NCBI GenBank assembly: GCA_048938385.1
Contig: JBHLMG010000004.1
Coordinates: 1-56,983 of the forward strand
Direction: 5' to 3'
From: Promethearchaeota archaeon
GTDB taxonomy: Archaea; Asgardarchaeota; Hermodarchaeia; Hermodarchaeales; Hermodarchaeaceae
DNA length: 56,983 nt
A program made the translations under genes and the position numbers. The notes under the pieces are model-generated. The model worked only from the letters and a program-made list of their open reading frames with translations, searched no databases and had not been told where the DNA came from. Positions 1 to 56,983 of the stretch are shown here, one piece after another (within the stretch, counting starts at the first letter, position 1; each line of letters opens with the position of its first letter).

Positions 1-2
1 CA

Positions 3-1907
3 AAAAGCAGCAAGAGGCGAAAACAAAAAACAGCCCTGAAGGAAGCACCAGAGGATAAGTCATGGTCGCGGGTAGCGGTTGATGCCAATTTCTTCATTCT
101 CGCCTTTGCTCAGAACCCGCAGACGATTCATAGATTCAAAGAAATCGCAGACCGCGTGGCCTTCAAACTCTATACCTCGCCCCAAATCCTGAATGAATTG
201 CGTGGCAAACTACGAAAAGAAGTCAGACAAGTTGTCGAAGTTCTTGATGTTTCACAAAAAGAGTTAGACGCCTACATTGAAAAAGCTCGAGACCGAGTAG
301 ATCGAATACCACAAGCCCCTGATCTCTCATTACTGATTGTGCTCAATAAGCTTCATGAGAGTCGTCTAATTAGTTCAGATTTTCAGCTGCTTCAATCTCT
401 TCGCAATCTTGAACCAGAAATTGAAGGGCTCATGGGGAGTGCTTTTCTACTTCATCTTCTTGAAAGGAGTCATGAAGACGCTGAGGATACTGCCTTTCTA
501 GAAGACTTACGGGAACGCATACTACATACCGAGATTAAATATAGTATCACTCGTCGGAGCGTGTACGATCCTACAACTCGCATTAAATTAATTGAAAACC
601 AAGCCTTTCAAGTCGTCCGTTCTTTACGAGGTCCACGAATTGCTGAAGAAGATCTCGTTGGGATGACAGATGAAGAAGCACTAGGCCTTAGTACTTATTT
701 GCAAGAACTCCGACGAAGCTACGCAAGCTATGTAAATAAGATTCAAGAACAAAACTACCGTGAAGCCCTGGAGGAAATCGAAGCAGCGCGTGAAGAACTA
801 AATAACCATCTAGTCCTTCTGGCTTGGGAACTTTCTGCAACCGCGCACCGAAAGCTCATCAGAGAAATCTCTCCTGACTTGGTGCTATTGAACTATCTTG
901 CTGCACTATGTTTCCTTTATCTAGGCGAAAAAACTGATTTAGAAAACGCAAAACACGCCATAGAAGAATGCAACAGAATCCTCCTCAATGTCCGACCTGA
1001 TACGACCACTTTTCGTCGTCTAATGATTATGACCCATACTTTGCGAATTACCATCAACCTCCTGCTCGAAGATTTTGAAGCCGCCACGATGTACTTTACA
1101 ATTTTCGCTCGAAAAACCCAAGAATGGGGAATTGCCAATGACCAAGCTACGGCCCAGGCACTTTACCTAGCTCTGCTTGTAATCCGTGGAGAAATTACCT
1201 CGACCGAGTTCCCCTCAATTACAGACCCTGAAGAAGTTCTTCGATTTCTAATTGATCTGTCTTCCATCTACTTTTCTCTGCGGCGATTCGTAGAAGCCTG
1301 GAAACTTCTCAATCAAATCATATTAATTATCAAATACTTCGAATTGTTTGAAATCCTCGAACCTGTTCTACAGCGAATGAGTTTGGTGTATTACGCTGAA
1401 GGGCGACAAAAAAAGGATGAATTCATTGCAGTAACAAAAGATCTTCGAAAATGGCTTCACACCAACGGTATGTCTACAGACCTCGTTGATGATTTAATCA
1501 AAGAACTAGCAGAAAAAGTCAAACCCTCTCCCGATTATTTCACCGAGAAAAGCTTGCCATTCGATGAATTACACCCGGATTTACAAGAATGGTTTACAGT
1601 TATTGATCGCGTTGATACTGTGTTGTTACAAGGCAGCATTATCATCTGTCGGAGCCGGAAACTGATGTGGAATATTGCCCTTCTAATTCAAGGGGTACTC
1701 CAAGAAGAAAGAGCTAAGGGCGGTGACCAAGTACGGTTAGGTGAAGGAAAATTCAAAGTTACAGATCCCCCTCCCAGTCTAAAAGAGCGGTATCGCATTC
1801 TTGCTTTAATTCACTCTGACCCCACAGGAAGTAGCCGGATTTACATTCGTGGAGGTGAAGGCCAAAGGCTACTCCAACTTGGCACTCTCCTCGAAGATCG
1901 CATCTAA
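3..1907 (+). CDS. PIN-domain protein with long helical (TPR-like) region, 5'-truncated by the window edge
   Basis: The frame of ORF 156..1907 stays open back to nt 3 and adds ...WSRVAVDANFFIL. PIN-type acidic residues appear in VDAN, ILNEL, APDLSL and SSDFQL. The middle is helical and the C-terminus is beta-rich. Confidence 0.7.
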   Translation, partial: KSSKRRKQKTALKEAPEDKSWSRVAVDANFFILAFAQNPQTIHRFKEIADRVAFKLYTSPQILNELRGKLRKEVRQVVEVLDVSQKELDAYIEKARDRVDRIPQAPDLSLLIVLNKLHESRLISSDFQLLQSLRNLEPEIEGLMGSAFLLHLLERSHEDAEDTAFLEDLRERILHTEIKYSITRRSVYDPTTRIKLIENQAFQVVRSLRGPRIAEEDLVGMTDEEALGLSTYLQELRRSYASYVNKIQEQNYREALEEIEAAREELNNHLVLLAWELSATAHRKLIREISPDLVLLNYLAALCFLYLGEKTDLENAKHAIEECNRILLNVRPDTTTFRRLMIMTHTLRITINLLLEDFEAATMYFTIFARKTQEWGIANDQATAQALYLALLVIRGEITSTEFPSITDPEEVLRFLIDLSSIYFSLRRFVEAWKLLNQIILIIKYFELFEILEPVLQRMSLVYYAEGRQKKDEFIAVTKDLRKWLHTNGMSTDLVDDLIKELAEKVKPSPDYFTEKSLPFDELHPDLQEWFTVIDRVDTVLLQGSIIICRSRKLMWNIALLIQGVLQEERAKGGDQVRLGEGKFKVTDPPPSLKERYRILALIHSDPTGSSRIYIRGGEGQRLLQLGTLLEDRI

Positions 1908-1936
1908 ATTGGAACCCTCCTAGGTGACTGCAACAA

Positions 1937-3217
1937 ATGGTGTTGCGACTACAATATCTGAAATATCAAGTTAAGGGGACGCAGCTATTTCCATACTTTC
2001 TCCTTCATCCACGCGATCAAGCCCTCCCTCAACGGCTCATTGACTACATGGAGGGGCATATTGGCGAACCTAAGAGATCCATTGACTTCGACACTCCACT
2101 TACTTGGGCTCCTGATACTCGGATCGTTCGCGCACTCCTTTCCACACTTTTCCGTCGATACTATTCTTTGAATCCTCAAGAAATAACCGAAATCCTTCCC
2201 ACACCACAACTAGTACAAGTTCAGCGTCAAGGAATTGCTTCCTTAGAAGATTTTCGTTTATGGTTCTGGAAATATATCCAAAAACACCATAACGGCTTCT
2301 TTCCACGAAGAATGCGTTCAGAGGTTTTAACTAGCGTGGCTCAGGCTCTTCGACTGGCACCTGACAAGGTGGAACCACTACTAATTGCCCACCGTGAACA
2401 AAACTCGATTCTTCACCGTAATAACACAACTCCCTCATCAAAGGAACTAATTGGTGCATACAATTACGAAGTGTTAGAAACACTGCTCTTTAACAGCGAT
2501 ACTGTGAATCTACTACTCAGCGGCGTCAGCTTAGGAGCAACAGCACGAACCTTACTTAAGTACACAAAACGATATGGTGTTCTTGTTGACTTAGAATCAC
2601 CAAATAAGACCCTTCGCGTCTCTATTACCGGACCTCGCGTCTTCTTCGGTCGCGCCTCTTCTTTTGGTTGGAATATCGCCCAAGTCATATCTCATCTCCT
2701 CCAAGAAGCACCAAGTCTTGGTATTGACATAACAGCGATTTCCATCGATGTAATTCTACGAGACCGTCATTATGTGGTGACCCTTGATAAAGGTGCAGTT
2801 CCTGAAATAATACACAAAGACCCAATTCGAGAGGAAGATGTGTTCGTAGATTCAAAAGTGGAAAAGCAGTTCTACTGGAGTTGGTATAACAACAAATTCC
2901 GTGGGTGGGATATCATTCGAGAACCAGAAGCTTTCATATTTGGCTCTCAGCTTATTATACCAGATTTTGCCCTTGTCAAGGACAATCAGCGTGTTCTAGT
3001 TGAAATTATTGGGTATTGGCGTGAAGAATACACTCAGAAAAAACGCGCGCAACTTGAACGCCTAAAACAAAGCGGATTGCAACACATGATATTACTCGTT
3101 GATACGAAACACCGCCGGCACTTCACTAAATCCATCTATCCAACGGTCTTTTACAGGACGAAAGGGAATCGCTATGAGATTCCTTATGGTAAAGTCCTGA
3201 AATTCCTGCCTAGTTGA
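1937..3217 (+). CDS. DUF790 / Bax1-like PD-(D/E)xK endonuclease
   Basis: Motifs DSKVEKQF, WDIIREPE, IPDF and VEIIGYWREEY..KK, plus YN..LETLLF and ITGP..F, are typical of DUF790. Confidence 0.85.
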   Translation: MVLRLQYLKYQVKGTQLFPYFLLHPRDQALPQRLIDYMEGHIGEPKRSIDFDTPLTWAPDTRIVRALLSTLFRRYYSLNPQEITEILPTPQLVQVQRQGIASLEDFRLWFWKYIQKHHNGFFPRRMRSEVLTSVAQALRLAPDKVEPLLIAHREQNSILHRNNTTPSSKELIGAYNYEVLETLLFNSDTVNLLLSGVSLGATARTLLKYTKRYGVLVDLESPNKTLRVSITGPRVFFGRASSFGWNIAQVISHLLQEAPSLGIDITAISIDVILRDRHYVVTLDKGAVPEIIHKDPIREEDVFVDSKVEKQFYWSWYNNKFRGWDIIREPEAFIFGSQLIIPDFALVKDNQRVLVEIIGYWREEYTQKKRAQLERLKQSGLQHMILLVDTKHRRHFTKSIYPTVFYRTKGNRYEIPYGKVLKFLPS

Positions 3218-3434
3218 ACCAAAGTCCTTCAGATTATCGACACCTTTCGTGAAAACGCTTTAACGGATATTTTAAATAGAAGAATCAAAACCTGATTGCC
3301 AAGACGAACATTAGGATGGGCTGATGCCTTGGAATTTCTAAAACTCTAATTCACCTTGTATTATACTTAACCCCCATACTTTATGCCCCATCAGCCCCTA
3401 TAACCATCTCAACTACTAATCGGAGGAAGGCAAG

Positions 3435-4976
3435 ATGACATACCAGCTTTCAACAAAAGCCCAACAGATTCTTGATCACTTACAGACAACACAAAGAGCT
3501 GTGAGCCCCTCTGATATCGCAGCAGCTTTAAACTTGAATCTTGAAACAGTTCGTAGTTTAATTGAAAGCCTTCGACAGCAGAAACTCATTCAAGATCATG
3601 AAATATCGACGCGACGATACTACAGACTATCTACCGAAGGTAAACGGTTTGCGAAACAGGAACTTCCTGAAATTCGTCTGGTGAAGGCACTATTGAAACA
3701 TGACCAAGAAACCTCACTTTCAACACTACTTACTAATTCGGGCTTGGGAAAAGTTGATGGCCAAATTGGTCTCGGTTGGGCACGAAGGAATGGATGGATT
3801 ACTGTTACAAAGAGTGGTGATCAAACCCGGCTTCGACTAGCGCCTAACGCAAAATCGAAAATCAGCCAACATCCACTTCAACTGGCCTTGAACACAGGAC
3901 TGGACACCGGTGAATTTGGGCTAGAAGGCACTGACATCCCCCCCTCCGAATGGAAATCCGTTCAACAAGACTTGGAAAAAAGAAAACTAGCAGAGCTAGT
4001 TACCCAAAAAACCATCACGGTCCTCATTACTTCCACGGGTCGTCATGCACTTCAACTTGCTCGCGAACAAAAAGATTTGATTGGAGACTTATCGCCAGAT
4101 CTCTTGAAGTCAGGAGTCTGGAGGGAACACGGTTTTCGTCCCTACAATCTACAAGCTCCTACCTCCTCCTTGTATTCGGGGAAAAAACATCCCTACCTCG
4201 AATTCATCGATTATGTTACTCGTGTTCTCATTGGATTAGGCTTTCAAGAGGCAAAAGGACCTCTTGTGGAAACTGAATTCTGGAATTCTGACGCCCTCTT
4301 CATGCCACAGGACCATGTTGCGAGAGAAGTTCATGATCTCTATCATATTAAAACGCCTAAGGGTCCAGGTCGAATTACAGACAAAACCATTCTCGAACGC
4401 GTAGCAAAAACCCATGAAGATGGTTGGATCACAGGTTCAACAGGATGGCGTTACACTTACAATCCTACTATCGCCCGGCGCCTCGTCCTCCGTAGTCAAA
4501 CAACTGCAGTGTCTGTTCGATATCTTAGCCAACATCAAAAAGCTCCCCTTCGGATGTTCAGCATTGACCGCAATTTCCGCCCAGAAAAGTTTGATGCCAC
4601 CCACTCGGCTGAGTTCCTCCAATGCGAAGGCATTATTGGTGGTGAAGCCCTCACACTCCGTGATTTAATGGGATATCTTTGTGCGATTGCTGAAGGAGTG
4701 GGAATCAAACAAATCAAGTTCAAACCCGGCTTCTTTCCCTTCACTGAGCCTTCAATTGAGGGATTCATTCATATTCCTGGACTTGGCTGGAAGGAAGCTT
4801 TACCCGGTGGAATCTTTCGTCCAGAAGTCACTCGACCCCTCGGAATTGACTTCCCGGTCCTTGCTTGGGGGATCGGTATTGACCGTCTAGCCATGGCTGC
4901 AATGGGTATTAACGACATTCGTGAACTCGCAACACGCAACCTTGGGTGGCTTCGAGGGGCTTCAATGCGTTTCTAA
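3435..4976 (+). CDS. pheS: Phenylalanyl-tRNA synthetase alpha subunit (archaeal type, N-terminal wHTH domains)
   Basis: Motifs GKKHP, FWNSDALFMPQDHVARE, DRNFRPE..DATHSAEF, FFPFTEPS and LAWGIGIDRLAM. Confidence 0.97.
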   Translation: MTYQLSTKAQQILDHLQTTQRAVSPSDIAAALNLNLETVRSLIESLRQQKLIQDHEISTRRYYRLSTEGKRFAKQELPEIRLVKALLKHDQETSLSTLLTNSGLGKVDGQIGLGWARRNGWITVTKSGDQTRLRLAPNAKSKISQHPLQLALNTGLDTGEFGLEGTDIPPSEWKSVQQDLEKRKLAELVTQKTITVLITSTGRHALQLAREQKDLIGDLSPDLLKSGVWREHGFRPYNLQAPTSSLYSGKKHPYLEFIDYVTRVLIGLGFQEAKGPLVETEFWNSDALFMPQDHVAREVHDLYHIKTPKGPGRITDKTILERVAKTHEDGWITGSTGWRYTYNPTIARRLVLRSQTTAVSVRYLSQHQKAPLRMFSIDRNFRPEKFDATHSAEFLQCEGIIGGEALTLRDLMGYLCAIAEGVGIKQIKFKPGFFPFTEPSIEGFIHIPGLGWKEALPGGIFRPEVTRPLGIDFPVLAWGIGIDRLAMAAMGINDIRELATRNLGWLRGASMRF

Positions 4977-4979
4977 GGG

Positions 4980-6659
4980 GTGAGCACGATGAATGTAGAT
5001 GTCAGACTCTCAGATTTGCTTCAACTCATTGGAAAAGATCTTTCACCCGATACCTTGGAAGAACAGCTCTTCCTGTTGAAGTGTGAGATTGATCAGATAG
5101 TAAACAATATTGCAACAATCGAAGTTAATCCCGACCGCGTTGATATGCTCTCCACTGAGGGCATTGCTCGGGCTCTTCGTGGTTTTTTAAATATTGATCT
5201 AGGCGCTCCAAGTTATCCGGTGAAAAAAACAAAATGGCAAGCTATTGTTGATTCCTCGGTAGAAAAAATTCGACCCTATCTTGCCTGTGCCATCGTCCGC
5301 AACATCAAGCTTGACGATGAACTCATCGCTGAACTAATGCAACTCCAAGAACGCCTCACAGGAACCTTTGGGCGCAATCGGAAACGCGCCAGTATTGGTT
5401 TGTACGCTCTAGATCTCATTACTCCCCCTATCCAATACAAAACTGCACCACCAAATCAAATTCGGTTTACGCCCCTCGAACACGATCAGGTGATGACTGC
5501 AAAACAGATACTTCGCGAGCACCCTAAGGGGCAAGAGTTTGGCCCGATTATTCAACGCTATCCTCAATATCCGGTTCTCATCGATGCTAAAAACCAGGTG
5601 CTTAGTCTACCTCCTATAATTAACAGCAACGATCTCGGGCGAGTTGTCGAAACCACTGCAAACCTCTTCGTTGAAGTCACAGGAACACACAAACTTACAA
5701 CCCTCCAATCTCTAAACATAATGATCGCGGCATTAGCTGATCGAGGTGGGGCTTTAGCAGATGTTGAAGTCGTCTACCCAAACTATAGTGAAAGACTTCC
5801 CGACTTGAGTCTTCAACAACGGGAAGTCTCTCTCGATTATATTCGTCGAATGATAGGCTACGATTTTGACAAAGCTACAGTTCAACAAGCTTTAGCCCGA
5901 ATGCGCATTAACTCGACGGTTCAAGCTAATGTAGTCAAAGTGAGAATCCCAGCGTATCGTGTTGATATCCTCCACGATGTGGACATAGTTGAAGATATCG
6001 CTATCGGCTATGGTTTTGATCGCATTGAACCGACAATGCCCAAAACTATGACTGTCGGTGAGGAACTTCCACAATCGAGATTTCTACGAATCATTCGTGA
6101 CCTTATGATTGGCTTAGGCTACCAGGAAATCAGAAACTACGCCTTAACGAATAAACGCGTTCTCTTCGAGCAAATGAACCTCCCAGCTAAAGGCGCAGTT
6201 GAAGTAGCGAACCCCAAGTCCATGGAATATCACCTCGTTCGTAACAGCCTTTTACCTGGCATTCTCGATTTTCTAAGCGAAAATACTGCACAAGAACTCC
6301 CCCACCGAGTCTTCGAAGCCGGCGATGTAGTTCTCATAGACTCAAAGGCTGAGACTTGCACTCGTACTGTTCTTCATCTGGCTGCGGCAACAGTGAGCTC
6401 TCGTGTTGACATAACCTCATTGAAAGCGGAACTAATGACCCTTCTTACTAATCTCGGTTTAGTCGGGAAGGTCACCTCGACTACTCATCCCTCCTTCATT
6501 GATGGTCGAGTAGGCAGCCTTTTCGTTGAACGGAAAAAAATTGGGTATCTTGGAGAGGTTCATCCTGTGGTTTTACACAACTTTGGAATTGAAGCGCCTT
6601 GTGTTGCTTTTGAACTAAATGTTCTTGAAGATTGGATAACCTCAAGCACAAAAGGATGA
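4980..6659 (+). CDS. pheT: Phenylalanyl-tRNA synthetase beta subunit
   Basis: Motifs NPDRVDMLSTEGIARAL, LSLPPIINS, PAYRVDILHDVDIVEDIAIGYG and GEVHP; lies directly after pheS. Confidence 0.97.
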   Translation: MSTMNVDVRLSDLLQLIGKDLSPDTLEEQLFLLKCEIDQIVNNIATIEVNPDRVDMLSTEGIARALRGFLNIDLGAPSYPVKKTKWQAIVDSSVEKIRPYLACAIVRNIKLDDELIAELMQLQERLTGTFGRNRKRASIGLYALDLITPPIQYKTAPPNQIRFTPLEHDQVMTAKQILREHPKGQEFGPIIQRYPQYPVLIDAKNQVLSLPPIINSNDLGRVVETTANLFVEVTGTHKLTTLQSLNIMIAALADRGGALADVEVVYPNYSERLPDLSLQQREVSLDYIRRMIGYDFDKATVQQALARMRINSTVQANVVKVRIPAYRVDILHDVDIVEDIAIGYGFDRIEPTMPKTMTVGEELPQSRFLRIIRDLMIGLGYQEIRNYALTNKRVLFEQMNLPAKGAVEVANPKSMEYHLVRNSLLPGILDFLSENTAQELPHRVFEAGDVVLIDSKAETCTRTVLHLAAATVSSRVDITSLKAELMTLLTNLGLVGKVTSTTHPSFIDGRVGSLFVERKKIGYLGEVHPVVLHNFGIEAPCVAFELNVLEDWITSSTKG

Positions 6660-6741
6660 TGTCGCCCGTAAGATTAAATTGCTAGATAACTAGAATAGTC
6701 GAGTACCGTTCATCCTTGAGCTTTGGGCTCAAAAGGAGTTT

Positions 6742-7593
6742 ATGAACACACCTGTGTGGTGTAACATCTTGGGAAAACGTACTTCACTTCTTTCGCGTCT
6801 TGTGCAACTTACCGCCATCATATATTTCGTTTACGGGTTTTACCGACTCTATGTGTACTTTACAGGGTGGCTCGAACCCCCTGAGTACATGATTTATGCC
6901 ATTTTCGCCACGATCATCGTTGGAATTGGTATCCTGGTTTTTGATTCAGTTTACAAACCAGGTAATGACTATGTTCGATGGGCCTTTCTCGCAGGCGTCG
7001 GCCTTCTTTCTCTAATAATTGGTATCTTCTTCATGTTTTTCCCCGAATTCAAACTAGACTTTCAAATCACTGGGATTTGGCCTCGCGCCCTCTTCTTCAT
7101 AGTTATGGGATTAATAGTCATCATCGAATCACTTCTCGTTCGTCGTGATGTCATTTCTGGCTCAACTGGAGTCAATAATGATACTGTCGGCCCTCTCCTC
7201 TTGAAATTCGCGGCTATGTTCGCTTTTGCCTGGGGCATTTATCAAATGGCCTGGGTCGTTGTCCCGGTCCTTCGTGGCGTACTGCTAACATCGATTCTAC
7301 CGTTATTTTTCTCCGCGCTGGGGTTTGTCTTTGCAGGACTTACGCTGATCGTGTATGTGGAAAGCCAAAAACGACAACCTCACTTTCGTGCACGCCGATT
7401 TCCCCTTCTTATGACTCTTCTCCTAACTCTCCTAATTCTGCCGATCACGACGACTTACCTATACATCTACCTAATTCTGGCTATTACAGAAACTTTCACT
7501 CTCTTCATAAATGCCCTTGTGGGGTTGGTAACTACTCTCGCTCTCCTCATCACATCCTTCCACATTGTGCATCACCCGACCAAAGCCCGCTAG
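6742..7593 (+). CDS. Polytopic membrane protein, unknown function
   Basis: About 8 hydrophobic segments and no recognised motif. Confidence 0.65.
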   Translation: MNTPVWCNILGKRTSLLSRLVQLTAIIYFVYGFYRLYVYFTGWLEPPEYMIYAIFATIIVGIGILVFDSVYKPGNDYVRWAFLAGVGLLSLIIGIFFMFFPEFKLDFQITGIWPRALFFIVMGLIVIIESLLVRRDVISGSTGVNNDTVGPLLLKFAAMFAFAWGIYQMAWVVVPVLRGVLLTSILPLFFSALGFVFAGLTLIVYVESQKRQPHFRARRFPLLMTLLLTLLILPITTTYLYIYLILAITETFTLFINALVGLVTTLALLITSFHIVHHPTKAR

Positions 7594-7612
7594 CTTTGGT
7601 CCTCTCTCCTCT

Positions 7613-8152
7613 TTACAACCCTAAGAGCTGAGATATCTGTGAATTAAGGCTACTCCGGTTTTGTAGCGTCAAGGTCAAGAGAGTGATGTCATTTCGTTCC
7701 TTAATCTGTTTAACAAAGGGTGTTCGCAACTGTAATCCAATTGTGCCAAGAACGGGTTTTGACGAGTCCAAAGCCATAATAACGCTCTCTTGAAACTCAA
7801 GGACCGCCAATTCCATCTTTCCAATCTCATCAATCAAAATCAGATCAGCGGAGGTCATTGCGTCTCTTATGGCCACAACGCCTACATCACGAATTGCAGA
7901 TAAATTTACTCCATACCGCCCCACCCGAATAGGGCTTTCGATATCCACCGCTGCCATGGTCTGCTCTGTTCCTGATAAAACATTACGAATCAGGAATCCT
8001 CCACGTCTTCCGTTACCAAGGCGGAATTCTGGAGTACTGATTCCACCAACACGCACTCCTTGGTGTCTTGCTCTTTCAACCACCCGTTGCAATAGTGTAC
8101 TTTTTCCGGAACCAGGAGCTCCTGTAATCAAGATATTGACTTTTCGTAGCAC
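7613..8152 (-). CDS. NTPase (THEP1/NTPase_1 family)
   Basis: Motifs ITGAPGSGKST, VGRYGVN and LIDEIGKMEL. Confidence 0.92.
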   Translation of the reverse strand: MLRKVNILITGAPGSGKSTLLQRVVERARHQGVRVGGISTPEFRLGNGRRGGFLIRNVLSGTEQTMAAVDIESPIRVGRYGVNLSAIRDVGVVAIRDAMTSADLILIDEIGKMELAVLEFQESVIMALDSSKPVLGTIGLQLRTPFVKQIKERNDITLLTLTLQNRSSLNSQISQLLGL

Positions 8153-8652
8153 TAAGTTTCACCCTGATAGACTCCCGCATAGGGTTGTGTTTCTTGCACC
8201 AATTCGTAAAAGACTAAATGAAGTAGACGGGCATCGGGTTTGACCTGAAAACCATGCGAATTAAACACGGTCAGCAATCCACGAGCTCGTCCTTTATATC
8301 CCGCATCCCACACCGCTGATTCAACCGTGACTCCTGATCGGAGAAGCGAAGAACGGGGGCGTCCAATCGCTATCAGATTGGTGGGTAGTTGCACCACCTC
8401 ATTATAGGTAATTAAATAGGTTCCTGGTTTCAGCTTGTAACACCCATTCTTGATGGGGTGTTCTTCCAGCTTCGGAATATATCGTTCGGCATTCGAAAAA
8501 TCTACCATCCCTGCTTCCTTGAATGTGTAAATCTTATGAAGGGTCAATTCTACCCCATTGGGTGATACCTGAACTCTCGGATCTTTGAGGCTAGTGATCA
8601 GCTTTTGATGAGTTATAAGGTCAAGAATTGTCTGACGATCAAGCACAGTCAT
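8152..8652 (-). CDS. dut: Archaeal dUTPase (dCTP deaminase/dUTPase family)
   Basis: Motifs PNGVELTL, PRSSLLRSG, SAVWDAGYKG and C-terminal YAGVYQG; 166 aa. Confidence 0.85.
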   Translation of the reverse strand: MTVLDRQTILDLITHQKLITSLKDPRVQVSPNGVELTLHKIYTFKEAGMVDFSNAERYIPKLEEHPIKNGCYKLKPGTYLITYNEVVQLPTNLIAIGRPRSSLLRSGVTVESAVWDAGYKGRARGLLTVFNSHGFQVKPDARLLHLVFYELVQETQPYAGVYQGET

Positions 8653-8784
8653 AGCAAGGGTTCACCAATACACAAGGATGATGCTACAGACCTTAAAGAT
8701 GTCTTGTCAACGATAGTTAGATTTGATGTACTAAAAGAGCTGTCAATGGAAAGCCTTTTCCAAAGGACTCGGTAAAGTCAGGCT

Positions 8785-9459
8785 ATGAGGGAGCCTGCGA
8801 AACAATCCGCCATTGTTTGCTGTCCGTTGTGTGGTGAGAATTTATCTGGTTACGCAACTGAGGAGCTCAACACATGTCCTGCCTGTGGCTTTAATCTGCT
8901 TTTAGTTAAGAGATCTGAAACCCCCCAAGTGCCGGCAACGGGTCCGGCTTACGTTCCTCAGTTCACTTACTGGTTAATCCTGATCCAAATCGTTTTAGCT
9001 GTACTCTTTGCATTCCTCTTCCTGTTTTTTGCTAGCTCTTATTATTTCGGAATCCCCATTGTCTTGGCAGTACTCCATCTTGTGTCCATCGGCATACTTA
9101 CAGCATTTTTAATTGCTCTTCGCCGAGAAATGACTATCACCGGTGTTAAAGTTGGGCTCCTAGCGATAGGGATAGTAACCTTGCCAATAGGTGCCTGTGC
9201 CATTTCTGCAGCTCTCTCAATTACCCTCGCACAGCGGTATTGTAGTGCTTGTGGTAAGAAACTTCGAGGAACATCCTATGTTGAATGCCCGCACTGTTTT
9301 GCGTCGATGCACCGTTTGGGTCGCTGTCGTCAAAATCAGTTTCATCAGATTGCCAGCTTACTTGACTATGTGCCTTCTCAATCAGAAATTGAGCAATTTT
9401 GTTCGCAATGTCTTAAGATAATGGATCAAACAGCTCTCCGAGGGAACGAAAATGACTGA
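8785..9459 (+). CDS. Membrane protein with N-terminal zinc ribbon and C-terminal C4HC3 (RING-variant/PHD-like) finger
   Basis: CPLC...CPAC, then about 3 TM helices, then CSAC-x11-CPHC-x4-H-x4-C-x24-CSQC. Confidence 0.65.
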   Translation: MREPAKQSAIVCCPLCGENLSGYATEELNTCPACGFNLLLVKRSETPQVPATGPAYVPQFTYWLILIQIVLAVLFAFLFLFFASSYYFGIPIVLAVLHLVSIGILTAFLIALRREMTITGVKVGLLAIGIVTLPIGACAISAALSITLAQRYCSACGKKLRGTSYVECPHCFASMHRLGRCRQNQFHQIASLLDYVPSQSEIEQFCSQCLKIMDQTALRGNEND

Positions 9460-10276
9460 GAAGCGCTATCACTCTAAGCATTGCCCCTATTGTGCCACGC
9501 CATATAAAACTCCAACCAAATATTGTGAAACATGTGGTGCAGAAAAACTTTGGACTATCAAAGAGCTAGGCGCGACACCCTATCCCTGGTCTCCTAAAAC
9601 TTCCTTTTTCTTGACCATCCTCAGCTATGGGTTATTCACCCTTCTGATTTTCACTATCCTGTTCTACTATATGGTCTTTTTAGGAATCCCGTTTAACTCA
9701 ATTTTCACTGTTCTAACCTTTGATCCCCTTTTCATGGTTCTCCTCACCTTTAGCGAACTCGTCTTTATTCTTGTCCCAATAGCCTATGTATTCAGTCTCA
9801 AAGTTAGCTGGAAAACGCTTGGATTCGCCTCAGGGGGCCTACGAACACTCTTTACTGATGTCTCCTTAGGTCTACTCGTAGGATCTGCGTGTGTCCCATT
9901 AATAGTAGCTCTGGCCTTCAACGAGCTATTTGGTTCAGGGACTCCTACACCACCCCCTGGGCCCACAGATTTATTCTGGGTGGGCATGACGCTGGTTACC
10001 ATCATCCTGATTGTTGCACCTGCAGAAGAAGTACTCTTTCGCGGGTTCCTCCAAAACTCATTGGACGCACACTATGGGCGAATTGGTGGCGTGTTGGTGG
10101 CATCTGTTATTTTTGGTGTTGTACACGCTAATCCCTTGATTGGTGTATATCAGACAATCGTTGGAATTTTTCTTGGACTATTATTCCAGTGGCGTGGGCG
10201 CCGTCTGGTTGCACCAATTGCCGCGCATGCTATCTATGATTGCATTATCATTCTCTTGAATGCCTTTGTGTTCTAA
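9452..10276 (+). CDS. CPBP (type II CAAX/Rce1-like) intramembrane protease with N-terminal zinc ribbon
   Basis: Motifs EEVLFRG, FGVVH and AAHAIYD; N-terminal CPYC...CETC. Confidence 0.9.
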   Translation: MTEKRYHSKHCPYCATPYKTPTKYCETCGAEKLWTIKELGATPYPWSPKTSFFLTILSYGLFTLLIFTILFYYMVFLGIPFNSIFTVLTFDPLFMVLLTFSELVFILVPIAYVFSLKVSWKTLGFASGGLRTLFTDVSLGLLVGSACVPLIVALAFNELFGSGTPTPPPGPTDLFWVGMTLVTIILIVAPAEEVLFRGFLQNSLDAHYGRIGGVLVASVIFGVVHANPLIGVYQTIVGIFLGLLFQWRGRRLVAPIAAHAIYDCIIILLNAFVF

Positions 10277-10287
10277 ATCGTCAAGGA

Positions 10288-13200
10288 TCATAGAATGCCG
10301 GGAAAGGGATTACCACAGAGACTATAAGCTAACCAACTATGAGGTGAGGGACCTTTACTTGCCAGTTTTCGTCGAGTGTGAAAAAGAGCTACGGCGATAG
10401 GGTCTCCTTCATATAGGTGTTTAAGTAGAGATTGTGTAAATACTGGTTGGAGTTGGGGTTCTGGTGTCCAGCGGGTAAAGAGGATAGAAGGTGCGCCAGC
10501 TGCTACTAAATGTCGAAGAAACCCTACAGTACTTAGACCATCGGCTCTTGGCTCTGTGCGTGTCGATTCATCTAAGACGAGGATAGGGGCTCCCCTGAAA
10601 ATTGAGGAGACTCCGATTTCTATCACTCGGAGGCTATCGGGGTGTTGTAGGGGAATTTCCCCCTTCCGATAGTGAAGGGTAGTCGGTGTTGAGAAGTAAA
10701 GGAGTGTGCGTGGTTGGTCAACATTGCGAGCAAGTTGGGCACGAGTAAATTCACGACCAAAAAGGACGATAGGTTCGTTGACTTTTTGTTGGTTGGGAAC
10801 GGCTGCCAGAAATACTCTAGCAATCTCTTCGGCTCTTTGCCTCCGGGCAGACCGGCCATCAGGGTTTGAATTTACTCCTAACAAAACCGTTGTTGGTCCT
10901 GATTGGGCAAGGGCTTTTGTTTTAAGGCTGCTTTCTAGACATTGGAAATCAGGAACCCATGCCATTGGATGCTTTAATCCCCAATACTCTTTGCCATCAT
11001 ACATGATATCAAAGGGCACATTGTTGAGAAATCCATCTGTGATGAATTGTAAAAATCCGTAGGTATGGGTTTGGAGTTCTCGATCTAACCGACTGGGTAT
11101 TAGGCTTCGGTACAAAAAAGAGGCCATGTCTCTTAAATCAACGATGGAGGGCAACTCTTGGGTGGTTTTTACCTGTTGAAGCCTTTGTACAACAGACTCT
11201 AAGTCAGCGGAAATCGGAAGAATGTGAAGGGTATGTCGACCAACATGATCAAGCGTGGTGATGATAATCCGTTGTTTTTCGTCAAGCACATCATAATTAA
11301 TCAATATCCATCGTCGATCTGGAGGCATCAAGGCAGTCAGTTTTTCTAGCATTCTGTAATCATTGGGCACCATTCCTCTGCCCGGGTCTTGACAAGCTGC
11401 AGCTATCACATTACGGTTGATGTTAATGTTTTCGAGTACTTCGTCTAATTCAGATCTCAACGCAGTGCGACGGGTTTGTGTTTCCTCTTGGTTTACACCT
11501 TCGAATGTTGTTTGGCTTAGTTGCTGTCGGAGTTCGCTAGCTTTGGTAAGAAGGCTTTGGTCCTCATTCATAAGTTTGGAAAGTTCAGGACAACGTTCGA
11601 ACCCCAGGGTCTCAGCTAAAAATGGATGAAGGCGTATCACTTTACGAGGAGTGGACCAATCAATAACCCTGTTGATGATTGCGCGGTCCGCATGTTTGTG
11701 GTAGTAATGGGCCGCAATATTGATGGCTTCTCCAACAATCTGTTGAGTGTGCTTCCACTCCAACGGGCGTTCGATACTTCCCGTTGCAGGGATGTCTAAT
11801 TCTTCGGCAACTCTAACAGCTTCAGTAATTAACTCGAGGGCTTGTTGGTAATCTTCAGTCTGTGCGAGCAGGTTTGCATGGTGTTGAAGCACAACAAGTA
11901 ATTCCTGCGTTAATTCTTTAGTCTTAAAAATTGTAGTTGCCGCATTGTAGTATTTTAAGGCGGCTTTGGCGTCTTCCATTTCTATGAGTGGACCAAGTTC
12001 AAGACATATTCTCCCTCTTAATACCTCATCCTTTTGGGGATCTATTGTTTGAAGAGCACCAAGGAGTGCTTCCTTTTGGAGATTGGGTTTTTTTAAGTGG
12101 CGATAGGCTTCAGCAAGATGGTGGTATGTGGCGCTCTTATCGAAGTAGGAACTATCCTTGAAATCCTTGATGGCCTGGCTAAGATATTGCGCCGCTTCTG
12201 AATATTGCTCATTTTTCATAAAAAGCAATCCGAGGTTAATCGCGGCTTCAGCCCGGAGTTCTTCCGGCAAATTTTCAGAACGAATGGTGTTTTCAAGGGT
12301 GCTCCTGATTTGATCAGGGGTTTGAGATTTCTGGTCCAATAGAGCAAGGCTCACCCCAAGTGATGAGGCAAGCCAGTTTTTCCCTTGGGTGGTGGCTTCT
12401 CGTTCAGCTTTTCGAAGAAAAGCGAGATCCTCTTGAAGGCGTTGGCTTTGCTGCAAAGCATTCAAGAGAAGACGATAGGCTTTGATTTCAAGGCTCTCTT
12501 CTTGCTGGCTTCTCAGGAGCTGGATTGCCATTTTGCTTTGCTCGATGGCATCTCTGAACTGTGCGAGCTGAAAGAAAGTATTAGCGACTTGAATGTAGAT
12601 TTGTGCTTCCTGAACTGGGCGTTTGTGTTCTTGGTAGTACCTAATGGCTTGGGTAAATTCCTGCTCAGCTTGTCGTCGGTTTCCTAGTCGGAGAAGCGCG
12701 ATACCTTTTGTCACATGGGTTTGTAGCAGTCGTGCCTGTTCGCCAACTTGTGAAAACATTTCAATAGCCTTATCAAAAAGGCGTAAGGATCTAATGTCTT
12801 GGACGAGGTGTTCTAGGATCTGAGCAACAACGATGGCAGTTTCAGCATACGCAAGTAAATTTTGTTGAGATTGAAAATACTGCAGAGCTGCTTCACCAAG
12901 GGGAAGAGCAGTTTCAGGCTGTCCCCTTTGCAGCAAAATGCGTGCTTTGTGATATTTGGTTAGAGCCGTTCCCATCGCATCAGCGGATTTTAAAAAGAAA
13001 GCTTCAGCTCGTTGAATACAGGCTTCAGCTTGATCAAATAAGTCCTTCGCCAAATAGGTGCTTGCAAGTCCTAATTGAGCATAAGCACCTAGTTCTGGAT
13101 TTCCTATTTGTTTCCAGAGTTGGATGAGCTGTAAGAACACCTTCTCCGCTTTATCGGGTTCCTCCAGCTGTTGCAAGATCCGGGCATACTCAGCTAATGT

Positions 13201-13704
13201 ATCTCCGTGAAGTTGTTGGTCTCCTAAATCTTTCGTGATTCCTAGTGCCTCGGTCAATCTAGTAGCACTCTCTCGATATCTACCTGCTCGTGCTAAGGCT
13301 TGACTGATTTCTGTTAACAAGATCACACGGTGTCTTCTATCCTCGCTAGGGCTCGAAATTTCTGCAGCTTGTTCAAGAGCTTGAGTGGCTTCTTCAAGGT
13401 ATCCAAAACTCTGCATGGTCCGCCCCATAGTGATCAGAGACTGTTTCAGAGCTGCAGGATCCGTTTGCTCTCGAAGAATCCGAACTGCTTGAGTGCTACT
13501 TACGAGCGCCTCTTTGTAGCGACCTAGTTCATGTAGAGCCCGAGCAATGTAGGTGCTAACGATGCCGGTTTTTCGTTTTTCTCCCTCTTCTTTATAGATG
13601 TTCAGGGCTAGATTCCATTCCTGTAAAGCCTTCTCAGGTTTTTTCTCCTTGAAATAGCGGAGACCGCTGTTAAACAATTCATCGCCCTTCGGTGGGGTTG
13701 ACAC
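10288..13704 (-). CDS. TPR-repeat protein with C-terminal CHAT (caspase/separase-like) domain, catalytic dyad degenerate
   Basis: About 640 aa of TPR-like repeats. CHAT hallmarks are LYRSLIP, FITDGFLNNVPFD, AGAPSILFTRW and WLAYSLCGNP. Confidence 0.85.
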   Translation of the reverse strand: MSTPPKGDELFNSGLRYFKEKKPEKALQEWNLALNIYKEEGEKRKTGIVSTYIARALHELGRYKEALVSSTQAVRILREQTDPAALKQSLITMGRTMQSFGYLEEATQALEQAAEISSPSEDRRHRVILLTEISQALARAGRYRESATRLTEALGITKDLGDQQLHGDTLAEYARILQQLEEPDKAEKVFLQLIQLWKQIGNPELGAYAQLGLASTYLAKDLFDQAEACIQRAEAFFLKSADAMGTALTKYHKARILLQRGQPETALPLGEAALQYFQSQQNLLAYAETAIVVAQILEHLVQDIRSLRLFDKAIEMFSQVGEQARLLQTHVTKGIALLRLGNRRQAEQEFTQAIRYYQEHKRPVQEAQIYIQVANTFFQLAQFRDAIEQSKMAIQLLRSQQEESLEIKAYRLLLNALQQSQRLQEDLAFLRKAEREATTQGKNWLASSLGVSLALLDQKSQTPDQIRSTLENTIRSENLPEELRAEAAINLGLLFMKNEQYSEAAQYLSQAIKDFKDSSYFDKSATYHHLAEAYRHLKKPNLQKEALLGALQTIDPQKDEVLRGRICLELGPLIEMEDAKAALKYYNAATTIFKTKELTQELLVVLQHHANLLAQTEDYQQALELITEAVRVAEELDIPATGSIERPLEWKHTQQIVGEAINIAAHYYHKHADRAIINRVIDWSTPRKVIRLHPFLAETLGFERCPELSKLMNEDQSLLTKASELRQQLSQTTFEGVNQEETQTRRTALRSELDEVLENININRNVIAAACQDPGRGMVPNDYRMLEKLTALMPPDRRWILINYDVLDEKQRIIITTLDHVGRHTLHILPISADLESVVQRLQQVKTTQELPSIVDLRDMASFLYRSLIPSRLDRELQTHTYGFLQFITDGFLNNVPFDIMYDGKEYWGLKHPMAWVPDFQCLESSLKTKALAQSGPTTVLLGVNSNPDGRSARRQRAEEIARVFLAAVPNQQKVNEPIVLFGREFTRAQLARNVDQPRTLLYFSTPTTLHYRKGEIPLQHPDSLRVIEIGVSSIFRGAPILVLDESTRTEPRADGLSTVGFLRHLVAAGAPSILFTRWTPEPQLQPVFTQSLLKHLYEGDPIAVALFHTRRKLASKGPSPHSWLAYSLCGNPFPGIL

Positions 13705-13848
13705 GATTAACCGTTCCTCTTTTGAATTTATGTTGTTAACCCACTAAAAGTTAGTCCTCTGAAACTAGAAACCCTTAACATGGAAAGAATAACATGGTAA
13801 GATAAAGGAAGCGATTCGGACGCTTCTAGCTGAAGAGATGGTTTTTTT

Positions 13849-15468
13849 CTAGTCAATATAACCCAGGCTTCTAAGTCGATCTTTAATTTCCTCTTCCTCT
13901 TGCTTGCTTAGTTGGACTTGCCTTCGCTTCTCATCTTTTGAGGTATAGAACTTTGGTTTCCTCTTTGCAGGATCAGAATCTGCAAGAAAAATCTCCTCTT
14001 TCACTTCTCCATCCACATCATCAGGTATGGGTAGGTCAAACAAATGGAGGATCGTTGGGGTGATGTCTTGTAGATCAATCTCAGAAATGGAGTGGCCGGC
14101 TTTAATCCATCCACCTTTCGCCATAAATACTCCACTCCGTTCGTGAGTTCCCTTGATTTGTGAAAGGCGTTCAAGGATGTTTTTGCCCGAAAGCGTTTTG
14201 GTTGCCTTATAATCCTCTGAGAGTAGGAGAATCAGATCAGGTGCATTATCTACAAAAGGTCCAGTGTAAATATCACGACGATGGAATACTGCGTTCACAA
14301 CAGAATTTCCCGATTCTGGGTCTTTCAGGTCGGAAAACGCTTTCTTTAACTTGTTGACAAGTTCTTCATATTCTTCTGAAGTTGAAGCATTAATTGTAAT
14401 ACTCTGGGTTTCAGCGGTAAATGTTGGAGAAAAGTATGCCTTGCTCCTCTTTTCATCTACTTCGAGGTGTGAAGGGGAAATGTATCGACGGAATGATGGT
14501 CCAGCAAGCTTGCGTAATTTGTTCCATAACGGTGGAGGAATGATGTTGCGCAGGCGTGACCGATAGATTCCCATACGAGCTAATACTGATGCGAACCGTT
14601 CCGCTTGGATGGGTTTGATCTTCGTTGTTTCCTGTAACCTCTTCTCTTTTCGGTGCTTCTGTTGTATCGTTAATAAACCAAGCTGGTTCAAATAGAGGTT
14701 GATGTGAAAGTCTTTCTTATACGGTGCGAACCCATGATCTGAGAAGATGAATAGGTGAGTGTTAGGATATTCTAATAGCAATTCACCTAAAATTCGATCG
14801 ACATGCTCATAGATTGATAATACTCCTTTTTGGTCGGCCCATCGGTGATGGGCCACAATATCTGTGGCACGAAATAACGCAACAAACAAGTCCCATTCCC
14901 CCTTCTGCATAAGATACCGGATAGCAGTATGTCGTTTGGTGAGTAATTCGTGCAGTTTAGGGAGGAATTGGGAAGGATTCGTGTCTGCAATTGAGGAATC
15001 AAATTGGACAGGGTAACCACCTGTTAAATTGTCCAGTTCTTCCATCAGTTGCTTTGGATGGGCAAAGTCTCTGCCTATTGGAGTTAGCATACCTGAGATG
15101 ATGATCCCGTCAATATTTTCAGGGGGGAATGTAAGGGGAACATTAACTACGATGCATTTCTTGCCAAAATCACTAAGGATGCGCCAAAGGGTCTTTCCTG
15201 TGATTTGAGTAGAATCCATTAAAATTGTCTTTGAGTCTTTTTTTCCCATGAAATCAAAGATTCCGTGTTTACCACAGTTTTTCCCGGTCATCAGTGTTGG
15301 AAACGCTGGGATCGTAGCTGGTGGAATGGTTGATCGCAGAACTCCACTTATACCCGTCTCGATTATCTGTTGAAAGGCTGGTAACTTTCCTGAACTGATT
15401 CCGGGTCTAATTACTCGAAAAGTTCCACCATCGATACCGATTAACAGTACCCTCGGCGTTGCATCCAT
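13849..15468 (-). CDS. Alkaline phosphatase superfamily (type I phosphodiesterase/nucleotide pyrophosphatase-like) protein
   Basis: Motifs IGIDGG, STIPPATIPAFPTLMTG..GKHGIFDF, FSDHGF, DITPTIL and C-terminal RLRSLGYI. Confidence 0.9.
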   Translation of the reverse strand: MDATPRVLLIGIDGGTFRVIRPGISSGKLPAFQQIIETGISGVLRSTIPPATIPAFPTLMTGKNCGKHGIFDFMGKKDSKTILMDSTQITGKTLWRILSDFGKKCIVVNVPLTFPPENIDGIIISGMLTPIGRDFAHPKQLMEELDNLTGGYPVQFDSSIADTNPSQFLPKLHELLTKRHTAIRYLMQKGEWDLFVALFRATDIVAHHRWADQKGVLSIYEHVDRILGELLLEYPNTHLFIFSDHGFAPYKKDFHINLYLNQLGLLTIQQKHRKEKRLQETTKIKPIQAERFASVLARMGIYRSRLRNIIPPPLWNKLRKLAGPSFRRYISPSHLEVDEKRSKAYFSPTFTAETQSITINASTSEEYEELVNKLKKAFSDLKDPESGNSVVNAVFHRRDIYTGPFVDNAPDLILLLSEDYKATKTLSGKNILERLSQIKGTHERSGVFMAKGGWIKAGHSISEIDLQDITPTILHLFDLPIPDDVDGEVKEEIFLADSDPAKRKPKFYTSKDEKRRQVQLSKQEEEEIKDRLRSLGYID

Positions 15469-15617
15469 GTCGTTTCACACTGTGTTCTAATCATTGAGGT
15501 ATCTACTTGAGGGTTATAATGTTTATTCCAAACATCATTCGCCATTTTCTCTTCTTGCTTAGCAGCACCTGAGAAAATCTTTTGCTCTTGAATAGATTTT
15601 AATTAGGCAACAAAGCT

Positions 15618-17243
15618 GTGTCAATATGTTCCTTCACCTCAAATCTGAGGATGTTGTATGAAGTAATGCCACTCACAACTCAGAATAATGCCAATCCTGT
15701 CAAGGTATTATTGATAGGTCTTGACGGGGCTAGCTTCAATTATATCAAGCCTTGGGTAAAAGATTCCAGTTTACCCAATTTAGCAAAGATCATCAAAGAA
15801 GGTGTTTCCGGTCCATTAATCTCCACGATTCCCTCGGTGACTCCACCCGCTTGGACATCAATGCTAACAGGAACCAATCCTGGCAAACATGGAATTTTTC
15901 ACTTCCACGACCTTTATGCAAGACCTCAGAAATCAATCGTCATCAACGCAACTCATCAACGAGATCTAACCCTCTGGGACATTTTAACCGAAGTTGGATT
16001 GCCAAGCATTTTTCTAAATGTTCCAATGACTTATCCACCCGACCCTATCAATGGAATCATGGTTACTGGCTTTTTAACTCCACCAACCTCTGAAGATTAC
16101 ATTCATCCTCAATCGCTTCGTGATCAAATTGATGCTATGGGCTATCAAATCGGTCAGATGTTTGGAGCTCGGTCACATCTTACATACGAGCAAATTGGAA
16201 GGCATATCCAGGCCCGTACTAAAACTGCGAAATGGTTGATGAAGAACCATGAATGGGCTCTCTTCATGGTAGTCTACATGGCCTCAGATGGCGTGGTTCA
16301 TCGGTATCCTGAGAATCCTGCGATAATCAAACATGTCTATAAACTTCTTGACACAGCCATTGGAGAATTAATAGACGCGGCTCCTCCTAACACAGTTGTT
16401 CTTGTTACTTCAGATCACGGAATTGGGTTACTTGACAAGCAATTCATGATTAACACTTGGCTGCGCAATCATTCATTCCTGCAATTCAGGGCGAAACCGC
16501 GAACGGTATCGAACAAAACAACAAAGAACCTTCTGGGAAGAATTGGAGGCATTAAACCAGTCAACCGCTTGCTTCACATCCTTCCTTTTCAACTCCGTAG
16601 AAAGATTTTCCGACAGGTTGTACCGAAATACTCTGATATCGATGTAACGAAATCACTTGCGTGGGGCGTAGCCTCAACTCGTAACTTCGCATTTATGGGA
16701 ATTAATCCATCACCAGATAAGAAAGAATTAGTGGAAAACCTCTACAATAAACTCAGTCAAATCACTGATCCCCGTACTGGACAAAGAATTGTAAAAGCCG
16801 TGCATCCGAGTAATGCTTTGCTGTGGGGTCCTGCGCTTGAAGGAGCACCACAAATTATCATTGAAACGCAGGAGGATTATGGGATAAAATGCGGGTTCAC
16901 TCATGACCGTAACGAAATTCGCCATTATACCAAACCGCTCGCCGCTCATACACGGGAAGGCATATTTCTGGCTTGCGGACCCGGTATCAAGACCCAAAAC
17001 CCAGAACAATTTTCCCCTCTTATCTGGGATGTAATGCCGACTATCCTACAAATATTAAATGTTGCACCACCCCACAATTTGGATGGACGCATCTTGCATG
17101 AGATATTTGAACCTGATTCGCCCTTCTCTCAAGAAAAACTCCAACCTGCAACCTATCGTAAGAGACAACGATCAAGGAAAGATCTAACCGCTGAAGAACA
17201 AAAACGAATTACTGATCGCCTTGAACAATTAGGCTACATGTAA
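15618..17243 (+). CDS. Alkaline phosphatase superfamily protein (paralog of the divergent neighbour; real start probably ~15666)
   Basis: Motifs IGLDGA, STIPSVTPPAWTSMLTGTNPGKHGIF, TSDHG, DVMPTIL and RLEQLGYM. Confidence 0.9.
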   Translation: MSICSFTSNLRMLYEVMPLTTQNNANPVKVLLIGLDGASFNYIKPWVKDSSLPNLAKIIKEGVSGPLISTIPSVTPPAWTSMLTGTNPGKHGIFHFHDLYARPQKSIVINATHQRDLTLWDILTEVGLPSIFLNVPMTYPPDPINGIMVTGFLTPPTSEDYIHPQSLRDQIDAMGYQIGQMFGARSHLTYEQIGRHIQARTKTAKWLMKNHEWALFMVVYMASDGVVHRYPENPAIIKHVYKLLDTAIGELIDAAPPNTVVLVTSDHGIGLLDKQFMINTWLRNHSFLQFRAKPRTVSNKTTKNLLGRIGGIKPVNRLLHILPFQLRRKIFRQVVPKYSDIDVTKSLAWGVASTRNFAFMGINPSPDKKELVENLYNKLSQITDPRTGQRIVKAVHPSNALLWGPALEGAPQIIIETQEDYGIKCGFTHDRNEIRHYTKPLAAHTREGIFLACGPGIKTQNPEQFSPLIWDVMPTILQILNVAPPHNLDGRILHEIFEPDSPFSQEKLQPATYRKRQRSRKDLTAEEQKRITDRLEQLGYM

Positions 17244-17276
17244 AATGCGTTTTAGTAAAATCAGATTTACATCAGA

Positions 17277-18395
17277 ATGATGAAAGGTGTTTATGACTCG
17301 GGTGACAAATTCTTGCGTATCTGTATGGTAAATGAAGTGGCAAATCAGGCGTTTCATCTCACGAAGGGCTTAGTACGCAATGGACATCAAGTCAAAGTCA
17401 TTTTGCATGAAAGTAAAAGATCAGATACCCTGCTTTTTTCTCAACAAACCATTCCTAATGTGGAAGTTTGTTGGCTCAAGGGAGGTCCAAGGAAGTTTCG
17501 TGCCATCACTATGGCCTCTCCGTTAATCCAGGAAATTGTAAATTTTAAGCCAGATCTAATTCATACGCATTATCTTCGAACTCTAGTTCTTCTATCTACG
17601 ATTGCTGCAATAGCGCTTCGTGTACCAGTAATTGGGGTCGCCCATGGCTCCGATATCCGTGGCTTTCGGCAGCAACTTCTTCGGCGAGCGGTATTACGGA
17701 TTTTCATGCACCGAATTAATCGCATAATTCTTACTGCGAAGCATTTCAAAAAAGAGGCGTTTATGGTTCCACAAGAAAAAATGGTGTACATTCCTCGAAT
17801 AATTGATACCGACCTCTTTCAACCTGGTGAGGCATCGCCTGAATTGCGGAATAAATATGGCGAAAAGGTCATCCTCTCAGTGGCTAGTCTCACAAAGATT
17901 AAAACACCAGAAAAAATGGTGCGTGCTTTTCGCTTTGTGGTTGATGAAATACCTGATGCGCAGCTTCTATTCTGTGGAGATGGCCCTGAGAAATCTACGC
18001 TACTTCAACTGCGCGATGATCTAGGCTTGACAAACAATGTTGCCTTTTTGGGAAATGTTCCCAATAGCCAAATGCCTAAATATTATAATTTTGCACGAGC
18101 TGAAGCCCACGCTTTTAATCGCCGAACTCCTGCTTTAGGCATTTCACACTTAGAAGCTCGGGCTTGTGGACTTCCTGTTGTCACCTATGTAGGGAGAAAA
18201 AAAATTCCTGGCGTGATCTCTGTTTATAATGAGAATGATATTGCTGAGGCTCTTATCCATCTTCTTCAGGATACCAAATATTCAGAACAACTTGGGCAAT
18301 TAGGCTTAGCGCATGTTCTCGCTCATTCAAGCATCGAAGCTGTGACCCAACAGACGCTCCAGCTTTATAATCAAGTTCTTGGGAAACGGAAATGA
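17277..18395 (+). CDS. Glycosyltransferase family 4 (GT-B)
   Basis: Motifs KPDLIHTH, AHGSDI, GDGPEK and LGISHLEARACGLPVV. Confidence 0.9.
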   Translation: MMKGVYDSGDKFLRICMVNEVANQAFHLTKGLVRNGHQVKVILHESKRSDTLLFSQQTIPNVEVCWLKGGPRKFRAITMASPLIQEIVNFKPDLIHTHYLRTLVLLSTIAAIALRVPVIGVAHGSDIRGFRQQLLRRAVLRIFMHRINRIILTAKHFKKEAFMVPQEKMVYIPRIIDTDLFQPGEASPELRNKYGEKVILSVASLTKIKTPEKMVRAFRFVVDEIPDAQLLFCGDGPEKSTLLQLRDDLGLTNNVAFLGNVPNSQMPKYYNFARAEAHAFNRRTPALGISHLEARACGLPVVTYVGRKKIPGVISVYNENDIAEALIHLLQDTKYSEQLGQLGLAHVLAHSSIEAVTQQTLQLYNQVLGKRK

Positions 18396-18504
18396 TTAGG
18401 TTAAATGCTGGTAAAAATGAAAATCTGCGAATGGCTTATAATTCAGAAATGCATGGAGACTTTCCATCGAAACTGCTGATAAAAACCTAGTAGATGTATG
18501 TCTC

Positions 18505-20031
18505 ATGGGAATTCGTTCAAAATATGCCAGAACAGCACTACTGAGCACTATACTCTCTAATGCTGGGTTTGTCATCAATCTCATTTACGGAAAAATACTC
18601 GCTGTTGTCATCACCAACCTAGATGAAGTGGGCATTATTGCCGCGCTCAATACAGTGGCAACATTGGTTCTTGGATTATCTACTTTAGGCATTCTATATA
18701 CCGTCACTCAAAAAGCCGCAGCTTCTCAGGGTAAGGGAGACGACAAAACAGCTAGAAGCATCATCTGGAAGGGTTCTTTGATCTATTATGTGACTAGCTT
18801 ACCTTTAGGAGCGGTATTGCTTTTTGTGTTTTTGATAACACAGAATTTACTGATATGGTTCATTCCCATGGCGATTTTCTTACTTTTGGGGCTAGTAATG
18901 AGCAGTCAACGAACTGCGATGAATAGTATGGTTGAACCAGATAAGGGCGTAGTGTTCTCGGGGTTCTATCGATGGACACAGTGGGGACTATCCTTAGGGC
19001 TCATGTACCTGTTTATTTTTCTATCAGTCCCTTACTTCTTTATTGGAATAATCTATGGTTGGGTCGTAAGCACCATCCTGTTTAGCATCATTGGATATTT
19101 GCTCACATCGAAATATGTGAAAGATGTGGACCGAAAACTAAGTCCTTCATCCATGGTCTATCTCAGTTTTGGACTTCCAGTGTTCGGAGCTTATGTGGTT
19201 CGGCTGGTGGGTCAGCAAATTGACAAGCTCTTCATCATGTATACAACTGGTTTAATTGATCCAAGTATATTGGCAAATTACTTCTTTGCTGCTCGAATTG
19301 GGAGCGCCTTGAATGAATTCTCTTTCAGTTTGACCGCTGGGCTAGTTGCTCTCCTTGGTGTCTTATTTGGAATCAGTAAAATACGCATGCAGCGGGCTCA
19401 TGCCGCTGTCCTTCGTTTTCTCCTTGTGATTACTATTCCTTTCTATACAGCAATTGCGGCCTTTGGAGAGCCAATCATTATTCTCTTGTTGGATCCTAAA
19501 TATTTTGGAATACGAACCTTTCTACCGTTTCTCACATTTGCCTTTCTCTTCGAGCTCATTATAGTAGTTCTTCTAATGGGTCGAAGAGCAACTGGAGAGC
19601 AGCGTATTATTCCGATCGTTTGGGGTGGGTTACTAGCAGTAAAATTGGGGCTTCTCGTCTTCGTTGGCTTCGATTTATTAGGAATTGCCATGACTATTCT
19701 CTTCTCTAATCTCGTCTTTGCGATTATCCTCGGATTTTATCTTCGTAAAGAAGTGAAGCTTGGGTGGTTTTGGATTAAGCTAGTTGTACCAATTCTCATT
19801 GTGTTAATTGCAGGAATGCTTAGTTTCTGGTTTTCTCTGGATGTGATTGCTTCTCTTCTCGTCTGTTTAATCGCTATCTTCATCTCAGTTTTTCTAAGCC
19901 TACGGCTACGATTACTCAGCATTGAGGATATAAACATCATTCGAAGCGTGATGCCCTCAAGAATGGTTCGATATGTGAATTTGATCGTGAAAATTGGTGG
20001 ATATCCTGTTGAGGTTTCCAATGAGAAATAA
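18505..20031 (+). CDS. Oligosaccharide flippase (Wzx/MOP family)
   Basis: About 13-14 TM segments; FGLPV...QIDKLFI...ANYFFAARI pattern; sits in a glycosylation cluster. Confidence 0.8.
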   Translation: MGIRSKYARTALLSTILSNAGFVINLIYGKILAVVITNLDEVGIIAALNTVATLVLGLSTLGILYTVTQKAAASQGKGDDKTARSIIWKGSLIYYVTSLPLGAVLLFVFLITQNLLIWFIPMAIFLLLGLVMSSQRTAMNSMVEPDKGVVFSGFYRWTQWGLSLGLMYLFIFLSVPYFFIGIIYGWVVSTILFSIIGYLLTSKYVKDVDRKLSPSSMVYLSFGLPVFGAYVVRLVGQQIDKLFIMYTTGLIDPSILANYFFAARIGSALNEFSFSLTAGLVALLGVLFGISKIRMQRAHAAVLRFLLVITIPFYTAIAAFGEPIIILLLDPKYFGIRTFLPFLTFAFLFELIIVVLLMGRRATGEQRIIPIVWGGLLAVKLGLLVFVGFDLLGIAMTILFSNLVFAIILGFYLRKEVKLGWFWIKLVVPILIVLIAGMLSFWFSLDVIASLLVCLIAIFISVFLSLRLRLLSIEDINIIRSVMPSRMVRYVNLIVKIGGYPVEVSNEK

Positions 20032-20057
20032 AAGGCTGGTTACGGTTTTGATCAGTC

Positions 20058-21122
20058 CTAAATGAGCTCTCCTATCTGTGGCTCTTTTGTAACTTCAACA
20101 AGTACAGGAGTTGTGTCAATTCCTCGTATCCAATATGTGTTTTCGGGAACTTCGGCGCGCGGTTCATCGAGTGTTTGCTCGTCAAGTTCTAAAGCCTGCT
20201 CAAAGAACTTCTTGACTAGGTTGTATCCGACCTTAGCGTACATGAAAGAAGGTGTAAAGAAACGCCCAGGATTGATTTCTGTAACACAGGGGACGTTGTC
20301 TTTGTTTTCTCGCATATCCACTCCAAAAACTCCATGAGGGCTTTTCGAGATGCTGTAGATGGTTTTTTTTCCAATTGAATGGACTTCGTCATCGTTGATG
20401 ACTCGAGCAATTGAGGGTGTGCCGGTAATGCCGCTTGGAGATACATGTCGTATGATGTACCGAATCCGTTCCCAAGCAATCGAACCTACGAGGTTTCCGT
20501 CAAAAAATACCCCTTGCCATGCCAGATTTCGACCAGGTAGGTATTCTTCAGCGCTAAAAGCTCCCCACCCTTCCCAGTAGTCAATCCATCGTTTCGCTAA
20601 TTCTCGATCATTTGCTGGAAGAGAACCACGCCCGCCAGCCCCCCTGATCAACCGAAGCCACACTGTAGATCCAAGTTCATCGAATGCCTTGTCAATATCT
20701 GAGGGATCAGTAACAAGGAATGCATTCGCGCAAGGAATATCTGCTTTATTTAAGGCATGAATTAGTTCATACTTATTGTGACAGAGCCTAACAACCTCAT
20801 TATTAGGTAGACAGGTTTTGGTGTGAATTTTTTCCCGGTTCTTGCTAATAGCCCCAACTTCAACATCAGGTTGGGCATGTATTAAATCGACACTTTCTTT
20901 CTCAATAATCTGATTAAGCGTTTGAATGTACTGGGAATCATCTGCTCGTGGTACGAGGTATTTTTGGTCATAGCCTGTTGTTAAGTAAATTTGCAGCTTA
21001 TCACAATCAACTCCAATCAATCGAAAAATGTCCTGGCCATGGCGTAGGCACCAGACGACATTCTGCGTAGGGGTTCCACCTGCTCCTGTGAGTAGGATAG
21101 TTTTTTTCGTCATTCTCATCAC
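20058..21122 (-). CDS. ATP-grasp ligase (short CarB-like/PylC-like architecture)
   Basis: N-terminal ILLTGAGG Rossmann-like domain; CHNK, GAGGRGS, EEYLPG and TEINPGRF. Confidence 0.85.
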   Translation of the reverse strand: MMRMTKKTILLTGAGGTPTQNVVWCLRHGQDIFRLIGVDCDKLQIYLTTGYDQKYLVPRADDSQYIQTLNQIIEKESVDLIHAQPDVEVGAISKNREKIHTKTCLPNNEVVRLCHNKYELIHALNKADIPCANAFLVTDPSDIDKAFDELGSTVWLRLIRGAGGRGSLPANDRELAKRWIDYWEGWGAFSAEEYLPGRNLAWQGVFFDGNLVGSIAWERIRYIIRHVSPSGITGTPSIARVINDDEVHSIGKKTIYSISKSPHGVFGVDMRENKDNVPCVTEINPGRFFTPSFMYAKVGYNLVKKFFEQALELDEQTLDEPRAEVPENTYWIRGIDTTPVLVEVTKEPQIGELI

Positions 21123-21187
21123 ACATTCTACACATTAGTCCAGCGTATAATGTTAAAGTTGATTGATTAATTTAGCGAGTCTAGTTT

Positions 21188-21808
21188 TCAAAACGATTTA
21201 AAAACGACTTTGATTGCCTCAAAGGCTTCCGCATATGCTCTATTAATTTTAAGGCCTCTTGATCTCATTAAGCTCTCGAGATACTCTTTATTGAAATACT
21301 GCTTTTTAGTTTCGATTTGGGACTGGTAGTTCCAAAGAGCCTGTATCTTTTTTTCAACATGATGATCTTGAAGCGGGATAAAACAGCTTTCTCTAAAAAC
21401 AATGAGATTCCAAGGAAGTTCGTATCCAAGGATGGTGCTATCTTTGAAAATGCGAAGCGCCTCATTGGTTACCGTTTGATGATCTTGATGCAAATCGTTT
21501 GTTGATGGGGTGAGTACTAAGTCAATTTCGGTTTCTTGGTTAAAGGCGTACAGAATGTCAAGGATTTCTTGTCTTAATTTTGGAAAAATTCTTACTTGAA
21601 TATCAAAGATCTTAAAATCTGAAACCCCAAGCACTGCTAAAGATTTCTTACATTCATTCTTAAGGCGCACTTTAGGTGCAGAAAACGCGTAATATGTGAC
21701 ATAGCTTCCATTCTCCACCAATCGTGCGATGGTTCCTCCTGCTCCTAGTTCTCCATCATCTGTATGGGGACTCAACACTAGAACATTTTTAAAAATTGGA
21801 TTTTTCAT
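21188..21808 (-). CDS. PIG-L/LmbE family N-acetylsugar deacetylase
   Basis: Motifs SPHTDDGELGAGG, DLHQDH, YE and AEAF. Confidence 0.92.
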   Translation of the reverse strand: MKNPIFKNVLVLSPHTDDGELGAGGTIARLVENGSYVTYYAFSAPKVRLKNECKKSLAVLGVSDFKIFDIQVRIFPKLRQEILDILYAFNQETEIDLVLTPSTNDLHQDHQTVTNEALRIFKDSTILGYELPWNLIVFRESCFIPLQDHHVEKKIQALWNYQSQIETKKQYFNKEYLESLMRSRGLKINRAYAEAFEAIKVVFKSF

Positions 21809-22860
21809 AGAACTCGTTTGCCTCCTTTGTGGAATATTTGATCCATGAATCTTACCATACGGCGACCATAATCAATTTTGAACTTATATTTCATAACTTC
21901 TTCTTCCGTGAGTTCACCTAATGCTAATTTAATTGCCAAATAAGGAGCAATTAGTTCTTTTTGATAAATAAAGGTGGAAACTCTGGGATTTATCTCAATC
22001 AACCTATTTGCAATGAATTGTAAATTAACACAATAACTTAATGGAATTGCCTTCAAAATAGTTCGAGTTTGTTCTATTAGATCGGGACGATCCACTAATT
22101 CTCCTCGTACTATTACTCCCCATCGAGCTTGTTCCACAGTTTTCACGGTGGTGAGTAATTCTCTTCCTTTCAGAGCTATACAATCACTGGTTAGCTCTCC
22201 TCCTTCAAGATATTCCATCAGAAGTAATTTTGGAAATGTGGGACTCTCTGAAAAAATCTCTTCAAACTCATGGAGTGACATAAACTTACTTTGTGGTTTC
22301 TGGCTTAGTAAGTGATTCTCGCGATCAACCTTGGCGTCGAGAATTCTAACCCCTCTACTCCCCTTTCCAATATGCGGTTTGAATATTACTGGAGACTCAG
22401 GATATCCTAGCTTTGTTGCACTAATCATGAATTCATCTAGAGTTTCAACGGAGTAGTACCGGGGTAGGGGTAATTTCGTGCTTTTTCGAAGGGTTTCATA
22501 CATCAAGTATTTGTTATTAGAAATCACGATGGGTTCTGGATCCGAAACAAGGACTCGGGTTCCTAACGCTTCAAATCTGGCTGCATTCTGAGCTAGAGGG
22601 TACACTTCAAAACTGGATTCGGGAAAGAGAATATCGGGCTGTTCTTTTTCTACAATATCGAGTAAGCGGGGAATGTAGTTCTCTGAATGACCGCTTGGAA
22701 CTGGGTAAAAGCCATCACAAAAAAAGCGTCCTATTGCCTCTTTGTCCATGTCTGTTCCAATGATCTCGATTGATCGTTCGCCATTGTTTTTGAGCATTTG
22801 AATAAGCGTTGACGCCCCGGGGCAACCGCATGCCGTAAGTATAATTTTCAACTTGCGCAT
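21805..22860 (-). CDS. ATP-grasp ligase
   Basis: Motifs ILTACG, NNKY, FKPHIGKGSRG, MEYLEG and NLQF...IEINPR. Confidence 0.88.
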   Translation of the reverse strand: MRKLKIILTACGCPGASTLIQMLKNNGERSIEIIGTDMDKEAIGRFFCDGFYPVPSGHSENYIPRLLDIVEKEQPDILFPESSFEVYPLAQNAARFEALGTRVLVSDPEPIVISNNKYLMYETLRKSTKLPLPRYYSVETLDEFMISATKLGYPESPVIFKPHIGKGSRGVRILDAKVDRENHLLSQKPQSKFMSLHEFEEIFSESPTFPKLLLMEYLEGGELTSDCIALKGRELLTTVKTVEQARWGVIVRGELVDRPDLIEQTRTILKAIPLSYCVNLQFIANRLIEINPRVSTFIYQKELIAPYLAIKLALGELTEEEVMKYKFKIDYGRRMVRFMDQIFHKGGKRVL

Positions 22861-22913
22861 TATAGGTCAGCTCAGAACCATGCGCCTTTAACGAAATTAA
22901 AGCTTCCTTCCGA

Positions 22914-23423
22914 TTAGCCTTTTACTCTTTGCTGTTTTATTGTTGCGAATAGGTCTTGGGGAAGGAGGTAGGGTTCTTTGACGGCTTCAAATCGGAGGGA
23001 GAGGTGATAACTGGTGATGCCTTCGGTTTTACTCATTAGATCTCCGACGATTCGCTGCATTTCTTCTGCTGATGGAAACACTCCTTTAGCGTGGATGTTA
23101 TGGGCTCCCGTTACAACCCAGACAAGGTAGAAATATGGTGATTGAGCGATTGCTTCTGCGACGCGTTTAGTTAGGGCGGGCTCGCATTCCACTCCCACAG
23201 TAATAAAAATTGGTAGATGGAGTTTATCAGGGTTAATGATTACGCTGTATCCGGTGATAACGCCGTTGCGCTCCAGTTTGGAAATGTGATACCGGACTGT
23301 GGCCTCACTAACCTTCATGAGTTGAGCGATTCTTCGAACAGGAGCACGAGCATTTTGTGATAGTAGTTGAATCAGTTTAAATTCAAAATCAGTGATGTTC
23401 GTATCTTTCGCCATTAGCTTCAC
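22914..23423 (-). CDS. Lrp/AsnC family transcriptional regulator
   Basis: N-terminal HTH LSQNARAP..IA..MKVSEATVRY..KLE..GVITGY; C-terminal RAM domain with VTG. Confidence 0.92.
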   Translation of the reverse strand: MKLMAKDTNITDFEFKLIQLLSQNARAPVRRIAQLMKVSEATVRYHISKLERNGVITGYSVIINPDKLHLPIFITVGVECEPALTKRVAEAIAQSPYFYLVWVVTGAHNIHAKGVFPSAEEMQRIVGDLMSKTEGITSYHLSLRFEAVKEPYLLPQDLFATIKQQRVKG

Positions 23424-23590
23424 AACATTAATATTCGAAAAAATTGTGCGGTTATTTTACGCATATCGTTATAAAAATGTGTCTTCTTTAGCATAAATTG
23501 GCGAAAGCAACAGAATTCTACATCAAAATGATACCCGCTTTAATCAGTAATCTTTTTAAAACAAACACCAAGGTTCCTCCACTCTAATCG
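23424..23590. promoter_or_regulatory. Divergent AT-rich promoter region between Lrp and the cysH-cysteate synthase-comDE operon
   Basis: AT-rich gap between divergent starts with TATA-like TTATAAAA and TTTTTAAAA. Lrp control is inferred. Confidence 0.45.
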
Positions 23591-24313
23591 GTGATCTTAA
23601 TGACCGGGGCTCCTGAAAACTTGCTTGAGAAGATCGAAGCCAGTAAACAGATTATTGCCAAAGCACTTGAAAAGTATCCCCGAACTGCAGTTGCCTGTAG
23701 CTTTGGGAAAGACAGCCTAGTCGTGTTAGCATTGGCTCGAGAAGTAAAACCCGATATTCCCGTGTTCTCTGTGCTCACTCCCATGAAACCGCCAGAAACC
23801 TTTGCTTTCAAAGAGGAGCTCGAACATTTTTGGAATATCAATATTAGCGTCTATATGGCAGACCAGGAGCCTATCCCTGACCTTTGGAAAACGGATCCTG
23901 ATCAATGCTGTCAAATATTCAAAGTTGAACCAACTCTTGAAGCGCTCAAGGGATTGGATGCTTGGATTACTGGTCTTCGCAGAACCGAGGGGCGGACGCG
24001 TACTGACTTTGAACCTTTTGAAGTCTGTAATGGTACAATGAAAGTTAATCCCATTCTTGACTGGACTGAACTGGATATCTGGCGGTACACTGCTATCTTC
24101 GGTGTCCCTGTCAATCCCGCTTACCAAAAGGGTTATCGAAGTCTAGGTTGTGCACCTTGCACTGTTCTTGTTAAGGACAATGAAACAGAACGAGCGGGAA
24201 GATGGATTGGAACAAGCAAGTGCGGTGGAGAATGCGGGATTCACACTATGCATAAGAAAGGAAACGGTGGGAAGGTCAAACCCAGGAGTGAACCATGGGC
24301 GACTACCGCATAA
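23591..24313 (+). CDS. cysH: Adenosine 5'-phosphosulfate (APS)/PAPS reductase, [4Fe-4S] type
   Basis: Motifs SFGKDS, CC..FKVEP, WITGLRR, GYRSLGCAPCT, ERAGRW and ECGIH. The CC plus CxxC motifs indicate the Fe-S APS reductase type. Confidence 0.92.
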   Translation: MILMTGAPENLLEKIEASKQIIAKALEKYPRTAVACSFGKDSLVVLALAREVKPDIPVFSVLTPMKPPETFAFKEELEHFWNINISVYMADQEPIPDLWKTDPDQCCQIFKVEPTLEALKGLDAWITGLRRTEGRTRTDFEPFEVCNGTMKVNPILDWTELDIWRYTAIFGVPVNPAYQKGYRSLGCAPCTVLVKDNETERAGRWIGTSKCGGECGIHTMHKKGNGGKVKPRSEPWATTA

Positions 24314-25524
24314 TTTGCCCGCAATGTAAGAAAGAGTTTTCCGGTTATGCTCTTTCCTGCGAATGTTTCTCCCTTCTTCGAACAGAATATAGCAATTCTC
24401 TAAATATTCAAGCTTTACCTGGGCTTTGGCGTTTTCTAGATTGGCTACCCTGCAAGAAGCCACTAGACACTCAAGCAGGTTCAGTCACCTTTCGGAGTTC
24501 AAAGCTAGCGAAGGAACTCGGATTGAAGAATCTCTTCATTGCCTTTACTGGCTATTGGCCTGAGAAGCGGGCTTATAACCTAACGGGCTCGTTTAAAGAC
24601 CTTGAGTCTAACCCAACCATCGCTCGAGCGCAAGAGTCGGGTATCAAAGCCCTTGCCATTGCCTCAGCAGGAAACACAGCGCGTGCTTTTGCTCATCTAG
24701 CAAATAAGACAGGGTTTGATGTATATCTGGTCGTACCAAAATCTTGTTTGGATAAATTATGGACTCCCGAACCCCCAACCAGTAATGTCCACTTATTCAC
24801 CGTCGATGGGGATTATTGTAGTACCATTGAAGTAACCGCACAATTTTGTCAGGTCAACGGGATCACTCCAGAGGGTGGTGCAAAAAATGTTGCCAGGCGA
24901 GATGGAATGGGAACCGTGATGCTGGATGGCGCGTTCACCGTAAAGCGATTACCTGATCATTACTTCCAAGCCATAGGATCAGGAACTGGGGCTATTTCCT
25001 GTTGGGAAATGGCGGATCGGCTGAAAGCCAATGGATGGAAAGGCAATCCGGCTTTGCACCTTTCACAAAATCATCCTTTCATTCCAATAGTCAAGGCTTG
25101 GCAAGCAGGTCGTCGAGAAATTTTACCTGAAGACATGGTCGATCCTGAAGAAAGTATTAGGAAGATGCATGCCGTTGTGTTATCTAACCGCCATCCTCCC
25201 TATGCGATCGGCGGTGGCGTGTACGATGCTTTGACGGATACACAGGGAAAGATGTATTCGGTAAATAACGCTGAAGCGCAGAAAGCAGGAAAGCTATTCG
25301 AGGCACTCGAGGAGATTGATTTAGTTCCAGCTGCCGAAGTTGTTGTTGCTTCCCTGCTTCAGGCAGTGGAGGCGGGTACAATAAACAAAACAGACCACAT
25401 CCTTCTGAATGTCACGGGGGGTGGATTAAAGCGTCTCAAAGAGGATTTTGGTTTCTTTGAGATCGAACCCGAAGGCACTCTGAGCTTTGATAACTGCTCT
25501 TTAAATCCGAATAATGTGTATTGA
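24295..25524 (+). CDS. Cysteate synthase (PLP-dependent, threonine synthase paralog)
   Basis: GYWPE...GSFK (PLP Lys), ASAGNTARAF, EGGAKNVARRDGMGTVM, YFQAIGSGTG and VLSNRHPPY, as in Methanosarcina-type cysteate synthase; adjacent to comDE. Confidence 0.9.
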   Translation: MGDYRIICPQCKKEFSGYALSCECFSLLRTEYSNSLNIQALPGLWRFLDWLPCKKPLDTQAGSVTFRSSKLAKELGLKNLFIAFTGYWPEKRAYNLTGSFKDLESNPTIARAQESGIKALAIASAGNTARAFAHLANKTGFDVYLVVPKSCLDKLWTPEPPTSNVHLFTVDGDYCSTIEVTAQFCQVNGITPEGGAKNVARRDGMGTVMLDGAFTVKRLPDHYFQAIGSGTGAISCWEMADRLKANGWKGNPALHLSQNHPFIPIVKAWQAGRREILPEDMVDPEESIRKMHAVVLSNRHPPYAIGGGVYDALTDTQGKMYSVNNAEAQKAGKLFEALEEIDLVPAAEVVVASLLQAVEAGTINKTDHILLNVTGGGLKRLKEDFGFFEIEPEGTLSFDNCSLNPNNVY

Positions 25525-26674
25525 TATTTTTCAATTGCTATTGGTGACGAAAGTGAATGTTTCTGAAGAAATAATTGCCAAGCTGAAAACAGCAGACATC
25601 GATTTCTTTGCTACTTATCCCTGTGCAAAAATTCAGAGCCTTCTCATGTTAACTCACTCGCACTTCCAAAGTCTTGGGGTTACAAAAGAGGAAGAAGGTG
25701 TAGGCATCTGTGCTGGGGCTGCTCTAGCAGGAGCAAAGCCAGCTATGTTGATCCAAAGTACGGGTCTTGGAAATATGATCAACGCCCTCTGTTCGTTGAC
25801 GCTAACCTACCGCTTACCCTTATTGATAATGGTTAGCTGGCGTGGGGTTTATCAGGAAATTATTCCAGCTCAAACTCCCTTGGGGCAGAGCCTTCCTAAA
25901 ATCCTCAAAGCTATTGGTGCTACATTTTATGTTATCGAGAAACGCAGTAATCTAACAAGACTCGATAAAGCAATCAAGGAAACATATTCTCGAAATTCGC
26001 TTCAAGTGGTCCTGTTTAGCCCCCAATTATGGGAAAAGGAAGAATTTCCCGATGTTAGGCAGGAAAACTTTCTTAGTACAAATAGTGCGCCAAACCTTGC
26101 CCCTGTATCGGTCGAAAGAAAATTAACCCGATATGAGATACTCCAATCTTTAGCACCTTTCTTGGAAAAGAAAGTAGTAATATCGAATATCGGTTACCCA
26201 TCCCGTGAACTCTATCAGGTAAAACCACAACCATCGAATTTCTACATGCTTGGAAGCCTTGGACTAGCTTCAGCAATTGGTCTTGGCGGATCAGTTTTCA
26301 CTAAACGCGAAGTGGTGGTAATTGATGGTGATGGAAGCCTTTTGTCAAATCTTGGTGTTCTGGCCTCAATTGCTCAACTAGCTCCACCTAATCTAACTAT
26401 AGTCGCTATAGATAACAGCGCCCACGGATCAACAGGCAATCAAACTACTCCAACAGCAGGTACCGTAGATTTAGGGTTAACAGCTAAAGGTTTAGGAATT
26501 GAAAAGGTCTTCCGGTTTTCTGATCGTAAAGAACTCGAGGCACTTCCCTCAGTTATCGGTGAGGGACCAACCTTCCTTCATGTGATTGCTCGCGCAGGAA
26601 ACGCAAAGGTTCCTCCTATTCCATTGTCACCGACTGTAATAAAACAGATCTTCATGGAAGAACTCCAGAAATAG
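25514..26674 (+). CDS. comDE: Sulfopyruvate decarboxylase, fused alpha/beta ComDE (likely start GTG ~25553)
   Basis: Alpha half has KEEEGVGICAGA..AG and IQSTGLGNMINAL. Beta half has NIGYPSRELY, NFYMLGSLG, the TPP motif DGDGSLL...DN and GSTGNQ. Confidence 0.9.
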   Translation: MCIDIFQLLLVTKVNVSEEIIAKLKTADIDFFATYPCAKIQSLLMLTHSHFQSLGVTKEEEGVGICAGAALAGAKPAMLIQSTGLGNMINALCSLTLTYRLPLLIMVSWRGVYQEIIPAQTPLGQSLPKILKAIGATFYVIEKRSNLTRLDKAIKETYSRNSLQVVLFSPQLWEKEEFPDVRQENFLSTNSAPNLAPVSVERKLTRYEILQSLAPFLEKKVVISNIGYPSRELYQVKPQPSNFYMLGSLGLASAIGLGGSVFTKREVVVIDGDGSLLSNLGVLASIAQLAPPNLTIVAIDNSAHGSTGNQTTPTAGTVDLGLTAKGLGIEKVFRFSDRKELEALPSVIGEGPTFLHVIARAGNAKVPPIPLSPTVIKQIFMEELQK

Positions 26675-26783
26675 GATCTAGATTTTATTGTCCAATCGAT
26701 TTATAAATAAAAGCGAATATCGCTTTTTTCGATTTGCAAATACCGTCTCGGTAACCGTATTTGAATAACCGGGGCATTCTTCC

Positions 26784-27905
26784 ATGAAAATTCTTCATTT
26801 TTCCGATGTTGGACTCCCTGATACCCGAGTGGAACGCTCTGCATTGTTTGCAAAACAAAAAGGGTGGGAGGTAGTCTTCGCTGGTGGACGGCCACCGCAA
26901 ACCCAAATCTTCAATGCGTTCGAAACAATTCATTACCGGTACTGGAAGGCTTCGGAAAAAACTGGATTTCCAGGTACTCTACGCAGTATCCGCCGCTGGT
27001 TACAACGCTTACTTCATGATGAAGAACCTGACCTAATTCACGCGCACGACATATTTGCGGCTAAAATAGCACGCGAAATAGGTCATCCTTTCGTTTACGA
27101 TGATCACGAAATCTGGGGCTCACGAATCTCCTATCAAGGCTCTCAAGTGATAAAGCAAAATCGTACTTTGCTGCGTCAAATAGCCACATGGTTCGCCATT
27201 AGAAACTGGCGAAAATGGGAATCAGAGATTTTCAAAGCAGCTCCCATAATTACAGTAAGTGAAGAAATTGCAAAACTGTATCGCCGAATTAACTCTAATG
27301 TCTTCGCCATTCCTAATTTACCACTAAGACAGGAAATCGATCTCATACCGCCTAATGATAATGTTAATGATTCTTTTCGGGTCGCTTATGTGTCACGCCA
27401 TCGTCTGCCCTTAGAGCAGCGTCGGGATACACTTGCCTTGACTGTATGGCTTCAAAACCGCTTTGACGCCTCCTTAGTCTTTATTGGTCCCAAAGTAATT
27501 GAAACTGAGGAAGTTGAAAACCACGGATATGTTAGTCACCAAGAAATGCTTCGAATCTTATCAACTTGTGACATCGCCCTGATGGGTCAAAAAACTAGAC
27601 TTCCTGTCTACTCGTTTCAAAACCGGTTTCCTCTTTTTCTTCACGCAGGACTCAAAACGATTGTTCCGAATTCGAAAATTGTAGAGGCAAAATTTTGTAG
27701 GGATCATGCCGTGGGATGGTCGTGGCATTCTGCAGACAATTTAAAAACAATACTTAGGCGACAAGTTGTGGAATTTAACGCAGATGTTGAGCAATGGAAT
27801 CAAGATAAGGGGCGCGTCCGTGAAATTGCCAAGAAATACCTGGTGTGGAATTTCTTTGAAAAGCGGCTCGAAGAAGCATATGAAAGCGCTTTAACGATGA
27901 AATGA
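26784..27905 (+). CDS. GT-B fold glycosyltransferase (GT4-like)
   Basis: Motifs DTRVER, PDLIHAHD, VYDDHE, ITVSE and NRF..FLHAGL. Confidence 0.75.
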   Translation: MKILHFSDVGLPDTRVERSALFAKQKGWEVVFAGGRPPQTQIFNAFETIHYRYWKASEKTGFPGTLRSIRRWLQRLLHDEEPDLIHAHDIFAAKIAREIGHPFVYDDHEIWGSRISYQGSQVIKQNRTLLRQIATWFAIRNWRKWESEIFKAAPIITVSEEIAKLYRRINSNVFAIPNLPLRQEIDLIPPNDNVNDSFRVAYVSRHRLPLEQRRDTLALTVWLQNRFDASLVFIGPKVIETEEVENHGYVSHQEMLRILSTCDIALMGQKTRLPVYSFQNRFPLFLHAGLKTIVPNSKIVEAKFCRDHAVGWSWHSADNLKTILRRQVVEFNADVEQWNQDKGRVREIAKKYLVWNFFEKRLEEAYESALTMK

Positions 27906-27948
27906 GTGAGCAAAGGAAAACACAGGTTCAAGTGGTTAACTTTCGAAT

Positions 27949-28512
27949 CTATGTGCTGAATACAACTGATGCTGTTGGTGTAGTTCCTTCTAACTGAAAT
28001 AGCTGAATGGCTCTAGTCAAACTTTCAAAGACCTGGTTAACATTACTACCGGTTTTCGATGAATATGGGATGAAAGCGAAAATATCATGATTGGTACAAA
28101 AGCTACGAATTACCTCATGAGAAATATGTGAGGCTAGATCCGATTTCGCTCCTGCAAGGACGATCGCGTGTTGGTGGGAGGGATGAGCGTATCGTCCAAC
28201 CAGATTCAACCAAACTTCTGCTTCGTTAAGGGTGTCCGGACGAGTTTGATCGATGACTAGTACAACCGCACTGGCCCCTGAACAAAATTGAGGCATAAGA
28301 AACCGAAACCGTGATTGACCACTAAGATCCCATATACTCAAGTTTAATGGCCCTGTTTCCCCCAAACACACTTTTTGAGCGAAGTTAACGCCTATAGTTG
28401 GGGCAGCTTCCAAGTACTCATTGAACACATATCGTTGCACCAAAGTGGTCTTTCCAACTTGACCTGCACCAACGATTAGCACCTTCACAAGTGGCGTTTG
28501 TTGTCGTAACAC
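27949..28512 (-). CDS. Rab-like small GTPase
   Basis: G1 GAGQVGKT, PTIGVNF, G3 WDLSGQSRF, variant G4 AKSD and G5 SSKTG. Confidence 0.9.
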   Translation of the reverse strand: MLRQQTPLVKVLIVGAGQVGKTTLVQRYVFNEYLEAAPTIGVNFAQKVCLGETGPLNLSIWDLSGQSRFRFLMPQFCSGASAVVLVIDQTRPDTLNEAEVWLNLVGRYAHPSHQHAIVLAGAKSDLASHISHEVIRSFCTNHDIFAFIPYSSKTGSNVNQVFESLTRAIQLFQLEGTTPTASVVFST

Positions 28513-28706
28513 AACACTTACCTCTCTTTACAAATTGCAGGAACGCTTATAGGCACCACAAATACCCTTGCAGTGAGAGCGAGACGAAGCCTATCTTCGA
28601 GTTACATGCAGTGTTACTTTAATCAATGAAAAGTAGTTTTTATCAGGATGACCGTAATTATTTGGAAAACACACCCTTCTTCGAATAATACTTTTCAATT
28701 ACAACG

Positions 28707-29414
28707 GTGGTTGGATTGAAAGCTTACCTTGCAGGAAAGCCTCTACTTAGCACAACGGACTGGCCTGGCACGGCGTGCTGTGTAGTGTTTTTTGCTGGAT
28801 GCAATCTCCGTTGTCGGTTTTGCTTTAACACACCAGTACTAGAATTCAAGGAAGTCTTCCATGTGGAACTTTCTCCCCTCTTTGATGAACTAAACGCCCA
28901 CAGGTACCTCATTGAAGGAGTCATTGCTACCGGAGGAGAACCAGCATTGCAACCCGACCCACTAGAAGCTCTTGCTGAATGGACACATCGTCACAAACTA
29001 AAGTTTGGCATCATGACGAATGGTACAAAGCCCACCGTTATCGAAAGCCTGCTCAACGCCGATCTCCTTGATTATGTCGCAGTTGATATCAAAACAGTAC
29101 CGAATGAAAAGGAATATGCCCGCATAACACAGGCGCAATCCCCAATCCTATCAGACATCAACACCACGATTTCTCTACTGAAATCCTCATCAGTCAATTA
29201 TGAATTTCGAACGACTTTAGTTCCCTCTATAGTAGATAAAATTAGTCAAATCCAAGAAATCATGAACTGGGTTGGTGCAAAGCATTATGTTCTCCAAAGC
29301 TTCCGACCAACTGACACTGTTCTGGATTCAAAGCTGTCACAGCCATTCTCCAACGAAGAACTTGACAAGTTCCAAGTATTTGCAAATGAGCATAATGTGA
29401 AAACACGATTTTAA
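28707..29414 (+). CDS. nrdG: Anaerobic ribonucleotide reductase activating enzyme (radical SAM)
   Basis: Motifs TDWPG, GCNLRCRFCFN, TGGEP, TNG, VDIK and EFRTT; nrdD lies 3 kb away. Confidence 0.88.
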   Translation: MVGLKAYLAGKPLLSTTDWPGTACCVVFFAGCNLRCRFCFNTPVLEFKEVFHVELSPLFDELNAHRYLIEGVIATGGEPALQPDPLEALAEWTHRHKLKFGIMTNGTKPTVIESLLNADLLDYVAVDIKTVPNEKEYARITQAQSPILSDINTTISLLKSSSVNYEFRTTLVPSIVDKISQIQEIMNWVGAKHYVLQSFRPTDTVLDSKLSQPFSNEELDKFQVFANEHNVKTRF

Positions 29415-29491
29415 GGTGCTAGGGAAGGCGTTGATGTGAAAGCTTTAATCATTGACTAAGGATGAATTGCCTAAGTTAATGACCTTGTGAG

Positions 29492-29905
29492 TTGGTTCTC
29501 ATGATTTGGAAGGTTCGCCTTATTAAAGGAGCAGTCCAAAAATTTCATGATATTCAACAAATAATTGGCCATTACTATGAACTTCAACAAGGATGGATCC
29601 ATAAACTCCAATCCCTCATTAAAAACAAGACAAACTATCATATCCATCTTAATGTGATTAAATCGGTTCATGGACCAAAGGACACGAGCTTGCTAGTTCC
29701 TTTCCTCCTCCTCCTTGTGACTAAAACCCAACTTACTGTGACCTTCCTTGGGGAACTAACGGAAGACGAATCAGCGTATTTAATTGGTGTGTGGCCTGAT
29801 GCTTTTCGTTCGATTCTCACTTCAGACCAACAAGCCCTTCTCAACCTCGCCTATATTACTGTCGAAAAACCCCACCTTATCGAAGAACTCCAATTGTTCT
29901 TCTAG
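29492..29905 (+). CDS. Hypothetical protein (ATG at 29501 likely)
   Basis: The ORF fills the gap on the sense strand and has a TATA-like GAAAGCTTTAAT upstream. No motif recognised. Confidence 0.55.
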   Translation: MVLMIWKVRLIKGAVQKFHDIQQIIGHYYELQQGWIHKLQSLIKNKTNYHIHLNVIKSVHGPKDTSLLVPFLLLLVTKTQLTVTFLGELTEDESAYLIGVWPDAFRSILTSDQQALLNLAYITVEKPHLIEELQLFF

Positions 29906-29951
29906 ATCAAATCTAAACTGCTTTCTTGGGTTTCCCTTAAGGCAATGAGGC

Positions 29952-30671
29952 ATGTTTGAAAAGAAATCTATATATGATGGAATCAAGGGTTTGTGCCCTG
30001 GAGATTTTGTTCCTGTGATGGCTACTCGAGTAACGCCCAAAAGCGAGACACAGTCCATAGGTTCTTTCCGTATTATTAGCGTGGAACAAAGACACGAACA
30101 TAGTGGTCGAGTAGTAATGCTCATTGATGGTGAGGGTTTAGGTGAAACAAAAACAGATCTGCGTAAACGACATTTCACTTACAAGATTGATGGCGTTACT
30201 GATGTTGAAGTAAAAGCTGGGACTTGGCTTATGAGCCCCCGAGAGGATCTTGGAGCTATTCTCGAAGTAGAGGTAATTGGACCTTGGGGATCAAAACGAA
30301 GTAAATCTACTCGAGTAGCACTTCGAGTCCAATTTGATGAAGTGGGTGTGATTCGCCTAAACGAAACATGGTTCTTCTATGCTAGTCGCCCAATCACCCG
30401 TCGAATGCGTAGTAAATGGTTAAAGCGAATGAATGAAGGCGCTGAACAATACTACCATCGAGTGCTTCCTGGACTTCTAGATTCTCTTCTGTTCGAGTCA
30501 ACAGAAGGCATCAGCGGTAAACAAATCAGCCAAATACATCAACTTGAGAATTTTATCTTGAATAGAGCAATTCAGCTCGCAATTTCTCAGGAAACTATCC
30601 ATTTAACAAGTACTCAACTGGTTCAAGCAACAAAAGAAATCCTTACATCCACACAAAAACCCAAACGATAA
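29952..30671 (+). CDS. Hypothetical protein (beta-rich N-terminal part, helical C-terminal part)
   Basis: 239-aa ORF with GAGG just before the ATG; no recognised family. Confidence 0.6.
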   Translation: MFEKKSIYDGIKGLCPGDFVPVMATRVTPKSETQSIGSFRIISVEQRHEHSGRVVMLIDGEGLGETKTDLRKRHFTYKIDGVTDVEVKAGTWLMSPREDLGAILEVEVIGPWGSKRSKSTRVALRVQFDEVGVIRLNETWFFYASRPITRRMRSKWLKRMNEGAEQYYHRVLPGLLDSLLFESTEGISGKQISQIHQLENFILNRAIQLAISQETIHLTSTQLVQATKEILTSTQKPKR

Positions 30672-30673
30672 TA

Positions 30674-30687
30674 CGAAAAGTTTAAGT
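30674..30687 (+). promoter_or_regulatory. Archaeal BRE + TATA box for the TFS/RpoM-like gene
   Basis: CGAAAAG is immediately followed by TTTAAGT, about 50 nt upstream of the CDS. Confidence 0.55.
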
Positions 30688-30738
30688 GGAAAGTGCTCGC
30701 GGCATCCATCGCAATGATATTTTCGGGGGGTAAAGACC

Positions 30739-31008
30739 ATAGAGTTTTGCCCGAAATGCGGTAGCTTAATGCGTCCAATGAAAGACAAAGAAGGCAAACC
30801 TGGACTCAAATGCTCCTGCGGGTTTACCTCATCCACAAAAGAGATGGAAGGTTACAAAGTCAAGTTCCCCATCCGGCATACGGAACGGGATTACATCGTA
30901 GTCGTTGAAGAAGATGAACAAGAGAAGAAACGGAAGAAGCGTGAAGTGGACGAGGATGAACGACAGGAAATGCTTGAACTCATGTTGGATTACTTCCCCG
31001 AAGATTAG
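30739..31008 (+). CDS. TFS/RpoM-like zinc-ribbon protein, N-terminal ribbon only, apparent ATA start
   Basis: In-frame extension gives (ATA)EFCPKCGSLMRP...LKCSCGF, the RpoM/TFS N-ribbon. It ends in a charged helical tail with no second ribbon. Confidence 0.8.
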   Translation: MEFCPKCGSLMRPMKDKEGKPGLKCSCGFTSSTKEMEGYKVKFPIRHTERDYIVVVEEDEQEKKRKKREVDEDERQEMLELMLDYFPED

Positions 31009-31085
31009 ACCTTACCTCTTTTTTCCAATGATACTCCCAGTTTAATATGAATGGTCAAGCACCTGATAAGGATTGGCACGCCTTC

Positions 31086-31895
31086 TCATACATAAAACGG
31101 TAATGGACGATACCCGTGCTCTTGAGCCGCGCGTTCTTCTCTGTGAGCCTCTTTCGCTAAATCATTTAACTGAGCCTTAATCACTGATTTGTTTTGAACT
31201 AAAGGTTGAATGCTTATATCTAGATCAAGAAATCGGTTGATGGTTGATAAGATGCTCGCAGCTGCTTCCGGGTCTGGGACCTCTGAAGTTGCAGTTACTA
31301 GCAGGCAATAGCCATCAAGGTTTCGAATCAGACACTCATTTAGAATTGCCCCTGCAATCCCAGCGACAAATCCTTTATCAACGCGAGGGACAGAGACTTT
31401 TTCAAGCTCTTCTAAGAGGTGAGGTTCAGCCGCTCCAAATACTTCGGGCTTTCCTTCCCGTTGTTGGACGCCAATACCTTCCAAGCAAACAACTTTTTTC
31501 ACGCCTTTTTCTGTCGCCCAATCTAAGACCTTTCCTGCAACAAAGTATATCGTCTCTAATCCAAGAGCCACTTCTGAAATTACTGTGAGTACTTGAGCAT
31601 CATCGCTTGCATGTATTCGCACAGGAAGGCGGAGCGTCCCGCCAAAAAAGGGTGTAATGGGTGGGATCAAAGGTGATCGGATTGCTCCGATAAGTTTCAT
31701 GTTAAGCCCGTCAATCATGCGGCTAGCTGATATCATTCCGACTAAACCTGGTCCAGGAAATCCGATAACTAAGACAGGTTCCTTAGCGAATTTTACACTC
31801 TCGCCAATCGGAACAATCTGGATAAAGGGTTCTTCGGAAGTCTGTTTCGAGCCCGACGGATGGTTTACCAATGCATAACTCTCCAAGAAAGTCAA
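31086..31895 (-). CDS. Proteasome assembly chaperone PAC2/DUF75 family
   Basis: Motifs IGFPGPGLVG, PVRIH, LEGI, GIAGAIL and PDPEAA; C-terminal HbYX-like FYV. Confidence 0.9.
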   Translation of the reverse strand: MTFLESYALVNHPSGSKQTSEEPFIQIVPIGESVKFAKEPVLVIGFPGPGLVGMISASRMIDGLNMKLIGAIRSPLIPPITPFFGGTLRLPVRIHASDDAQVLTVISEVALGLETIYFVAGKVLDWATEKGVKKVVCLEGIGVQQREGKPEVFGAAEPHLLEELEKVSVPRVDKGFVAGIAGAILNECLIRNLDGYCLLVTATSEVPDPEAAASILSTINRFLDLDISIQPLVQNKSVIKAQLNDLAKEAHREERAAQEHGYRPLPFYV

Positions 31896-31970
31896 TAAAC
31901 AGCGATTTCTTCCTATAGCTAAAGAAGGTTTCCTTTCCTTTGGCTTCGCCTACTCTATATTCACTATTCT

Positions 31971-32243
31971 TTAGCCGCTTTGGTCCTGTAACCACGCTGC
32001 AATGCTCGCTGCTTTGTATCCACAATTTGGACAAGTGCTCTTCATCACACGGATATTGGTGATGTTAACTCGCGTTAAAAGATTCTGGCAATTCGGACAG
32101 GCAAAGTGCTTCTCTCCACACGCTTCACATTGACGAACGATCCCATCTGCAGTCCAGGGAATTGATCGACGCATCCATTCATCTGTGACACGACGAAAAA
32201 TTGTTCCACCGCATTTTTGACACTTCGTTTCTTCTGAAGCCAT
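31971..32243 (-). CDS. Small double zinc-ribbon protein
   Basis: Four CxxC pairs (CQKC, CEAC, CPNC, CPNC) in 90 aa; strong GGAGGT SD upstream. Confidence 0.75.
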   Translation of the reverse strand: MASEETKCQKCGGTIFRRVTDEWMRRSIPWTADGIVRQCEACGEKHFACPNCQNLLTRVNITNIRVMKSTCPNCGYKAASIAAWLQDQSG

Positions 32244-32336
32244 AGTAGTAACCTCCTTATCCCTTCCTACCCTTTCTCCCTCTTACAATATATAACTCGT
32301 CCTTGTCAACCATTGAGCGGAATTGATCTAGGCTCG

Positions 32337-34676
32337 TTAGGAAGAGCTTACACCATTTGCTGTTCGGGCTTGTGGTATTCGAGTGACTGCTGCTTCGGGA
32401 GGTGAGGACCAGACGGATTCATTGATGACTCGATGACGACGTTTTAGTTCCTCACGTTTCCCGGCATTCCATCCTGAAACATTTTGGTAATATCCCGTAA
32501 TACGGCTAAACCAATCCATTCCCGGGTTCCCACATCGGGGGCAGACTTCAATAAGGCCTCCTGCAGTATGATGGCACTTTTTACAAACTGACAGGTCTCG
32601 AGTATAACTGTAATATCCTAATTGGGTGTTCAATGCAATACTGCGATTTAACTTGTACAGGGCATCAGCATCCGGTGCAGCTTCTCCTAAAAATACATGG
32701 AAGATGTTTCCACCAGAAAGTAGAGGAAAGGCTTTTTCTTCGATCGCAATTTTCTTTGGTAAGGACACTCTGGCTTCATAGTCGACCATGAATCCGTTGG
32801 TGTAATAAGCTGGCACTGCGGTTCGTCCGGCTTCTTCGAGTTTCTGTTGCCAGTTCGTAGTATCGCCTTTAACGACTTGTTGTGCATCTTTGTTGTAATG
32901 TAACAGGTCAAGGATTGCTAATCGAGAAGAACATGATTCTGCGGGGGTTCTTGCTACGGCAAAGGGTAAACCTAGCTCATTTGCAAATTCAAGACGGATT
33001 TTCTCCATCTCTACCAAGACGCGCAACCCAAAGCGGACCGAATCCTGATTTTCATGTAACTGTGCCCCTGTATGGTATTGAACCATCTCATTAGCGCCAA
33101 CAAAGCCAAATACCGGTGACATGTTCAGGATGTCAAATAGAGGCGGCGCCTTTCGTCCATTCCACTGAGGTTGTTGCATCAAAAATGGTAGCATCCCATT
33201 CTCCATTTGTCGCTTCATGAAGGCTCGTTTGATTAGGTGTACTCGTTTAGCTAGCTCCATCCGGTCACGAAGTTTCTCGAGTACTAGGGTGTCGTTTCCA
33301 TTGGCTTCATAGGCGAGTCGTGGCAAATTAATTGTGATGACTTGTAAACCACCCATCGAAAAGTGCGCTCCATCCTCAAACATCACCTTCCGCATGGTCT
33401 CATCATGATCATCTCCATCGACAAAGCGGAACGCGCAACATTGATAACATTCAACGGATTCTTCGCTTCTCCATGGTGGGATGAGGTTATCAAAGTAGCT
33501 GCTTCCGAATGTAGCAGAAAGCTTAGCTGCCAGGTACATGACTTCGTCATATTCGCTTTTCGTTAGGTAGTCACGGCGGAGGCTGATTTCCGGTTTTGGG
33601 AAGCTAAACATTTTCCCCCAGGCATCGCCCTTGAGATAGCCTTCAAGGATGGCCGTCATAAAGGTTCGTGCTTCCTCTTCGTAATCGCCGTAAGTATCAG
33701 GACCTACTTTTCCATGATAGACGACTGGCGCGTCACGCCAAATCTTAGGAATACCAGCTTCGAGTTGGATGCTCGAAAAAACTAGTTGTCCTCCGCGGGA
33801 AACATAGGTTTCATTCGCTTCGAAGAGGATGGTTTGAGCAAGTTGTTCAATTTCTCGAGCAGACTTTCCACGGAGGTATGGCGCCATGAATACATTAAAA
33901 TTGAAGAGTCCTTGACCACCGGCGCAATTAGTTTGCCCTGCGGCAAGGACTTTGATGAGGTGCAAGATAGCCACCGTGGGGTAGCTCGCTGGCTTCGCAA
34001 CAGCTGTCCTTTCACCGAGCCCATCACACATCAACCCATATTTGAAGAAGTATCTTGAGTCATAATCTGCGCAGAAGGGGCGGGTACCGAAATATTCGAG
34101 GTCATGAATATGTATATCTCCCACTAAATGCGCATCAGCTATCTCAGGGGGAAGCATCAGAAGGTAGGCTTCTTTACAGAGCCGGTCTGCAATCTTTTTG
34201 TGAATAGTTTCGGGGTTTGGCTGCATATTTGCGTTTTCCTGAGCTTCGTAGCCATTACCCCCTATGATATGACTGAAGTCCCACATGGGGACACCTACAC
34301 GCGTTAAGGCGTTTCGATAGACGGCAAAGTGAGGATCGGATTTCGCTTTCTCCAAGAGAACCTGGTTTTGGATTTCTCGGATAAGAGGAGCGCTTACAAA
34401 GGGTAGTTGCATTTGTTGAATCCGTAGTTCAACTTCTTTTGCAATGACTTGTGCATCTTTTCGGCTAATAGAAGGAATATCAAACAGTTCCTGTACCAAC
34501 ATGGTTTCTCGAACGAGGGCGTCGACAATTCGTCGGCGATTCCAACTTCGAATTAGCGAATCGCTTGTACGAACCATAGGCATGCCGGCGGTTTCTTTAC
34601 GAACGGCTTGGATCCAATGATCTAGTGGTACAGTTTTTTGTGTCCCGTTTTTCTGCTTCCTCCTACGCCGTGCCAT
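32337..34676 (-). CDS. nrdD: Class III anaerobic ribonucleoside-triphosphate reductase
   Basis: N-terminal ATP-cone, HIHDLEYF, FSFPKPE, QCC, TINLPRLA, TPAES, YYTNG, two CxxC Zn sites and the glycyl radical motif SRITGYY. Confidence 0.95.
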   Translation of the reverse strand: MARRRRKQKNGTQKTVPLDHWIQAVRKETAGMPMVRTSDSLIRSWNRRRIVDALVRETMLVQELFDIPSISRKDAQVIAKEVELRIQQMQLPFVSAPLIREIQNQVLLEKAKSDPHFAVYRNALTRVGVPMWDFSHIIGGNGYEAQENANMQPNPETIHKKIADRLCKEAYLLMLPPEIADAHLVGDIHIHDLEYFGTRPFCADYDSRYFFKYGLMCDGLGERTAVAKPASYPTVAILHLIKVLAAGQTNCAGGQGLFNFNVFMAPYLRGKSAREIEQLAQTILFEANETYVSRGGQLVFSSIQLEAGIPKIWRDAPVVYHGKVGPDTYGDYEEEARTFMTAILEGYLKGDAWGKMFSFPKPEISLRRDYLTKSEYDEVMYLAAKLSATFGSSYFDNLIPPWRSEESVECYQCCAFRFVDGDDHDETMRKVMFEDGAHFSMGGLQVITINLPRLAYEANGNDTLVLEKLRDRMELAKRVHLIKRAFMKRQMENGMLPFLMQQPQWNGRKAPPLFDILNMSPVFGFVGANEMVQYHTGAQLHENQDSVRFGLRVLVEMEKIRLEFANELGLPFAVARTPAESCSSRLAILDLLHYNKDAQQVVKGDTTNWQQKLEEAGRTAVPAYYTNGFMVDYEARVSLPKKIAIEEKAFPLLSGGNIFHVFLGEAAPDADALYKLNRSIALNTQLGYYSYTRDLSVCKKCHHTAGGLIEVCPRCGNPGMDWFSRITGYYQNVSGWNAGKREELKRRHRVINESVWSSPPEAAVTRIPQARTANGVSSS

Positions 34677-34929
34677 GTTCGTTACTCCTTAGAAATGATG
34701 CGAGAGCAGCCTCATCGATCTGATTGTTGATAAAGATATCAGTCTGATGAAGGACTCTGTCGCCAATGACAAGTGCAGGGGTACTGTAAATATTGAGCAT
34801 AAGTGCATCTACTTTGGCTTCTGGCTCCTCAATCATTCGTACTGTATGCTCGATACCGTGATCAGTCAGGTAGCTTTTCAGCACATCACAACGCGGACAA
34901 ACGCTGCTGGAAAACACCATACAGACCAC
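34663..34929 (-). CDS. Glutaredoxin/NrdH-like redoxin
   Basis: CPRC active site and STPALVIG cis-Pro motif; overlaps the nrdD start by 14 nt. Confidence 0.85.
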   Translation of the reverse strand: MVCMVFSSSVCPRCDVLKSYLTDHGIEHTVRMIEEPEAKVDALMLNIYSTPALVIGDRVLHQTDIFINNQIDEAALASFLRSNEHGTA

Positions 34930-35361
34930 GAAAAAACCCGCCTCCTAATATTTCTCATTTCCTTCCATAAAAACGTATTTTAAGTCGGTGCTGATTTAAT
35001 CACCAAACCTTCTTCAGATTTAATTCCTGATTTGGGGATTTCCTGTCATCGAAGGATTTACACGCTGTCACGCAGCATCTCAGAGTACTTTCATAGCGGA
35101 TCTTCAAAAAATTACAAAAATCCACCCACTTTTCCTTGAAATAAAATTTTCACGAGGAAAACCGATTCTTCCAGACAGAACAGCTCATCGACAAGCGCGC
35201 GTAAAATCTCGAAGTGTAGTCGCTTGTCCGCTCTTGGTAACTATGATAGTTCATCCCGCAGATACGGTCACACAAATGCCTTCCTTTCATCGCGGTCGAA
35301 GCGACCAGTGTTTTTCAACCAATCGGTGTAAATAAAGATGCCGATAGCCTCTTACTGAAAA

Positions 35362-36267
35362 GTGTGTTCAGTTATGGATAGCGAGAATCTCGCCAATATC
35401 ATCGGGAAATTCAACACTCTATTTTCTGACACACTCAGAAACGCATGTGACTCTTCAAAAGTGGTGGGTCTATTATTTTCTGGGGGGTTGGATAGTAGCA
35501 TCCTCGCTTCTATGTTGGCGAAGATTCATTCCGGAACTCTTCGCCTTTTCGTTGCAGGAACTGAGTTGGCAAAGGACATCAAAGTCGCACATGCAGTCTC
35601 TGAAGTAATTAATCTTCCACTTATCATTCGCGAATTCTCGTCTGATGATGTAAAGGAGGCGCTGCCAGAAATTTTGTCCATAATTGAAGTTGTTGATGTT
35701 CTCCAAGTTTCACTCGCAATTCCCCTGTATCTTGCTGTTAAGTGCGCACAACAATTCGATGTTGCTGTACTGTTTAGTGGTCAAGGAGCTGATGAATTAT
35801 TTGGGGGCTATGCGAGACATGAACGCCAATTTATTCAATCAGGGGAAGAAGCGGTAATAGTAGAAATGCAACGGGATCTTCGCAAGTTACAAGAAAAAAC
35901 TCATCCCTGTCAACAAGCAGTGGTCAACCATTTTGGAATAGAATTTATGACGCCGTTCCTCAATGAATCCCTAATCCAATTTGCCTTCAATCTTCCCATG
36001 AAATTAAAACTAGCCTCTTCCTCAAACGGCGTGATTCGAAAATATTTCCTCCGACTAGTCGCTCAAGACCTCGGTCTTCCTCCTGAAGTTGTGAATGCTC
36101 CTAAACGAGCAATGCAATATGGATCAGGCACTCACCGCATTCTGAAAAACCTCTCCCGAGAATATTGGTCCAGCCATCTCTCGACTCTAACTCTTCGTGA
36201 AGCCCAATCAACTGCTAAAATTCGACAGTTCCTTAATCGCGTAAAAAATCAAGGTTCTGTGAGTTGA
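35362..36267 (+). CDS. Stand-alone asparagine synthase C-terminal (PP-loop) domain protein
   Basis: Motifs FSGGLDSS, SGQGADELFGGY, PFL, RKYFLR and PKRAMQYGSG; no Ntn glutaminase domain. Confidence 0.88.
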   Translation: MCSVMDSENLANIIGKFNTLFSDTLRNACDSSKVVGLLFSGGLDSSILASMLAKIHSGTLRLFVAGTELAKDIKVAHAVSEVINLPLIIREFSSDDVKEALPEILSIIEVVDVLQVSLAIPLYLAVKCAQQFDVAVLFSGQGADELFGGYARHERQFIQSGEEAVIVEMQRDLRKLQEKTHPCQQAVVNHFGIEFMTPFLNESLIQFAFNLPMKLKLASSSNGVIRKYFLRLVAQDLGLPPEVVNAPKRAMQYGSGTHRILKNLSREYWSSHLSTLTLREAQSTAKIRQFLNRVKNQGSVS

Positions 36268-36294
36268 CACAAAATATCGATACTTCGTTCGAAG

Positions 36295-36693
36295 CTATTT
36301 GAGTAAACGCTGGAGTCGTTTTGCCATTGAATCGATTATCAGTGTAGTGGCTCCTAATGGGGCTGTATGATCAGCAATCACTGCTAATACATTAGCCGTA
36401 CCCACCCAGCGAACAAGTAAGTGACCGCGATGACAACGCAACATCAAATCCTTATATTTCCCAATTCTTAAACGATTGGCAGTTTGCTCTGATAAGGATC
36501 CCAGAGATGCAATAGCTGCAGCGAGTTCGAGTTTTTCTACTTCGCTCTTACCCATGAATAAGACAAGGGGTAACCCATCAGCAGTTAAAACGGCAGCGCT
36601 CCTAACGGTTGCCTCGTTTTTGACGACCTCTGCTAAGTAAGCCTCTACCTTTGATAGGGCTGTCGCATTTGCAGTCGATTGCATATGTTTCAA
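36295..36693 (-). CDS. Roadblock/LC7 domain protein
   Basis: SAAVLTADGLPL, LAAAIASL and a beta-meander ending APLG; 132 aa. Confidence 0.88.
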   Translation of the reverse strand: MKHMQSTANATALSKVEAYLAEVVKNEATVRSAAVLTADGLPLVLFMGKSEVEKLELAAAIASLGSLSEQTANRLRIGKYKDLMLRCHRGHLLVRWVGTANVLAVIADHTAPLGATTLIIDSMAKRLQRLLK

Positions 36694-36821
36694 CAGCCTG
36701 TGTGAAACTTAATAGTGTTTCCTGACCTTAGAAAACATCATTCCTGGTGGCAAAGTATACACGCATCAAAGAAGATGATATTCACAGTGCCAATACTTTT
36801 ATTAGCTGTCCATAATTCTCC

Positions 36822-37439
36822 ATGACAACTCATTTGTTGGTGGAAATCGTGTCAGATAAAACCGCGAAATCAAAGCCTAACTCGAAACCCAAAGCCAAAA
36901 CCACCAGAACGAAAACTTCCCGTAAGACAGCTGGCAAAGACAAACCGGTCGCCAAGTCTAAAACTACTACCAAAGCCAAAGCGAAAACACCTCCTAAAAA
37001 ACCCGCCCGCAAAGCTGCATCAAAAACAGTTCCCAAATCAACGACTAAGCCCAAAACCTCAAAGAAAAAACCTAGCGTATCGAAGGCTCCAGCAAAGAAA
37101 ACCACCAGAAAGCGAAGGTCAAAACCAACAACGGTAAAGGCCAAGCCAGCCCGAGCACGACGCTTACCACTTGAAAAGCCTGTCAAAGGGGTTCTGATGA
37201 ATTTCCAACGGGGAACTGTTCGACAATACCAACAATACGGCCTCATCCAACTGGAGGGAGTAAGCACAATAGCCGAAGCCGCTCCCTTCATCGGTCGAAC
37301 CGTAATCCTCCATATTAGTGAACACATAAAAAACCAAGGACGCATCATCTCACTTCACGGTCGGAATGGTGTAATGCGTGTCCGTTTTCGTCGTAGTCTA
37401 GCTCCGGAAGCTCTTGCAAAAGAAGTCATGGTCTTTTAG
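36822..37439 (+). CDS. rpl35ae: Ribosomal protein L35Ae (eL33) with long K/T/P/A-rich N-terminal extension
   Basis: The C-terminal ~85 aa read KGVLMNFQRG..QY...LIQLEGV....A..FIGR...GRIISLHGRNGVMRVRF. The N-terminal ~110 aa are low-complexity and basic. Confidence 0.85.
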   Translation: MTTHLLVEIVSDKTAKSKPNSKPKAKTTRTKTSRKTAGKDKPVAKSKTTTKAKAKTPPKKPARKAASKTVPKSTTKPKTSKKKPSVSKAPAKKTTRKRRSKPTTVKAKPARARRLPLEKPVKGVLMNFQRGTVRQYQQYGLIQLEGVSTIAEAAPFIGRTVILHISEHIKNQGRIISLHGRNGVMRVRFRRSLAPEALAKEVMVF

Positions 37440-37598
37440 AGTTGTAGAACGAAACGAAGAAACCTTTTTGGCTGACCCACCCCCTTCAACCATAAGGTGT
37501 GAGCTATTTCCTTTCTTCCTTGCAGAACTTCACAAACCGTTGATATCACTTTCCTTCAGGAAGGTTTGAATTCACCACTAAAAAAGAAATAAGGAAAT

Positions 37599-37982
37599 AT
37601 GGTGTCTGAGATGGGTTACAATAAAAACAAAGCCAAACGAAGATCGCAGCTACCATCGACACCCCTGAAAGAGAAGGAAACCATATCGCCTAGGGAACTC
37701 GTCCCAAATAGCGAGAAAACCGTCACCGAACCGCAGGAATCCGATCTATCTGCTGACCAATTAGCCATCATCTTCGTCTGCCAACGAGGTCATCAATCTC
37801 TTATCAGCATCCTTCAAGGCGTGAATAGCACCCGAGTACCTGTAGGCAAACCGCCTCTTAAGGAGGAAAAACTACGCGATCTCCTCAAAGACTTAGAAAA
37901 CCAAGGTTATTTATCTACTACAGAAATTCATGATCAAACCACTTGGATTGCCACAGCCAAAGCCAATGCGCTCGAAACTTAA
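37599..37982 (+). CDS. Hypothetical protein, possible winged-helix domain
   Basis: C-terminal L..LL..LENQGYL...W..T pattern; disordered N-terminus. Confidence 0.5.
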   Translation: MVSEMGYNKNKAKRRSQLPSTPLKEKETISPRELVPNSEKTVTEPQESDLSADQLAIIFVCQRGHQSLISILQGVNSTRVPVGKPPLKEEKLRDLLKDLENQGYLSTTEIHDQTTWIATAKANALET

Positions 37983-38076
37983 TTTCACCGCATCTCATCT
38001 TCTTTTGAACTCAGGACTAGGCTGGAAAACCGAATTGAAATCGCATCACGCGTTTGGAATTAGTGGTCACAACTTC

Positions 38077-38316
38077 TTAAAACCCTGCGGCGATGCGTTC
38101 ACCTTGTTCGGTGAGGAAGTAGAATGAGTGGTAAACCCCTCGGCGCTGTTCGACGAGACCCGCAGATAACAGGCGCTTCAAATGGTAAGCTGCTGTACTA
38201 GGGGGGATATCCAACGCTCGTGCGATATCGCGCAGAAAAGTTCGTTGCCCATTGAGGGTGTTCAAAATCTCTCGACGCGTACGATGACGCAAAACTTTCT
38301 CGGATGTGGGAGTCAT
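38077..38316 (-). CDS. ArsR-like winged HTH regulator
   Basis: Motifs H.TRREIL..L, DIARALDIPPSTAAYHLKRL..AGLV and YFLT..G. Confidence 0.88.
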   Translation of the reverse strand: MTPTSEKVLRHRTRREILNTLNGQRTFLRDIARALDIPPSTAAYHLKRLLSAGLVEQRRGVYHSFYFLTEQGERIAAGF

Positions 38317-38561
38317 AACCTTAACCGTCCAAAATTACCAGCAACTCGGATGGCATTAACTTTCTGTGGTTAGATATATACTTTTCTGTATATGTATGAA
38401 CCCGTCTCACGCCCTATTAATTTAATAAACCATTCAGGTTCGTGGTTTTCTAGCTGGTTTTAGAAGGATTTTGGAAGAAGCGCGGGGATAAAAAGCCATA
38501 AGAAGAAGTAATCCGTCTAAGAACTAGCTCAAATGCTCTGCTTATCAATTGTAGAATATTA

Positions 38562-38948
38562 TTGGCTGGGGTAGATGTGCCAAAGGACCGTGAAAAAGAT
38601 ACATACGATCTGATCATGTCCCTTCTGTCTCTAAGCGAAATCCAACGACGGATTCTCATTTCGTTGGCACACATATACCCTCGAGCAGCGTCAGGAACTC
38701 AACTAATCACCTTAATAGGCTACAGCGGAAAAGCCAAGTCACTTTATCGTGGTCCATTAGAACGCCTTGAATCAGAGGAATTAATTCTCATAGATCGGTT
38801 GACCCCACGGCTTCACTCGATTCGGGTAAATCATCTGCATCCCCTAATAGCATACTTACTGGAACTTATCCAAGCCCATGGCAAAAAGACGATGGAGCTT
38901 TATATCCAAGCTCTTGAGGATGGAACAACAGTTGACAGACAAGAATGA
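38562..38948 (+). CDS. Hypothetical protein, probable winged-helix DNA-binding fold
   Basis: Motifs LSEIQRRIL..L, LY...LERLESEELI and NHLHPL. Confidence 0.55.
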   Translation: MAGVDVPKDREKDTYDLIMSLLSLSEIQRRILISLAHIYPRAASGTQLITLIGYSGKAKSLYRGPLERLESEELILIDRLTPRLHSIRVNHLHPLIAYLLELIQAHGKKTMELYIQALEDGTTVDRQE

Positions 38949-39549
38949 ACATGTGTTAACAGGCATAGTTCGGGAGCAATACCTGATCGAGTGGATGTTC
39001 CTAGCCATTTTATGGACAGTGAGTGTAATTTGTGCCTATATTTTCATCACCAACATCCTTCTATTGCCCTCCTTAGGTCCCCCTTGGACCCCTTCCCCTT
39101 CGGTTACTTGGTGGCAGTGGTTGGCTCAAGCGATTCAACACCCTTACATCTGGCCAGCTGCGCTTGCCACCACGATTGCGCTTGTTCTGACAATTAGTAC
39201 CACTATTTATTTTGCGATCTGGATGCCTGGAAGAATTGATTCCACGCTGCGACTCGAACTACACCGAATCGGACCGACCACAAAACTTCGGCTACGACGA
39301 CAATATATCACAAAGATTAACAACAAGGGACTACTTGTTACCCGTTTATTACCCAGGACGACGGCTTCAGGAGAATACGGGCTTGTTATTCTGCGAGCTA
39401 CCTTTCCTAAGGCGTCTTCTGATCTATTAGAATCGGTTGCGAAGCGTAACTTTCTGGCGTTAACAAAATCAACAATTGCAACAGTAACTTCTTTGGATGA
39501 ACTCCATTTCAAAATCACACAACTGGCTCGGGCTTTTGCCGAACTCTAA
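38920..39549 (+). CDS. Two-TM membrane protein, unknown function
   Basis: Two hydrophobic helices followed by a soluble domain. The ATG at 38920, preceded by GAGG, is more plausible than 38878. Confidence 0.55.
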   Translation: MEQQLTDKNEHVLTGIVREQYLIEWMFLAILWTVSVICAYIFITNILLLPSLGPPWTPSPSVTWWQWLAQAIQHPYIWPAALATTIALVLTISTTIYFAIWMPGRIDSTLRLELHRIGPTTKLRLRRQYITKINNKGLLVTRLLPRTTASGEYGLVILRATFPKASSDLLESVAKRNFLALTKSTIATVTSLDELHFKITQLARAFAEL

Positions 39550-39555
39550 CCCAAG

Positions 39556-41229
39556 TCATCGAACAAGAGCTGTGACTGTACCGATGCATCTGGTGTTTGC
39601 CTCACGCGTTACAATACGGTCACCCACTCGGAGCATTTCATACCCTTTTTTAAAGACCATACGAACGCTTGCAACATCACCAACAACGAGGTAATCTTTA
39701 TCATAGATCTCCTCAAAGACGACAGGTTGCTGGATGGTTGCACTGTGAAATACGGGTTCGTAACCAGGTCGGATTCTGGTTGGATGGCGTGTGACGATAA
39801 CTGCGGCATCGAACGATTTGACTGCTGCTACATCCGCATCTTCATCGCATATAATCTGCCCTCGACGGATTTTCTCGGGTTCAATTCGTTTGATATCAAA
39901 ACCAAACACATCTCCCGCTTTAACACGTTCAACGCGTTTCTTAAAGACCTCTATGGATCCAATGCGACCGCGAATGAATCGTCCATCGTTATCTGGTCCA
40001 CATAAGATTCTTTGACCAGGTTTAAAGATGCCTTCTTGCACGGTTCCTGTCAGAACGACATTCGTTCCTCGAATACCGCGATATACTTTGTCGATGTACG
40101 CAAAAGCGGGTTTTTCTATGCGTTCATCGGGAATTCGTGTAGGTAACTGTGCAAGAGTTGTTCGTAATAGGTTGATACCTTGCCCGGTTACGCAACTGGC
40201 TTCATAGACAGGAACCACTACCCGATGTCCAATTTCGCGACAAACTATCGATACATCGTCTGTTGAGGTAATTCGGAGAGGAACATGCCCAATTTCTTTG
40301 ATAGTCTGGTATACCAGATTTCGGACATGGATCTGAATTTTTTCATCGCAATCGTCAACCTTGTTTATGACAACAAGAAAGGGAAGTTGTTGATTAGAGA
40401 CTAATAGCAGATGTTCACGGGTGATATCGTCTAACCGTAGAATGCCACTTCGGTGTTCTTCTACTGTGGTAAGTTTATATTCGTCGTGGCAAGGGACGAG
40501 GACCATGCTATATTGCGCTGAAGCTCCCAAGACGCTTCTAATCATAGTTTTAGCATATTCTTTGTGGCCTGGAGCATCAAATATGGTTATTATCCGGTGG
40601 GCCTGATCAAGGATTCGAGCTCGCTTTGCCTTATCAAGGGGTGTTTGCATGGGAATGAATTCACCAAGCTTATCAATTGCAGCAAAAGTGACATGGAGAT
40701 CTGCTGTTTGACCACGTTTAACCTCCTGAGGGTATGTGAGTAATCCCGCTCGCGTAAGTCCGCTACCATCATCCAACTCGCACTGGATGAGAACGCCAGC
40801 AAGCGTGGTTTTTCCACTGTTAACGCGTCCAACTAGATTGATGCCCAAAGTTTCGGGAACCATGGGTGTTATACTTCGCGCGAGGGTGAAGTCAATTACA
40901 TTGCCTGCCTTGGTGTTGTAGATCGTTTGTTCTAATATTTCGACGCGGGCTTCCTTGCACAGCGCTTTCAGTGTTTCTTCGCTCGTTTCGGTTTCCTTCG
41001 CGGTGAGTCCATAGACTTCCCATTTTTTTCCATGGAGGTCTTCGATTCCTATGACAAATTTCCCTTCTCCTTCGCTGGTTATTAGCTTCAGTTGTGCAAT
41101 TAGTTTGGCTCGCCGATCTCCGATTAGGTCCCGCTCGGTTAACTTCCGCTTGAATTCGGTATTACGAGTTTCTCCGTTAGTAATGAGTTGTTCGAGGTTC
41201 AGATTAACTGGCACTTGTCTTCCACACAC
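39556..41229 (-). CDS. GTPBP1/2-family translational GTPase
   Basis: G1 GRVNSGKTT, EVKRGQT, DAPGH and NKVD; EF-Tu-like domains II and III; N-terminal GETRNTEFK...FVIGIED domain. Confidence 0.88.
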   Translation of the reverse strand: MCGRQVPVNLNLEQLITNGETRNTEFKRKLTERDLIGDRRAKLIAQLKLITSEGEGKFVIGIEDLHGKKWEVYGLTAKETETSEETLKALCKEARVEILEQTIYNTKAGNVIDFTLARSITPMVPETLGINLVGRVNSGKTTLAGVLIQCELDDGSGLTRAGLLTYPQEVKRGQTADLHVTFAAIDKLGEFIPMQTPLDKAKRARILDQAHRIITIFDAPGHKEYAKTMIRSVLGASAQYSMVLVPCHDEYKLTTVEEHRSGILRLDDITREHLLLVSNQQLPFLVVINKVDDCDEKIQIHVRNLVYQTIKEIGHVPLRITSTDDVSIVCREIGHRVVVPVYEASCVTGQGINLLRTTLAQLPTRIPDERIEKPAFAYIDKVYRGIRGTNVVLTGTVQEGIFKPGQRILCGPDNDGRFIRGRIGSIEVFKKRVERVKAGDVFGFDIKRIEPEKIRRGQIICDEDADVAAVKSFDAAVIVTRHPTRIRPGYEPVFHSATIQQPVVFEEIYDKDYLVVGDVASVRMVFKKGYEMLRVGDRIVTREANTRCIGTVTALVR

Positions 41230-41267
41230 ATCTGGTGTTCTACTTGCATGTTATGTGGATTCGAATA

Positions 41268-41978
41268 TCAGCCTTTTGTTATATCCCCTTTGTGTTGCAG
41301 CGGTAAAAGACCATGCTTGTCCAAGTAAGGGATTATTGGTACTAGCGATGGGAATACAGCCTGGGCGCCTTCTCTAAGAAGCTCTTCCTTGGTTCGAACC
41401 TTGGATTGACGGGCGATGCTCTGGATTTTCAGCTTCTTTGCTGTCATGATGTCGATGGTAGAATCACCAATGAATAGTGCCTGGGCTGGAGTAGTGTCAA
41501 AGTGTTTCAAAATAAGTTCTAATCCTTCGGTAGCCGGTTTCATATGAGGTGCCTCGTCTCGACTGATGATTAGATCCACTAGGTGCGTCATTCCAAATTT
41601 CTGCAAAAGAAAATCTGCGACAGCTCGGTTGTCGTTTGTTAGAATAGCGGTGCTGATCCGACGATTTTTGAGTTCCTCGAGGGTTTCTATGGCTCCGGGT
41701 ACAAGTTGTGCCTTCTTAGCTCCTTTCCACTCAATTTCAATAGCAACGGTGTACACTTGGTCTCGGAGTTGACTAATTTCCACTGGGCTTTTTCCTGCCT
41801 TTCCTGCAAAAGCGAAGGCACTACGCAACAGATCTTGGGTGCTATTCATTGGAAGAACCTCTAGAGGAAATCCGCGGCTGATGAGTAAATCTCGAATGGC
41901 GGTTCGCATTGCGTGAAAGTTGATTTCGGCGGTTACGAGTGTTCCATCTAAATCGAATACTACGAGCTTCAGGACCAT
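41268..41978 (-). CDS. HAD-superfamily hydrolase (PGP-like)
   Basis: Motifs FDLDGTLV, LTN, KP and IGDS..D. Confidence 0.9.
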   Translation of the reverse strand: MVLKLVVFDLDGTLVTAEINFHAMRTAIRDLLISRGFPLEVLPMNSTQDLLRSAFAFAGKAGKSPVEISQLRDQVYTVAIEIEWKGAKKAQLVPGAIETLEELKNRRISTAILTNDNRAVADFLLQKFGMTHLVDLIISRDEAPHMKPATEGLELILKHFDTTPAQALFIGDSTIDIMTAKKLKIQSIARQSKVRTKEELLREGAQAVFPSLVPIIPYLDKHGLLPLQHKGDITKG

Positions 41979-42025
41979 GCGGGAATCAGCTCCGAATGTG
42001 CGGGGGGATTAGAGCATGTGGTTGT

Positions 42026-43135
42026 TTACAGATTAGTGAAGCTTTTGACGATATCGGTGTTCATGGCCTTGATTACTGCTATGAGAAGGTCAATGGTTTT
42101 CTCGATGTCATCTAGATTTAGAATTCCTATGTGGCTATGGATGTGCCGTGTAGGTACACCAATAACAAGACTTGGTACTCCGGCCCGGTTCAAGTGGATG
42201 ACACCTGCGTCTGTTGCGCCACCATACATCGCTGAGAGTTGGTAGGGAATATCTTCTTTCTCTGCAGTATCGATCACAAATTCTAGCAATGATTGGTTGG
42301 GAATCATAGATCTATCCATAGTTGATATAGCGGGTCCTTTCCCGAGTTTGGATGCGGCTTCTTCTGGTTTGATTCCGGGCATATCACCGGCGATTTCAAC
42401 TTCAAGGGCAAATCCAACATCGGGTTCGACGACATGAGCAGTCGTTCTTGCACCACGAAGACCTACTTCCTCTTGTACGGTAGCTGCGCCAATGATGGTG
42501 TTAGGATGGTTGATGTTTTGTTCTTTTAGTTGGCGTACGACCTCCATGGCGATGAAAGCGCCAAGGCGGTCATCAAAAGCTTTTGCTGCAGCAAGTTTTT
42601 CATTGCGAATGAGCTGGAAGGAAGCGTCTGGCATAATTGGGTCGCCAATCTGAATCCCCATCTCCTTGACATCTTCCTCTGATGAAGCTCCCACATCAAT
42701 GAACATTTGTTTTAATTCGACTACCTTTTTTCGTTCGTCGGGTTCAAGTAGGTGAGGGGGTTTAGCACCGAACACGCCGAAGTGACGTTGTCCTTTCCGT
42801 GTCTGAACCACAACTTTTTGACCTAAGATGACCTGATCCCACCAACCTCCGAGGGGATTAACCTTTAGGAATCCCTCTTCAGTTATTGCTGAAACGATGA
42901 ATCCTACTTCATCAATATGGCCGGCAATAAGAATTCTTGGATGGTCTGCTGAGCCTTTTTTCATGAAGTGGACACTTCCCAGCTTATCAATGGATATTTC
43001 ATCTGAGATTGGGCGCATAGTTTCTGCAACAATGGTGGAAACCTCCCGTTCAAAACCACTGGGACCAAACGAGTCAACTAAAGTTTGTAGTAATTTTATT
43101 CGTCGAGAATCCATAATGGGACACCTTGCACGCAA
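42026..43135 (-). CDS. M42 (TET-type) metalloaminopeptidase
   Basis: Motifs GPSGFE, AGHIDEVG, KAFDDRLG, VQEEVGLRGA, GATDAG and RHIHS. Confidence 0.93.
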   Translation of the reverse strand: MRARCPIMDSRRIKLLQTLVDSFGPSGFEREVSTIVAETMRPISDEISIDKLGSVHFMKKGSADHPRILIAGHIDEVGFIVSAITEEGFLKVNPLGGWWDQVILGQKVVVQTRKGQRHFGVFGAKPPHLLEPDERKKVVELKQMFIDVGASSEEDVKEMGIQIGDPIMPDASFQLIRNEKLAAAKAFDDRLGAFIAMEVVRQLKEQNINHPNTIIGAATVQEEVGLRGARTTAHVVEPDVGFALEVEIAGDMPGIKPEEAASKLGKGPAISTMDRSMIPNQSLLEFVIDTAEKEDIPYQLSAMYGGATDAGVIHLNRAGVPSLVIGVPTRHIHSHIGILNLDDIEKTIDLLIAVIKAMNTDIVKSFTNL

Positions 43136-43261
43136 TTCAATCCTTTGTTAGATAAGCTTTTTTCAGAGGGCAGATTGGTTCAAAACCTCTTTCTTTTGAC
43201 GAGTAACAGGGTTTTTCTGTGAGAAAAGGGTTATTCGACGGTAATGGAGCGATGCTGATCA

Positions 43262-44083
43262 ATGTCTTTGACTGTTAATGAGCTTGTTAAATTCATCGAT
43301 CATACTCGACTTGCCCCTGAGACAAAACAGGCAAAAATTCTAGAACTCTGTGAAGAAGCTATGGCTTATGAGTTTGCAACTGTCTGCATTAACTCAGTGC
43401 ATGTAGATTATGCCGCCCAACTCCTTCGGGATTCTGATGTGGGTGTGTGCTGCGTCGTTGGCTTTCCTCTGGGGGCCATGTTAACGGAGGCTAAAGCCTT
43501 TGAAGCCCGGGAAGTAGTCCGAAGGGGCGCCTCCGAAGTGGATATGGTGATCAATGTTGGTGCGCTACGAGATGAGAACTACGATTTAGTGCGTCAGGAT
43601 ATTGAAGCAGTTGTAACTGCTGCTGATGGTGCGATAGTGAAGGTTATTTTGGAGACTGGGCTGCTGATCGATGATCAAAAACGCCAAGCGTGCATCTTGA
43701 GTAAAGAGGCTGGAGCGCATTTTGTCAAAACATCTACAGGGTTTGGACCGATGGGTGCCACACCGTATGATGTCCGTCTTATGCGTGACACGGTGGGAGA
43801 CAAGATGGGTGTGAAGGCTGCAGGTGGAATACGAACATTCAAAGATGCTCTCCGTATGATTGACGCTGGAGCTAATCGTCTGGGGACTAGCTCAGGGGTT
43901 GCCATTGTGGAAGGTTATCGATGGGCGGGATACAGCGATGCCTGGTTGCAGCCAGATAAAGCCTGTTGGACCTGCCCGAGTCGTCAAGCCAGTTTAGCAA
44001 AACAACCCAAAGAGGTCTATCTTTGGTATAAGGCGCGCTGCGTCACTTGTCCGCATCGTGACCAAAACATCTTCAACGATTAG
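43262..44083 (+). CDS. deoC: Deoxyribose-phosphate aldolase with Cys-rich C-terminal extension
   Basis: Motifs [40 protein letters not shown] and RLGTSSG; extra CWTC...CVTC tail. Confidence 0.95.
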
Positions 44084-44094
44084 GAGGAATCGAG

Positions 44095-45885
44095 ATGCCA
44101 AATACTTCTGAAGGGTTATTCGCTGATACCAAATTACTTTGGGTATCTCTTTCCAAGCGCACGACGAAAGAACTAGCTCAAAATCCCAGCGATCTGCGGC
44201 AATTCTTAGGTGGTCGTGGGTTAGGAGTACGGCTCGTTTTCGATCACATTTCTCCTGACATTTCTCCCCTCTCCCCTGAAAACCTGTTAGTCTTCGCTGT
44301 CGGTCCTTTAACAGCAACCTCGGCTCCCACGGCAGGACGGGTCGCTGTTATCACGAAATCCCCGTTGACAGGCACAATCTTTGATTCCAATGCCGGTGGG
44401 TATTTCGGACCACAGCTTCGAAGAGCGGGATTGGCTGCGCTTATCCTTGAAGGTAGAGCTGATTCACCGGTGTATCTATGGATTAATGATGGCGAAGTGG
44501 AATTCCGTTCAGCGGTGAAGATCTGGGGGGTTGAAGTCAGTGAATCGACTGATTTTCTTCTGTCTGAAACAGACAGCAAAGCTCAGGTAGCTTGTATTGG
44601 TCCTGCAGGAGAAAACCAGGTGAATCTCGCCGCGATTATAACAGATAAGCATCGCGCTGCTGGACGTGGCGGTGTCGGGGCAGTTATGGGTGGAAAAAAT
44701 CTCAAGGCCGTGGTGGTTAAGGGGACTCACGAAGTAGCAGTAGCGAACGAAGAATTACTCCATAGTACAGTGACCCGAACCCGCCGGTTAATCAAAAAGG
44801 ATTCAATCACAAACAAGTCCCTTCCCGTTTATGGAACTCCAGTATTGGTGAACCTAATCAACGAGTATGGTATTTTACCTACTCACAACTTCCAAGAAGG
44901 CACCTTCAATGATGCTGAAGGCGTTTCGGGAGAAAAGCTGTTGGAACGGTTTTTTGTGAAGCGTTATCATTGCTTCGGATGCCCAATTGGTTGTGGGCGT
45001 ATCTCTCAGGTACAAGGACAAGAAGGTGGTGGACCAGAATATGAAAGCCTGTGGGCCCTGGGTCCACAATGTGGAATCAACGATTTGGAATGGATAACCA
45101 CTGCGAATAACCGGTGTAACGAATTAGGATTGGATACCATTTCGATGGGGAGTACCCTTGGGTGTGCAATGGAATTAGTTCAAAAGGGGCATCTCGCGGC
45201 ACCACTAAAATTTGGAAATACAGAAGGTGTCATGGAGCTTATCGAAGAAACCGCAAAAGCGCAAGGGCTTGGGGCGGAACTCGGGATGGGCTCTAAAGCT
45301 CTTGCAACGCATTATAACGCTCCCGAATTAGCAATGCATGTCAAAGGGCTCGAACTCCCCGCTTATGATCCTCGGGGAATACAGGGTCATGGCCTTGCCT
45401 ACGCAACTTCAAACCGTGGAGGTTGCCATTTACGCGCCTACTTAATTGGCCCAGAAATTCTTGGATCGCCTGTTCTAGTAGATCGAGATCGAGTTGATGG
45501 AAAACCTGAATTAGTGATTCTATTTCAAAATTTGTCAGCGGCCATGGACTCGCTGGTTCTTTGTCGGTTTACTACTTTTGCCTTCAGTGTAAACGATTAT
45601 GCCGAATTAGCATCTGCTGCCACAGGTTTTCCGATTAACAGCCAAGAATTCCTTCAGATTGGTGATCGCATTTGGAATCTTGAACGGCTCTTTAATTTGC
45701 GCGAGGGATTTACAGCAAAAGACGATTGTCTTCCCCCTCGGTTCTCCACCCCCTTACCGGAGGGTGGGTCTCGCAATCGTGTCACTCACCTTGCCGACAT
45801 GCTTCCCATCTATTACCAACTTCGGGGATGGGATGATAAAGGTCAACCAACCCAATCTCGCCTTAAACAGCTTAATTTAGCCTAA
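44095..45885 (+). CDS. aor: Tungsten aldehyde:ferredoxin oxidoreductase family protein
   Basis: Motifs LGGRGLG, KSPLTG, IGPAGEN, AGRGGVGAVMG.KNLKA, CFGCPIGC, GPEYE, GLDTIS and RGGCH. Confidence 0.93.
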   Translation: MPNTSEGLFADTKLLWVSLSKRTTKELAQNPSDLRQFLGGRGLGVRLVFDHISPDISPLSPENLLVFAVGPLTATSAPTAGRVAVITKSPLTGTIFDSNAGGYFGPQLRRAGLAALILEGRADSPVYLWINDGEVEFRSAVKIWGVEVSESTDFLLSETDSKAQVACIGPAGENQVNLAAIITDKHRAAGRGGVGAVMGGKNLKAVVVKGTHEVAVANEELLHSTVTRTRRLIKKDSITNKSLPVYGTPVLVNLINEYGILPTHNFQEGTFNDAEGVSGEKLLERFFVKRYHCFGCPIGCGRISQVQGQEGGGPEYESLWALGPQCGINDLEWITTANNRCNELGLDTISMGSTLGCAMELVQKGHLAAPLKFGNTEGVMELIEETAKAQGLGAELGMGSKALATHYNAPELAMHVKGLELPAYDPRGIQGHGLAYATSNRGGCHLRAYLIGPEILGSPVLVDRDRVDGKPELVILFQNLSAAMDSLVLCRFTTFAFSVNDYAELASAATGFPINSQEFLQIGDRIWNLERLFNLREGFTAKDDCLPPRFSTPLPEGGSRNRVTHLADMLPIYYQLRGWDDKGQPTQSRLKQLNLA

Positions 45886-45897
45886 ATACGAAACTGT

Positions 45898-46605
45898 ATG
45901 CTGGATGATTCTCCAAGAGGAGAATATTCTTTCCATCAAAAGTATGAAAGTCGTCACACTTGGTCAAGAGCTGATTTAATGACAGATAATACCGGGTCTT
46001 CCTCTCTTCAACTCCGCCTAGCTCGGATCACTTCCTTGTTGTTGTCTCCTCCACTAGTCGCTCTCGTCGCTGTTGGGCTTTTCGCTTTTCTCTCACCCAT
46101 TGGCACAGGTCTACTATTCTCTTGGCAATCTTTCTTACTTGGATTATTTTTTGTCGTCATCGGACCAGTCCTCCCTCTCTCAACCATGGTAATTTTGGGG
46201 AGAATTACCTTTGATGTAAAAAACCGGCGTGATCGACCGCTTCTCTACTTCGCTGCAATTTTAGTTTATTCTACAGGGGCATTTATCGCCTGGTTATATC
46301 TGAACTATGCCATGATGGTCATTGCTATTGCCTATGCTGGGGTAACCACTGCAATTGCATTAATTAGCCTATTTTGGAAGGTTTCTGCACATTCAGCAGG
46401 TGTTGCAGGTCCTCTCACAGGGTTAATCTGGGTATTTGGCGTCATCCTTCTTCCTTTCATGTCACTTGTTGGTCTCGTAGCCTGGGCTCGCTGGCGAGAA
46501 GGTTTGCACAATGTTGCACAACTAGTTGTCGGCATCCTTACAGCAATTCTAGTGACAGCTGGAGTGTATTGGTTCCTTTGGGGTGCTCCACTGTTTATCC
46601 TCTAG
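45898..46605 (+). CDS. Membrane protein with PAP2-like C-terminal motif (likely ATG 45979)
   Basis: About 7 TM segments; KVSAH and WAR..EGLH..Q..G motifs. Confidence 0.6.
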   Translation: MLDDSPRGEYSFHQKYESRHTWSRADLMTDNTGSSSLQLRLARITSLLLSPPLVALVAVGLFAFLSPIGTGLLFSWQSFLLGLFFVVIGPVLPLSTMVILGRITFDVKNRRDRPLLYFAAILVYSTGAFIAWLYLNYAMMVIAIAYAGVTTAIALISLFWKVSAHSAGVAGPLTGLIWVFGVILLPFMSLVGLVAWARWREGLHNVAQLVVGILTAILVTAGVYWFLWGAPLFIL

Positions 46606-46613
46606 TCTAAGAG

Positions 46614-49600
46614 TTAGGTGAGGGTTATGTACAGGGATAATGCTTCAGGATAACCAGAGATGAGGTCAAGCTCAAAAACGAGAACTCCCCGGGTTTCATG
46701 GTGTTCAGCAACTACAGGCTGTTTAGTTAGCTTTACCTGAGCTCCGGATAATTGCACCACCACGCCCGTGGTGTCTTGTGAAAGGTTTTCAACAGCCAGG
46801 ATTTGCAAGGTAATCCGTGCCATCACATCTTCAGCTGCAACGAACCAGTAACCAATTGTGGTCTGTTGATCACTTGGATCTAGGATAGTGAGCCATGTAT
46901 ACAACTTTTCACCTGAATATAGACTACAAATCACAGGGGTCTCATCATACCAAATTAATCCATTCGAATGGGGTGCTAACCGAAGGAATGGAAAACTCTG
47001 CATCTTTTTCAAAGCTTGTCCATTGATTGAAATGACCGGTTCTACCTGCAGACTGATTCGGAAGTGTTCATCAGCTAAAGTGAAACTGGTTTCAGCATCT
47101 TCTAGGCGGAACCCTGAAGCAAGGAGGGAGTCTTCTCCAAGTTGGAAAGCCCAACGCTTTTCCAGTATTTTTGCAAGCTTAATTTGTTCAGGATTTCCGA
47201 TCTTGCTGACTTCATGGAGTAGGTCAGTAAGTTGGCGTCTCACGGAGTCTAAAGAAGTCTTTTCTCGTTGGAACAGAGAAAAAGTAAGCGGAATTCGAGC
47301 ATTAAGAATGCGAGAAGCTTCTAATCTATTAAGGGGTTCTTCAACCTCTGCCTGCTGCAAAGCTTGAATTGCTTCGCTATAGGTTTGATCCCATTCTTTG
47401 AAAATGAACACTTGGGCTGAAATCGTTGGATTAGTGCTTAGCTGTGATTGCATCAGCTGATTATATTGGGATAATGCGGCTTCTATGGCTACTGGGTTGG
47501 CTTCCGCTGAAGCGGCTTGAAGGGCTTTGTGTATTTGGGTTGTAGCCCGCTTCAATAATCGAGTCCGTTGCGAACTGGGGGGTGTGATGGTGGCTAATTT
47601 CGCTGTAGCAGTTCCTGCTACACTAAGGGCGAGAAGTTGGTGGCCTCTATTTTTACGAGAGGCAGCCGCTTTGGCAAGATTTTGTGCAAACTGTTCGCTT
47701 TGCGTTAGGAGGATTTCCCACTGAGATTTATCAGCTGGGCGCTCATCATGAACAAGCTCGTTGACGCTTCGAAGTAACAGGAAAGCGAACGGATAAGCTT
47801 CCTCCGTTAACTGGTCAGGGACTGGAATAAAAGAATAGGTCTTTTCAACGAAATCCCTAGCGTCCTCTTTTAGTTTTTGAATCTCTTCAGTACTTTTTGC
47901 ATGTTGTAATCGTTGAAGAATAACCCATACTAACAGTGATCCAGCTTTTAAGACACGGTGGGCTTCTTTTCCTTTAACATGGGTAATGAGGGCGGTGGTG
48001 GCGTATTCTTCTAACTTATCCAACTCTTTAGTCGACAAGGTCGTTTGTAAAGCTCCTGCATCATCAGGTGAGATTTTTGAGAGTAGTAATTGAAGAGCTA
48101 ATTGGGCTTTTACCTTTGGATCCTTTGTTTGAAAATACAACTGTTCGTTGAGTTGGCGAGTAGCTTCCACTAGCTCCTTCGCTGGTTGAGTGAGTATACT
48201 AAGAGGACGCTGAGCTATTCGACCAGCCACCGCTGAAATCACTTCTAACTCTTTGTTGCGGATACTAGAAATCGGTTTAGTGTCCGCAATTAGAGAGTTG
48301 GCCCTTTCAACAACCTCGTTTAAGAGCCTCTCTTTTTCTGGTTTCGGGGCTGTTTCGATAAGGCGAAGTAGAGCCTGTAACAATTCGATTGAAAATTCTC
48401 GTGTGACTGATGATTCAGCTCCCAGCTGGTTAAGTTGTTTGAGGGCGAGTTTTTGAAAGTCGATGTAAAGTGATGCTAGATCGTAGCGTGCCTCTGAATT
48501 AGTAAGTTGTTTTTCCAACTTGTTTATAGTCGTGTCAAACCGTTGGGACGCTTTCAGAATCAGGGTTTGGTCTGTTGGGCGATCCAAAAGGGGAACTGTG
48601 CTAATGAATGTATTAAGGGCTCCTATAATGGCTTCTTGTAGTGTAGTAACAAGCTTAGGTGGAATCTCTCCTAAGAGTTGAACAAGATGTTCAAGTTGTT
48701 GTACTGCACCTTTCGTATCATCTAGTACACGATAATGAAAAATGGCTGTTCGAGTAAATCGTAAGCTACGTAACAAATCATCGCCTAATGATTTTCCTGG
48801 CTTGGCTTGTGCTAATTCAAACCAAATTTGGCTTGCGCGTCCTGCGAATTTAGCAGCTAGATAAGCATCATCTAAATCAATGGCGGCGTTCATGATAGCA
48901 GTGATGTGTGTGAGTTGAGATTGCCGAAGTTTCTCAGGAGACATAGTCTGCTGAAGGCGATCCGTTAAATGCTCTTTACTAATATCTAAAACCTTAAGGC
49001 TATCATTAGCCTGCAGTGCTGTGAGTATCCTGTCGGCTTTTTCATCTCCTTTTTCCTTCATGATCTGGTGCAGGCTCTTCCAGTGACTGGTTATTTTGCG
49101 TAACTGAACAACCTGTTTGGTTGGCTCATCTACATGACTTAATGCCAATAGCGTGGGTTTGGCTTTCACAGTTTGATATGCAACTAACGATTTTTTCTGA
49201 AATCGTTCAGAAAATTCGACGAGCTGTGCAATTTCACTTTTTCGAATCTTATCCGTAATAATGAGTTGTCGATGCAGGAGAATTTGAAGGATGCGTTCTA
49301 TAATCGCTACTTTGTCGACATCAAAGGTCTCTAATAATGCAGCTAAGGCTGAAGCTTCCATTACGACAAGATCATTGCGCTGATCTCCTTCTGGAATTGA
49401 ACCTAGTAACCAATGTAATTTCCATAAGAGTTCAATGGGCTCAATCTTGCGTTTCGCTGTTAGATCTTCGAAGAGGGACTCTATGTATCGGCGTCCAAGT
49501 TGTCGAACGCTTACACTATCCTGAACAGAAAGGTTTGCTTTTTCTGCAAGGATTACGGCATCGTGCAATTTCCCTTCTGAACTAAACAACTGAGTCAACT

Positions 49601-49700
49601 CGATAATTCCCCCAGTCTTCAATTTTTTCTGAAGTTCATTAGGGATATTTGGGATATCAGAAAGGGAAATAGTGGGACCGGCTCCTGTCATCTCTTCCAC
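46614..49700 (-). CDS. Large hypothetical protein: N-terminal HhH-like motif, long alpha-helical region, beta-rich C-terminus
   Basis: 1028-aa ORF. LSDIPNIPNELQKKLKTGGI resembles an HhH motif, L/A/Q/E-rich helices follow, and the last ~170 aa are strand-like. Confidence 0.7.
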   Translation of the reverse strand: MEEMTGAGPTISLSDIPNIPNELQKKLKTGGIIELTQLFSSEGKLHDAVILAEKANLSVQDSVSVRQLGRRYIESLFEDLTAKRKIEPIELLWKLHWLLGSIPEGDQRNDLVVMEASALAALLETFDVDKVAIIERILQILLHRQLIITDKIRKSEIAQLVEFSERFQKKSLVAYQTVKAKPTLLALSHVDEPTKQVVQLRKITSHWKSLHQIMKEKGDEKADRILTALQANDSLKVLDISKEHLTDRLQQTMSPEKLRQSQLTHITAIMNAAIDLDDAYLAAKFAGRASQIWFELAQAKPGKSLGDDLLRSLRFTRTAIFHYRVLDDTKGAVQQLEHLVQLLGEIPPKLVTTLQEAIIGALNTFISTVPLLDRPTDQTLILKASQRFDTTINKLEKQLTNSEARYDLASLYIDFQKLALKQLNQLGAESSVTREFSIELLQALLRLIETAPKPEKERLLNEVVERANSLIADTKPISSIRNKELEVISAVAGRIAQRPLSILTQPAKELVEATRQLNEQLYFQTKDPKVKAQLALQLLLSKISPDDAGALQTTLSTKELDKLEEYATTALITHVKGKEAHRVLKAGSLLVWVILQRLQHAKSTEEIQKLKEDARDFVEKTYSFIPVPDQLTEEAYPFAFLLLRSVNELVHDERPADKSQWEILLTQSEQFAQNLAKAAASRKNRGHQLLALSVAGTATAKLATITPPSSQRTRLLKRATTQIHKALQAASAEANPVAIEAALSQYNQLMQSQLSTNPTISAQVFIFKEWDQTYSEAIQALQQAEVEEPLNRLEASRILNARIPLTFSLFQREKTSLDSVRRQLTDLLHEVSKIGNPEQIKLAKILEKRWAFQLGEDSLLASGFRLEDAETSFTLADEHFRISLQVEPVISINGQALKKMQSFPFLRLAPHSNGLIWYDETPVICSLYSGEKLYTWLTILDPSDQQTTIGYWFVAAEDVMARITLQILAVENLSQDTTGVVVQLSGAQVKLTKQPVVAEHHETRGVLVFELDLISGYPEALSLYITLT

Positions 49701-49997
49701 CCTTAATTCACTAGGTAAGAGAAGGAATTCGCAGTTAAGAAATTATGTGTATTAGCGGCGATGAATTTTGAAGTCCGTTCCGTGAAATTCTAAAATGTTT
49801 ATTTTATCCATTTATGCAATTCAGAAATCTTATCTAATTTTCATGTAATGGTGTATTGACTATGAACGAAAACGAACGATATGGTCCTGTGATCAAACGA
49901 CTCCAACGTCGAATGTTTAACAGTTTAACATTTGTATAAAAATTCTCATGGTATGATTAGCCAAAATAACTTAGAACCATATTCTGGTTGAGAGTTT

Positions 49998-51686
49998 TTA
50001 CACTCCTTTGGCAACTGCAGATTCGACGCGTTTGTTTAGCTTAGCCGTCATCTCTTCGATGTTTTCGTCTGAGATTTTATGAAATAGCACTTTCGGCTTT
50101 GATAGCGCAGTTCCTGGTGGAAGGGGTTCTAAACAGTCTTCGACAGTAGCTTCATGAACTGTACCAGTTAATCCCAGTTGGTTCCACAATTTTTCTGCGA
50201 TTGTTGGCAAGGCAGGCTCTATCAGAATAGCTATGGCTTTCAACAATTGTAAACATTGGTATAGATCACTTTGACATTGTGTAGGGTTTTCTTTGATGGA
50301 TTTCCAAGGTTCGCTTTGTTGAAACACAGTATTTCCCAGAGAAGCCAGATGCAAGGTGGTATCAACAGCCTCCTTGAATCGGTATTCAGTGATGGCCTGT
50401 TTGATGTCTTCGACAGCTTGGTTAATGGATTCACGAATATGTGGAGTTATGGTTCCTTCAGGGATCTTTTTGAAGTTTTTGTGAAGAAATAGAAGTACGC
50501 GATAAGCGTAGTTGCCAAGGATTCCAACAAGTTCATTATTTACCTTGAGCTGAAATTCTTTCCAGACAAAATCTAAATCTTTTGTGTGACCGGTGTAGGA
50601 TAGAATGTAGTAACGAACTGCGTCAAGATCAATATCGTTGTTGATGAAGTCTTCTTCTATATCAATGACAAAGCCCCGGCTTTTTGAAAGACCATGACCT
50701 TCAACTTTTACCATGCCACTTGCGACTATAGCGTAAGGTGAATTGTAGTTAACGCCTTTCAGTATCGCTGGCCAGAAAATGGCGTGATGGTACACAATAT
50801 CTGCGCCAATGAAGTTGATGATTTTCCCGTTGTGAACCCAATAGTCCTTCCAATCTGCCTCCCTCTGGCGAGCCCATTCTTCAGTGAAGGAGATGTAGCC
50901 AGCATAATTCTCTGCCCAAACATACAAGACAAGTTCCTCATCGTCTGGATAGGGAATCCCCCATTCTAAATTGCGCGATATACACCAGTCTTTTAATCCT
51001 TGGCGTATCCAACCTAACGCATAATTACGGGCTATCGGTGTTCCTTTGAGGCCTTCGTTTAATTCAGTAAGATAGTCAGCGAAAAGAGATAGTTTCAGGA
51101 AATGATGTCGCGTTTCACGCAGCTTCGCTGGAGAGCCGCAGGTGATACATCGAGGATTAATGAGCTGGTCGGCATCGAGATATCGCTGGCATCCTTGGTC
51201 ACATTCATCACCACGCGCTTGGGCGCCGCAATAAGGACATGTACCAACGAGAAATCGATCAGCCAGAAAGGTCTGGCAAGTGTCACAGTAGGGGAGCTGT
51301 ACTTGACGAGTTTCAACATATCCGTTCTTTTCTAGGGTTCTTATGATGGTCTGAGCTCGTTTGTAATGATACTGTGCTTCAGTTGTACCGTACAAGTCGA
51401 CTCCAATATTCAATTTGTCAAAGATTTTTTCATAATGCTTATGGTACTTATCAGAGAGTTCTTTAGGAGATATTCCTGCCTCTTTTGCTGCAAGTTCAAT
51501 TGGGGCTCCATGGGTATCAGATCCACACACAAATAAGACATCATAACCAAAGCGTTTGAGGTAACGGGTGTAGGCGTCACCTGGAATATAGGTTCGAAGG
51601 TGACCAATGTGGGCTGTTCCATTAGTGTAGGGCAAACCACAGGTTACAACGATTTTATCGGTTTTAGAAAGTTCCACGACGACCAC
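49998..51686 (-). CDS. metG: Methionyl-tRNA synthetase (short form, no C-terminal tRNA-binding domain)
   Basis: Motifs LPYTNG.AHIGH, GSDTHG, Zn knuckles, DWCISRNLEWG, YHHAIFWPA, GLSKSRG and NNELVGILGN. Confidence 0.95.
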   Translation of the reverse strand: MVVVELSKTDKIVVTCGLPYTNGTAHIGHLRTYIPGDAYTRYLKRFGYDVLFVCGSDTHGAPIELAAKEAGISPKELSDKYHKHYEKIFDKLNIGVDLYGTTEAQYHYKRAQTIIRTLEKNGYVETRQVQLPYCDTCQTFLADRFLVGTCPYCGAQARGDECDQGCQRYLDADQLINPRCITCGSPAKLRETRHHFLKLSLFADYLTELNEGLKGTPIARNYALGWIRQGLKDWCISRNLEWGIPYPDDEELVLYVWAENYAGYISFTEEWARQREADWKDYWVHNGKIINFIGADIVYHHAIFWPAILKGVNYNSPYAIVASGMVKVEGHGLSKSRGFVIDIEEDFINNDIDLDAVRYYILSYTGHTKDLDFVWKEFQLKVNNELVGILGNYAYRVLLFLHKNFKKIPEGTITPHIRESINQAVEDIKQAITEYRFKEAVDTTLHLASLGNTVFQQSEPWKSIKENPTQCQSDLYQCLQLLKAIAILIEPALPTIAEKLWNQLGLTGTVHEATVEDCLEPLPPGTALSKPKVLFHKISDENIEEMTAKLNKRVESAVAKGV

Positions 51687-51956
51687 CTTCAGAGCTCTTT
51701 TGAGCGGAGTTTGGGAGAACTTTGAGAGTATTGAGGCTGGTTCAAATGAGTATGCCTAGCCTTTGAAGTTTTTGATTCTACTGGGGGAGTTTGCTGTAAA
51801 GGATGGCTTGGATTAGAGACGGTTTGATGGCTATAATCTCGTTCTAAGGGTATTCATCGTATCAAAACCTTGTAGAAATCGGTTGGAGAATTAATTTATT
51901 AGGGAAAAAAGCGAGAACTGATTGGTTGGTGAATTATCAACGGAGGTTTCTGTTAC

Positions 51957-52205
51957 ATGACCTTAACGGCCATCATTCTCATCGATGTTGATCCTCCTCT
52001 AACCGATACAATCTTTGAGTCATTGAAGGATCTCCCCATCGTGAAGGAGATCTCATCGGTTTACGGTGTTCATGATATCTTCTGTCTTATAGAAATCGCA
52101 GATGAAGAAGAATTGAATGACTTCATCTTCCAACGCCTCCGTCCAACTGATGGGGTGAAAGAAACACTTACTCTCATGGTGTCTCAAATTATCCGTAAAG
52201 ACTAG
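51957..52205 (+). CDS. Stand-alone Lrp/AsnC ligand-binding (RAM) domain protein
   Basis: VYGVHDI...GVKETLT pattern; 82 aa; GGAGGT SD. Confidence 0.88.
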   Translation: MTLTAIILIDVDPPLTDTIFESLKDLPIVKEISSVYGVHDIFCLIEIADEEELNDFIFQRLRPTDGVKETLTLMVSQIIRKD

Positions 52206-52502
52206 CTTTTCTCATTTCACCTTGTAAAGAGCTCCATCCAATGAAGGCGATTCGTACTTCTTTTTTCTTCTAGGTTTTGGGGTTTAAATAAGTCACAGAA
52301 ACTTCTTCTCTTGAAGGAAGTGAAGGGACAAGAAGTAATGTTGTGTCCGCATCGTTCCTCGCCCTCCCCTCGCTCCCCCTACCTCCCATCTTCCCTTTTC
52401 GATGGCACCTTCGCTTCCTTCTTCATTCCTTGATAGTCCGGACTCATAGGGGAGTTGGATTTTCTTTAGACACAATACTCTTTTACACAAGCTTATCTAC
52501 AG

Positions 52503-53102
52503 TTGCCTGAGAAGGTGAGGACGATATCATTCTTTCCCAACGATTCAGAGGATTCGAACCAGAATACCTCAGGACCCGCACACTACATTGTAAAGACGGT
52601 TATTTGCGGTGATTGGGGTGTTGGTAAAACTAGCCTCCTTCGAAGATTTATTGAAAACACTTTTGATCACGACTATAAACCAAGCATCGGCGTCAACATC
52701 CTCACCAAAATTGTCGATGTTAAAGGTCGGAAAATTAAGTTACAGCTATTTGACACAGGTGGTCAAGAGCGCTTTCGGTCCATGCGACAACGCTATTATA
52801 AAGGTGCCCAAGGCGTTGTGTTCGTGTTCGATGTAACCCGGGCTTCTTCTGCCGCGGCGATTGAATCACACTGGCTCAACGAGGTTGAAGATATCCTTGG
52901 GAAAGATTTCGAACGATTGGTTCTCGCTAACAAAACTGATTTAGAAAACGAGCGAGAAGTTTCAGAGTATGCGGCGAAACAAGCTACTACCCGCATTCAA
53001 GGCAGCTACTATGAAACCAGTGCTCTCAGTGGAAAGAATGTCGAAGAAGCTTTCTCTGATCTTGCTGAGCGCCTGTTGAAGAAACTCTTTCCGGAGGACT
53101 GA
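52503..53102 (+). CDS. Rab-like small GTPase
   Basis: Motifs GDWGVGKTS, PSIGVN, KLQLFDTGGQERF, YYKGA, NKTD and ETSA. Confidence 0.93.
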   Translation: MPEKVRTISFFPNDSEDSNQNTSGPAHYIVKTVICGDWGVGKTSLLRRFIENTFDHDYKPSIGVNILTKIVDVKGRKIKLQLFDTGGQERFRSMRQRYYKGAQGVVFVFDVTRASSAAAIESHWLNEVEDILGKDFERLVLANKTDLENEREVSEYAAKQATTRIQGSYYETSALSGKNVEEAFSDLAERLLKKLFPED

Positions 53103-53103
53103 A

Positions 53104-54330
53104 TTGTTGCCAGCTGCCAATCATTCTGTTGGTGAAGACTATGTCCGGTTAGGGTTTCAAGTTGATCAGATTCTCAAAGAGATCAAGGGTGATGATCTCA
53201 TCATTGTGGACAACTATTTTGGACCACCGGAATATAAGCCTCAGAACGGACCGGTCGATGCTGATGACTTAATGGTAGCCCTTCGCACCTTAACTTCTCG
53301 GGTGCGTAGAAAGATCCATGAAGAGCCAAGGAGAACCTTTCTTCAGAAACAACTTGATGCAATGGGTTTACTAGTTCGCTTTGCGCTTGATGAGAAAGTG
53401 ACTTTTAACGAAAGGGTGCAAACGGGTTTGGATGTTGAAGTGGTTGCTGTCCCAAGCGAACGAATCGAAGAATTGACTGAAGAAGTTACCCGGGCGTTAC
53501 GCAAAAAGGTGTTAAAAGGGGATCTTACTTCGATGGCAACGCGCTGGCGTAAACGCGCCATGACTACGGGGTCAGAAATTGTTCCTCTTGCTGAAGAGTT
53601 AGCGAATCAAGCACGGCGAGCCACACATCGTCTCCTCTTTGAATTGCCAGAATCGGAGAGGGTTGAATTTCGTCCAGTCCCCGATGCACCTTGGGGGGCT
53701 TACAACTACTACCAAGGCGAATATCGATCCTTAATTGAAATCAACACAAAATTACCCCATAGTAAATATGATGTTTGGGGCTGGGTTACTCACGAAACCT
53801 ATCCAGGCCACCACACCCAGCTTATTCTACAAGAGCTAGGTTATCACCAAGGCATTCATAATCTGGAGGCCACAATCGCCATCATTAACACTCCCGAATG
53901 TACCATTGCCGAAGGGCTAGCTGAGACAGGGATAGATCTACTAGCCACTGAAAGACCCTTAACACAATTTGAAATAATAGCTTCGCAGCTAAAGCACCTA
54001 AGGCGTGCTGTTGGAATCAACGCCTTAATCATGTTACACCAACAACAACGCAATGAGTCGGAGGTCCTCAAATACCTCCAGGCTTTAGGTGCCTATGAAG
54101 AAGCCTATGCAAAGGCGCGTCTTCCGTTTATGACTGATCCGATGTGGGGACCCTACGGGTTCACATACTTTGTAGGTGCTTGGTTGGTCAAAGGTTTCTT
54201 TCAAGCCGCTAAAGAAGCCCACCTACACGATGAATTTGTCAAAGCCCTTTACCATGAACTCCACACACCAACAACTCTGAAAAGCCGCATTCAAACCTCG
54301 AATTTGAAGCTTCCAACGCTGCTAATCTAG
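53104..54330 (+). CDS. DUF885-like zinc metallopeptidase
   Basis: Motifs HETYPGHH, AEGLA and YxxTYxxG. Confidence 0.75.
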   Translation: MLPAANHSVGEDYVRLGFQVDQILKEIKGDDLIIVDNYFGPPEYKPQNGPVDADDLMVALRTLTSRVRRKIHEEPRRTFLQKQLDAMGLLVRFALDEKVTFNERVQTGLDVEVVAVPSERIEELTEEVTRALRKKVLKGDLTSMATRWRKRAMTTGSEIVPLAEELANQARRATHRLLFELPESERVEFRPVPDAPWGAYNYYQGEYRSLIEINTKLPHSKYDVWGWVTHETYPGHHTQLILQELGYHQGIHNLEATIAIINTPECTIAEGLAETGIDLLATERPLTQFEIIASQLKHLRRAVGINALIMLHQQQRNESEVLKYLQALGAYEEAYAKARLPFMTDPMWGPYGFTYFVGAWLVKGFFQAAKEAHLHDEFVKALYHELHTPTTLKSRIQTSNLKLPTLLI

Positions 54331-54392
54331 CAGCTAACAATAAACGGGAACACCCATATACGAGCGTCGCTGTCAAGTCATTAGAGGGTTGT

Positions 54393-55316
54393 ATGCTGTC
54401 TGATTTACCGCTTTTTGAAGGGGTTTCACCAGTACTCGACACCTTCTTCGGTGCTCCAATCGATATAAGCGCAGCCAACTATGTTTTCGTAGGGGTTCCT
54501 TTTGATAAGACGAGTACATTTCGTCATGGCTCACAACAGGGTCCTGTAGCTATTCGTAACGCTTCACAACATATTGAAAGTTATTGTCTCCAAGAGAATT
54601 CGTCCATTAATGCAGCTGAACTTCCTCTCGCTGACATCGGGAATGTATCGTTTTCTTCAGAAACTGTAGAAAGCATGCTGAGAAGCACTGAAGCTGTAGT
54701 AGCTCATCTTAACTCGTTGGAAAAGATCCCTCTTCTACTCGGGGGTGAACATACCCTGACTCTGGGAGCTGTGCGAGCTCTTCCGCGCGATATTGTGCTA
54801 GTCCAGTTTGACGCACACATGGATCTCCGTGATCAATACAAAGGAAACGAGTTCACACACGCCAGTGTGCAACGCCGCATTGTCGAACATCTCGGTCCTG
54901 ATCATCTCATCCAAATCGGTATTCGTGCTATTACGGAGGAAGAATATGACTATGCAAAGAGTCACGAGATCGTCTTCTATTCTAGTGATGTAATCCTTAA
55001 AGAAGGTGCAGAGGTGATCGCTCACCGAATCAACGAAGCGATTCCTCCTGGTCCACCAATTTACATCTCTATTGATTTGGATGTGTTAGATCCCGCATTC
55101 GCCCCTGCTGTGGGAAATCCTGAGGCTGCAGGAGTATCCACTCATGAACTTCTAACAATACTCAACTCTATTGCTCCTCGTGCCACTGCCTTTGATATCA
55201 CCGAACTCACTCCCCAATATGATCAAGGAATCAGTGCGATAACTGCGGCTCGAATCATCAAGAGCTTTCTCTGCATTCACGCGAAACACCACTCGACAGC
55301 AACTACGGTAAGGTAG
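54393..55316 (+). CDS. speB: Agmatinase
   Basis: Motifs GVPFD.TS, GP.AIR, GGEHT, FDAHMD, SIDLDVLDP and ITEL.P.YD. Confidence 0.92.
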   Translation: MLSDLPLFEGVSPVLDTFFGAPIDISAANYVFVGVPFDKTSTFRHGSQQGPVAIRNASQHIESYCLQENSSINAAELPLADIGNVSFSSETVESMLRSTEAVVAHLNSLEKIPLLLGGEHTLTLGAVRALPRDIVLVQFDAHMDLRDQYKGNEFTHASVQRRIVEHLGPDHLIQIGIRAITEEEYDYAKSHEIVFYSSDVILKEGAEVIAHRINEAIPPGPPIYISIDLDVLDPAFAPAVGNPEAAGVSTHELLTILNSIAPRATAFDITELTPQYDQGISAITAARIIKSFLCIHAKHHSTATTVR

Positions 55317-55357
55317 ATGAAGCCGGTCTATTGATGCAAAGGTGTAAATAGCTCCTG

Positions 55358-56404
55358 ATGATAGGGAAACCAACTTTGCTGGTGATTTCCATGGCAGATG
55401 TTTTACAAATACTCGACCAAATCGGTTCTCGAGTTAACGGAAAAATGCTTGAACTGCTGGCCGTTGGAGCAAGTAAAGACTTTCAGGAAGTAGTATTTCA
55501 TCAAGTTCAAGCTGGTGGTAAACGAATTCGTCCAGCTTTAACCATCCTTTTTTGTGAAGCTACAGGCGGTACTGAGGAAAACGCACTCTCCACCGCTGCT
55601 GCAATCGAATTGATTCACAACTACTCTCTCATTTTAGACGACATCATCGATGATGCAAATGTCCGCCGAAACCTTCCCACAACTTGGAAAAAATATGGAC
55701 TCAACTTTGGCATTCTCGCCTCAACGCATTATCGCGAAGCCATCGAAGAAGCCATTCTCCAGTCACCAAATCCTTTGGCTATCTCTCGCATCGTGGCGGA
55801 TACTATTCGTGAACTAGTCGAAGGAGAACGACTGGATGTTCTCTTCGAACAATTACCTAGCACAGAAGAGTATGCCGAAAAACATCGCTATCAAGATGTA
55901 ACTTTAGATGACTACGAAGCCATGATTGGGTACAAGACCGCGGCCCTCATTCGTGCAGCCTGCGAAACAGGAGTAATTTGCGCAAAGGGATCGCCTGCCC
56001 TCCAAACTGCAGCTCGAGAATTCGGATGGAAAGCGGGAATAGCATTTCAACTTGCTGATGATGTGCTTGATTTGTTTGCAGAAGAAACGAAACTCGGCAA
56101 AAAATTAGGGAAAGATATCTATGAACACAAACTTGGAAACACAGTAATTTTACACGCGCTTTCCTTGCTTTCAAAGAAAAATCATGCATATGTACTTGAA
56201 ATTCTCCGTTCTCCAAGGCCCACGGACGATGAAGTCCAGAAGGTCATTCGCCTGTTGCAAGAGACAAATGCGAGTCAGTTCGTGAAACAACAAGCTGAAG
56301 ATTTGGTAAAGGATGCCAAAAAAGCACTTCAACAGTTTCCCAATAAAGACAAGACACGGCTATTAGCGGCTCTCATTGATTTTATTTATCAACGATCATT
56401 TTAG
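55358..56404 (+). CDS. Polyprenyl diphosphate synthase (GGPP synthase-like; start may be 55391)
   Basis: GGKRIRP, FARM DDIIDD with Tyr at -5 (short-chain type), KTAAL and SARM DDVLD. Confidence 0.92.
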   Translation: MIGKPTLLVISMADVLQILDQIGSRVNGKMLELLAVGASKDFQEVVFHQVQAGGKRIRPALTILFCEATGGTEENALSTAAAIELIHNYSLILDDIIDDANVRRNLPTTWKKYGLNFGILASTHYREAIEEAILQSPNPLAISRIVADTIRELVEGERLDVLFEQLPSTEEYAEKHRYQDVTLDDYEAMIGYKTAALIRAACETGVICAKGSPALQTAAREFGWKAGIAFQLADDVLDLFAEETKLGKKLGKDIYEHKLGNTVILHALSLLSKKNHAYVLEILRSPRPTDDEVQKVIRLLQETNASQFVKQQAEDLVKDAKKALQQFPNKDKTRLLAALIDFIYQRSF

Positions 56405-56419
56405 AGTATTAGCTCCACT

Positions 56420-56983
56420 CTATTCCAGCCCATCAGACTCAAAGAGAGCACGAAGTTCTTGCATGCTAAGTTTCTGTCCTGTTTGATGCTTTGTCCGAGC
56501 CTGTTCAGCTAATTTCTCCATGGCGGCTTTTTCGCGCTCTTCACGGGCTTTTTTCTGTCCTTCCCGAATGGCATCTAATCTTTGCTTCAATGTGGCTTCT
56601 TGCTGCTGTAATACATCCAGCCTTTCACGCATTTCATCCGCTTCTTGAAGACATGAAACATACATCTGGTGCGCTTCCTCGATTTCGGTCCGGGTTGGAC
56701 CTAAATCTTGGGATAATTCGATGATGTTCTGATGCTTTTGTTGAGCCTCCTCTACTAGTGCAATCATTGTCTCATGATACTCTTGTGCCTTATCTCGAGC
56801 CACTTGCGCCTCCTCCCAAAATCTATCTCCTCTATCAGTTTGAAGCGAGGAAGATTTGATGCTTGGAGCGGTATCCATCGCCTTTGAGAGACTTTCCAAT
56901 TCTTCAAGTATTGCGCGTTCTTCATCAATCGATAAAGTTGTTGTTTGTTGTTTCCATTCCAGTTCTCGAAAACGCTGTTGGAG
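56420..56983 (-). CDS. Archaeal coiled-coil protein (COG1340-like), 5'-truncated by the window edge
   Basis: The frame stays open to nt 56983 and adds LEWKQQTTTLSIDEERAIL. It also has AQEYHE.M, AHQ.Y and C-terminal GQKLSMQEL. Confidence 0.8.
   Translation of the reverse strand, partial: LQQRFRELEWKQQTTTLSIDEERAILEELESLSKAMDTAPSIKSSSLQTDRGDRFWEEAQVARDKAQEYHETMIALVEEAQQKHQNIIELSQDLGPTRTEIEEAHQMYVSCLQEADEMRERLDVLQQQEATLKQRLDAIREGQKKAREEREKAAMEKLAEQARTKHQTGQKLSMQELRALFESDGLE

Follow-up and report, generated by a model that had tools for sequence, protein, structure and literature searches.

Our analysis of a 56,983-nucleotide stretch of DNA from a Promethearchaeota archaeon (hereafter the window) points, on balance, to an accessory sugar-tailoring island that carries its own sulfonate supply and probably decorates a surface sugar. 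In this island, an operon for the front part of the coenzyme M route—cysH, cysteate synthase (CS) and a predicted fused sulfopyruvate decarboxylase (ComDE)—faces a divergent arm encoding an Lrp-type regulator, two ATP-grasp ligases (AG1 and AG2) and a PIG-L-type de-N-acetylase (Table 1). All of the genes named in an initial annotation of the window were recovered by ORF calls and by Pfam and NCBIfam searches. The overlaps described for the operon amount to 19 nt between cysH and CS and 11 nt between CS and ComDE; the Lrp, PIG-L and both ATP-grasp genes lie on the opposite strand; and two GT-B glycosyltransferase genes and two alkaline-phosphatase-superfamily genes do flank the operon, as judged by Pfam matches and coordinates. 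The proposal of an Asgard-like host is likewise supported, with a Ras-family GTPase gene adjoining the island and relatives among the Hermodarchaeota or Promethearchaeota. The suggested Wzx-like flippase fared less well: the gene encodes a polytopic membrane protein, but one with no Pfam match even at E = 5; an orthologue in metagenome locus L073 (45% identity) displays a sub-threshold Polysacc_synt match (E 7e-4; 19.6 bits against a cut-off of 28.2).

Table 1. Features of the sulfonate and sugar-tailoring island, in window coordinates.
Feature	Position	Strand	Assignment and remarks
AP1, soluble alkaline-phosphatase-superfamily protein	13849-15468	-	PF01663 Phosphodiest, Pfam 123 bits
AP2, alkaline-phosphatase-fold paralogue of AP1	15618-17243	+	PF01663, Pfam 140.6 bits
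GT1, GT4-family GT-B glycosyltransferase	17277-18395	+	Glyco_transf_4 + Glycos_transf_1
Polytopic membrane protein, possible divergent MOP/Wzx-type flippase	18505-20031	+	~10-12 hydrophobic segments
AG2, second ATP-grasp ligase	20058-21122	-	PylC-like_N + ATP-grasp_3 (Pfam)
PIG-L/LmbE-type de-N-acetylase	21188-21808	-	PF02585; 4-nt overlap with AG1, translationally coupled
AG1, ATP-grasp ligase	21805-22860	-	ATPgrasp_Ter + PylC-like_N (Pfam)
Lrp/AsnC-type regulator	22914-23423	-	HTH_24 + AsnC_trans_reg; head of divergent arm
Divergent intergenic region, 167 nt	23424-23590	.	Common to Lrp arm and cysH arm
CysH	23591-24313	+	PAPS_reduct family; predicted Fe-S, thioredoxin-type APS reductase, supplier of sulfite
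Cysteate synthase (CS)	24295-25524	+	TIGR03844; phosphoserine + sulfite -> L-cysteate
Predicted fused sulfopyruvate decarboxylase ComDE	25514-26674	+	TIGR03845 + TIGR03846; -> sulfoacetaldehyde
GT2, divergent GT-B (GT4-like) transferase	26784-27905	+	Glyco_transf_4 N-domain only

The three enzymes of the operon were assigned by family membership, which predicts the chemistry as far as sulfoacetaldehyde. CysH scored 199 bits against the NCBIfam model NF002537 (cut-off 154) and 148 against the subfamily model TIGR02055, below its cut-off of 235; it has the fold, the Fe-S cluster ligands (Cys106-Cys107 and Cys187-x-x-Cys190, a CC...CxxC motif) and the C-terminal catalytic cysteine motif (ECGIH, E214-C215-G-I-H) of an assimilatory Fe-S APS reductase, and its sequence places it in that class. 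The window genome has an ATP sulfurylase gene outside the island and no APS kinase gene. CS matched TIGR03844 over its full length with 549 bits (curated equivalog cut-off 324.9), against 99.9 for the best threonine synthase model (cut-off 303), and a separate ThrC-like paralogue is encoded on contig C23. The alpha domain of ComDE scored 180.1 against TIGR03845 (cut-off 148) and the beta domain 208.7 against TIGR03846, just under the cut-off of 221.5 that the orthologue in the related genome G006 surpasses with 225. The phosphonopyruvate decarboxylase (Ppd) model gave 199.6 against a cut-off of 312.5, and no PEP mutase was detected in five genomes of the genus. The island itself encodes neither an aminotransferase nor an aldehyde dehydrogenase or reductase to complete a C2 sulfonate, a point against the sulfonate-island reading.

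On the divergent arm and beyond, the ATP-grasp enzymes of the island match PF15632, PF21360 and PF02655 and display the ATP-grasp fold. AG1, the proposed sulfonate-handling amide ligase, has more than 860 homologues, the best 120 of which share 62-79% identity with it. Its AF2 model (pLDDT 90.9) adopts a generic ATP-grasp fold with 2pn1, biotin carboxylases and the L-amino-acid ligase RizA as top Foldseek matches; because only generic ATP-grasp enzymes are matched, the fold is uninformative on the substrate. AG2 resembles AG1 over the N-terminal half only (27% identity), is absent from G012 and G008 and is not conserved with the module. PIG-L scored 54.3 bits against PF02585 (cut-off 28.2), retains both metal-binding motifs (H15-T-D-D and H107-Q-D-H) and adjoins an AG1 homologue in all metagenome loci whose flanks are long enough to judge. 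As for the flanking genes, AP1 has no TM segments and shares 32% identity with AP2 (tblastn) and 35% with the Phosphodiest gene that accompanies AG1-PIG-L in Bathyarchaeia-type loci, and a GT1 orthologue was found in G007 only among the relatives examined.

Across archaea and bacteria, AG1 and PIG-L form a near-invariant pair, mostly in polysaccharide loci, where Bac_transf, Wzy, Polysacc_synt flippase and Wbp-type nucleotide-sugar genes make up the surroundings. Within AG1's own clade, the pair adjoins an SsuA/TauA-like ABC importer, a split ComD/E with a class-III aminotransferase or, as in the window, the de novo operon. In a census of this clade (at least 55% identity, loci with at least 6 kb of other DNA), such supply genes stood beside the pair in 10 of 17 metagenome loci, against 1 of 15 in a more distant clade. 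Three Bathyarchaeia-type loci (L058, L095 and L157) combine AG1-PIG-L with a GT2-family gene, a Phosphodiest gene and split ComE and ComD genes above the curated cut-offs, accompanied in L058 and L157 by the class-III aminotransferase; in L093, ComE-ComD is oriented divergently to the pair. The importer set—an SsuA-like SBP, two permeases and an ATPase—adjoins the pair in the Asgard genomes G092 and G119 and in an Anaerolineae MAG, and recurs beside it in EPS-type clusters bearing Bac_transf or flippase genes; it is absent from the window genome. SsuA_fam was the best NCBIfam match of all models for the importer SBPs (104.1 and 94.3 bits, cut-off 163.5) and the taurine SBP model the second (37.8 and 22.6, cut-off 304); since these scores fall below the curated cut-offs, the sulfonate cargo is putative. 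A wider proposal, which we rate as somewhat less likely than not, is that PIG-L and an AG1-type ligase form a widespread, unstudied module that places taurine-type C2/C3 sulfonates onto surface glycans in several bacterial phyla as well as in Asgard archaea and Bathyarchaeia. SsuABC-like import or the repurposed front of the coenzyme M pathway would provide the sulfonate.

The same genes could instead build a soluble sulfonate glycoside in the manner of MshA/MshB/MshC or BshA/BshB/BshC, serving as a compatible solute or low-molecular-weight thiol: HexNAc would be transferred onto a small acceptor (e.g., isethionate or sulfolactate), and de-N-acetylation followed by acylation with an amino acid would give a cytoplasmic product. 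A glycosyltransferase gene directly follows ComDE or ComE in every case, and the best structural matches of the GT2 model (AF2, pLDDT 92) include MshA, BshA, sucrose-phosphate synthase (SPS) and tetrahydrobiopterin glucosyltransferase, all GT4 enzymes with small acceptors; these matches are, however, generic for GT4, with PglA, WbnH and WaaG scoring equally. Similarly, BshB1 is the best NCBIfam match of PIG-L, but at 45.9 bits against a cut-off of 182.5. In genus g35, an AG1-GT4-PIG-L trio stands alone beside an MscL channel gene with no flippase or other glycan gene nearby, its GT4 gene being 29% identical to GT2 over the full length. Against this stand the prevailing polysaccharide contexts of the pair and its surroundings in the window, which comprise further tailoring genes as well as a GT4 gene and a flippase-like membrane protein, and we consider a soluble glycoside unlikely.

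Within the genus, the sulfonate operon is, from its gene content, an accessory trait: 7 of 15 genomes encode CS, and cysH, CS, ComDE and AG2 are all interrupted in G007. The block that is kept consists of PIG-L-AG1-Lrp and, divergently, cysH-CS-ComDE-GT2, with Lrp retained between AG1 and cysH in relatives and GT2 always immediately downstream of ComDE, although synteny inside one genus is non-independent evidence. The remainder of the island varies, and AG2, GT1, the flippase-like gene, AP1 and AP2 are not conserved alongside the operon. The ComDE-GT2 pair persists in G006 and G011, both of which lack cysH and CS, and in G006 it lies within a nonulosonic-acid glycan island. Because neither CS nor ComA accompanies ComD/E in these two genomes or in a Bathyarchaeia MAG, the source of sulfopyruvate, and with it the substrate of the decarboxylase, is in question there, which counts against the sulfonate-island reading. 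Of 85 Asgard genera, only g1, g2, g32 and g35 contain AG1 orthologues, and three of these four are the genera with CS but without COG1900. Four AG1-positive Asgard genomes lack CS, and several CS-positive ones, many of them fragmentary, lack AG1.

The linkage between sulfonate and glycosylation genes in relatives, the lack of which the initial annotation had named as grounds for rejecting its proposal, holds in part: it recurs outside the genus, but in other Asgard families (f19 and f21) CS-ComDE does not lie beside AG1/PIG-L, a distance of 180 kb separating the two in G100 and different contigs carrying them in G119. Such separation would accord with a chance adjacency, in which the free sulfonate from the operon (taurine, isethionate or sulfoacetate) serves as an osmolyte or sulfite sink, AG1-PIG-L attaches an unrelated acid or amine, and the two have merely a variable genomic island in common. 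The position of CS beside unrelated genes in G118 and G095 and the accumulation of accessory genes in variable glycan islands are consistent with this view. Yet the G100 operon itself adjoins a GT2-family transferase gene and a TagF-like transferase gene, a homologue of which stands beside PIG-L in the window genus; the association comes in at least three gene orders, with three kinds of supply gene and in two domains; and, according to the census above, it is specific to AG1's clade. Coincidence strikes us as improbable.

CS and ComDE are conventionally treated as indicators that an organism makes coenzyme M and, by extension, metabolises methane or alkanes, and the initial annotation had named MCR/ACR as a possible full explanation of the operon. 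McrA/AcrA was not found in the window genome (89.8% complete), and TIGR03256 gave no match in G000 or G008. ComA was likewise not found in the window genome, nor was COG1900 (MMP16/ComF), the family of the comF-like genes that the annotation had also raised. The search for COG1900/PF01837 (MMP16/ComF or L-ASST), for which M. jannaschii and M. acetivorans served as positive controls, returned no match in any of the 18 genomes of the family, nor in any of the 22 genomes of family f19, which also carries cysH-CS-ComDE. MMP16 and the back-up L-ASST are both COG1900 proteins, and coenzyme M synthesis is reported to continue at high sulfide in a Methanosarcina strain deleted for MMP16 (PMC11844431), so the absence of COG1900 is not strictly decisive against coenzyme M in a dweller of sulfidic sediment. 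Helarchaeia-like Asgard genomes provide an internal control, since CS-ComDE occurs there with Hdr-like genes and MMP16, and ACR-like genes are present in the genome. In G135 and G140, HdrC- and HdrB-like genes come after CS-ComDE, joined downstream in G135 by an HdrA/MvhD-like gene and MMP16, and each genome has several AcrA-like genes (TIGR03256, 540-560 bits). MMP16 adjoins ComDE-CS in G020; it scored 502 bits against TIGR03287 there and 546 bits in G135 (cut-off 364). With the front of the coenzyme M route in place and neither its last step nor a user enzyme, a small, taurine-like sulfonate is the most likely product, and canonical coenzyme M synthesis by the window operon is unlikely. That coenzyme M is made after all—with an as yet unrecognised enzyme or an abiotic reaction with sulfide completing the route, the sugar genes being mere neighbours, and the product serving a non-alkane role such as substrate of one of seven CCG/HdrB-type proteins encoded in the window genome or as a protective thiol—would accord with CS and ComDE being true coenzyme M enzymes of Methanosarcinales and with the growth of the MMP16 mutant without added coenzyme M at high sulfide (PMC11844431), as well as with G020, where CS-ComDE-MMP16 without any MCR/ACR suggests that coenzyme M may exist in Asgard archaea without alkane metabolism, but it is very improbable in view of the family-wide lack of COG1900 of either kind, the missing MCR/ACR, an operon that only about half of the genus carries and that is in decay in G007 (a poor fit to an essential cofactor), the ComDE-GT2 pairing retained where CS is lost, and the recurrence of AG1-PIG-L beside ComD/E in Bathyarchaeia-type contigs.

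In the sugar-tailoring scheme that we prefer, ATP sulfurylase and CysH would supply sulfite, CS would combine it with phosphoserine to yield L-cysteate, a housekeeping aminotransferase would convert L-cysteate to sulfopyruvate, and ComDE would decarboxylate the latter to sulfoacetaldehyde. Gene neighbourhoods suggest every step past this point. As the genome encodes no coenzyme M synthase, sulfoacetaldehyde would not be made into a thiol; it would rather become a stable C2 sulfonate, most likely taurine by transamination, with sulfoacetate (by oxidation) or isethionate (by reduction) as alternatives and cysteate itself as a possible product. The sulfonate would then pass to the conserved module of GT2, PIG-L and AG1, which would make or receive a sugar of the N-acetyl-hexosamine type, free its amine and attach the sulfonate-bearing group through an ATP-driven amide bond. 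This amide would either place a sulfoacetyl or cysteoyl group on the freed amine or join taurine to a carboxyl of the sugar. The likely outcome would be a surface glycoconjugate with a permanently charged sulfonate, its export possibly aided by the adjoining membrane protein. In relatives without the biosynthetic operon, the same module would apparently be fed by the SsuA/TauA-like importer.

Three Asgard genera carry CS and ComDE without a coenzyme M synthase or user enzyme, so counts of these markers in metagenomes can mislead. Our literature search found no paper connecting cysteate synthase to Asgard archaea. The window further suggests a chemical identity, sulfonated surface sugars, for the cargo of a ligase/deacetylase/importer cassette that is common in the polysaccharide loci of uncultured archaea and bacteria. 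If the wider proposal of a sulfonate-placing module is true, the coenzyme M biosynthetic enzymes would have a second, non-cofactor role and phosphonate (AEP) glycan decoration a sulfonate counterpart; permanently anionic surface sulfonates would also alter charge, the binding of cations and the way cells of the lineage closest to eukaryotes interact with viruses and partner cells.

Several known systems share parts of this arrangement. In Methanosarcinales, the coenzyme M genes encode cysteate synthase (MA3297), ComDE (MA3298) and MMP16/ComF (MA3299) (PMC11844431). The window shares with them CS and a predicted fused ComDE in one operon and the same predicted chemistry to sulfoacetaldehyde; unlike them, its genome lacks MMP16/COG1900 and MCR/ACR, and the operon has no Hdr linkage, is accessory in the genus, and has an added APS reductase upstream and glycosyltransferase downstream. 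In the mycothiol and bacillithiol pathways, too, a GT4-fold transferase works with a de-N-acetylase of the PIG-L/LmbE type and with an ATP-dependent ligase acting after deacetylation, but the ligase of the window is an ATP-grasp enzyme rather than a Cys-tRNA-synthetase-like MshC or BshC, the match of its PIG-L to the BshB models is far below their cut-offs and the module resides mostly in polysaccharide loci, so that, by sequence, it resembles the Bsh/Msh pathways in outline and is not a member of them. Porphyromonas gingivalis and Tannerella forsythia have a Wbp/Vim linking-sugar pathway in which a Wbp-type diacetamido uronic sugar of a surface glycoconjugate exchanges an N-acetyl group for another acyl group, seryl (PMC7468200, PMC13086638). 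L061 and L158 offer a parallel, with WbpA/B/D/E-like genes on the flanks of AG1-PIG-L. Wbp/Vim employs the CE4 deacetylase VimE and the acyltransferase VimA in place of PIG-L and ATP-grasp and involves no sulfonate. The importers of relatives, with a NitT/TauT-type SBP, two permeases and an ATPase, recall TauABC/SsuABC of E. coli, yet they lie in glycan loci instead of sulfur-starvation regulons and have no counterpart in the window genome. Finally, 2-aminoethylphosphonate (AEP) decoration of glycans and lipids proceeds through PEP mutase, phosphonopyruvate decarboxylase and AEP transaminase. Here too, a TPP decarboxylase of the ComDE family followed by a transaminase would yield a C2 amino acid analogue for surface glycoconjugates—a combination seen in the Bathyarchaeia-type loci with ComD/E and a class-III aminotransferase. 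The proposed route would differ from AEP decoration in delivering a sulfonate rather than a phosphonate, without PEP mutase and with a decarboxylase that scores as sulfopyruvate-type, and in attaching it through an ATP-grasp amide bond instead of phosphonyl transfer.

The initial annotation's gene list for the island was borne out by ORF listing together with Pfam and NCBIfam matches (see table). Three successively overlapping plus-strand genes encode CysH (an Fe–S APS reductase), cysteate synthase (CS) and a fused sulfopyruvate decarboxylase (ComDE), followed by GT2, our label for a GT4-like GT-B transferase. A 167-nt spacer separates this arm from a divergent one comprising an Lrp-type regulator, the ATP-grasp ligases AG1 and AG2, and a PIG-L de-N-acetylase. 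The outer flank holds a GT4 transferase, a polytopic membrane protein, and AP1 and AP2, two soluble paralogues with an alkaline-phosphatase fold. The membrane protein had been described as a Wzx-like flippase; its polytopic character holds, but it has no Pfam match and the assignment derives from sub-threshold matches of an orthologue. Since CysH carries the CC...CxxC iron–sulfur ligands and the ECGIH catalytic motif, and since the genome encodes an ATP sulfurylase (at the edge of a contig) with no APS kinase found, the route from sulfate through APS and sulfite to cysteate is self-contained.

Features of the island and of related loci (coordinates are those of each locus)
Locus	Feature	Position	Strand	Remarks
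Window	PF01663 (Phosphodiest) genes AP1, AP2	13849-17243		
Window	PIG-L	21188-21808	-	divergent arm; 4-nt overlap with AG1; HTDD and HQDH intact
Window	AG1, ATP-grasp ligase	21805-22860	-	divergent arm
Window	AG2, second ATP-grasp			divergent arm; only distantly related to AG1
Window	Lrp-type regulator		-	divergent arm
Window	cysH	23591-24313	+	overlaps next gene
Window	CS	24295-25524	+	TIGR03844, 549 bits vs cut-off 324.9
Window	fused ComDE	25514-26674	+	NCBIfam: alpha above cut-off; beta 208.7 vs 221.5
Window	GT2, divergent GT-B transferase	26784-27905	+	starts 110 nt after ComDE
Window	Ras-family small GTPase	27949-28512		directly 3' of GT2
L059 (g35)	Ras/Roc GTPase	15208-15900		near AG1–GT4–PIG-L trio
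L058	PF01663 gene	320-1822		
L157	PF01663 gene	6684-8192		
L095	PF01663 gene	12-764		
L071 (G108)	PAPS-reductase-family gene	13413-14045		divergent
L072 (G100)	PAPS-reductase-family gene	6874-7449		divergent
L065 (JALWUZ010000012.1)	SsuA-like importer, AG1 homologue	5279-9592		
L050 (Asgard G006)	DUF7033 protein, second-type ATP-grasp	8237-10412		
L158	DUF7033 protein, second-type ATP-grasp	10319-12998		bacterial-type polysaccharide cluster
L158	TctCBA, lone NMT1-family binding protein	14409-17530		after AG1 cluster
L038 (G135:C120)	CS–ComDE–HdrC-like–HdrB-like–HdrA/MvhD fusion–MMP16	231-7907		
L031 (G140:C3)	CS–ComDE–HdrC-like–HdrB-like	14419-18393		only these annotated
L024 (G020:C3:10000-29999)	MMP16, ComDE, CS, HycI, NiFe-hydrogenase large/small subunits	7231-13899		directly adjacent
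L025 (G007:C14:17000-36999)	cysH, CS, ComDE, AG2	~8165-12839		each as two tblastn pieces in different frames

Three further members of the genus, G012, G008 and the MAG of locus L156, retain the block PIG-L–AG1–Lrp<>cysH–CS–ComDE–GT2; the genes between it and a flanking TPR-CHAT gene differ from genome to genome. Because gene order shared by members of a single genus carries little evidential weight, the search was widened; a single-protein AG1 search of genome contigs gave only five loci, and contexts were instead gathered by an alignment-based metagenome scan together with exact protein look-up. More than 860 homologues of AG1 were recovered; the 120 best, at 62–79% identity, bear source labels of Hermod-, Thor-, Heimdall- and Bathyarchaeota. 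AG1 is adjacent to PIG-L in essentially all loci with sufficient flank. In three Bathyarchaeia-type loci (L058, L095 and L157), the pair is followed by a GT2-family transferase and by split ComE and ComD, both exceeding the curated sulfopyruvate decarboxylase cut-offs. A class-III aminotransferase occurs in L058 and L157, at differing positions, and the PF01663 gene in all three has 35% identity to AP1. In L093, ComE–ComD is divergent from AG1–PIG-L. The proposed link of operon-type genes to sugar genes thus recurs beyond the genus. Soluble PF01663 genes accompany AG1–PIG-L in Hermodarchaeia and Bathyarchaeia-type loci alike. Among 85 Asgard genera, AG1 orthologues were found in g1, g2, g32 and g35 only; the genera with CS but lacking COG1900, the family of the coenzyme M (CoM) synthase MMP16, are three of these four. 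In Asgard genome G100, cysH<>CS–ComDE is flanked by a GT2-family transferase and by a TagF-like transferase homologous to one beside PIG-L in the window's genus (L073). In genus g32, some 3 kb from its AG1 homologues (51% identity), there is a second, divergent PAPS-reductase-family gene (32–36% identity to CysH).

Most AG1–PIG-L contexts are polysaccharide loci, on which account we lean modestly towards a surface glycoconjugate as the product. Its main rival, a soluble bacillithiol-like glycoside, draws on genus g35, where an AG1–GT4–PIG-L trio stands alone beside MscL; set against the prevalence of polysaccharide loci, it appears unlikely. Ras-family GTPases near both this trio and GT2 are probably a coincidence. 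The confident GT-B model of GT2 (pLDDT 92), whose nearest solved structures are GT4 enzymes, among them MshA, BshA, sucrose-phosphate synthase and PglA, is compatible with a small or a lipid-linked acceptor alike. Comparison of the AG1, AG2, PIG-L and GT2 sequences with solved structures gave weak or generic matches only, and a fold search with AG1 returned generic ATP-grasp matches.

A NitT/TauT-type importer adjoins AG1–PIG-L in two Asgard genomes (G092 and G119), in an Anaerolineae MAG (L065) and in EPS-type clusters that also contain Bac_transf (L154), a Polysacc_synt flippase (L158) and Wbp-type nucleotide-sugar genes (L061 and L158). The best NCBIfam match of the binding proteins is SsuA_fam, followed by the taurine SBP, both under their cut-offs. 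In L158 the importer consists of the binding protein only, alongside genes for a TctCBA tripartite tricarboxylate-type transporter; such TTT systems carry sulfolactate in some bacteria. The AG1 homologue behind the importer of L065 is 64% identical to the archaeal one, which points to a probable transfer of the cassette between domains. In the metagenome sample, an importer or ComD/E was nearby in 10/17 loci of the AG1 clade at ≥55% identity, counting those with 6 kb or more of other DNA, versus 1/15 loci of the more distant clade of the same gene pair (Fisher's exact p = 0.003, an overstatement, as contigs are related). That difference speaks against mere coincidence of operon and sugar genes, an explanation favoured by the 180 kb between AG1 and the CS operon in G100 and one that we consider improbable. 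No NitT/TauT-type importer was found in the window's own genome; the window adds a de novo sulfonate operon where its relatives have an importer, and this is the strongest pointer yet to the chemistry of the cargo.

At 2.48 Mb and 89.8% completeness, the window's genome yielded no match to McrA/AcrA, ComA or PF01837/COG1900, so the CoM-using reductases MCR/ACR, whose presence as a full explanation the initial annotation had named as a refutation, do not account for the operon. ComA was likewise not found in G006, G011, G092, G116 and a Bathyarchaeia MAG, and the PEP-dependent CoM route was rejected on this ground. The absence of COG1900 is informative because both MMP16, the main CoM synthase, which adjoins cs and comDE in Methanosarcina acetivorans, and its likely back-up L-ASST belong to this family (Chadwick et al., PMC11844431). 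COG1900 is present in 183/400 Asgard genomes, with none in the 18 genomes of the window's family or the 22 of family f19. CS occurs in 17/400, in two kinds of locus. The first, found in G135, G140 and G020, is the textbook kind and serves as an internal control: in G135 and G140, HdrC- and HdrB-like genes come after CS–ComDE, and the MMP16 model is matched in G135 (546 bits, cut-off 364) and by a protein adjoining ComDE–CS in G020 (502 bits). G135 and G140 hold 3–5 AcrA-like genes (540–560 bits, under the McrA cut-off); G020 (87% complete) gave no MCR/ACR match and may be a case of CoM synthesis without alkane metabolism. In the second kind, found in the window's genus, g32 and g35, cysH heads the operon, and the genomes carrying it have no MMP16 anywhere and no MCR/ACR. 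As the operon occurs in 7/15 genomes of the window's genus and cysH, CS, ComDE and AG2 are all interrupted in G007, an accessory trait fits better than an essential cofactor. The G007 locus lacks AG1, PIG-L and GT2; either the island is decaying there or the contig is misassembled. Growth of an MMP16 deletion mutant of Methanosarcina without added CoM at high sulfide (PMC11844431) leaves room for a non-enzymatic or promiscuous last step, but CoM as the product is very doubtful given this patchiness and the lack of COG1900 and MCR/ACR.

ComDE as a phosphonopyruvate decarboxylase was rejected, since PEP mutase is absent from five genomes of the genus; its score against the corresponding NCBIfam model is also far under the cut-off. 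The ComDE–GT2 pair is kept in G006 and G011, both without cysH and CS, and within-genus co-variation of GT2 and CS was therefore dropped as evidence. Neither CS nor ComA accompanies ComD/E in these two genomes or the Bathyarchaeia MAG, and the protein is a predicted sulfopyruvate decarboxylase in each. The G006 island includes NeuB, a CMP-sugar-type cytidylyltransferase, a TagF-like transferase, another ATP-grasp and an Asn-synthase-like gene. A possible further conserved tailoring pair recurs near AG1/ComDE genes: a DUF7033 protein with a second-type ATP-grasp ligase behind it. In a CS tree built with threonine-synthase outgroups, the branching order of the five Asgard clades collapses into a polytomy, and a single origin of the MMP16-free loci is therefore not readable from it; two distinct clades within g32 hint at transfer.

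In the favoured reading, a sulfonate made by the operon is installed on a surface sugar by GT2, PIG-L and AG1. Family membership predicts sulfite supply, cysteate formation and sulfopyruvate decarboxylation; cysteate would be transaminated by a housekeeping enzyme and sulfoacetaldehyde turned into a stable sulfonate, with no finishing enzyme for a C2 sulfonate in the island. The class-III aminotransferase of the Bathyarchaeia-type loci points to taurine as the putative end product, formed by a transamination that would parallel the way 2-aminoethylphosphonate is made from phosphonopyruvate. Alternatives are sulfoacetate, in view of eight AOR paralogues in the genome, and isethionate. The tight coupling of PIG-L and AG1 suggests sequential work on one sugar—de-N-acetylation, then ATP-dependent amide formation. 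A sulfo-acid (sulfoacetate or cysteate) could take the place of the acetyl group; alternatively, the amide could join taurine to a carboxyl, located on that same sugar or on an acyl spacer. Such a spacer could be supplied by the second ATP-grasp genes, represented by AG2 in the window and by another type in G006, L158 and G119. Calculated mass increments are +107.004 for a tauryl amide, +107.988 for isethionyl/sulfoethyl, +121.967 for sulfoacetyl and +150.994 for cysteoyl. With a HexNAc residue of 203.079, sulfoethyl-HexNAc comes to 311.0675, outside the rounding range of 311.08. It was therefore rejected as an identity for the 311.08 Da unit in the Prometheoarchaeum N-glycan (PMC11284389), which agrees better with an increment of a C2 phosphonate or phosphate and lends the reading no support.

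Full-text literature searches returned no paper linking cysteate synthase with Asgard archaea and nothing relevant linking sulfopyruvate decarboxylase with glycosyltransferases; within the literature covered, nothing usable emerged on amide linkage of taurine to uronic acids or O-polysaccharides, or on glucuronate amidoligases of the ATP-grasp type. Among known systems, the CoM genes of Methanosarcinales begin with the same enzymes, whereas the window lacks the last step and the CoM users. The Msh and Bsh pathways share the three-step logic but differ in the ligase and mostly in setting, and the Wbp/Vim linking-sugar pathway of Porphyromonas likewise deacetylates and re-acylates a surface sugar, although with other enzymes (PMC7468200).

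Follow-up and report, generated by a model that had tools for sequence, protein, structure and literature searches.

A cysH–cysteate synthase–ComDE cassette in an Asgard archaeal genus: a candidate sulfate-to-sulfonate route beside ligase and glycan genes

How anaerobic archaea obtain the sulfite that becomes the sulfonate group of coenzyme M (CoM) and cysteate is a recognised gap in knowledge (PMC6286981). A window of 56,983 nucleotides from a Promethearchaeota archaeon of the family Hermodarchaeaceae (contig JBHLMG010000004.1, positions 1 to 56,983) bears on this gap, as three co-oriented genes on its + strand encode an Fe-S CysH-type reductase, a cysteate synthase (CS) and a fused sulfopyruvate decarboxylase (ComDE). 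Metagenomes of sediment and mangrove are the source of the organism. What such a cassette produces, and for what purpose, is the question addressed here. An earlier reading made without database searches (the sequence-only reading) proposed a self-contained supply of sulfite for sulfonate synthesis. The present analysis indicates, on balance, that the cassette is a dedicated sulfate-to-sulfonate route that does not serve CoM, and that its product, a sulfonate of the sulfoacetyl or tauryl type, is probably ligated to a glycoconjugate. The relevant features are as follows.

13849..20031, strand not assigned: variable glycan part of the island, with two Phosphodiest (AlkP-superfamily) genes, a GT4/GT1 glycosyltransferase and a 508-aa protein for which no family match was obtained
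20058..21122, - strand: ATP-grasp ligase 2, 47% identical to the ATP-grasp of a sister-clade locus (L199)
21188..21808, - strand: PIG-L family de-N-acetylase, best match BshB1, sub-threshold
21805..22860, - strand: ATP-grasp carboxylate-amine ligase 1 (PylC-like_N / ATPgrasp_Ter)
22914..23423, - strand: Lrp/AsnC regulator, divergent from cysH and kept as its neighbour across the genus
23600..24313, + strand: cysH, thioredoxin-type sulfonucleotide reductase with a 4Fe-4S motif (CC, CxxC) and a catalytic ECGIH; longest ORF from GTG 23591
24295..25524, + strand: CS, predicted to form cysteate from phosphoserine and sulfite; PLP lysine, Lys101
25553..26674, + strand: ComDE, fused, predicted to convert sulfopyruvate to sulfoacetaldehyde; longest ORF from ATG 25514
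26675..26783, + strand: spacer between ComDE and GT4, in which a TTTATAAATA box, a short hairpin and a T6 run were read directly from the sequence
26784..27905, + strand: lineage-specific GT4 glycosyltransferase, adjoining ComDE

The longest ORFs of the three cassette genes span 23591-24313, 24295-25524 and 25514-26674, and the 19-nt overlap previously claimed between the first two was confirmed, the CS start (ATG 24295, with a AGGAGTGA box upstream) preceding the cysH stop (TAA, 24311-24313). Translation of cysH most likely begins at ATG 23600 rather than at GTG 23591, because its relatives begin there and a GGTGA box lies just before. A GGTGA box also precedes GTG 25553, which is the most likely start of ComDE rather than ATG 25514, and which leaves a 28-nt gap after CS in place of an 11-nt overlap. 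The unit is wider than 23591-26674, as it takes in GT4 at 26784-27905 on one side and, on the other, the oppositely oriented Lrp, ATP-grasp and PIG-L genes (20058-23423). The Lrp/AsnC gene and cysH share a control region of 176 nt, and the box, hairpin and T6 run in the spacer suggest that GT4 may have its own promoter.

The motifs reported for the reductase were all recovered (237-aa numbering: CC 103-104, CxxC 184/187, ECGIH 211-215), and in alignments with the two references used, M. tuberculosis CysH (7LHR) and P. aeruginosa APS reductase (2GOY), Cys103, 104, 184, 187 and 212 fall on the cysteines of the cluster and of catalysis. CysH matches PF01507 (151 bits) and passes NF002537, a general model named phosphoadenylyl-sulfate reductase (199 bits, cut-off 154), and it does not reach the APS-specific model TIGR02055 (148 bits, cut-off 235). 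The Fe-S motif and the failure to match any APS kinase in the genome point to APS over PAPS, and CysH probably reduces APS to sulfite. Homologues of APS/PAPS reductases in archaea have been proposed as sulfite donors for CoM (PMC6286981).

CS scores 549 bits against the curated equivalog TIGR03844 (cut-off 324.9) and 100 bits against the best threonine synthase (ThrC) model (cut-off 303), and in the tree its clade lies far from ThrC, with a branch of 4.26 separating it from the ThrC paralogues of the same genome; the possibility that the PLP enzyme is a threonine synthase was thereby set aside. Among 24 diverse CS sequences, Phe100 is invariant, Lys101 is conserved in at least 90% and further columns are invariant, and formation of cysteate from phosphoserine and sulfite is the predicted activity. 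The sequence-only reading took the presence here of a Methanosarcinales/Methanomicrobiales arrangement to suggest horizontal transfer. CS is patchily distributed (17 of 400 Asgard genomes), the Asgard genes are polyphyletic in a quick tree, falling into at least five separate clades, and a single Asgard clade was rejected by the AU test (p = 0.0175). The genes of this genus form a clade outside those of Methanosarcinales and Methanomicrobiales, and because the backbone of the quick tree does not resolve, no donor is named.

The alpha half of ComDE passes its curated model (TIGR03845, 180 bits, cut-off 148), the beta half falls just below its own (208.7 bits, cut-off 221.5), and the protein scores below the cut-off of the phosphonopyruvate decarboxylase model TIGR03297 (200 bits, cut-off 312.5). 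PEP mutase was found in 0 of the 19 genomes of the family, so that a source of phosphonopyruvate is lacking, and the phosphonate reading of the locus was rejected. The concern that the TPP enzyme is a phosphonopyruvate decarboxylase was not borne out, and all three enzyme identities were upheld. The ComA route to sulfopyruvate was likewise discarded (ComA in 0 of 19 family genomes). As part of the syntenic core, ComDE recurs in 12 of the 14 other genomes of the genus, and in 13 of the 15 genus genomes it borders the variable glycan island. The cysH-CS pair is an addition that roughly half of the species carry, placed exactly upstream of ComDE. In six of the genus's species ComDE is present and both CS and ComA are missing, so that there its substrate would arrive by some other route or another 2-oxo acid would be accepted; this and the beta-half score count against the main reading. 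Of 400 Asgard genomes, 115 have ComD-like genes over the curated cut-off, and a cysteate synthase is missing from the majority of those 115.

The six species with ComDE but no CS or ComA, together with the beta half under its cut-off, lend something to a reading in which the TPP enzyme is no dedicated sulfopyruvate decarboxylase, acting on phosphonopyruvate or another 2-oxo acid, and cysteate is the end product of cysH-CS, for direct ligation or lipid synthesis. Spirochaetota would fit such a capnine-like logic, as they lack ComDE and their cysH-CS is accompanied by a gene of the class I/II aminotransferase family. The reading is nevertheless considered very improbable, given the alpha-half score, the shortfall against the phosphonopyruvate decarboxylase model, the family-wide lack of PEP mutase, the adjacency of CS and ComDE in most lineages that have both, and the exact placement of the cysH-CS insertion.

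The remainder of the genome (89.8% complete) is informative as to the origin and fate of the sulfite. No NIR_SIR sulfite reductase and no APS kinase were found anywhere in it, and its only copy of ATP sulfurylase (sat) is a truncated fragment at the end of another contig (C5), 62% identical to the sat of the sister genus. The absences previously noted in the window were upheld, as the whole 126-kb contig has no aminotransferase of class I/II or class III. These gene contents fit the proposal that sulfate is reduced only to sulfite, and were counted in favor of sulfite having no other sink in this genome. The description of the supply as self-contained did not survive, since sat lies on a different contig. 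Furthermore, sat was not found in any of the five other species of the genus that have intact cysH-CS (genomes 72-91% complete), which counts against the main reading. A missing source of APS has likewise been remarked upon for methanogens and ANME (PMC6286981).

A link between sulfite production and use is suggested by gene order, as cysH adjoins CS in independent lineages, comprising three Asgard families, ANME-1, Spirochaetota and the sister clade; in L199, a distance of 7 kb separates sat from the operon. A model of the CS-CysH complex scored 0.65 (runs 0.65, 0.00 and 0.75) and the best of three controls scored 0.00, the mark having been reached by 58 of 80 solved complexes and 2 of 110 mismatched pairs in calibration. 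Across the runs, contact agreement was at least 0% and partner pLDDT at least 65, and the single run at 0.00 counts against the main reading. The modelled interface joins CS residues 87-96, beside the PLP lysine Lys101, to CysH residues 158-178, just before the CxxC, and the score favours binding of CysH to CS. The translational coupling of cysH to CS, the recurrence of the pair in several lineages and the modelled binding together provide a direct hypothesis on the sulfite source.

CS with a fused ComDE is the arrangement of the type II CoM route (PMC12068725), and the sequence-only reading offered true CoM synthesis as its alternative, citing the MCR-like enzymes of Helarchaeales. In that case the thiol would be made from sulfoacetaldehyde by some further enzyme, and the CoM would serve a CoM-dependent enzyme other than MCR or a partner organism. 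CS and ComDE are indeed found in the MCR-bearing Asgards G127 and G122, and in Nitrospirota CS-ComDE lies beside Hdr-like and corrinoid-activation genes, so that the pair exists outside methanogens. However, mcrA (PF02249, with G127 and G122 as positive controls) and COG1900 enzymes (MMP16/ComF and L-ASST; PF01837, which also detects MMP16) were found in 0 of the 15 genus genomes, and the MMP16 model TIGR03287 matched only ferredoxin-like stretches in this genome (at most 34 bits, cut-off 364). MCR-bearing Asgards carry a different cluster, CS-ComDE-HdrCBA-MMP16, and thus resemble methanogens, which keep MMP16 beside CS-ComDE (PMC12068725), whereas the context here consists of glycan and ligase genes and not Hdr or MMP16. 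Sister-clade operons, moreover, end in an aldehyde dehydrogenase (two contigs) or in succinyl-CoA-ligase-like subunits (three contigs). CoM synthesis by this cassette is therefore held to be improbable, and the Helarchaeales label was also abandoned, the named relatives being Thor-, Hermod-, Hod- or Promethearchaeota. An annotation of "CoM biosynthesis" in an Asgard genome is thus no sign of alkane or methane metabolism.

The neighbouring genes point to a different use of the sulfonate. ATP-grasp carboxylate-amine ligase genes flank cysH-CS-ComDE in at least four lineages (this genus, L199, a P0038 contig and L207), and in the L199 operon the relative of ATP-grasp 2 precedes cysH-CS-ComD-ComE-Aldedh. 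In one species (genome G105), four genes, cysH, CS, ComDE and ATP-grasp 2, are fragmented amid intact flanking genes. GT4 adjoins ComDE in three distinct gene arrangements within the genus, and Phosphodiest and GT genes also flank sister-clade operons. Orthologues of this GT4 number about 25 among 5.8 billion proteins, the named ones all being Asgard (Hermod-, Hod-, Promethearchaeota), and a PDB sequence search with it gave no match; PDB searches with the ATP-grasp and PIG-L proteins returned generic matches only, and atlas look-ups generic names only (carboxylate-amine ligase, GT4). Counting against the main reading, the GT4-ComDE link is limited to one genus, and the spacer hints at a separate promoter for GT4. 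The trio of ATP-grasp 1, PIG-L and GT4 is found apart from sulfonate genes in other Asgards, and its adjacency here may be neighbourhood only.

These observations bear on whether the product is instead a free small sulfonate (taurine, isethionate, sulfoacetate or a glycoside), acting as a compatible solute or excreted metabolite, with the glycan genes as mere neighbours. The sediment and mangrove origin would suit such a product, as would the sulfonate-type ABC transporter beside cysH on one sister-clade contig, the independence of the ATP-grasp 1/PIG-L pair from sulfonate genes, and the fact that GT4 enzymes also make solutes, this GT4 having sub-threshold matches to sucrose-phosphate synthase and BshA-type models. 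Against it stand the recurrence of ATP-grasp ligases by the operon, the breakage of ATP-grasp 2 along with the sulfonate genes in G105, the fixed place of ComDE at the glycan-island edge, and the absence of a reductase and an aminotransferase from the island, and a free sulfonate is accordingly regarded as unlikely.

In the preferred glycoconjugate route, ATP sulfurylase encoded elsewhere in the genome would form APS, Fe-S CysH would reduce it to sulfite, and CS, whose translation is coupled to that of CysH and which probably binds it, would combine the sulfite with phosphoserine to give cysteate. A housekeeping aminotransferase would then yield sulfopyruvate, ComDE would convert this to sulfoacetaldehyde, and oxidation to sulfoacetate or transamination to taurine would follow. 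A neighbouring ATP-grasp carboxylate-amine ligase would form an amide bond, passing the product to a sugar or glycan building block prepared by the PIG-L deacetylase, GT4 and the variable glycan island. Within this scheme the identities and order of the genes, the gene content of genome and genus and the linkage across lineages are observed; APS as substrate, contact between CysH and CS, each step beyond sulfoacetaldehyde and the acceptor are inferred. The island contains no aldehyde dehydrogenase, reductase or aminotransferase, which counts against this scheme, and a dedicated sulfoacetaldehyde dehydrogenase was rejected for the genus, as searches with the sister-clade Aldedh gave matches of 28-35% identity only (33% for the single ALDH match of this genome). 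A more specific version, in which a CysH-CS complex hands toxic sulfite to the PLP site and an N-sulfoacetyl or tauryl amide is installed on an Asgard surface glycan by ATP-grasp ligation after PIG-L de-N-acetylation, is offered only tentatively. In the archaeal group that is closest to eukaryotes, the cassette hints at cells bearing a sulfonated glycoconjugate not described before, or a related metabolite; if the glycan reading is true, it would be the sulfonate counterpart of phosphonate-decorated glycans, and a CysH-CS complex would answer the question of where CS obtains its sulfite.

Among known systems, the type II (phosphoserine) CoM pathway of Methanosarcinales and Methanomicrobiales shares the order of CS and fused ComDE and the transamination of cysteate to sulfopyruvate by a housekeeping enzyme. 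Its genes are MA3297 (CS), MA3298 (ComDE) and MA3299 (MMP16/ComF) (Graham 2009, via PMC6286981; PMC12068725). Unlike that pathway, the present genus has no MMP16/ComF, L-ASST or MCR, cysH is translationally coupled upstream, and ligase and glycan genes take the place of Hdr/MMP16.

Fe-S assimilatory APS reductases (7LHR, 2GOY) resemble this CysH in having the PAPS_reduct fold, cluster ligands in a CC...CxxC pattern and, near the C terminus, ECG(I/L)H with its catalytic Cys. They differ in that here sulfite reductase is absent downstream and the enzyme is coupled to a sulfite-consuming PLP enzyme. A further Cys, invariant in 12 of 12 CS-linked CysH compared, precedes the catalytic one by four residues (KCGGECGIH), and, specific to this genus, a 20-residue tail overlaps the CS start.

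The capnine/sulfonolipid route employs the cysteate synthase CapA and a cysteate acyltransferase. It is likewise a case of cysteate synthase outside methanogenesis, and it resembles the pairing of cysH-CS with an aminotransferase-family gene in Spirochaetota, but here ComDE comes after CS, and an acyltransferase of the capnine family is absent from the contig. Bacillithiol and mycothiol are built by a GT4 enzyme (BshA/MshA), a PIG-L deacetylase (BshB/MshB) and a ligase, and genes for the same kinds of enzyme, GT4, PIG-L deacetylase and ATP-dependent ligase, adjoin one another at this locus. The top-scoring matches are BshA and BshB1, both far below curated cut-offs (89 bits against 274 and 46 bits against 182, respectively); BshC is not present, the ligase is an ATP-grasp enzyme rather than BshC or MshC, and a thiol-forming step is not evident. 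Loci for decoration of glycans with 2-aminoethylphosphonate (AEP) encode PEP mutase, phosphonopyruvate decarboxylase and AEP transaminase. They share with the present locus a homologous TPP decarboxylase acting on a 3-substituted pyruvate, encoded within a variable surface-glycan locus, whereas here PEP mutase is absent, the chemistry is that of a sulfonate, and attachment would call for amide ligation by an ATP-grasp enzyme rather than nucleotidyl activation.

The cassette formed by cysH (Fe-S CysH-type reductase), cysteate synthase (CS) and fused sulfopyruvate decarboxylase (ComDE) most likely supplies sulfite for a sulfonate other than coenzyme M (CoM), which is ligated into a glycoconjugate. 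The observation made in the sequence-only reading of this assembly (2.48 Mb, 51 contigs, 89.8% complete) was confirmed, and all three enzymes had been correctly identified. The window makes up the initial 57 kb of a 126-kb contig. A Ras-family GTPase gene and the names of relatives mark the host as an Asgard archaeon. The features, in window coordinates except for the last, are:

23591-24313, + strand: cysH ORF, PAPS_reduct-fold reductase (NF002537, 199 bits vs cut-off 154)
24221-24235: extra-Cys site, motif KCGGECGIH (CysH residues 208-212)
24295-25524, + strand: CS ORF (TIGR03844, 549 bits vs cut-off 325)
25514-26674, + strand: fused ComDE ORF (alpha half 180 bits vs 148; beta half 209 vs 221.5)
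26784-27905: GT4 glycosyltransferase, after ComDE
Upstream, opposite strand: Lrp regulator, ATP-grasp ligase 1 (21805-22860), PIG-L deacetylase (21188-21808), ATP-grasp ligase 2 (20058-21122)
Further upstream: glycosyltransferase and Phosphodiest genes
Contig C5 of this genome, 1-642, - strand: ATP sulfurylase (sat), a 214-residue fragment truncated where the contig stops

The 19-nt overlap of cysH and CS is genuine. In alignments with two bacterial reductases, P. aeruginosa APS reductase and M. tuberculosis CysH, the CC, CxxC and ECGIH motifs fall on the cysteines that bind the cluster and the catalytic one. Identity of the PLP enzyme as a threonine synthase is not supported: the best threonine synthase model gave 100 bits vs a cut-off of 303, and in a 96-sequence tree the CS family lies far from ThrC. 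Likewise, the phosphonopyruvate decarboxylase model gave ComDE 200 bits vs a cut-off of 312.5, and neither PEP mutase nor ComA was found in any genome of the family. Relatives and GGTGA boxes indicate that two starts probably require correction, that of cysH to ATG 23600 and that of ComDE to GTG 25553, 28 nt past the CS stop.

The proposal that sulfate is reduced only to sulfite, which then enters CS, holds for this genome, because neither NIR_SIR sulfite reductase nor APS kinase was found in it, sat is present and aminotransferases are encoded elsewhere. The sat fragment, located by searching outside the window, is 62% identical to the sister-genus sat and thus belongs to the lineage. At least four strong class I/II aminotransferases occur in the genome, all away from the 126-kb contig, on which none was found; in Methanosarcina, the transamination step is likewise left to a non-specific enzyme (PMC12068725). 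Across the genus (15 genomes including this one), sat was not detected in most other genomes, possibly an assembly or binning blind spot, nor in any of the five other species with intact cysH-CS. A similar gap in the source of APS has been noted for methanogens and ANME (PMC6286981).

Adjacency of cysH and CS extends to three Asgard families, ANME-1, Spirochaetota and the sister clade, which groups with this genus in the CS tree. All CS-linked CysH proteins compared (12/12) carry an additional Cys at position -4 relative to the catalytic one; this residue is lacking in bacterial APS reductases with solved structures and could be a resolving cysteine. Structural modelling supports putative CS-CysH binding: the complex scored 0.65 (runs 0.65, 0.00 and 0.75; contact agreement at least 0%, partner pLDDT at least 65) and the best of three controls 0.00, the mark being reached by 58/80 solved complexes and 2/110 mismatched pairs in calibration. 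In the model, CS residues 87-96, adjacent to the PLP lysine, contact CysH residues 158-178, just before CxxC. No solved complex of the two families is known to us, which makes memorisation an unlikely reason for the model's pass. At two Spirochaetota loci (L139, L158), a class I/II aminotransferase-family gene comes after adjacent cysH and CS, and ComDE is missing; a capnine-like sulfonolipid pathway that has its own source of sulfite may be encoded there.

In 12 of the 14 other genomes of the genus, ComDE belongs to the syntenic core; it always borders a variable glycan island, beside NrdG/NrdD-linked genes, and in 6/14 cysH-CS is inserted directly upstream of it. Only about 25 orthologues of GT4 exist in a set of 5.8 billion proteins; it adjoins ComDE in 8/14 genomes, in three arrangements. 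The cysH-CS-ComDE genes repeatedly have ATP-grasp ligases as neighbours, namely in the genus, at loci L199 and L207 and on the P0038 contig, and ATP-grasp 2 of the window is 47% identical to that of L199. In genome G105 (locus L043, G105:C14, 7965-12639), four genes (cysH, CS, ComDE and the homologue of ATP-grasp 2) are broken into 2-3 pieces each, the surrounding Lrp, rSAM and GT1 genes are intact, and GT4 is absent from the genome; this suggests that a single functional unit was lost, although it may also be an assembly error. Free sulfonate solutes as the product are a weaker reading. Two findings caution against over-reading the glycan link: the ComDE-GT4 spacer resembles a terminator plus promoter, and ATP-grasp 1, PIG-L and GT4 are found as a trio in other Asgards with no sulfonate genes alongside. 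A TPR-CHAT protein (1138 aa; 10288-13704, - strand), syntenic across the genus, forms the island's other border. A second, divergent member of the PAPS_reduct family, sharing 32-36% identity with this cysH, is encoded some 2.4 kb away from the orthologue of ATP-grasp 1 in a different Asgard genus (L074, genome G075, 12802-13620; L075, genome G067, 6257-7084).

Sister-clade operons end in aldehyde dehydrogenase or CoA-ligase-like subunits, which suggests that the product there is sulfoacetate or its thioester (sulfoacetyl form) rather than a thiol. Two contigs carry cysH-CS-ComD-ComE-aldehyde dehydrogenase, one with sat and three Phosphodiest genes nearby; two others carry cysH-CS-aminotransferase-ComD-ComE plus succinyl-CoA-ligase-like subunits, a set that recurs at locus L008 minus cysH. 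In the window, a tungsten-type aldehyde:ferredoxin oxidoreductase (44095-45885, + strand) lies 17 kb downstream and might, as a non-dedicated enzyme, oxidise sulfoacetaldehyde to sulfoacetate.

CS was found in 17/400 Asgard genomes, and the literature search returned no paper linking it with Asgard archaea. Its Asgard members form at least five clades: this genus with the sister clade (support 99), two cysH-linked groups, an MCR-bearing pair and one sequence grouping with Spirochaetota and Cyanobacteria. Forcing all Asgard rows together, a grouping chosen only after tree inspection, lowers the log-likelihood by 54.6 units (AU p = 0.0175). The number of clades and this test make multiple transfers likely; the backbone is unresolved, and a methanogen donor cannot be named from the tree. 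ComD-like genes above the TIGR03845 cut-off are present in 115/400 Asgard genomes (G150-G270 and others; loci L176-L186, L195), far above the number with CS; in one large family, split ComD/ComE has a JAB-domain protein and a family III CoA-transferase as neighbours. In two Asgard families (L196, genome G116, 7718-10559; L198, genome G114), a nucleotidyltransferase and a CDP-alcohol phosphatidyltransferase immediately precede split ComD/ComE, which suggests that a lipid or solute head group is made from the decarboxylase product. Nitrospirota (L137, L148, L159, L165) carry CS-ComDE at the end of a conserved operon with a RACo-type corrinoid activator, DUF6951, a 233-aa protein and an HdrD-like Fer4+CCG protein, and an NMT1/SsuA-fold protein adjoins fused ComDE in unrelated archaea (L197, genome G002, 8095-10258; L152/L155, Hydrothermarchaeota).

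True CoM synthesis, raised earlier as the alternative, is a weaker reading. That APS/PAPS reductases feed CoM sulfonate synthesis is a published suggestion (PMC6286981). Neither mcrA nor PF01837, a profile that detects L-ASST and MMP16/ComF alike, was found in any of the 15 genus genomes, and TIGR03287 matches only ferredoxin-like stretches in this one. The suggested parallel with Helarchaeales does not fit the genome either. In methanogens, the MMP16 gene usually adjoins CS-ComDE; Asgards with several mcrA genes (G127, G122) carry CS-ComDE-HdrCBA-MMP16, and G398 carries CS-ComDE-MMP16. The cluster of the MCR-type Asgards is thus a different one from the cassette of this genus.
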